DNA from: an uncultured euryarchaeote | GTDB taxonomy: Archaea > Thermoplasmatota > Poseidoniia > Poseidoniales > Poseidoniaceae | DNA: 24,273 nucleotides | Assembly: GCA_937881505.1 (NCBI GenBank) | Contig: CALGEM010000263.1 | Coordinates: forward strand, 1 to 24,273 | Direction of reading: 5' to 3' | In this document: positions 1 through 24,273 of the stretch, one piece after another | How positions within the stretch are numbered: the first letter of the stretch is position 1 | How the letters are laid out: each line of letters starts with the position of its first letter | Notes under the pieces: model-generated | The model's input: the letters and a program-made list of their open reading frames with translations, nothing else | Database searches by the model: none | Told to the model about the DNA's origin: nothing | Position numbers and translations under genes: made by a program

Positions 1-79
1 TGAGTACCATCAGGACGACCATGGAAAGGGCTCGTTGGCGACGAGGACCAAGACGGTCACCTTTCCGGGTGAGTTTCAT
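1..79 (-). CDS. 5' fragment of a gene running off the left edge; probable secreted or membrane protein
   Basis: Not in the ORF track. The reverse complement from ATG at 79 reads MKLTRKGDRLGPRRQRALSMVVLMVL with no stop: a basic n-region followed by a hydrophobic stretch, like a signal peptide. It is divergent from maeB across an AT-richer intergenic region. Confidence 0.55.
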   Translation of the reverse strand, partial: MKLTRKGDRLGPRRQRALSMVVLMVL

Positions 80-296
80 GCGTTGTGGTGTATTTTTCAC
101 TTATTTGAAGGGAAGCCTTCGCTGTCTGTACAATGCTCAGCAGAATCGCAGGTTTTTTTCCAGGATTATTGCTTTCTCTTTCATCCACCACCAAGCTGTT
201 CGGATTGGCGCCAATGTTTGGAAAAGACGCAAGGCAGCATGGTGGGTTCGCACAACAATCAAACCCTGCCTTCTTCCCCTTTTTTCGGGGAAGCCC

Positions 297-2621
297 ATGT
301 CCATGAGCAAAAAAGACCGGATGCTGCGCAAAGAAGCGCTTGAGTATCACGAGGCTGAACCGCAAGGGAAAATCAAGGTTGTACCGACCAAACCTCATTC
401 CACCGCTCACGAGTTGAGTTTGGCGTATTCCCCCGGTGTGGCCTATCCCTGTTTGGAGATTGAGAAGCGACCCGAAGACGCTTATCGCTACACTTCCAAA
501 GGCAACTTGGTTGCCGTGATTTCCAACGGCACGGCCGTGCTCGGCTTGGGCAACATCGGCGCTCTGGCCAGCAAACCTGTCATGGAGGGCAAGGGGTTGC
601 TGCTCAAGACCTTCGCCGGTATTGACGTGTTTGACATCGAAGTGGACACCGAAGACCCTGAGGAATTCATCAACACCGTGGTCAACATCTCGAAGACCTT
701 CGGGGGCATCAACCTCGAGGACATCAAGGCTCCTGAGTGTTTTGAAATCGAACGTCGCATCGCGGAAGCGACCGACATTCCCGTCATGCACGACGACCAG
801 CACGGCACGGCCATCATCTCCGCAGCGGCCCTGCTCAACGCCGCCGAACTCCAAGGCAAGGACCTCGCCGGCCTCTCGGTGGTCGTCATCGGCGCCGGTG
901 CATCGGCTATCGCCTGTGCGAACCACTACGTGGCTGTGGGCGTGAGCATGGACAACATCACGCTGGTCGACAGTCAAGGCATCATCACAAAGGCTCGCTT
1001 GGATGCGGGTGAATTGAACGAATACAAGGCACCCTTTGCACAAGACCGCCCCGCCGGTGACTTGGCGGACGCTCTGAAGGGTGCTGATGTCATGTTGGGC
1101 CTTTCTCGCGGGGGCTTGGTCACCAAGGACATGGTCGCCAGCATGGCGGACAAACCCATCATTTTCGCACTGGCCAACCCGACCCCAGAAATCCTCCCCG
1201 AACAGGTGCTTCAGGTGCGCAAGGACGCCATTATCGCCACGGGACGTTCCGACTACCCCAATCAGGTGAACAACGTGCTCGGTTTCCCCTACATTTTCCG
1301 AGGCGCCCTGGACGTTCGTGCCCGAGACATCACGCAGAATATGAAAATGGCCGCAACCAAAGCGCTTGCAGCTCTTGCAAAGGAGCCTGTACCCGATTAC
1401 ATCTCGGCCGCCTACGATGGGGTGGTCATGCAATACGGACCCGAATACATCATCCCCAAACCCTTCGACCGACGGGTGCTTCTTTGGGAGGCCGCCGCAG
1501 TAGCGCAAGCCGCCATCGACGAGGGGATTGCCGGCGTTTCGGCTGATGAGTTCAACATCGACCGATACAAGGAGGAACTCGAGGCTCGTCTTGGCGAATC
1601 CTACTCCGTGATGCGTCAAATGATCAACCAGGTCAAGGGCAAAGGCAAGCGCATCGTGTTCCCCGAAGGCGACAAAGAGCCCGTGTTGCGAGCAGCCGCT
1701 CAATTGGTGGAGCAAAACATCTGCCACCCCATCCTCCTGGGCCCGGTGGACCGCATCGACCGGATGGTGGAGGAATTGGGCCTGAACTTCGAATACGAAG
1801 CCTACGACCCTCGCTACGACGAGCGACGAAAAACGGAGTACGCCAACGCCTTTTTCAAACGCCGTCAACGCAAAGGAACGACCTGGCCCGATGCGGCTCG
1901 CCTGCTCAAGAGCCGGCCTTACTTTGCCGCCCAAATGGTCCACGCTGGTGATGCGGACGGCTTTGTGGGAGGCGTCAGTCGAAATTACGCGGATGTGCTC
2001 AGGCCAACGCTGGAACTCATTGGCAAGGCCGACGATGCCCACTGCGTCATCGGTTGCTACATGATGAACATCAAATGCCGAACGATTTTCCTCGCCGACG
2101 CCACGGTGAACGTCTATCCTGACAGCCGAACGCTGGCGGAAATTGCCGTTCAGACGGCCAAGGTTGCTCGCCGTTTCGGGGTTGCTCCACGCGTCGCCAT
2201 GCTCTCGTTTTCCAACTTTGGTTCAACCAGAGCGCAGCGTTCAGAACGCATTGAGGAAGCGGTTATCATGGCCCGTACGCTGGACCCGACGCTGATGATC
2301 GACGGGCCTATGCAGAGCGACACCGCCCTCAACCCCGCCATTCAGGAAGAATACCCGTTCATGAAACTCGTCGGGCCGGCCAATGTGTTGATTCTGCCCA
2401 ATCTGGCCTCGGCCAACATCGCCTACAAACTCCTCGAGGAACTCGGCGATGCCGAAATGACGGGCCCCATCCTCGAAGGCATGGCTCACCCCGTGCAACT
2501 GGTCGCTCGCCAAGACGGCGTGCGGCACATCGTCAACATGGCCACGATTTGCACGGCTGACGCTATCCGAAAGGACACTTATTGGGCGACGCTCATCGAC
2601 GACGACTCCACTTCGTCGTAG
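297..2621 (+). CDS. maeB: NADP-dependent malic enzyme fused to a C-terminal phosphotransacetylase-like domain (MaeB type)
   Basis: Malic enzyme motifs LSLAYSPGVA, NLVAVISNGTAVLGLGNIG, FGGINLEDIKAPECF, HDDQHGTA, IATGRSDYPNQVNNVLGFP. PTA-like domain motifs KRIVFPEG, RVAMLSFSNFGS, IDGPMQSD, ANVLILPNL, GPILEG. Start moved from 21 to ATG 297 (303 is an alternative) because the first 92 aa of the track ORF lack family features. Confidence 0.95.
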   Translation: MSMSKKDRMLRKEALEYHEAEPQGKIKVVPTKPHSTAHELSLAYSPGVAYPCLEIEKRPEDAYRYTSKGNLVAVISNGTAVLGLGNIGALASKPVMEGKGLLLKTFAGIDVFDIEVDTEDPEEFINTVVNISKTFGGINLEDIKAPECFEIERRIAEATDIPVMHDDQHGTAIISAAALLNAAELQGKDLAGLSVVVIGAGASAIACANHYVAVGVSMDNITLVDSQGIITKARLDAGELNEYKAPFAQDRPAGDLADALKGADVMLGLSRGGLVTKDMVASMADKPIIFALANPTPEILPEQVLQVRKDAIIATGRSDYPNQVNNVLGFPYIFRGALDVRARDITQNMKMAATKALAALAKEPVPDYISAAYDGVVMQYGPEYIIPKPFDRRVLLWEAAAVAQAAIDEGIAGVSADEFNIDRYKEELEARLGESYSVMRQMINQVKGKGKRIVFPEGDKEPVLRAAAQLVEQNICHPILLGPVDRIDRMVEELGLNFEYEAYDPRYDERRKTEYANAFFKRRQRKGTTWPDAARLLKSRPYFAAQMVHAGDADGFVGGVSRNYADVLRPTLELIGKADDAHCVIGCYMMNIKCRTIFLADATVNVYPDSRTLAEIAVQTAKVARRFGVAPRVAMLSFSNFGSTRAQRSERIEEAVIMARTLDPTLMIDGPMQSDTALNPAIQEEYPFMKLVGPANVLILPNLASANIAYKLLEELGDAEMTGPILEGMAHPVQLVARQDGVRHIVNMATICTADAIRKDTYWATLIDDDSTSS

Positions 2622-3445
2622 CGCAACACCGGTCGTCGTGGACGCCAGATAGCGCCGGTGAAGAAACCGGCGCACAACCCTCCGAACAGGAGGTTGACCC
2701 ATCCTTCGGTGGCGTAGTCGCCCATGCCCCTGAGCACCGGAATAAGGAAGGAAGGCACGATGCCCAACACGGTCGTCCACAGGAGTTCAGAGCGGACGTT
2801 CTTCCACCGGTCAGTGTTCTCAGGGACCCGTTTGGACTCCTCGGTGCGAACGGGTGTTAACGCCAGCCTGGCCACAACCTTGGGCAGCGGCCGGTCCAGC
2901 GGCACGCTGGTCATGGCGGTTATGGTCTCGTTTCGGGGGTGGACGGCGATGGCAGCGCTTTGTGCCGCCGCAGGACCGAGCAATTCGTTGGGACGTGGTC
3001 GTCCGTCCATCATCGCCCCTCGGTTGTTGGAGGACGGTGCGTCGGCCAAGCGTTCGGTCAGTCCGTTTTCGAGCAGGAGCACGTTTTGGTCGCGGGCAGC
3101 TCGCCATTCGGCTTGAGTGAGGCTGCGGAGTTCCCACTGACCATCGAGTTGGTTCACCGCCTCGTCAAATGCAGGCGACTTCATCAGGTGGTCGGCCAGT
3201 TCGCGAAGCTCGAGGGAGGTCAGCGTTTCCGTGGTGCGTTGCTGCTCATCCCTGTCGCCATTCACGCCCATGGCGCTGGCGACTTCGCCGTCGGTGAGCG
3301 GCGAGGGCATGACGTAGAAGGCCGGCGTTTTTGCTTCGTAAGACGGTCGTTGGCCCGCATAGACCCAGCCGCCCTTGGTTGTGCCCATGACGGTGGTAGC
3401 CGATTCCACCTGAACGAATTCAAGACCGTTGAGGCTGATGCTCAC
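2579..3445 (-). CDS. Degenerate FGE-sulfatase (SUMF1)-like domain protein with two C-terminal TM helices
   Basis: FVQVESATTVMGT...RPSYEAKTPAFYVMPSPLT and LRSLTQAEWRAAR resemble the FGE-sulfatase patterns (F..IP.G.F.MG; P.H.V....FYI...PVT; RLPTEAEWE.AAR). Hydrophobic segments LLWTTVLGIVPSFLIPVL and WVNLLFGGLCAGFFTGAIW. The 3' end overlaps the 3' end of maeB by 43 nt. Confidence 0.6.
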   Translation of the reverse strand: MSISLNGLEFVQVESATTVMGTTKGGWVYAGQRPSYEAKTPAFYVMPSPLTDGEVASAMGVNGDRDEQQRTTETLTSLELRELADHLMKSPAFDEAVNQLDGQWELRSLTQAEWRAARDQNVLLLENGLTERLADAPSSNNRGAMMDGRPRPNELLGPAAAQSAAIAVHPRNETITAMTSVPLDRPLPKVVARLALTPVRTEESKRVPENTDRWKNVRSELLWTTVLGIVPSFLIPVLRGMGDYATEGWVNLLFGGLCAGFFTGAIWRPRRPVLRYDEVESSSMSVAQ

Positions 3446-3454
3446 GACGACCCC

Positions 3455-4165
3455 TCAATTTAACGATGCTTCCATGCGCTTGTACCACGCCATGCCGTTG
3501 GCATGGTCGGCCAGTTGTTCGAATTGTGGATAGGGGGAAACGGAACGCATGTAGCCGAACGCAGCAAAGTCAACCAGGTCCGGTGAATCGCCTCCAAAGA
3601 ACGGCTTTCCCTCGTGAGCATCGGTGAATTCCGTCAACAGGTCGTGCCAGAGTTGCTTGGGTTTTCGGCCGTCGTTCTTGACTCGCTTTCGAGCGATGAT
3701 GCCCCACATGATGGGGAAGCCTGCCCAGGCGTAGAGTCGCTTGGAAATGAAGCCAAAATTCTCAATTTTTGAGATGCGTGTGGTCGTCTTCAACGCTGAG
3801 CCAAGGCTGCCGTAGAGAATGGGCACGGTGGCCTTCGACAGGTGTGTGTCTACCCACTGCATCCAGGTGTCCTGACGGGCTTTGTCGCCTTGTTCGGCCA
3901 TTTTTCCGCCGTTGTACTTCTCGTCGATGACGCGGAGAATTGGCGTGGAGTCAACATGGTGTTGGCCTTCTTCATCGGTGAACACCGGCACCTTCCCCCA
4001 GTCACCCGTGAACGCCACGTCCTTCTTGATGCGCATCCCGTTGACGGGGACGTAGGTTGTGTCCACGTTGAGGTGCTCAAGCAAGCCGCGTACTTTCCAG
4101 CAGAACGGGCAGGAATAGAGGAGGTGCAAGGTGGGGGTTTGACCCATGGTCTGCCCTGCAGGCAT
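3455..4165 (-). CDS. Glutathione S-transferase/glutaredoxin-fold protein, prostaglandin E synthase 2 (mPGES-2)-like
   Basis: [14 protein letters not shown] (CPFC), WGKVPV (cis-Pro), VDSTPI, and C-terminal [19 protein letters not shown]-capping motif. Start is uncertain: TTG 4177, ATG 4165 or ATG 4147. Confidence 0.85.
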
Positions 4166-4173
4166 GACCTTCT

Positions 4174-4518
4174 TCAAGCCTCGTTCTCTTCATCAAGGCC
4201 TGGTTTCCATCCCGCTTTCCAAAAACTGAGGTCGTCCAACCAACCCAGCCATTCTTTGTCGGTGCAGTTTAGCAAACGGAATGCACGGCCTTCCAATCCT
4301 TCTCGAAGCGAAGGCGCCATGTCACCCCTGTCCATGGCTTCTTTCCATTCCACCTGCATGTGGCGAATACGACGGCGGGCTTCTTCTGGCTGGTCAAAAT
4401 TCATCTCGCACGCATCACGCAGTTCCGCCAACCATGTGCGCGTGTCTTTCAGAATCGGGTCGTTGCTGTTGGAGGTTTTCTTGGCCTTTTTCCCAAACGG
4501 CCACCAGCCCATGAACAT
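4174..4518 (-). CDS. Hypothetical Trp-rich helical protein
   Basis: Fills the gap between the GST gene and rlmH. Its stop (4174-4176) lies just upstream of the GST start, suggesting an operon. Start is uncertain: 4551, 4539, 4518 or 4512. Confidence 0.7.
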
Positions 4519-4591
4519 CGGTTGTTGTCGTTGGTTCATGGTCTTGTCCATGCGCCAACGAATTCAAGAGGCGGCTTTGCGAGAGCAGTTC

Positions 4592-5026
4592 ATGGCCCGG
4601 TTGACCGTCCACACGCATGGCGTTCCCAAAGAAAAGGCGATGAAACACCTCATCGAGATGTACGGTGAGCGACTCAAAGGCCGAGGTGTCAGCGTTGAGC
4701 ATCACGCTGCAAAGATGGACGCTACCGCCTACGCTGAACGTTTGCTCTCCAAGCGGGGGCGTTTGATTCTCCTCGACGAAGCAGGTGTGCAAGAACCCTC
4801 ACTGGCCTTTGCAGCCCGATACGAAACGTGGCAGTTGGGCAGCGAGGCGGTTCATCTTGCCTTGGGTCCTGCCGAAGGTTGGCCTGCTCATGCAGGGCTG
4901 GAAGCTTTGGAGCGACTTTCCCTCTCTTCCATGACCTTCCCTCATGAATTGGCTGCGGTGATGCTGGTTGAACAACTCTACAGAGCCAGCGAGGTCCAGC
5001 GCGGTTCGGGATATCACAAAGCATGA
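4592..5026 (+). CDS. rlmH: 23S rRNA (pseudouridine1915-N3)-methyltransferase RlmH-like SPOUT protein
   Basis: The last 144 aa of track ORF 3842..5026 carry [16 protein letters not shown] and [24 protein letters not shown]...GSGYHK, the RlmH SPOUT motifs. In-frame ATG at 4592. Confidence 0.88.
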
Positions 5027-5052
5027 TATCGGTCGGCCGATAGGCGCAACCA

Positions 5053-5826
5053 ATGGATGCGATGTTTCTGGACGAAACTTCGGGAAAATGGCTTGCCCTG
5101 GCCGTTCTCGCGGTCGTTTCCACTTCGCTCATCGCAGGCAGTCGCCACCAACCCTTCCCCGAAATCTCCGGCCGTTTCGGCTGGATTTTAGCGAGTATCA
5201 CGGGGCTTCTCGCTTTGGGTGAATCCGCTCCTCGCCCAATGTCCTTGACCGCGTTGCTCATTGTGGTGTTGGGCTTGGGCAGTTATGGCGTGCTCGTCGG
5301 GGTGCATCACATGGTTCGCACACGCCGGGACGTGTTCATCGCTCCCATGTCCGGTTTTGTGTTTTGCACCGGTGCGGGCGGGTTGATGGTCATGACATGG
5401 CCGGACTTGAACACGCTTGAACAGTGGGCTGGTTTTCTCCTGCTGGTGCTTCTGGGTGGCGGCCAAACTTGGATGGTGTTTCGAGGTCTGCTCATTGGTC
5501 GTCTTCCCCTTGCATGGAGCCAAGCCGGCATGGTCGCCCTCCAACGCCGTCAACTCCACGGCCCGCACGGGGCCATCTCTTGCTTTGAGCGAGGCTGGGA
5601 CGCTGACGAAGAACACCTCAACCCGATGGCGTACATCGCTTTGCATCGCATTCACGTATACCTTGACCAGCCTAAGGAGGCACGTCGGTGGCTGGAAGCC
5701 TTCGAAGACGCTGGTGGTGAGGCAGCGGTTGCACCCGAATGGATCGGTGCCATTCATGAAGCCCTAACCGAAATGGGTGGTGATTTCACCTCTTTGATTC
5801 CTGTTCATGGTACGGAAGAGGGTTGA
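5053..5826 (+). CDS. Hypothetical polytopic membrane protein (about 5 TM) with a C-terminal TPR-like helical region
   Basis: Hydrophobic segments through about residue 150, then GAISCFERGW...MAYIALHRIHVYLDQPKEARRWL, which reads like a TPR helix pair. Co-oriented with rlmH, 26 nt gap. Confidence 0.7.
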   Translation: MDAMFLDETSGKWLALAVLAVVSTSLIAGSRHQPFPEISGRFGWILASITGLLALGESAPRPMSLTALLIVVLGLGSYGVLVGVHHMVRTRRDVFIAPMSGFVFCTGAGGLMVMTWPDLNTLEQWAGFLLLVLLGGGQTWMVFRGLLIGRLPLAWSQAGMVALQRRQLHGPHGAISCFERGWDADEEHLNPMAYIALHRIHVYLDQPKEARRWLEAFEDAGGEAAVAPEWIGAIHEALTEMGGDFTSLIPVHGTEEG

Positions 5827-5860
5827 ATTTGCACTTTTCCGGGGGAAAGTGATACAAATT
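5826..5860 (+). terminator. Stem-loop directly after the stop codon (possible terminator or stability hairpin)
   Basis: aatttg (5826-5831) pairs with caaatt (5855-5860); cacttt (5832-5837) pairs with aaagtg (5846-5851); 3-nt bulge. Confidence 0.45.
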
Positions 5861-5876
5861 AAACGAGGACTTATAT
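5861..5876 (+). promoter_or_regulatory. Archaeal BRE/TATA-like promoter, probably giving a leaderless transcript
   Basis: aaacga (5861-5866) followed by ttatat (5871-5876), which ends 22 nt before ATG 5899. This spacing is typical of leaderless archaeal mRNAs. Confidence 0.5.
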
Positions 5877-5898
5877 CCCTCAAGGTCGATGTAACACC

Positions 5899-6189
5899 AT
5901 GAAGCATCTGCGGGAAGCACCTGATGATTGGCCCATGGGTAACATCCTTTGGTTCGCCGTGCTCGTTTGGTTCTCCTCGAGTTTACTTTCACAATCGGCC
6001 TACATGGCTATTCACGGCCTTCCCTACGATGCCGTTTCCATGCTGGAGTCCCTCGGGCCCGTCTACTACCTGGTGGTCGTCCTTGAACTCGTGATGTGGG
6101 GTGGGCTTCTCGTCATGGGCTGGCTCAAACTCAGTCGTTCTCGTCGCTCCCGTCGAACATCTTCGTCCGTGCCGGTGACTCCAACTTGA
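5899..6189 (+). CDS. Small hypothetical membrane protein (2 TM, basic C-tail)
   Basis: 96 aa. Hydrophobic ILWFAVLVWFSSSLL and YYLVVVLELVMWGGLLVMGWL segments, then the positive-inside tail KLSRSRRSRR. TATA-like element upstream. Confidence 0.7.
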   Translation: MKHLREAPDDWPMGNILWFAVLVWFSSSLLSQSAYMAIHGLPYDAVSMLESLGPVYYLVVVLELVMWGGLLVMGWLKLSRSRRSRRTSSSVPVTPT

Positions 6190-6195
6190 GCACAT

Positions 6196-6255
6196 TCATT
6201 CGGAAGTTGATTTTTCGTCAAAAAACGAAGATTCTTCATGCGCAACTTCCGATGA
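6196..6255. repeat. Intergenic inverted repeat with nested hairpins
   Basis: tcggaagttg (6200-6209) and caacttccga (6243-6252) are perfect reverse complements, extendable with one bulge to 6196/6255. Inner ttcgt/acgaa hairpin at 6214-6229. Confidence 0.75.
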
Positions 6256-6285
6256 GTAAAAGAAGCGTCAAGTGAAGGAGTAGCC

Positions 6286-6771
6286 GTGACTACACCTTCC
6301 GACGAACCTCTCTATTCGGGTCTACCGATGGAGTTGGACGAGCTTTCTCCCGAGGCAGCGTTGCCCTATCCGCTGCCAGAAGGTGCGCTTGTGGTCACCA
6401 TTGAACAGGCGCGAGCATCGCTACCAGAGGCAAGCAACGTCCTCATGGTCCTCCAGGCCATGAGCGATGAAGCGCATGATTTGACCAACGAGTTGGAACT
6501 GCTCCTTGACCGCTACACCATGACGCATCCGCATGTGATGGAAGTGGCTGAACATCTCGGACAACTGGTCACCCAGTGGCAAGCGAGCGTTGCCCGCCTC
6601 GAGAGCATCGGCGCTCGCATCGTCTCAATGGACCCTGGGCGTTTGGAATGGTACGGAGTGGTCGACCACCGCATGGCCTTGTTTTCTTGGGCAGTTGGCG
6701 AGGCCGACATCGAGTGGTATTATCGCATGGAAGAGGGCTTTCCTTCCCGCAAACCCCTCATAGAGGCATGA
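6286..6771 (+). CDS. DUF2203 family protein
   Basis: T.EQARASLP N-terminal helix, a coiled region, then GARIVSMDPGRLEW...LFSWAVGEADIEWYYRMEEGFPSRKPL, matching the DUF2203 C-terminal pattern (W..GE..I..W....EGF..R.P). GTG start with AAGGAG at 6275-6280. Confidence 0.75.
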   Translation: MTTPSDEPLYSGLPMELDELSPEAALPYPLPEGALVVTIEQARASLPEASNVLMVLQAMSDEAHDLTNELELLLDRYTMTHPHVMEVAEHLGQLVTQWQASVARLESIGARIVSMDPGRLEWYGVVDHRMALFSWAVGEADIEWYYRMEEGFPSRKPLIEA

Positions 6772-6794
6772 TGTCGCAGGGCTGAGGTCGGTCC

Positions 6795-7490
6795 ATGGTC
6801 AAGATCAATCGCGTGTACACGGGCGGCGGCGATGGCGGCGAATCCTCGCTGGTTGACGGGTCGCGTCGCAGAAAATCAGACCCCCGGTTCAGCGTGGTCG
6901 GGACATGCGACGAGGCCAACAGTTGGCTCGGGATGGTGTTGGCCGAAATCAACCGTGTTCCCGACCACGAAGACGGTGGGGAGCGAACCAGCGTCCAACG
7001 GGTTCAAACGGTCCTCAATGAAGCACTCGCTCGCGTCCAAAACGAACTGTTCGACCTCGGTGCTGAGTTGGCTTGCCCACCGGAAGCGTTGCCGGAGTAC
7101 ATGGTGCTCCTCTCGCAGGGCCAAACGGACGTGTTGATGGCGGAAATGGACGCCTGGTTGGTTTCCCTTCCCGAATTGACGAGTTTTATCCTCCCCGCAG
7201 GCTCCCCACCGGTGGCGTGTTTGCAGGTCGCTCGTACGGTCGTCCGCCGACTTGAACGGGACATCGTGCAACTTCAGGAGCACGAAGGGGAAGCGGCCGT
7301 TCGCCCGCTCGTCAAGGTCTACGTCAACCGCCTTTCCGATTGGCTATTTGTTATGGGCCGATGGGTGAGCACGATGCTGAACGAAGAAGAGGCGTTGTGG
7401 GTTCCTCTCGGAAAGCGACCGGCCGAGAAAGGGGTTGCACACCGGGTTGAACAAATGCAAGCCAGCGATGATGATTTTTCGTCGCTTTGA
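6795..7490 (+). CDS. pduO: ATP:cob(I)alamin adenosyltransferase, PduO/MMAB type
   Basis: KINRVYTGGGDGGESSL, VGTCDEANSWLG, VQNELFDLGAELA, FILPAG, ARTVVRRLER, YVNRLSDWLFVMGR. Confidence 0.92.
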   Translation: MVKINRVYTGGGDGGESSLVDGSRRRKSDPRFSVVGTCDEANSWLGMVLAEINRVPDHEDGGERTSVQRVQTVLNEALARVQNELFDLGAELACPPEALPEYMVLLSQGQTDVLMAEMDAWLVSLPELTSFILPAGSPPVACLQVARTVVRRLERDIVQLQEHEGEAAVRPLVKVYVNRLSDWLFVMGRWVSTMLNEEEALWVPLGKRPAEKGVAHRVEQMQASDDDFSSL

Positions 7491-7492
7491 AC

Positions 7493-7903
7493 TTATTGCG
7501 TGCCGTGCAACTGCACAAATTGCTGGGCCAAGCGAACCACGGTTCGCGTCTCATCGTGGGTGATGGTTTCCAGGGCTTGTTCCCAATCCAACCAGAGGTA
7601 GCCTCGGTGTTCATGCGAGAGTTGAACCTCCATCTCATCGGTTTCAGCGATGTACCAGTAGACCTCCTTGGATTGACGCTTGCCTTTGTGTCGAAAGGAG
7701 TATTCGGTCCGCTCCTCAAAACCTTCCAAAATCACCACGTCGCGGATGCCAGTTTCCTCAGCGAGTTCCCGAAGCATCGTGGCCTGTCGGTTCGGGTCGT
7801 CCGCCTCAACATGCCCCTTTGGGAGGTCCCAGTGCCCCTGCGGGTATTGCAACAGCAGCACCGTCCCGTAATTGACCAGCACCACCCCGCATGAGGTTTC
7901 CAT
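7493..7903 (-). CDS. NUDIX hydrolase, Ap4A hydrolase (bis(5'-nucleosyl)-tetraphosphatase, NUDT2-like)
   Basis: SCGVVL, LLLQY..GHWDLPKGHVE, RELAEETGI, Y.F...K.V.WY, LSHEH..Y.W. ATG at 7903 is preceded by GAGGA. Confidence 0.85.
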   Translation of the reverse strand: METSCGVVLVNYGTVLLLQYPQGHWDLPKGHVEADDPNRQATMLRELAEETGIRDVVILEGFEERTEYSFRHKGKRQSKEVYWYIAETDEMEVQLSHEHRGYLWLDWEQALETITHDETRTVVRLAQQFVQLHGTQ

Positions 7904-7989
7904 GGTGGGGTCCTCATCGCTTCTCATTCATGGTCATAACGGGTGAGCACCACCCAACCTTGATGGACATGAGCGATTGGCGATGAAGC

Positions 7990-8979
7990 ATGGGCATTCA
8001 TCCGTTGAGCGTTGAGGAGGTGCCCCCGTACAATCGCATCGTCGCCGATTCTGACATGGACGGTCTGTTCGGAGCAGCTGTGCTCAAGGCCTTTCGCCCC
8101 GATGCGGTCGTAACCTTCACCCACGCCGCTGCACTGCGAGCGGGACTGGTCGACGAGGTTATCGGTCGAGACACGGTGCTTGTCGATTTGCCATTTCACC
8201 CGGCCTGCGGTTGGTTTGTTGATCATCACTTGACCAACCGACCAGACGATACCGAGGCTCAGAAGTTCAAAGCGGATGGTGGCACTCAACACTGGGAAGC
8301 CACACCATCAGCAGCACGGCTGGCGTACGAATTGCTTGCAGAAATCACCGATATGGACCACTTGGCGCCGATGATGCCAGTTGTCGACGCCTTGGATTCT
8401 GGTGGCATCAGCAAGGAAGATTTTCTCGCCGACGGCCCGTTGTTGCAACTTGCACGAACGTGCACGTCTCGCGACCCCGAGTACATGCTGCATCTGGTGA
8501 ATTTGCTGGCCAACGGCGCCTCCTTTGAGGTCCTGCTCGCCGACCCCATCGTCCATGCTCGGTGCCAACAAGCCGCTGCTGAACGGGCGGCTGCTCAAAG
8601 CCATGTGGAAGAGAACACCACGGTCCACGACCGTTTGGCCGTGTGTCGGATGGATGAAACATCCCTGCGAAGCAACGGCTACTTGGTCACCGCATGGGTT
8701 GGGGAAGCGGCCGATGCGTGCTGTATCGTTCACGGCTATGCTGATGGTCACCTAGAGACCCCCGACCGCCCACCGCTCGGGGCCAGTTTCTACGCCAACT
8801 CCTTCCTGCCTGGCGGGCAAGGACGTTACGACCTGTCCAGAATGGCCACGTCGTTGGACCCCACGGGAGGCGGCCATGCCAACGCTTGTGGCTGCAGAAT
8901 TCAACCACCGGGACTTGAGGCCAACATGGAGCATTGGCTATCGATGTGGGCCAACCGGGATGTTGTGCTGAAGCTCTGA
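7990..8979 (+). CDS. DHH/DHHA1 family phosphoesterase (exopolyphosphatase/nanoRNase-like)
   Basis: DSDMDG (motif I), LVDLP (motif II), FVDHH (DHH motif), TPSAARL, and C-terminal GGGHANACG (DHHA1). Divergent from the NUDIX gene. Confidence 0.85.
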   Translation: MGIHPLSVEEVPPYNRIVADSDMDGLFGAAVLKAFRPDAVVTFTHAAALRAGLVDEVIGRDTVLVDLPFHPACGWFVDHHLTNRPDDTEAQKFKADGGTQHWEATPSAARLAYELLAEITDMDHLAPMMPVVDALDSGGISKEDFLADGPLLQLARTCTSRDPEYMLHLVNLLANGASFEVLLADPIVHARCQQAAAERAAAQSHVEENTTVHDRLAVCRMDETSLRSNGYLVTAWVGEAADACCIVHGYADGHLETPDRPPLGASFYANSFLPGGQGRYDLSRMATSLDPTGGGHANACGCRIQPPGLEANMEHWLSMWANRDVVLKL

Positions 8980-8980
8980 A

Positions 8981-9217
8981 TCAGAACTTACGGGTCACCG
9001 TGATGTTTGAGGAGTTCTCGATGTCCATGTCCTCGTCGGTTTCCTCAACCGGCTCTTGAGACTCAACAGAGGCGGCCTTCAACCGCTTGACGGTCGCCTT
9101 GAGCACCTCGAATTCAATTTCAAGGTCTTCCAAAGCATCTCGCGTTTCCTCGATGTGCTTCTCAACACGAGCCAACACCTTGTTGACTTTCTTCAGGGTA
9201 CGGTCCTGTCGTGCCAT
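8981..9217 (-). CDS. Small coiled-coil hypothetical protein with an acidic tail
   Basis: Heptad-like VNKVLARVEKHIEETRDALEDLEIEFEVLKATVKRL, then ESQEPVEETDEDMDIE. Immediately downstream of the MMPL gene. Start at 9217 or 9256. Confidence 0.7.
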   Translation of the reverse strand: MARQDRTLKKVNKVLARVEKHIEETRDALEDLEIEFEVLKATVKRLKAASVESQEPVEETDEDMDIENSSNITVTRKF

Positions 9218-9268
9218 GCTCTTCCGTCCACCCGCCTTGATTTGAAGGTTCTCCACCGGAAAAGGGGG

Positions 9269-11629
9269 TCACTCTTGCTCGTTTTCGACCGTTGAAGCGG
9301 CGATGGCGATGGGTTCTGGGGCCAAAGCAGGGGTAGGTTGAGCAGCACGCATGAAGGCCGGTGCCCACCAATTCCATTTGCCCATGAGCCGCATGGTTGA
9401 CGGCACCACCAGGGCGCGTACGAGGGTTGCATCGATGAGGATGGCCAGCGCCAAGCCCAACCCAATCTGTTTCAGGATGATAACCGACGACAGGCCGAAA
9501 GCGCTGAACACCACGACCATGATGGCGGCCGCTCCGGTGATCAGCCCCCCCGTCTTTTGCAGGCCGTTGGCCACGGCGAGGGTGTTGTCGCCGGTTCGCT
9601 CCCATTCCTCGTGAATTCTTGAGAGCATCAGCACCTCGTAATCCATTGACAACCCGAACACGATGCAGAACATGATGACGGGATTGCCCGAATCAATGGG
9701 TTGGGCGGTGAAGTTGAGCAGGGATTCACCGTAGCCCCATTGGAAAACCCACACCAGCATGCCGAAGGAGGCTGAAATGGAGAGGATGTTCATGGCGATG
9801 GCTTTGATGGGTATGATGACCGAGCGAACCTGAAGGAAGATCAGCACCATGGTGGCGATGAGAATGAACGCCAGTGCTCGTGGCAGATTATCGGCGATGG
9901 CATCGAGGTTATCGGCATTGTAAGCGGCGAACCCTGCGACCAATAACCGGTCGTTCTCGCCGCTGAGGTCGTCGAGGAAGCTCGCTCTGTCATCCCGAAT
10001 TTCTTCCACAACTTTGCGAGAGTCAACGTTGGTTTGGGCGCCAATGAGTTGGACCGACATCATCGTCGCATCCTCGCCGACGAAGGCCGCTCGCAGGCTT
10101 TCGCGCACGGCGACCTGTTCGGGTGGTAGGGCTTCGTCGGGGGCAGCCCAGAATTGCACCACCTCATCAGCGCTCATTCCCGGTGAGGGCAAGCCCACAC
10201 CGATACCACCCGAGACCCGTGAATCGTTCAACAGGTCTGACAGGTAGGCATGTTGTGCTCGGAGGTTGTCGGCCGAGAGTGGGTCTGCACCGTCGGTGTC
10301 GATGACGAGGAAAATGGAGTTCGCAGCCTGGTCGGGCCACTGTTCGTCAATCAATTCCATGCCTTGGCGAGATTCGTCATCGGGGGGAAGTGCCTTCCAC
10401 GAGGAGAGCGAGAACTCAGCGTAGGCGAACGGTAAACCGGCACCGATGAGCAACACCAGCGTTGGAATGAGCACGGCCCACGGGCGGTCCATGACGCGCT
10501 TGGCGATGCGAGCCCACACACCGTCTTCTTTGGCGCTCATGTCGAGGGCGAAGGGAATGTTTCCTTTGTTGACACGTGGGCCCAACCACGCCATCACGGC
10601 GGGGAGGACGATGGTGGAATAGACCATGGCGATGGTCACCGCAATGGTGCCGCCAATTCCCAACGATGGGAGGGAGGTGTTGGTGAAAAAGAGCATGCCC
10701 ATGAGGCCGATGGCGACCGTGATACCCGAGTAAAACACGGCCTTTCCAGCCGTTGCACAGCTCATCGCCGTCGCCGTCCGGACGTCGTGGCCTCGCGCCA
10801 ATTCCTCACGGAACCTGTTCACGAGGAAGAGCGAGTAGTCAATGGAGACACCGATGCCGATGAGCGAGATGATGTTCGTGGCGTAGACGGTCACATCGGT
10901 TACGTTGGAGAGCCAAATCGTCATGCCGATGGCGGCCAGCACGGTTCCCACGCCAACGCCGACTGGGAGCAGGGCGGCGACGATGGAGCCAAACACAATG
11001 CCGAGAATGAGGATGGAGAGGGGTCCTGAGACCAATTCAGCCTTGATGAGGTCGTTCTTGATGCGGTCGTCAAATGTCCAGTCAACGGCGATGCCGTCAG
11101 TCATCCATGCTTCAAAATCACCGCCGATTGTGAGGGAATCGTGGAGGTCATTGAGCAGTGATTTTGCCTCTTTTCGATCGGTGGCGAAGGTGACCTTGTT
11201 GATGGCGTAGGTGCCATCATCATCCACCGCCACCACATCGTTTCTGTCCACCTCGGCGACGTCCCAGGAATACTCGATGGTGACTTTGCTGTGCGACGCA
11301 AAGGAAGCCAACGCTTCCTCAACGGCCGTTCTCCACTGCTCGCTGCTATCGTTGAGGGTTGGATGGAAGACCAGATAACGGAAGGATTGGCCGCCTTCAT
11401 CGCCGTCGCTGGCAAAGCGTTCCGAAATCAACCGACCTGCGTTCACCGATTCAACGTCGTCTTCGCCAAAGCCTTCCGCCCAATCGGCTCCCATGGACAT
11501 GAGTCCCGTCATGAGAATGCAGGAGACCAAACCAAAAGCCATCATCACTCTCCGGTGGTCGTGGATGAACAATCCGAGTTTGAAAAACGCCCGATTTTTC
11601 AGAACCTCGGGGTCGGTGGCGCCCTCCAT
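9269..11629 (-). CDS. MMPL family (RND superfamily) transporter
   Basis: Two repeats of TM1 + extracellular domain + 5 TM. Motifs GIGVSIDYSLFLVNRFREEL, TAGKAVFYSGITV, FGLSMDYEVLMLSRIHEE, TGGLITGAAAIM, DATLVRALVVPSTMRLMGKWNWWAP. Start trimmed to ATG 11629. Confidence 0.92.
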   Translation of the reverse strand: MEGATDPEVLKNRAFFKLGLFIHDHRRVMMAFGLVSCILMTGLMSMGADWAEGFGEDDVESVNAGRLISERFASDGDEGGQSFRYLVFHPTLNDSSEQWRTAVEEALASFASHSKVTIEYSWDVAEVDRNDVVAVDDDGTYAINKVTFATDRKEAKSLLNDLHDSLTIGGDFEAWMTDGIAVDWTFDDRIKNDLIKAELVSGPLSILILGIVFGSIVAALLPVGVGVGTVLAAIGMTIWLSNVTDVTVYATNIISLIGIGVSIDYSLFLVNRFREELARGHDVRTATAMSCATAGKAVFYSGITVAIGLMGMLFFTNTSLPSLGIGGTIAVTIAMVYSTIVLPAVMAWLGPRVNKGNIPFALDMSAKEDGVWARIAKRVMDRPWAVLIPTLVLLIGAGLPFAYAEFSLSSWKALPPDDESRQGMELIDEQWPDQAANSIFLVIDTDGADPLSADNLRAQHAYLSDLLNDSRVSGGIGVGLPSPGMSADEVVQFWAAPDEALPPEQVAVRESLRAAFVGEDATMMSVQLIGAQTNVDSRKVVEEIRDDRASFLDDLSGENDRLLVAGFAAYNADNLDAIADNLPRALAFILIATMVLIFLQVRSVIIPIKAIAMNILSISASFGMLVWVFQWGYGESLLNFTAQPIDSGNPVIMFCIVFGLSMDYEVLMLSRIHEEWERTGDNTLAVANGLQKTGGLITGAAAIMVVVFSAFGLSSVIILKQIGLGLALAILIDATLVRALVVPSTMRLMGKWNWWAPAFMRAAQPTPALAPEPIAIAASTVENEQE

Positions 11630-11752
11630 GAATCGCACCGAAAAAAACGGTGTATTTGAATCGGCGTCTTGGGGCTCAACACCAGGTGTTGGCCAAATCA
11701 CCGGGGTAGAGGGTGAGTCACGTTCATGAACCGACCGATGTTTTCCACGCTC

Positions 11753-12268
11753 ATGAACCTCAAGGACCACATCCGGGGTGTTCCAGATTTTCCAATTGAA
11801 GGCATTTTGTTCTACGATATCGCCACCCTTCTACGGGAACCAACGGCTATGGCGTATTGTTTGGACCAATTCGAAGCAGCGATGGCGGCGTGGCAACCGG
11901 ACGTTCTTGCCGGCATCGAAAGTCGCGGTTTTCTGTTTGCTGCGCCCCTCGCTCAGCGGATGGGACTTCCGATGATGATGATACGAAAAGCAGGTAAATT
12001 ACCCGGTCCAACAAATTCGTTGACTTATGATTTGGAATATGGTACGGACACCATTGAAATTCAAGCTGATGCATTGTCCGAAGGCCAACGGGTCGTGATA
12101 CTTGATGACCTGCTGGCGACGGGAGGAACGCTTGCCGCCTCTGTGGAACTGTGCCGTCAATCAGGTGCCGAAGTTGCGGGGTGCGCCCTTGTCGTTGAAC
12201 TGTCCTTCCTCAACGGCCGCGAGGCTGTGGATGCTCCGCTCATCACTCTGGTGGATTACGAGTCTTGA
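11753..12268 (+). CDS. apt: Adenine phosphoribosyltransferase
   Basis: IRGVPDFPIEGILFYDI, GIESRGF, IRKAGKLPG, YDLEYGTD and the PRPP-binding motif RVVILDDLLATGGT. Alternative starts at 11726 and 11738. Confidence 0.95.
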   Translation: MNLKDHIRGVPDFPIEGILFYDIATLLREPTAMAYCLDQFEAAMAAWQPDVLAGIESRGFLFAAPLAQRMGLPMMMIRKAGKLPGPTNSLTYDLEYGTDTIEIQADALSEGQRVVILDDLLATGGTLAASVELCRQSGAEVAGCALVVELSFLNGREAVDAPLITLVDYES

Positions 12269-12317
12269 CAGATCGTTAAAAGTCTCTTTTTGGGGGTTTT
12301 TAAGCCGTTTTGGCACC

Positions 12318-12367
12318 CGAATTATATTAACCCCTCCATGAGAAGAGGTTACTAACCCTATAGGAGA
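12318..12367 (+). promoter_or_regulatory. TATA-like box and Shine-Dalgarno site for the NCS2 permease
   Basis: cga-attatattaa at 12318-12330 within an AT-rich spacer. AGGAGA at 12362-12367 lies upstream of ATG 12369/12375; the spacing fits 12375 better. Confidence 0.55.
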
Positions 12368-12368
12368 T

Positions 12369-13838
12369 ATGAACATGGGATTTGAGCAAAATATAGCGAA
12401 TTATTTCAAATTTGAAGAACGAGATGCCACCTTAAACGGTGAACTGAGAGCCGGATTAACGACCTTCCTTACGATGGCCTACATCCTGATCGTGAACCCG
12501 TCAATGTTGCACAACTTTGGTGCGACCGGTATTCCATACGACGACGCTCTCTTCGCCACGGCCATTGCTGCCTTTGTTGGCTGTGTGGTCATGGGGCTTT
12601 GGGCAAACCTTCCCTTTGCTCTGGCTCCGGGGATGGGTCTCAACGCCTACTTCACTTTCGCAGTCGTGCTCGGCATGGGGATTCCGTGGGAAATCGCCCT
12701 TGCCGCTGTTTTGGTTGAAGGTATCATCTTCGTTATCATTTCGTTGCCGCAAGTCGGTTGGCGAACCAAGATGATCAACGCCATCCCAAAGGATTTGAAG
12801 ATTGCAACGGGCGCCGGTATCGGTATGTTCCTGTCCATCATCGGTCTTCGTGAAATGGGCTGGATTCAGGACGACGGCGCCACGCTGGTCAACCTCGCCA
12901 CCACCGAAGCCTTCGGCTCGGGCGACTACGCCATTTGGCAGCATGGTGCTGTGATTTCCATGGTGGCCCTTCTGGCCATCGCCGTCATGATGGCTCGAGG
13001 CATCAAGGGAGCCATCATCTACGGTATCCTCGGTGCATCTCTGTTCGGTTGGCTTGTCGGTGCCTACGACCCCTACAACGACTTCGCTGCAGGTGGTGCA
13101 GGTTGGGCTGCTGCTGAGGCTTCTTGGCCAGATGAAATCTTTGGATTTGTCGGCATGCCAGAAGAAACGCTTGGGGCCGCCTTTGGCGCCTTTGGCGACA
13201 TCAGCGACAACCTGGCTGATTTCATGCTGGTCATGATCGCCTTCCTCTTCGTTGACATCTTTGACACGGCTGGAACCCTTTACTCCGTGGGCCGCCAAGC
13301 CGGCTACGTCAACGAGGACGATGAACTCCAGAACTCAGACGAGGCCTTCATGTCCGATGCTGCCGCAACCATCGTTGGTGCCATCACCGGTACGAGCACG
13401 ACCACCACCTACATCGAATCCGCTGCAGGTGTTGAAGAAGGCGGTAAGACCGGATTGACGGCGGTCGTCGTTGGTGTGCTGATGCTATCAGGTCTGTTCC
13501 TTTCGGGCATCTTCCAAGCCATCCCGACCTTCGCCGCAGCCTGTGCCTTGGTCATCGTTGGTGCAACCATGATGAAGCAAGCCACCGAAATCAACTGGGA
13601 CGACAAGGAAATGGTGCTCCCTGCCTTCTTGACCATGGTTTTGATGCCGTTCACCTACTCCATCGCTGACGGTATTGCTTGGGGTGTTATCTCCTACGTG
13701 GCCATCAAGTTGGGCATGGGCAAGGCCGACGAGCCAGGCCCCATCATGTACGGCATCGCCGTGTTCATGTTGATGTTCTACCTTGGCCCAGGCGACCAAT
13801 CGACCTTCGGTTGGTTGTTCAGCACCATCTTCGGATGA
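12369..13838 (+). CDS. NCS2 family nucleobase permease, AzgA/PbuG-like (adenine/guanine/hypoxanthine)
   Basis: ELRAGLTTFLTMAYILIVNP, LAPGMGLNAYF, FVDIFDTAGTL, GTSTTTTYIESAAGVEEGGKTGLT, MPFTYSIADGIAWG. About 12-13 TM. Adjacent to apt. Confidence 0.93.
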   Translation: MNMGFEQNIANYFKFEERDATLNGELRAGLTTFLTMAYILIVNPSMLHNFGATGIPYDDALFATAIAAFVGCVVMGLWANLPFALAPGMGLNAYFTFAVVLGMGIPWEIALAAVLVEGIIFVIISLPQVGWRTKMINAIPKDLKIATGAGIGMFLSIIGLREMGWIQDDGATLVNLATTEAFGSGDYAIWQHGAVISMVALLAIAVMMARGIKGAIIYGILGASLFGWLVGAYDPYNDFAAGGAGWAAAEASWPDEIFGFVGMPEETLGAAFGAFGDISDNLADFMLVMIAFLFVDIFDTAGTLYSVGRQAGYVNEDDELQNSDEAFMSDAAATIVGAITGTSTTTTYIESAAGVEEGGKTGLTAVVVGVLMLSGLFLSGIFQAIPTFAAACALVIVGATMMKQATEINWDDKEMVLPAFLTMVLMPFTYSIADGIAWGVISYVAIKLGMGKADEPGPIMYGIAVFMLMFYLGPGDQSTFGWLFSTIFG

Positions 13839-13860
13839 TGTGTCCTTGACGGCTTTTGCG

Positions 13861-13877
13861 CCGGCCCACCGGGCCGG
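13861..13877. terminator. GC-rich hairpin between convergent genes
   Basis: ccggccc-acc-gggccgg, a perfect 7-bp stem in the 47-nt gap between the NCS2 stop and the 156-aa gene stop. No following U-tract. Confidence 0.45.
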
Positions 13878-13885
13878 AGGCTGGC

Positions 13886-14356
13886 TCACATCAACACGTC
13901 GAACGTGTAGATGAAGCCAAGGAAGGCGTGAATGAACACGAGGTAGATGATGAGGTCAGCGGCCCGTCCGTGCTTGAGTTTGGCCACAGCGAAGGATTCT
14001 CCAGCCTCCCGCTGTGTTCGAGCCTGTTTGCCCAGACGCGTCATGAAGACCATCAAACCAAAGCCGACCGGGCCCATGAAGCCGTGAAGGGATTGTGGGA
14101 CCATTGAGGTAAGGACTCCTTCACCGGCGTACCAGCCGGTGAAACCTCGTGCGACAAACGCCACGAGGATGACCAGGCCGGTCGCCCACAGGAGGCGTTC
14201 CCCGTTGGTTTCGTGGCGGGCCAAGTGAAGCGCTCGCTCCTCGCCTTTGAGTTCGTAGGACTTCTTTCGCCAAGCGTATTGCCACCACATCCAGACCACC
14301 AAAGCGCTTGCAAGAAGCGGGTGGAGGAGCAGAGCGACGGTGGGCACAAGTTCCAT
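13886..14356 (-). CDS. 4-TM membrane protein with a cytochrome b561-like His pattern (DUF4079-like)
   Basis: H12 (LHPLL), H48, H91 (SLHGFMG, compare b561 SLHSWxG) and H129, plus H143, distributed over four hydrophobic helices. Confidence 0.65.
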   Translation of the reverse strand: MELVPTVALLLHPLLASALVVWMWWQYAWRKKSYELKGEERALHLARHETNGERLLWATGLVILVAFVARGFTGWYAGEGVLTSMVPQSLHGFMGPVGFGLMVFMTRLGKQARTQREAGESFAVAKLKHGRAADLIIYLVFIHAFLGFIYTFDVLM

Positions 14357-14483
14357 CTTGACTCAACGAAGGCGAAAGGTCTCGGGTTCATGGAGGTATG
14401 CCTCTTCCCTCTAAATTGGGCAAACCAGTCCATCGGTGGGTTGAAAGGGCTCTCGTCGTGGGGGAAAATGAGGGGATGAAGGG

Positions 14484-17400
14484 TTGGACGAACAGTACAT
14501 GGAAACCTGTCTCAAGGCAGCGTTTTCAAAACCCAGGTCGGGTGCTGTTCGCGTTTCGATCATGAACCGTGAATCCGCATGGAAAATGCTGGAGAAACCA
14601 CTCCGTGCTCATTTGGTCATCGCTGCTCACGAACAGGAGCCACCGGCTTCCGACGACGATGAAGACGCATCTCCCCGACGACCAACGATGAATCGCCCCC
14701 GAGGTCGCATGCGCCGATCCGGTCGTCAAACAGGTCCGCCTCACATGACATGGCTTCACAAACCAAAGGAAATCATCGACGGATCTCCGTTGTCGACGGC
14801 CTATCAGTTGGCCACCTTGCTGGTTCACAAACAGCTCGACGAAGACAACTGGGACGAAGCATGGAACGCTCACGAAAACTTGCTACGAGAGACATGCATG
14901 GTCGAGGGTGTTCACCCGGTGTGGCACACCATCGGAGAAAAGACACCCCTTCTCGGCCAATTCCTCGCCTTCCCCAAGGCCAAAGCCACCAAGGTCAAGG
15001 AAACCACCGCCATGGGTACGGATTTCTTTTGGATTGACCCACGAGATAAGGACGCCATCGTCACCGTGCTGAAATTGGCCAGTGCGGGCGTGAACGACCC
15101 CGACATCAAAGTCGCCATGCAGAAGGCCACCAACCAGATTTCAGGTGGCCGTTCGCTCGATTTGGACGCCCCCTTGAACGCTCTTGAGGGCTCCATGGCC
15201 TTCATCACGGTGTTGTTGGCGCTTCATGCAGGCCACGATGTTCCTTCAGCAGCCAGAAAAGCCTGCAAGAAGGCCGATAGCGATCTTTTGGATGCGCTTG
15301 AGGATTTTGAGCACCTCGCCGCTGGAACCGTCAAGGACTGGCCATCGCTTCTCGCGCTGAACCGAGACGATTCGCTCTCGGTTGCACGACGCACCCTGGG
15401 TTGGCAACACGCCCCTGCCGAGGCCGAGGCGTGCGGCTCAAGCGAGCTTGAAGCGGGTTTGGCCTTGCTCGAGCAAGCCGGCGTCCACGAAGGACGAGAC
15501 CGTTTGACCTGGTGGCGGCTGAACGCACTTCTCAATGAAGGGAAGCAGGACGAGGCGGTGAGCGTTCTCGAAAAGCGTCGCCTCGATGCGTCTTCGGATG
15601 TTTCCGAATTGCTTCCGCTGGTCGTTTCACTTGACAGTGAACAAGCCAATGCCTGGTTGATGCGTTTCTTGGATGATGTAGACGACCAAGCGCTTTACCA
15701 CATCGTTCACGAAACGGCCTTGGCCTCTACACTCCGCCGAAAGGCGGCGCAACGTCTGTGCGATGAACAGGGTGCGATGTGGGAGGAGAGTCGCTCGGTG
15801 GCTCTGACGCTGTTGGTCGAGGAACTGGATGTCGATCGCCTGGCTCGTGTCTTCGCCGGCGACAACATGCTCTCGCTTTCTCACCCTTACATGTCGTTGC
15901 TCGTGAGCCACCTGGCTCCCGCCAGTATCGACGCCTCCTTGCGCCCTCACATCTACGCATGCCGCAGCCAAGCCATGCAGGCCATCCACGGCGCGGAGGT
16001 GCCGGAGGTGCTGAGCCCTCTCGCCCTGCACTTGCTTCTCCTGATGGAAGGTATCTACAAGGAAACGCCAGAGGTGGCTGAAGTGCTTCCAACCAAAGCT
16101 CTCCAAGCCTTCTCACCCATCAGCCGAGCGTTGACCAGCGATGGCGTGGTCAGCGCCACCCACGTTCGCAACATGGGTGCCAGTTTGGATGAACTTGACC
16201 TCTCCACCATTGAGCGACGTTTGTTTGATGTCATGCTCTTGACCTTGACGATGAACCGACATCTTCAGGCGTTCAACATCGGCATGGCCAAGGCCGACGA
16301 TATCAACGAACTGGACCAACTCTTGGACAACTCCACCCTCCCTCTTCGCCTGATTCAATCCTTTTCCATTCTCATGGTTGAACACGACCTGGGCCTTCCA
16401 AATTTGGTCGCTTGGTACCAAAAGAACGACCCACTATCGCCCTGGGCACCGCTTGCTCGAGCAGCTCACTTTGCTGCCGATGGTGATGAGTTGAATTCTG
16501 CACGAGAATACTCACGGGCGGCTGAATTGTTCAACAAGCACCGGAAAACTGGCGGTGAATCAACCGATTGGGCTTCTGAGAGTGAAGACAACGACTTCGC
16601 TCTCTCGTTGCCGTTGATGCTGTATCGCAAATCCCTCATCCACTATGCGCACGCCACCTCATGGGCCGAGGCCGTAGAATTGCTGGAGCGCGTCCCCTCA
16701 CTGAAAACGGCCATCACTGAGCGCTTCAAACTCTACTTGCGAGTCTGCCACATGGCTGGAAAAGACACCAACGCCGCCGCTCGTTTGGTCCGAAAGCACG
16801 TCCAGCAGCGGAAGACCGTCCTCGAAGAAGACGTTGAAGGCAACATGGTGGAGAAGACCCGAACCACCTACAACGAAGAGGAACTCGACCTGCTGCGCAA
16901 TTATCCGTTTGAGCAAGCCCACCTTCTTCCGCCCGAACCCTTCCTCGGTCGAGTTACGGCTGCCTCAACCCATATCAGTCGTGACCTTCGTCGCTCAAGA
17001 ACCCAATACGAGCACCAGTTCAGGCAAGCCATGCAAGGAAGTTCACCTTCCATGGAGGAGATTTACGAGATTGCCAAGAACGCAGCAGAAGAAGGTGCCT
17101 TTGAGGGCTTGATGTACCTCGAGCGGGCGCAGAACTCCAACAAATTCTCCATCACGGCGCGCAACCGTCTCGCTGGCGTTGAGCAGTCCTTGTTCTCGCA
17201 GTACAAAGACGACATTCCAACCTCAAAGCGTCGGTTTTTGCACAACCTCTCTCTAACGCCCCTGGTTATCGTTGACACCAATGTCCTCGTCGATGCGCTT
17301 GTGGAACGCATGTACCAGCACATGAATTTGGTGCTTGAAACCAATGTGAACATCATCGGTGCCAACCAGTTCCATCGGATTCTGCTCCATCATGCCCAAG

Positions 17401-17942
17401 CAAAGCGTTTGGTGATGATGATCCCGGAGGACGTCCGAGGTGAACTCAAGCAGTTTGCCAAGGACCAGCGCTTGCTGCCTCGTTTCAAGGGCGCCATGGT
17501 CGATGCCTCCACCCTTGAAGAGACGCTCAGCGAGAAGGTGATGTTGAAACTCGTGGACGAGGTGCTTTCGGAATACAGCACGTGGAGTCCAAGCGCCGAT
17601 ATGTTGGCGGATGTTCCCAGCGATTCAGACGGACTCAACGCGTTCTTGCTGCGACATAGCGATGTGTTTGAAGAACTCAGTGAACTCAAGGGCTATCGGG
17701 GCATCACTTACCGAACCACATTGGAAGGACGGGAAATCTACCCTGAATCCACCGACCTTGACATCTACCGATTGGCCATGCACCTCGCTTCGCTCCCTCT
17801 TCCCTCCATTGGAGCGGTGTTGGTGGCGACCATGGACGGTGATTTCACCTTGGTCGATCGAGCCATCGAGGAACGCTTCGGCTTCAGCGTGGCCAAGAAC
17901 CACCGCTCACTCAAACCGTGGTTGAAGCGTCAGTCCAACTGA
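14484..17942 (+). CDS. Large alpha-helical (TPR/solenoid-like) protein with a C-terminal PIN-like ribonuclease domain
   Basis: 1152-aa ORF. The C-terminus has VIVDTNVL (D931), MIPEDVRGEL (E987), STDLDIYRLA (D1091/D1093) and LVATMDGDF (D1118/D1120), the ordered PIN acidic motifs. The upstream roughly 900 aa are Leu/Ala/Glu-rich and helical. Start is TTG 14484 or ATG 14499. Confidence 0.7.
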   Translation: MDEQYMETCLKAAFSKPRSGAVRVSIMNRESAWKMLEKPLRAHLVIAAHEQEPPASDDDEDASPRRPTMNRPRGRMRRSGRQTGPPHMTWLHKPKEIIDGSPLSTAYQLATLLVHKQLDEDNWDEAWNAHENLLRETCMVEGVHPVWHTIGEKTPLLGQFLAFPKAKATKVKETTAMGTDFFWIDPRDKDAIVTVLKLASAGVNDPDIKVAMQKATNQISGGRSLDLDAPLNALEGSMAFITVLLALHAGHDVPSAARKACKKADSDLLDALEDFEHLAAGTVKDWPSLLALNRDDSLSVARRTLGWQHAPAEAEACGSSELEAGLALLEQAGVHEGRDRLTWWRLNALLNEGKQDEAVSVLEKRRLDASSDVSELLPLVVSLDSEQANAWLMRFLDDVDDQALYHIVHETALASTLRRKAAQRLCDEQGAMWEESRSVALTLLVEELDVDRLARVFAGDNMLSLSHPYMSLLVSHLAPASIDASLRPHIYACRSQAMQAIHGAEVPEVLSPLALHLLLLMEGIYKETPEVAEVLPTKALQAFSPISRALTSDGVVSATHVRNMGASLDELDLSTIERRLFDVMLLTLTMNRHLQAFNIGMAKADDINELDQLLDNSTLPLRLIQSFSILMVEHDLGLPNLVAWYQKNDPLSPWAPLARAAHFAADGDELNSAREYSRAAELFNKHRKTGGESTDWASESEDNDFALSLPLMLYRKSLIHYAHATSWAEAVELLERVPSLKTAITERFKLYLRVCHMAGKDTNAAARLVRKHVQQRKTVLEEDVEGNMVEKTRTTYNEEELDLLRNYPFEQAHLLPPEPFLGRVTAASTHISRDLRRSRTQYEHQFRQAMQGSSPSMEEIYEIAKNAAEEGAFEGLMYLERAQNSNKFSITARNRLAGVEQSLFSQYKDDIPTSKRRFLHNLSLTPLVIVDTNVLVDALVERMYQHMNLVLETNVNIIGANQFHRILLHHAQAKRLVMMIPEDVRGELKQFAKDQRLLPRFKGAMVDASTLEETLSEKVMLKLVDEVLSEYSTWSPSADMLADVPSDSDGLNAFLLRHSDVFEELSELKGYRGITYRTTLEGREIYPESTDLDIYRLAMHLASLPLPSIGAVLVATMDGDFTLVDRAIEERFGFSVAKNHRSLKPWLKRQSN

Positions 17943-18016
17943 GCATTGTCTCGTTTGGTTGTGCTTACAGCTCACACTGCTTATGACGAGGGCAACGGGG
18001 TCGTTGACGACTCAAC

Positions 18017-19243
18017 TCACATGTGTTGAATCATGGCCTCGCCAAAGGCGCTGCAAGAGAGCAGCGTGGCGTCGTCCATCAAGCGCTCAAAGTCGTAGGT
18101 GACCGTCTTGTTGGAGATGGCGCCTTCCATGCCCTTGACGATGAGGTCGGCGGCTTCTCGCCATCCCATGTGGCGCAGCATCATTTCGGCGGAGAGGATG
18201 AGGGAGCCGGGGTTGACCTTGTCTTGTCCGGCGTACTTGGGAGCCGTGCCGTGGGTGGCTTCGAAGATGGAAATACCCGTGTCGTAGTTGATGTTGGCGC
18301 CCGGAGCGATACCGATGCCGCCGACCTGTGCAGCCAGAGCGTCGGAAATGTAGTCGCCGTTGAGGTTCATCGTGGTCAACACGCTGTACTCGGCAGGTCG
18401 GGTGATAATCTGCTGGAGCATGGCGTCGGCGATGACGTCCTTGATGATGATCTCGTTGCCGGTGTTCGGGTTGGTGAGCGTGCACCATGGGCCACCGTCA
18501 AGTTCGGTTGCCCCGAACTCTTCCTGAGCAAGGGTGTAGCCCCAATCTCGGAAACCACCCTCAGTGAACTTCATGATGTTGCCTTTGTGTACCAAGGTGA
18601 CGCTTGGTTGGTCGTTATCGATGGCGTACTGAATGGCAGCACGAACGATGCGAGCCGTTCCTTCCTTGGAGACGGGCTTGATGCCAATACCTGAGGTGTT
18701 GGGGAATCGAATTTTGTCAACGCCCATCTCGTTTTGCAGGAAATCGATGACGCGCTTCACTTCGTCGCTTTCCGCTTCCCATTCAATGCCCGCATAGACG
18801 TCCTCGCTGTTCTCTCGGAAGATGATCATGTCAACGTCTTGTGGCGCCTTGACAGGTGAAGGTGTGCCGTCGTACCAGCGGACGGGGCGAACACAGGCGT
18901 AGAGGTCGAGCTTCTGTCGCAGGGCGACGTTGAGCGAGCGAATGCCGCCGCCGACAGGCGTGGTCAAGGGTCCCTTGATGGAAACCAAACCGGATTTCAT
19001 GGCGTCAAGGGTGGCTTGTGGAAGCCATTCACCGGTGGCGTTGAAGGCTTTCTCACCAGCGAGCACCTCAGACCACACGATGCCTTTCTCGCCGCCGTAG
19101 GCTTTCTCCACAGCTGCGTTGACCACGCGAATCATGACGGGCGTGATGTCAACACCAATGCCGTCGCCCTCAATGTAGTGAATCACGGGGTCGTTGGGGA
19201 CCTTGAGTTGGCCGTCTTCCATGGTTACCGGTGTACCTGTCAT
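18017..19243 (-). CDS. icd: NADP-dependent isocitrate dehydrogenase (E. coli-type dimeric)
   Basis: [102 protein letters not shown]. Start is 19255, 19252 or 19243. Confidence 0.97.
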
Positions 19244-19301
19244 GTCTCTCATCATCGCCCACCAACCTCTCCTTCAAGAATGAACCGCCCCTGCCCTGTG
19301 C

Positions 19302-19697
19302 ATGCAAGGGCGCGTGGAGTGGACGGGCGGGACCTCAATGGACGGCATCAACGCAGCAGGCCAACGAATCGCGATGGACTGGGAATCCGGCCCTTCGCCC
19401 ATGCAATTGACCCTCCAGATGGTCGGTGCGTGTTCGCTCGTCGACGTGGTCATCGGACTCAAAGAGCGCCCGTTCACCAAGGCCTGGGTGGACTTGGATT
19501 CAACCCGAGCCGAAACGAAGCCTCGTCGCTTCACCTCCATCACCATGGTCTATCACGTGGTGGGCGATGTCCCGCAAAAGTTGGTGGAGCGCGTGGTGGC
19601 CAAAAGTCACGAGAAGTACTGCAGCGTGTCAGCAACGCTTGACCCGGACATGCCCATTGACTGGCGTGTGGAAATCCATTCGCCTTCAGAGGCTTGA
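19302..19697 (+). CDS. OsmC/YhfA family protein
   Basis: GPSPMQL...GACS and the C-terminal EKYCSV Cys pair; KPRRFTSITMVY. Divergent from icd. Confidence 0.88.
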   Translation: MQGRVEWTGGTSMDGINAAGQRIAMDWESGPSPMQLTLQMVGACSLVDVVIGLKERPFTKAWVDLDSTRAETKPRRFTSITMVYHVVGDVPQKLVERVVAKSHEKYCSVSATLDPDMPIDWRVEIHSPSEA

Positions 19698-20231
19698 TGG
19701 GCGTCCCTGTTGAGAAAGCGCATCGGTCAAGGCCTTGCACAGGGAATCGTACACCGGTTTCCATCGGGCGTGCAGACCACGAGGCGCGGCCATTGGCTTC
19801 CAAGCATCCTCAACCGCCAGGACCGTGGCGAAGGGCTTGATTTGCTCCCCGCCCATGTCGATGATGAGCGAAAGGTGGTATGCATCTCGGTCGCGTTGAA
19901 CTTTGAGGCTGGTCATGTCCACACGGCCTCCTGAGACGGAAGCGGCGAGGCGCTCGTGGTCAAGCAGGTCACGGGCGAGCGTAGCCAGGAGGGCTTCGAT
20001 CGTCTCGCTTGAAACGACGGGCGTGGGTGCGAACATGTCGTGAACCGTTTCTTCTTCCTCTTCGTCGTCATCGTCCATGAACGCAGCGAGTGGGTCGTAG
20101 GCTTGGGTGGGCGCCTCGTCGGTTGAAACCGGGGTATTCAAGCCCAATGCATCGTAAATATCGATGTCTTCTTCTTCCGTATCGGGGAGAGTGAATGCAT
20201 CAATCATGGTAATCATTGGCAACCTCTTCAT
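19686..20231 (-). CDS. Hypothetical protein with an acidic disordered N-half and a small folded C-domain
   Basis: DTEEEDID and MDDDDEEEEET tracts. The 3' end overlaps the OsmC 3' end by 12 nt. Start is 20231, 20216 or 20207. Confidence 0.7.
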   Translation of the reverse strand: MKRLPMITMIDAFTLPDTEEEDIDIYDALGLNTPVSTDEAPTQAYDPLAAFMDDDDEEEEETVHDMFAPTPVVSSETIEALLATLARDLLDHERLAASVSGGRVDMTSLKVQRDRDAYHLSLIIDMGGEQIKPFATVLAVEDAWKPMAAPRGLHARWKPVYDSLCKALTDALSQQGRPSSL

Positions 20232-20319
20232 ACTTAATGCATGGTTTCTGGTGAACCTTCGTGCATCATGGTTTCAAGCAAAAAGTAAGCCTCATACCGA
20301 CCCGCACACTGGAAGCATC

Positions 20320-20931
20320 ATGTTCGGCCGACGCACGCTGATTGTGGCGGCCCTTTTCCTCGGCTTGTTGGTAAATCAAGCCGTTGTTGCTTCCCCAAAC
20401 GGTTTGGGGGCAGAAGCCAACGAGGGATGCCTCTGCCATACGGCTGTGGACACCACACAGGTCCTACTTTCTGGACTACCGGAAGCCTACGAAGCCAACA
20501 CTACCTATGACTTGACGTTGGAGGTTATCAGCGCGGTTGAAGCGGTGGACGACCGGTCCCAAGGTGGGTTCAGATTGCTGGTGTCTGAGGGCACCATGAC
20601 CTACGATAACGCCTCCGTTCAGCGTCTGGACAACGGGTGGACACACACCTACAATGGCTCCTACCTGCGAATGTGGACGTTCACATGGACTTCGCCGGCC
20701 AACAACGACAGCACGACCACGTTCACCGTCCATGGAAACGCCGTCAACGGAAATAACGCACAGACGGGCGATGCATGGTCGACACTGGAAACGGTTGTCC
20801 CTGGTGTGCTTTACGAGGGCAACCTTTCCCCCGAGGAGGGCATCGATGGTGTGAGTCAAACGGACCGTATCGTCCTCGTTGCAGGTCTTTTGCTCATCCT
20901 CGGGCTGCTCTGGTCGGTGGCCCGGCCCTGA
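20320..20931 (+). CDS. Secreted, C-terminally anchored Reeler-like (choice-of-anchor V-like) domain protein
   Basis: Signal peptide MFGRRTLIVAALFLGLLVNQAVVA, then GCLCH, SGLPEAYEANTTYDLTL, GGFRL, WTH, WTFTWTSP, FTVHGNAVNGN...GD. C-terminal TM IVLVAGLLLILGLLWSV. Four N-x-S/T sequons. Start trimmed to ATG 20320. Confidence 0.75.
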   Translation: MFGRRTLIVAALFLGLLVNQAVVASPNGLGAEANEGCLCHTAVDTTQVLLSGLPEAYEANTTYDLTLEVISAVEAVDDRSQGGFRLLVSEGTMTYDNASVQRLDNGWTHTYNGSYLRMWTFTWTSPANNDSTTTFTVHGNAVNGNNAQTGDAWSTLETVVPGVLYEGNLSPEEGIDGVSQTDRIVLVAGLLLILGLLWSVARP

Positions 20932-22083
20932 TCAGTTGACGAACTCGATTTGTCGGTTGCGAAGCGCTCGGAGTTGTCGGTTCTCGGTGGAACCGTGGAT
21001 TTGGTCGCTCTTCACGCCGGTCAGCACCAACATGACCCGGAGTTCGTCACCGAGTTCTTCTCGTACAGCGGCGCCCCAGATGATCTTTGCATTTGGTGAG
21101 ATTTGTTCTTTGATGAGCTGCGAACAGCGCTCGGCTTCACCCAAGGTCAGACTGCTTCCACCCACCACGTTGATGAGGGCACCACGAGCATCACTCATGT
21201 CCAAATCGAGGAGCGGTGAGTGCAAGGCTTCCATGGTGGCAGCGTCAGCACGACCCGGGCCCTTGGCACTGCCAAGCCCAATCATGGCCACACCAGCGCC
21301 GGAATTGACAATGGACTTCAAGTCCTCAAAGTCAAGGTTGACCATGCCGTCGGTTGTCAGCAATTCTGTGACGCCGGTGATGGACCGCACCAATAATTCA
21401 TCACCGACTCGGAACGCACTGGCGATGGGCAAGTCCTTGACGCCCTCAATTTCAAGCAAGCGTTCGTTGGGAATGACCAGGATGGTGTCGCAGTGTTCAC
21501 GAAGACGCTCCAGCCCCCATTCTGCGTTTTGCTTACGAAGGGATCCTTCGGATTTGAAGGGGTAGGTGACCACGGCGATGGTCATGGCGCCTTGGGCTTT
21601 GGCGAGTCGGGCAATGTGGCCTGCAGCCCCCGTTCCCGAACCTCCACCCATACCGGCCGTGATGATGGCGAGTTGGGTGTCGTTGGTGATGCGTCGCAAC
21701 ACGCGTTCGGATTCCAGAGCAGCGGCTTCGCCCTTGGTTGGGTCGCCACCAGCGCCTCGTCCTCGCGCTGTACGGCCGATCAGGACCTTTTCTTGAATGG
21801 GTGATTGAAGCAGAGCCTGGGCATCCGTGTTGATGGCGTACCCGGTCACGTAGGAAGACTCGAACAATTTCTCATCGAACAAGCGGTTGATGGCGTTGCA
21901 GCCTGCGCCACCGACGCCGTAAACTCGGATTCGTGGTTGAAGAGACTCGAGGAGTGCTTTCAGTTCTTCATCAGAGCCTTGGCCTGGGACCTCATCGTGT
22001 TGGACCACACGTTGCTCCTCTTCGGAGAGTTCCAGTACCCGTTCAATCAAATGGCGCATGGCCACATTTTCGATTGTGGACAT
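20932..22083 (-). CDS. ftsZ: Cell division protein FtsZ (archaeal FtsZ1-like)
   Basis: VYGVGGAGCNAINRL, INTDAQAL, GAGGDP..GEAAA, GMGGGSGTG, TYPFKSEG...R, VIPNERL, T7 loop NLDFED, IIWGA. The N-terminal SDEELKALLESL and C-terminal IEFV resemble FtsZ1. Start trimmed to ATG 22083. Confidence 0.95.
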   Translation of the reverse strand: MSTIENVAMRHLIERVLELSEEEQRVVQHDEVPGQGSDEELKALLESLQPRIRVYGVGGAGCNAINRLFDEKLFESSYVTGYAINTDAQALLQSPIQEKVLIGRTARGRGAGGDPTKGEAAALESERVLRRITNDTQLAIITAGMGGGSGTGAAGHIARLAKAQGAMTIAVVTYPFKSEGSLRKQNAEWGLERLREHCDTILVIPNERLLEIEGVKDLPIASAFRVGDELLVRSITGVTELLTTDGMVNLDFEDLKSIVNSGAGVAMIGLGSAKGPGRADAATMEALHSPLLDLDMSDARGALINVVGGSSLTLGEAERCSQLIKEQISPNAKIIWGAAVREELGDELRVMLVLTGVKSDQIHGSTENRQLRALRNRQIEFVN

Positions 22084-22148
22084 TTTCAATGTGCCGCCCT
22101 CACAGGGGCACAGGAGCCGAGTTTTCGGGGCCGTGAACGGAAGCCGAA

Positions 22149-23183
22149 TTAGTCGCGTAGACCTTCTTCGCACACCTGGTAGACGCACTCACCGTCGGGG
22201 AGGTTTGGCGAGTCGACCAGACGAGCGATTCGTCGTCCGCCTTTGGCTTTGCGCAGGTAGAGGCGGAAGGTGCTGGCGTGGGCGAGGATGTGGCCACCGA
22301 TGGGCTTGGTCGGGTCGCCCCACATGGCGTCGGGCTTGGAATGCACCTGATTGGTGACAAGCACGAGCGCGTTGTTGACATCGGCGAGTTTCTTCAAGTC
22401 CTTCAGGTGGCTGTTGAGCTTTTGCTGGCGTCGGGCGAGCATGCCTCGTCCAATGAACTCAGCACGGAAGTGGCTGGTCAAGGAGTCGACGATGATCATC
22501 TTGACGTTCAATCCCTTGCTCATTCGCTTGATTTCATCGGCCAAGAGCATTTGGTGAGCGGAGTTGTACGCACGGGCGACGTGAATGCGGGAGAGGACAT
22601 AATCCGGGTCCAATCCGTGTCCGCGGGCCATCTGTGTGATGCGCTCAGGTCGGAAGGTGTCTTCCGTGTCGATGTAGAAGACATCGCCGTCGAGGCCACC
22701 TTGGTCGACCGGGAGGGTGCAGTTCACGGCGAGTTGGTGTCCAATCTGGGTCTTTCCGCTACCGAATTCACCGTAGACTTCCACCAAAGCTTGGGTCTCG
22801 AATCCACCACCGAGGAGGTCGTCGATTGACTGTACCTTGGAGGAGAGTTTCTGAACTTCCCGGCGGCGCTCGAGGAGTGCATCACCGGAGACGAAGCCAC
22901 CGATGTTGGCCATCTTCTTGGCTGCGGCGATGATTTTGGCCGAAACCGCTTCACCGAGTTCTGCTTCTTCGGCAAGATCTGCTGGTGACATAACAGCGAG
23001 GCCCAGGAGTTCTTCAAAACCGGCTTCTCGCAACTTTTCCGCGGTCGCAGGTCCAACACCTGGGAGGTCTTCGATGGTCACTTTGACCTCTTCTTCCTCG
23101 GTCATTGGCATGACCTCTTCTTCCACCGGTGCTTCATTCTTTTCAACTTCAATGCTGACTTTTTTCTTTGATTTTGTTGGCAT
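22149..23183 (-). CDS. radA: DNA repair and recombination protein RadA
   Basis: HhH domain [15 protein letters not shown], Walker [22 protein letters not shown], Walker [36 protein letters not shown]. No intein. ATG 23183 (GTG 23198 is an alternative). Confidence 0.97.
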
Positions 23184-23219
23184 GTTCCATCCCTTCACTC
23201 CGATGGTGGTATGCTTCCC

Positions 23220-23227
23220 TATATGAA
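23220..23227 (-). promoter_or_regulatory. Possible TATA box for radA
   Basis: The minus strand reads ttcatata about 37-44 nt upstream of ATG 23183. It is an imperfect match to the consensus. Confidence 0.3.
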
Positions 23228-23309
23228 GAAACGAAGGAGGGCGCGGTCGGAAGACCCCCCTTTAATCCTCAAATTTGAATTGTTGGTGGCAGAGCAGTGC
23301 AACGAATGG

Positions 23310-23347
23310 TTCACTTTTCGTTTTGATTTCGTCAAACTGAAAGTGAA
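23310..23347. repeat. Imperfect long hairpin straddling the stop codon of the PKD lipoprotein gene
   Basis: ttcacttt (23310-23317) pairs with aaagtgaa (23340-23347). Inner tttga (23322-23326) pairs with tcaaa (23332-23336). Confidence 0.6.
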
Positions 23348-24174
23348 TCAGATTCCTGCTCGGTCGCTTCCGTCGCGAGTGGGTTGGGTGGGGACTCAAT
23401 GGCCTCGTAGGCAATGGTGACGATGTGATGAATGTCGATGGAATCGTTTCCTGCGTCAATGCTGACGTTGAGGTTCCAATCTCCCCCTTCCACGTTGTAT
23501 TGGCTGTGGGTCCACGACGCTTCTTGGCCATCACCGATCTGTTCGGTGTGGAAGGCTTGCTCTTCACCTTCGGGGTCGTCGAGGTGCCACGTGACCGTAA
23601 TTTGTGTTCCCGGGATGATGTCGTTCCGGTTTGTTATGGTGGACTGCACTGCCAAATGCTCGGGCGTGGGGCATTGGCAATCGGGAGAAGTGGCCAACAC
23701 CATGGCATCGGGATCTTCGGTGTTCGTTTGGGTCCAATCGATTTCCTTGTCAATGCGCAAGATGAGTTCCATCGACGCCTCGTTATCGCTTTCGTCCGTG
23801 GCCGACAAAGTGGCCGTGAACATGCCATGTGTCTGGTAGGTGTAGGTGATTTCAGCCTGGTCGTTCGCGTTGACGGTCACGGCATTAACCCCCTCCTCGT
23901 CGTCGCCGGGGTCAAAGGTGAACGTCTTCATTCCGCCTGCCTTTGAGGTCACTCGAGCGAAATCAAAGGACAATTCCACGCCGGTTGTGGACAAGACAGC
24001 ACCGTTTTGAACGCGCTCGGTGATGGTGCCGGCCGTCGCATCGTAGTGGACGTTCATGGAGATGGGACTGTTGTCTTTCTCACTGCCCTCGCCTCCGAGA
24101 CAACCTGCCAGCGAAGCTGCAAGAAGGACGGCGAGCACGGCCATCGTCTTGGTACGCTCGGCTCGCATGGGCAT
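23332..24174 (-). CDS. Predicted lipoprotein with a PKD-like Ig domain
   Basis: Lipobox VLLAASLAGC. PKD-like LSFDF...FTFDPGD...ITYTYQTHGMFTATLSATD. A second beta-rich domain begins near CQCP. Start is 24189 (GTG), 24174, 24168 or 24144. Confidence 0.8.
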   Translation of the reverse strand: MPMRAERTKTMAVLAVLLAASLAGCLGGEGSEKDNSPISMNVHYDATAGTITERVQNGAVLSTTGVELSFDFARVTSKAGGMKTFTFDPGDDEEGVNAVTVNANDQAEITYTYQTHGMFTATLSATDESDNEASMELILRIDKEIDWTQTNTEDPDAMVLATSPDCQCPTPEHLAVQSTITNRNDIIPGTQITVTWHLDDPEGEEQAFHTEQIGDGQEASWTHSQYNVEGGDWNLNVSIDAGNDSIDIHHIVTIAYEAIESPPNPLATEATEQESDSLSV

Positions 24175-24273
24175 GGTAGGTCGCACCACCTCATGAAACC
24201 ACCCGTTTTCATGATGGGCTGGAGACGGTGGTTTGAAAACGGTGAACCGTGGCGGGCAAAGTAGCGAGGTGGG

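Follow-up and report, generated by a model that had tools for sequence, protein, structure and literature searches.

A gene on the forward strand of a 24,273-nucleotide stretch of DNA (the window) from an uncultured member of the archaeal order Poseidoniales encodes, at positions 14484 to 17942, a large protein in which a predicted PIN-like nuclease domain is joined to a helical scaffold. On balance, the protein is probably a resident but dispensable metal-dependent endoribonuclease that is guided by its own scaffold. All coordinates given below refer to the forward strand.

Gene and genomic context

The locus is a single open reading frame of 1152 codons followed by TGA, as the first-pass annotation of the window had proposed. 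Taken together, the list of open reading frames, the translation, the start codons of relatives and Pfam matches of the neighbouring genes describe a monocistronic gene that begins with TTG. Public gene calls instead begin at an ATG five codons downstream, resulting in a protein of 1147 aa. Judged from the sequence, the TTG and not this ATG is the right start because a Shine-Dalgarno-like GAGGGG (14470–14475), read directly from the sequence, lies 8 nt upstream of it and is kept in 11/11 same-genus loci, and because the codon at the same position in these loci switches between TTG (10 loci) and GTG (one locus). The GAGGGG would have a role in ribosome binding, and the D-E-x-Y encoded between the TTG and the later ATG aligns with the family-wide N-terminus. 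Faint signs of a transcript come from low-depth metatranscriptome contigs, which stem mostly from relatives and may include DNA carry-over.

Based on Pfam, the upstream neighbour is a divergent b561-like gene and the downstream neighbour a convergent isocitrate dehydrogenase (IDH) gene, i.e. both are located on the opposite strand, with intergenic gaps of 127 and 74 nt on either side. Neither gap contains a small ORF or an antitoxin gene, and a search of the protein for a Walker A or other NTPase motif returned none, both of which agree with the first reading of the locus. The same is true of base composition, for which no shift had been reported: GC content is 0.54–0.59 across the gene and 0.53–0.61 across the window. 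Synteny with the metabolic neighbours is kept across both large Poseidoniales families. In genomes of the source organism's family, radA is found ~4 kb downstream, a neighbourhood that is not kept in the second large family.

Domain architecture

In the full-length AlphaFold model (mean pLDDT 84), the protein begins with a helical cap (residues 1–48; 14484–14627; helices 2–43 in model numbering) that is basic by charge calculation (pI ~10) and carries the family-wide N-terminus M-E-x-Y-L-x-x-C-L. A disordered linker follows (residues 57–83; 14652–14732; pLDDT <50 at model residues 52–78), in which an acidic run precedes an Arg/Gly-rich stretch, RR(G/S)GR. The R/G positions are kept in 25–31 of the 34 family members used to assess conservation, which share 24–80% identity, and the stretch may bind RNA or a partner.

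Residues 87–916 are modelled as an alpha-solenoid of ~830 residues with one beta-hairpin; the solenoid amounts to four fifths of the protein. The body of the solenoid (residues 87–773; 14742–16802) comprises ~35 helices, into which a long beta-hairpin breaks at its end (residues 774–796; 16803–16871; model strands 769–777 and 783–791). The hairpin is followed by a helical pre-PIN module (residues 798–916; 16875–17231), whose last three helices resemble TPR units in the model. Residues 834–917 match the TPR units of Bub1/BubR1 and CnoX (Z ~7), and a 292-aa AFDB ‘PIN domain-containing protein’ aligns to residues 835–1134. Otherwise, the structure matches of the solenoid are generic only, namely CTR9, IFT-A, Ski3 and karyopherins at TM ≤0.2, as well as TPR proteins in AFDB.

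A Pfam search of the source protein gave no match above threshold, and no TPR or other Pfam repeat family was found by sequence: TPR_14 scored E 0.86 in the source protein and nothing recurred in the 34 members. The ‘TPR-like helical sequence’ of the first-pass annotation is thus retained as an all-helical solenoid in the model, but not as a member of a TPR family, and the body is predicted to be TPR-like by shape only.

The PIN-like domain and its predicted active site

The C-terminal domain (residues 925–1150; 17256–17933) is predicted to adopt a PIN-like fold of the VapC structural group, with three alpha/beta/alpha layers and a parallel sheet. This fold is present in two AlphaFold models that were run separately, even though the deeper alignment contains sequences from the shallower one. 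When the full-length model was searched with VIA-align, the best 23 rows were all PIN domains, including VapC2 (3zvk_A; Z 10.4, rmsd 3.1, 134/134 aligned) and VapC11 (6a7v_A; Z 10.4, rmsd 2.8, 131/135 aligned), and the best structural match of the shallower domain model was likewise from the VapC group (Z 9.6). Atlas shape matches fell on PIN_12 and VapC clusters (TM 0.64–0.65 by hit), while a Foldseek comparison of the domain model with the PDB reached E 0.09 at best, with the SMG6 PIN as the first row. AlphaFold modelling combined with structure search therefore backs the earlier proposal of a C-terminal PIN fold behind ~900 aa of helical solenoid, at the level of predicted structure and with VapC proteins as the best matches.

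By sequence, the Pfam models of the PIN clan all stay below their gathering scores in the source protein and the 34 members, and a profile search of PDB sequences returned no PIN chain. Sub-threshold matches to PIN_12, PIN, PIN_3, PIN_4, PIN_2 and NYN do occur in several members (best E 0.006). UniProt automatic annotation already gives fragmentary family members the label ‘PIN domain-containing protein’, so the domain has not gone wholly unrecognised.

The four acidic positions of PIN domains sit where expected relative to the model strands. The first, D931, is part of D931-T932-N933 (17274–17282) at the end of strand 1 (model residues 920–925), with each of the three residues kept in 34/34 members. 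The second, E987 (17442–17444), lies in the helix after strand 2 and is kept in 33/34, with one Q. At the third position, the motif YPExxD (17745–17756) places E1088 and D1091, both 34/34, at the N-terminal end of the helix that follows strand 3. The fourth, after strand 4, is formed by D1118-G-D1120-F1121 (17835–17846), in which D1118, D1120 and F1121 are again found in 34/34. The first reading had placed its residues correctly (D931 in VIVDTNVL, E987 in IPEDVRGEL, D1091/D1093, and D1118/D1120 in TMDGDF), and the set it named is conserved beyond chance except for D1093, which is kept in 21/34 only. Between the second and third positions, an acidic helical insertion (residues 995–1070; 17466–17693; model helices 990–1065; pI 4.3) follows strand 2 of the fold.

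Relationship to known PIN proteins

The closest hints from sequence comparison point to PIN_12/DUF4935 (PF16289), a family itself of unknown function, as the nearest PIN subfamily. Among the sub-threshold Pfam matches it scores best and recurs most often (6/34 members, E ≥0.006), and it also provides an Atlas shape match with a TM of 0.64 by hit. The whole of the PIN_12 model (1–172) can be aligned to the C-terminus of a relative with 19.9 bits, short of the curated cut-off of 32 bits, and hhalign against three PIN_12 proteins gave a probability of 1.2%. In both groups, the first motif reads DTN, strand 2 is followed by a long helical insert and the gene is monocistronic, the latter two traits having been described for DUF4935 (PMC5499597). 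However, DUF4935 proteins are ~350 aa long, mostly bacterial and carry an N-terminal PIN followed by an alpha/beta region (PMC5499597), whereas the PIN described here is the last domain, located behind a solenoid of ~900 aa in a protein that ends at residue 1152.

Among solved structures, VapC of VapBC/FitAB (PDB 3zvk, 6a7v, 4chg and 6sd6) aligns over the whole VapC chain with Z 10.4–9.8 and an rmsd of ~3 Å, and the acidic residues occupy the same secondary-structure positions. Yet identity is 12–19%, the solenoid-PIN protein is 8 times larger, lacks an antitoxin and has a 76-residue insert in the fold. Moreover, VapC proteins are typically multi-copy, mobile and ~130–150 aa long with a co-transcribed antitoxin, in contrast to the single-copy, syntenic gene for 1152 aa.

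A precedent for helical-repeat RNA recognition fused to a PIN-like metallonuclease is PRORP, which combines PPR repeats with an NYN domain. HARP (PIN_5-like) is among the structural matches of the domain (Z 5.2) and Swiss-Prot entries for ‘RNA-free ribonuclease P’ were matched at E 0.02–0.1, but the structural similarity to protein-only RNase P is weaker than that to VapC, and a search of the 34 members for the PPR family gave only one chance-level match.

Distribution and selection

The gene was found in 138/151 Poseidoniales (Marine Group II) genomes (family f1: 74/74 and 89/89 genomes; family f3: 61/74 and 55/66), with one copy per carrying genome and frames of 1120–1160 aa. In 20/22 genera it occupies one and the same syntenic site as a single copy, and it has been cleanly deleted in two, meaning that it is dispensable and its function not essential. 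Its phyletic profile is therefore near-universal within the order rather than core. No credible members were found outside the Poseidoniales: a search of 1.84 billion cluster representatives gave 199 matches, and the 150 listed of these are all full-length members (1090–1170 aa) or shorter pieces that align to part of the profile.

Across genera and families, the protein retains 26–40% identity as compared to ~80% for the neighbouring IDH. The gene is under purifying selection, with an omega of 0.08 overall and 0.04–0.17 when computed by region, values that are rough because dS is near saturation. The hairpin and pre-PIN module are the most constrained part (omega 0.04), the PIN core has an omega of 0.08, and the acidic insertion is the fastest-evolving part (0.17); the b561-like and IDH neighbours have values of 0.09 and 0.03, respectively. 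PADLOC-DB 2.0 returned 0 families at E ≤1. In sum, the gene is resident, vertically inherited and Poseidoniales-specific, and the view of a resident rather than mobile gene, already taken from the sequence alone, is borne out by its single copy, synteny, near-universal presence in one order, purifying selection and lack of a PADLOC match.

Alternative explanations

Several other functions can be considered for such a protein. One of them, which we regard as unlikely, is an antiviral or conflict effector of the abortive-infection type that needs no second gene and whose scaffold would sense a viral molecule and free the PIN domain to degrade RNA. Defence systems commonly join a repeat sensor to a nuclease effector, and a monocistronic gene that evolves several times faster than IDH and has been lost in two genera would be in keeping with it. 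In addition, weak Protein-atlas feature leads (0.78) connect the protein to bacterial PIN-TPR-GreABC conflict proteins (PF20698), which are likewise large prokaryotic proteins with TPR-like repeats and a PIN domain. However, PF20698 is absent at E ≤1 in the source protein and at E ≤0.1 in the 34 members, and there is no GreA/B-C domain. The gene also behaves as a resident one, given its conserved site among metabolic neighbours, and has neither a PADLOC match nor an NTPase switch, while omega in every region resembles that of the neighbouring membrane protein gene.

Quite improbable is a structure-specific DNA nuclease that serves replication or repair and is docked onto DNA-handling proteins by its solenoid. 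The PIN-like superfamily does include the FEN/Exo1 5′ nucleases (PMC5499597), Exo1 is among the weak Foldseek rows, and radA is encoded nearby in the source organism's family. Yet the best structures are VapC-group RNases rather than FEN-like enzymes, the Exo1 rows have a TM of ≤0.2, the radA neighbourhood is restricted as described above, and Pfam detected no helix-hairpin-helix or H3TH element in the source protein or the 34 members.

We consider it very unlikely that the protein is purely a scaffold, with a PIN domain that binds without cutting, as those of SMG5 and Utp23 do. Several eukaryotic PIN domains are inactive, catalysis is here predicted from fold and residues, and the solenoid dominates the protein by size; but inactive PIN domains have lost acidic residues, of which five are invariant here and a sixth is kept in 33/34 members, and the omega of the PIN core points to purifying selection.

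The kinship with SMG6/Est1 suggested in the first-pass annotation did not hold up, and a true evolutionary relative of the eukaryotic SMG6/EST1-type nonsense-mediated decay factors is highly improbable. SMG6/EST1A (and SMG5) do share the PIN fold and the order of parts, i.e. a protein-binding helical region ahead of a C-terminal PIN, and it was the weaker model that placed the SMG6 PIN first in Foldseek. Nevertheless, the EST1A/SMG6 PIN reaches a Z of 6.1–7.2 as opposed to 9.6–10.4 for VapC, EST1 and EST1_DNA_bind have no match at E ≤1 (source protein) or E ≤0.1 (34 members), 14-3-3-like domains are missing, PIN_4 matches are limited to 3/34 members (E ≥0.013), the nearest sequence hints lead to PIN_12/DUF4935, and the family is confined to a single euryarchaeal order within the Thermoplasmatota. 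The SMG6-like layout is thus best read as convergence, which the annotation had allowed for.

Finally, a VapC-type toxin with its antitoxin fused or encoded elsewhere is scarcely credible despite VapC toxins being the closest solved structures, since no small ORF is adjacent and a protein of such size is encoded by a single-copy, syntenic, order-wide gene.

Proposed function

As a scaffold-guided endoribonuclease, the protein of ~130 kDa would be cytoplasmic and consist of a basic cap with a disordered Arg/Gly-rich tail, the alpha-solenoid and a VapC-group PIN domain with the full metal-binding acidic set. Characterised enzymes of the VapC group (VapC, Nob1, Utp24, SMG6 and the PIN domain of Rrp44) are endoribonucleases; a classification of the group is available (PMC5499597). 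The PIN domain described here is most likely a Mg2+/Mn2+-dependent endonuclease that would act on RNA, be it single-stranded or structured. Selecting the substrate, or attaching the enzyme to a conserved partner, would most likely fall to the solenoid together with the strongly constrained hairpin and pre-PIN module and the RG-rich tail, such that substrate choice would reside in the scaffold rather than in an antitoxin.

The protein may thereby serve as an accessory RNA-processing or turnover factor that is added to the standard archaeal machinery without replacing any of it. Nob1 and three RNase PH genes were found in carrying genomes, and Nob1 and RNase PH are also present in genomes without the gene. 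Similarly, RNase P RNA scored above the cut-off in 5/5 gene-carrying Poseidoniales genomes checked, including the source genome, so no replacement of RNase P is implied.

A more far-reaching version, which we put forward as speculative and rather unlikely, is that a scaffolded RNA-surveillance endonuclease evolved in Marine Group II independently of eukaryotes. Such a protein, functionally analogous to SMG6 or a Ski3-type scaffold, would attach to a conserved RNA machine such as the ribosome or the exosome via its solenoid and RG-rich tail, with the PIN domain cleaving faulty or regulated transcripts.

Outlook

Poseidoniales rank among the most abundant archaea of the surface ocean. To our knowledge, they have no cultured member, which makes lineage-specific conserved genes the main clue to their cell biology. 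The solenoid-PIN gene is one of the largest of these and joins a familiar catalytic module to a large scaffold without detectable relatives, a layout otherwise known mostly from RNA-decay factors of eukaryotes and conflict systems of bacteria. In practical terms, the gains are modest: a start codon is corrected in public gene calls, a protein family without a current Pfam or NCBIfam model is defined, and the two gene-less genera offer a natural comparison for target searches in metatranscriptomes. If the protein is a true RNA-processing or surveillance factor, targeting of substrates by a solenoid scaffold would have arisen independently in archaea, and, should the surveillance reading be true, the two gene-less genera would constitute natural knock-outs.

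Gene model and immediate surroundings

The solenoid–PIN gene lies at window 14484–17942 on the forward strand as one open frame of 1152 codons followed by TGA, and its translation contains all of the PIN motifs named in the first-pass annotation, each at the residue assigned to it. Residue numbers used here are those of this 1152-aa frame; the structure models begin five residues later. In public gene calls, relatives mostly start from an ATG, giving proteins of 1147 aa. Across 11 same-genus loci, the codon at the upstream position is TTG in 10 and GTG in one, both of which are start codons, and GAGGGG stands before it in every case, separated by a spacer of 8 nt. The D-E-x-Y encoded between the TTG and the downstream ATG also aligns with the family-wide N-terminus M-E-x-Y-L-x-x-C-L. 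Judged from these alignments, the TTG start is correct.

The gene is flanked on the opposite strand by a b561-like gene 127 nt upstream and by an isocitrate dehydrogenase (IDH) gene 74 nt downstream, gaps that leave no space for an antitoxin gene. The reported absence of an antitoxin thus stands, as do those of an NTPase (the protein contains no Walker A motif) and of a compositional shift (the GC content of the gene is the same as that of the rest of the window). RadA, FtsZ and an MMPL transporter are among the neighbours encoded in the window, and one homologue is named Candidatus Poseidonia. The source assembly comprises 2.0 Mb and is 81% complete.

A C-terminal PIN domain with a conserved acidic site

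When the full-length model was compared with 48,161 representative PDB chains, the best 23 matches were all PIN domains. They were led by VapC2 of Rickettsia felis (Z 10.4, rmsd 3.1 Å, 134/134 residues aligned), and VapC11 of M. tuberculosis aligned to the C-terminal domain over 131 of its 135 residues (Z 10.4, rmsd 2.8 Å). A shallower, domain-only model that was run separately returned the same list with a Z of 9.6, and PIN_12 and VapC clusters came up in a shape search of the ESM Atlas (TM 0.64–0.65 by hit). In a Foldseek search of the PDB with the first domain model, the best E-value was 0.09. AFDB entries of the family carry the automatic name ‘PIN domain-containing protein’.

The acidic residues of the predicted active site occupy the positions that PIN chemistry requires: D931 lies where strand 1 ends, the helix following strand 2 carries E987, the one following strand 3 has E1088 and D1091 at its start, and strand 4 is followed by D1118 and D1120. 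E987 is kept in 33 of the 34 members of the diverse family alignment and all the others in 34 of 34. The first-pass annotation had proposed a C-terminal PIN fold with intact acidic residues, and the AlphaFold models, the VapC matches and this conservation bear it out. Its series of ordered acidic motifs holds for D931, E987, D1091, D1118 and D1120 but not for D1093, which is variable and kept in only 21/34 members. Based on the models, the C-terminal domain is predicted to adopt a PIN fold whose active site is intact.

For this assignment, the sequence evidence is weaker than the structural evidence. Six PIN-clan families gave recurrent sub-threshold matches among the members, the best being PIN_12 (E 0.006), whose model spans its full length on the C-terminus of a relative at 19.9 bits versus a cut-off of 32. 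An hhalign comparison of the C-terminal profile with three PIN_12 proteins gave a probability of 1.2%, the template alignment being too thin to inform. Sequence searches of the PDB, by phmmer and by profile, returned no PIN chain. The sole ‘significant’ PDB row, the tandem neck repeats of DC-SIGNR (3jqh, E 5e-5), reflects an artefact of repeats rather than homology and stems from an IYPE/ELTxLK (ELxELK...IYPE) stretch at window 17670–17760 (residues about 1063–1092). Strand 2 of the fold is followed by a 76-residue acidic helical insert, a trait also reported for DUF4935/PIN_12 proteins, which Matelska et al. assign to the VapC group and characterise as usually monocistronic (PMC5499597).

The N-terminal region and the solenoid

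Mean pLDDT is 84 for the full-length AlphaFold model, which was built from 34 diverse members. By this model and a charge calculation, the protein begins with a basic helical cap (residues 1–48; pI about 10), which precedes a disordered linker (residues 57–83) with an acidic run and then an Arg/Gly-rich motif kept in 25–31 of the 34 members. An alpha-solenoid (residues 87–773), a long beta-hairpin (residues 774–796), a helical module whose last three helices are TPR-unit-like with a Z of about 7 (residues 798–916) and the alpha/beta PIN domain (residues 925–1150) complete the predicted chain.

Foldseek with the full-length model against the PDB found generic solenoids of the TPR and HEAT kinds only—CTR9, IFT-A, Ski3 and karyopherins, with TM ≤0.2—and the AFDB structural matches of the solenoid include TPR proteins. 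No repeat family was detectable by sequence with Pfam in the solenoid of this protein or of the 34 members. Since its matches are generic scaffolds and no repeat family was found, ‘TPR-like’ describes a shape rather than a family assignment. The TPR-like helical sequence noted at first pass appears in the model as an all-helical solenoid.

Distribution, clean losses and selection

Scans of the full-length protein against Pfam, NCBIfam and PADLOC yielded no matching model, and a Pfam scan of 34 full-length members no recurrent N-terminal family. When 1.84 billion cluster representatives were searched by profile, just 199 proteins matched; among the 150 matches listed, all were either full-length (1090–1170 aa) or shorter pieces aligning to part of the profile. 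An outgroup search by word index with the C-terminal profile returned same-family fragments only.

Within the order Poseidoniales, the gene is found in 138/151 genomes with one copy per genome; by family, the counts are 74/74 and 89/89 genomes in one and 61/74 and 55/66 in the other. As to whether the gene is core or patchy, the phyletic profile is thus near order-wide and single-copy, with two genera that lack it. Among 45 genomes from other families of the class, a match occurred once, in G165 (locus L054, G165:C42:1-2160), as a 216-residue N-terminal fragment at the edge of a contig, on a 36%-GC piece. This fragment shares 58% identity with a Thalassarchaeaceae-type member of the second large family, and instead of presence outside the order it probably reflects a mis-binned contig.

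In the two genera lacking the gene, the C-terminal profile found nothing at E-values up to 1 (0/2 and 0/9 genomes; completeness exceeds 90% in several). The flanking genes abut at the syntenic position, and in one genome the b561-like gene is separated from its neighbour by only 46 nt; these losses are clean deletions. The only other genes at the deletion sites encode an SDR, a hydrolase, a methyltransferase and a nitronate monooxygenase, none of them a nuclease-like replacement.

The protein shares 26–40% identity with its counterparts in other genera and families, the figure for IDH being about 80%. Nei–Gojobori estimates of omega from twelve same-genus genes, which are rough because dS is near saturation (1.4–1.8), were 0.08 for the whole gene, 0.08–0.11 for the solenoid, 0.04 for the hairpin and pre-PIN helices, 0.08 for the PIN core and 0.17 for the PIN insert; the b561-like neighbour gave 0.09 and IDH 0.03. 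Every region of the gene thus appears to be under purifying selection despite the fast divergence. A defence effector is an unlikely reading of a single-copy gene with fixed synteny, low omega, no NTPase and no PADLOC match, even though the layout, the fast divergence and the losses would all fit one.

The conserved gene block

Both large families share the order SPOUT methyltransferase, 257-aa unknown, cobalamin adenosyltransferase, NUDIX, 329-aa unknown, b561-like and solenoid–PIN gene, followed in the source genome's family by IDH. The 257-aa (window 5053–5826) and 329-aa (window 7990–8979) products have no Pfam match and are syntenic order-wide; because both genes are kept in the genera without the solenoid–PIN gene, neither is an obligate partner. 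The b561-like gene (window 13886–14356, reverse strand) encodes 156 aa with a sub-threshold cytochrome b561 match (Ni_hydr_CYTB; E 2e-5, 24.9 bits versus a cut-off of 30.1). It adjoins the solenoid–PIN gene in most genomes and is kept in two genomes that have lost the latter (G002 and G035); in a third, G019, it has gone from the same locus together with the big gene.

Between the 329-aa and b561-like genes, window 9269–13838 holds an MMPL transporter (reverse strand), a phosphoribosyltransferase and a xanthine/uracil permease (both forward). The two flanking genes are adjacent in 6/7 other Poseidoniales loci compared, and locus L019 has the MMPL gene between them without the other two; the trio looks like a lineage-specific insertion into the conserved block. 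At window 3842–5026, a 394-aa frame carries a SPOUT (RlmH-like) methyltransferase domain confined to its last 140 residues, and homologues in all other loci measure about 140–165 aa; this GTG-started frame is probably over-extended, the real gene taking up roughly its last 430 nt. The ftsZ and radA frames (window 20932–22188 and 22149–23198, reverse strand), listed from the first possible start, overlap by 40 nt, and ftsZ probably starts further downstream than listed; the two genes are syntenic in the source genome's family, but not in the second. In the 866-aa product of window 21–2621, malic enzyme domains are fused to a phosphate acetyltransferase (PTA_PTB) domain, a layout of the MaeB type.

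Comparison with known systems and proposed role

A role as a DNA nuclease seems quite improbable, and a PIN domain that is not catalytic would be more surprising still. Kinship with SMG6/Est1, raised in the first-pass annotation, failed the membership test: EST1 domains are absent from the protein, which resembles SMG6 in the order of its parts only, so that homology is very hard to credit. Equally implausible is a VapC toxin, since the protein, although predicted to work like a VapC-group PIN nuclease, has no partner and differs in size from VapBC. It misses both the threshold and the architecture of PIN_12, and membership tests placed it neither in PF20698 nor in PADLOC. The description that fits best is a new order-specific family in the PIN-like superfamily, with a scaffold without known kin.

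Expression evidence is weak: no RNA run searched matched the exact DNA of the gene as a whole. In four metatranscriptomes, relatives' contigs and one exact 168-nt piece lie on stretches of it at low depth, and DNA carry-over could account for all of these. Literature searches on PIN domain proteins in Poseidoniales/Marine Group II and on PIN-TPR-GreA found nothing relevant.

New here are the corrected start codon, the two deletions at the syntenic site, the selection estimates for individual domains and the presence of core RNA machinery. RNase P RNA was found in 5/5 genomes checked, all carriers of the gene and the source genome among them, which lends no support to a role as a protein-only replacement for RNase P; PIN_6/Nob1 and three RNase PH genes occur in genomes with and without the solenoid–PIN gene, and a role as Nob1 or exosome substitute is rejected. 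The protein is no stand-in for missing core machinery. What it may do is suggested by the characterised VapC-group PIN enzymes. The protein has a predicted intact site of that group, a basic N-terminal tail rich in RG and a large scaffold under constraint, most conserved where it borders the nuclease; its gene is inherited vertically at a single locus, evolves under purifying selection and has twice been lost cleanly. Most likely, the protein would be a metal-dependent endoribonuclease whose substrate choice is set by the scaffold, acting as a resident accessory factor in RNA processing or turnover.
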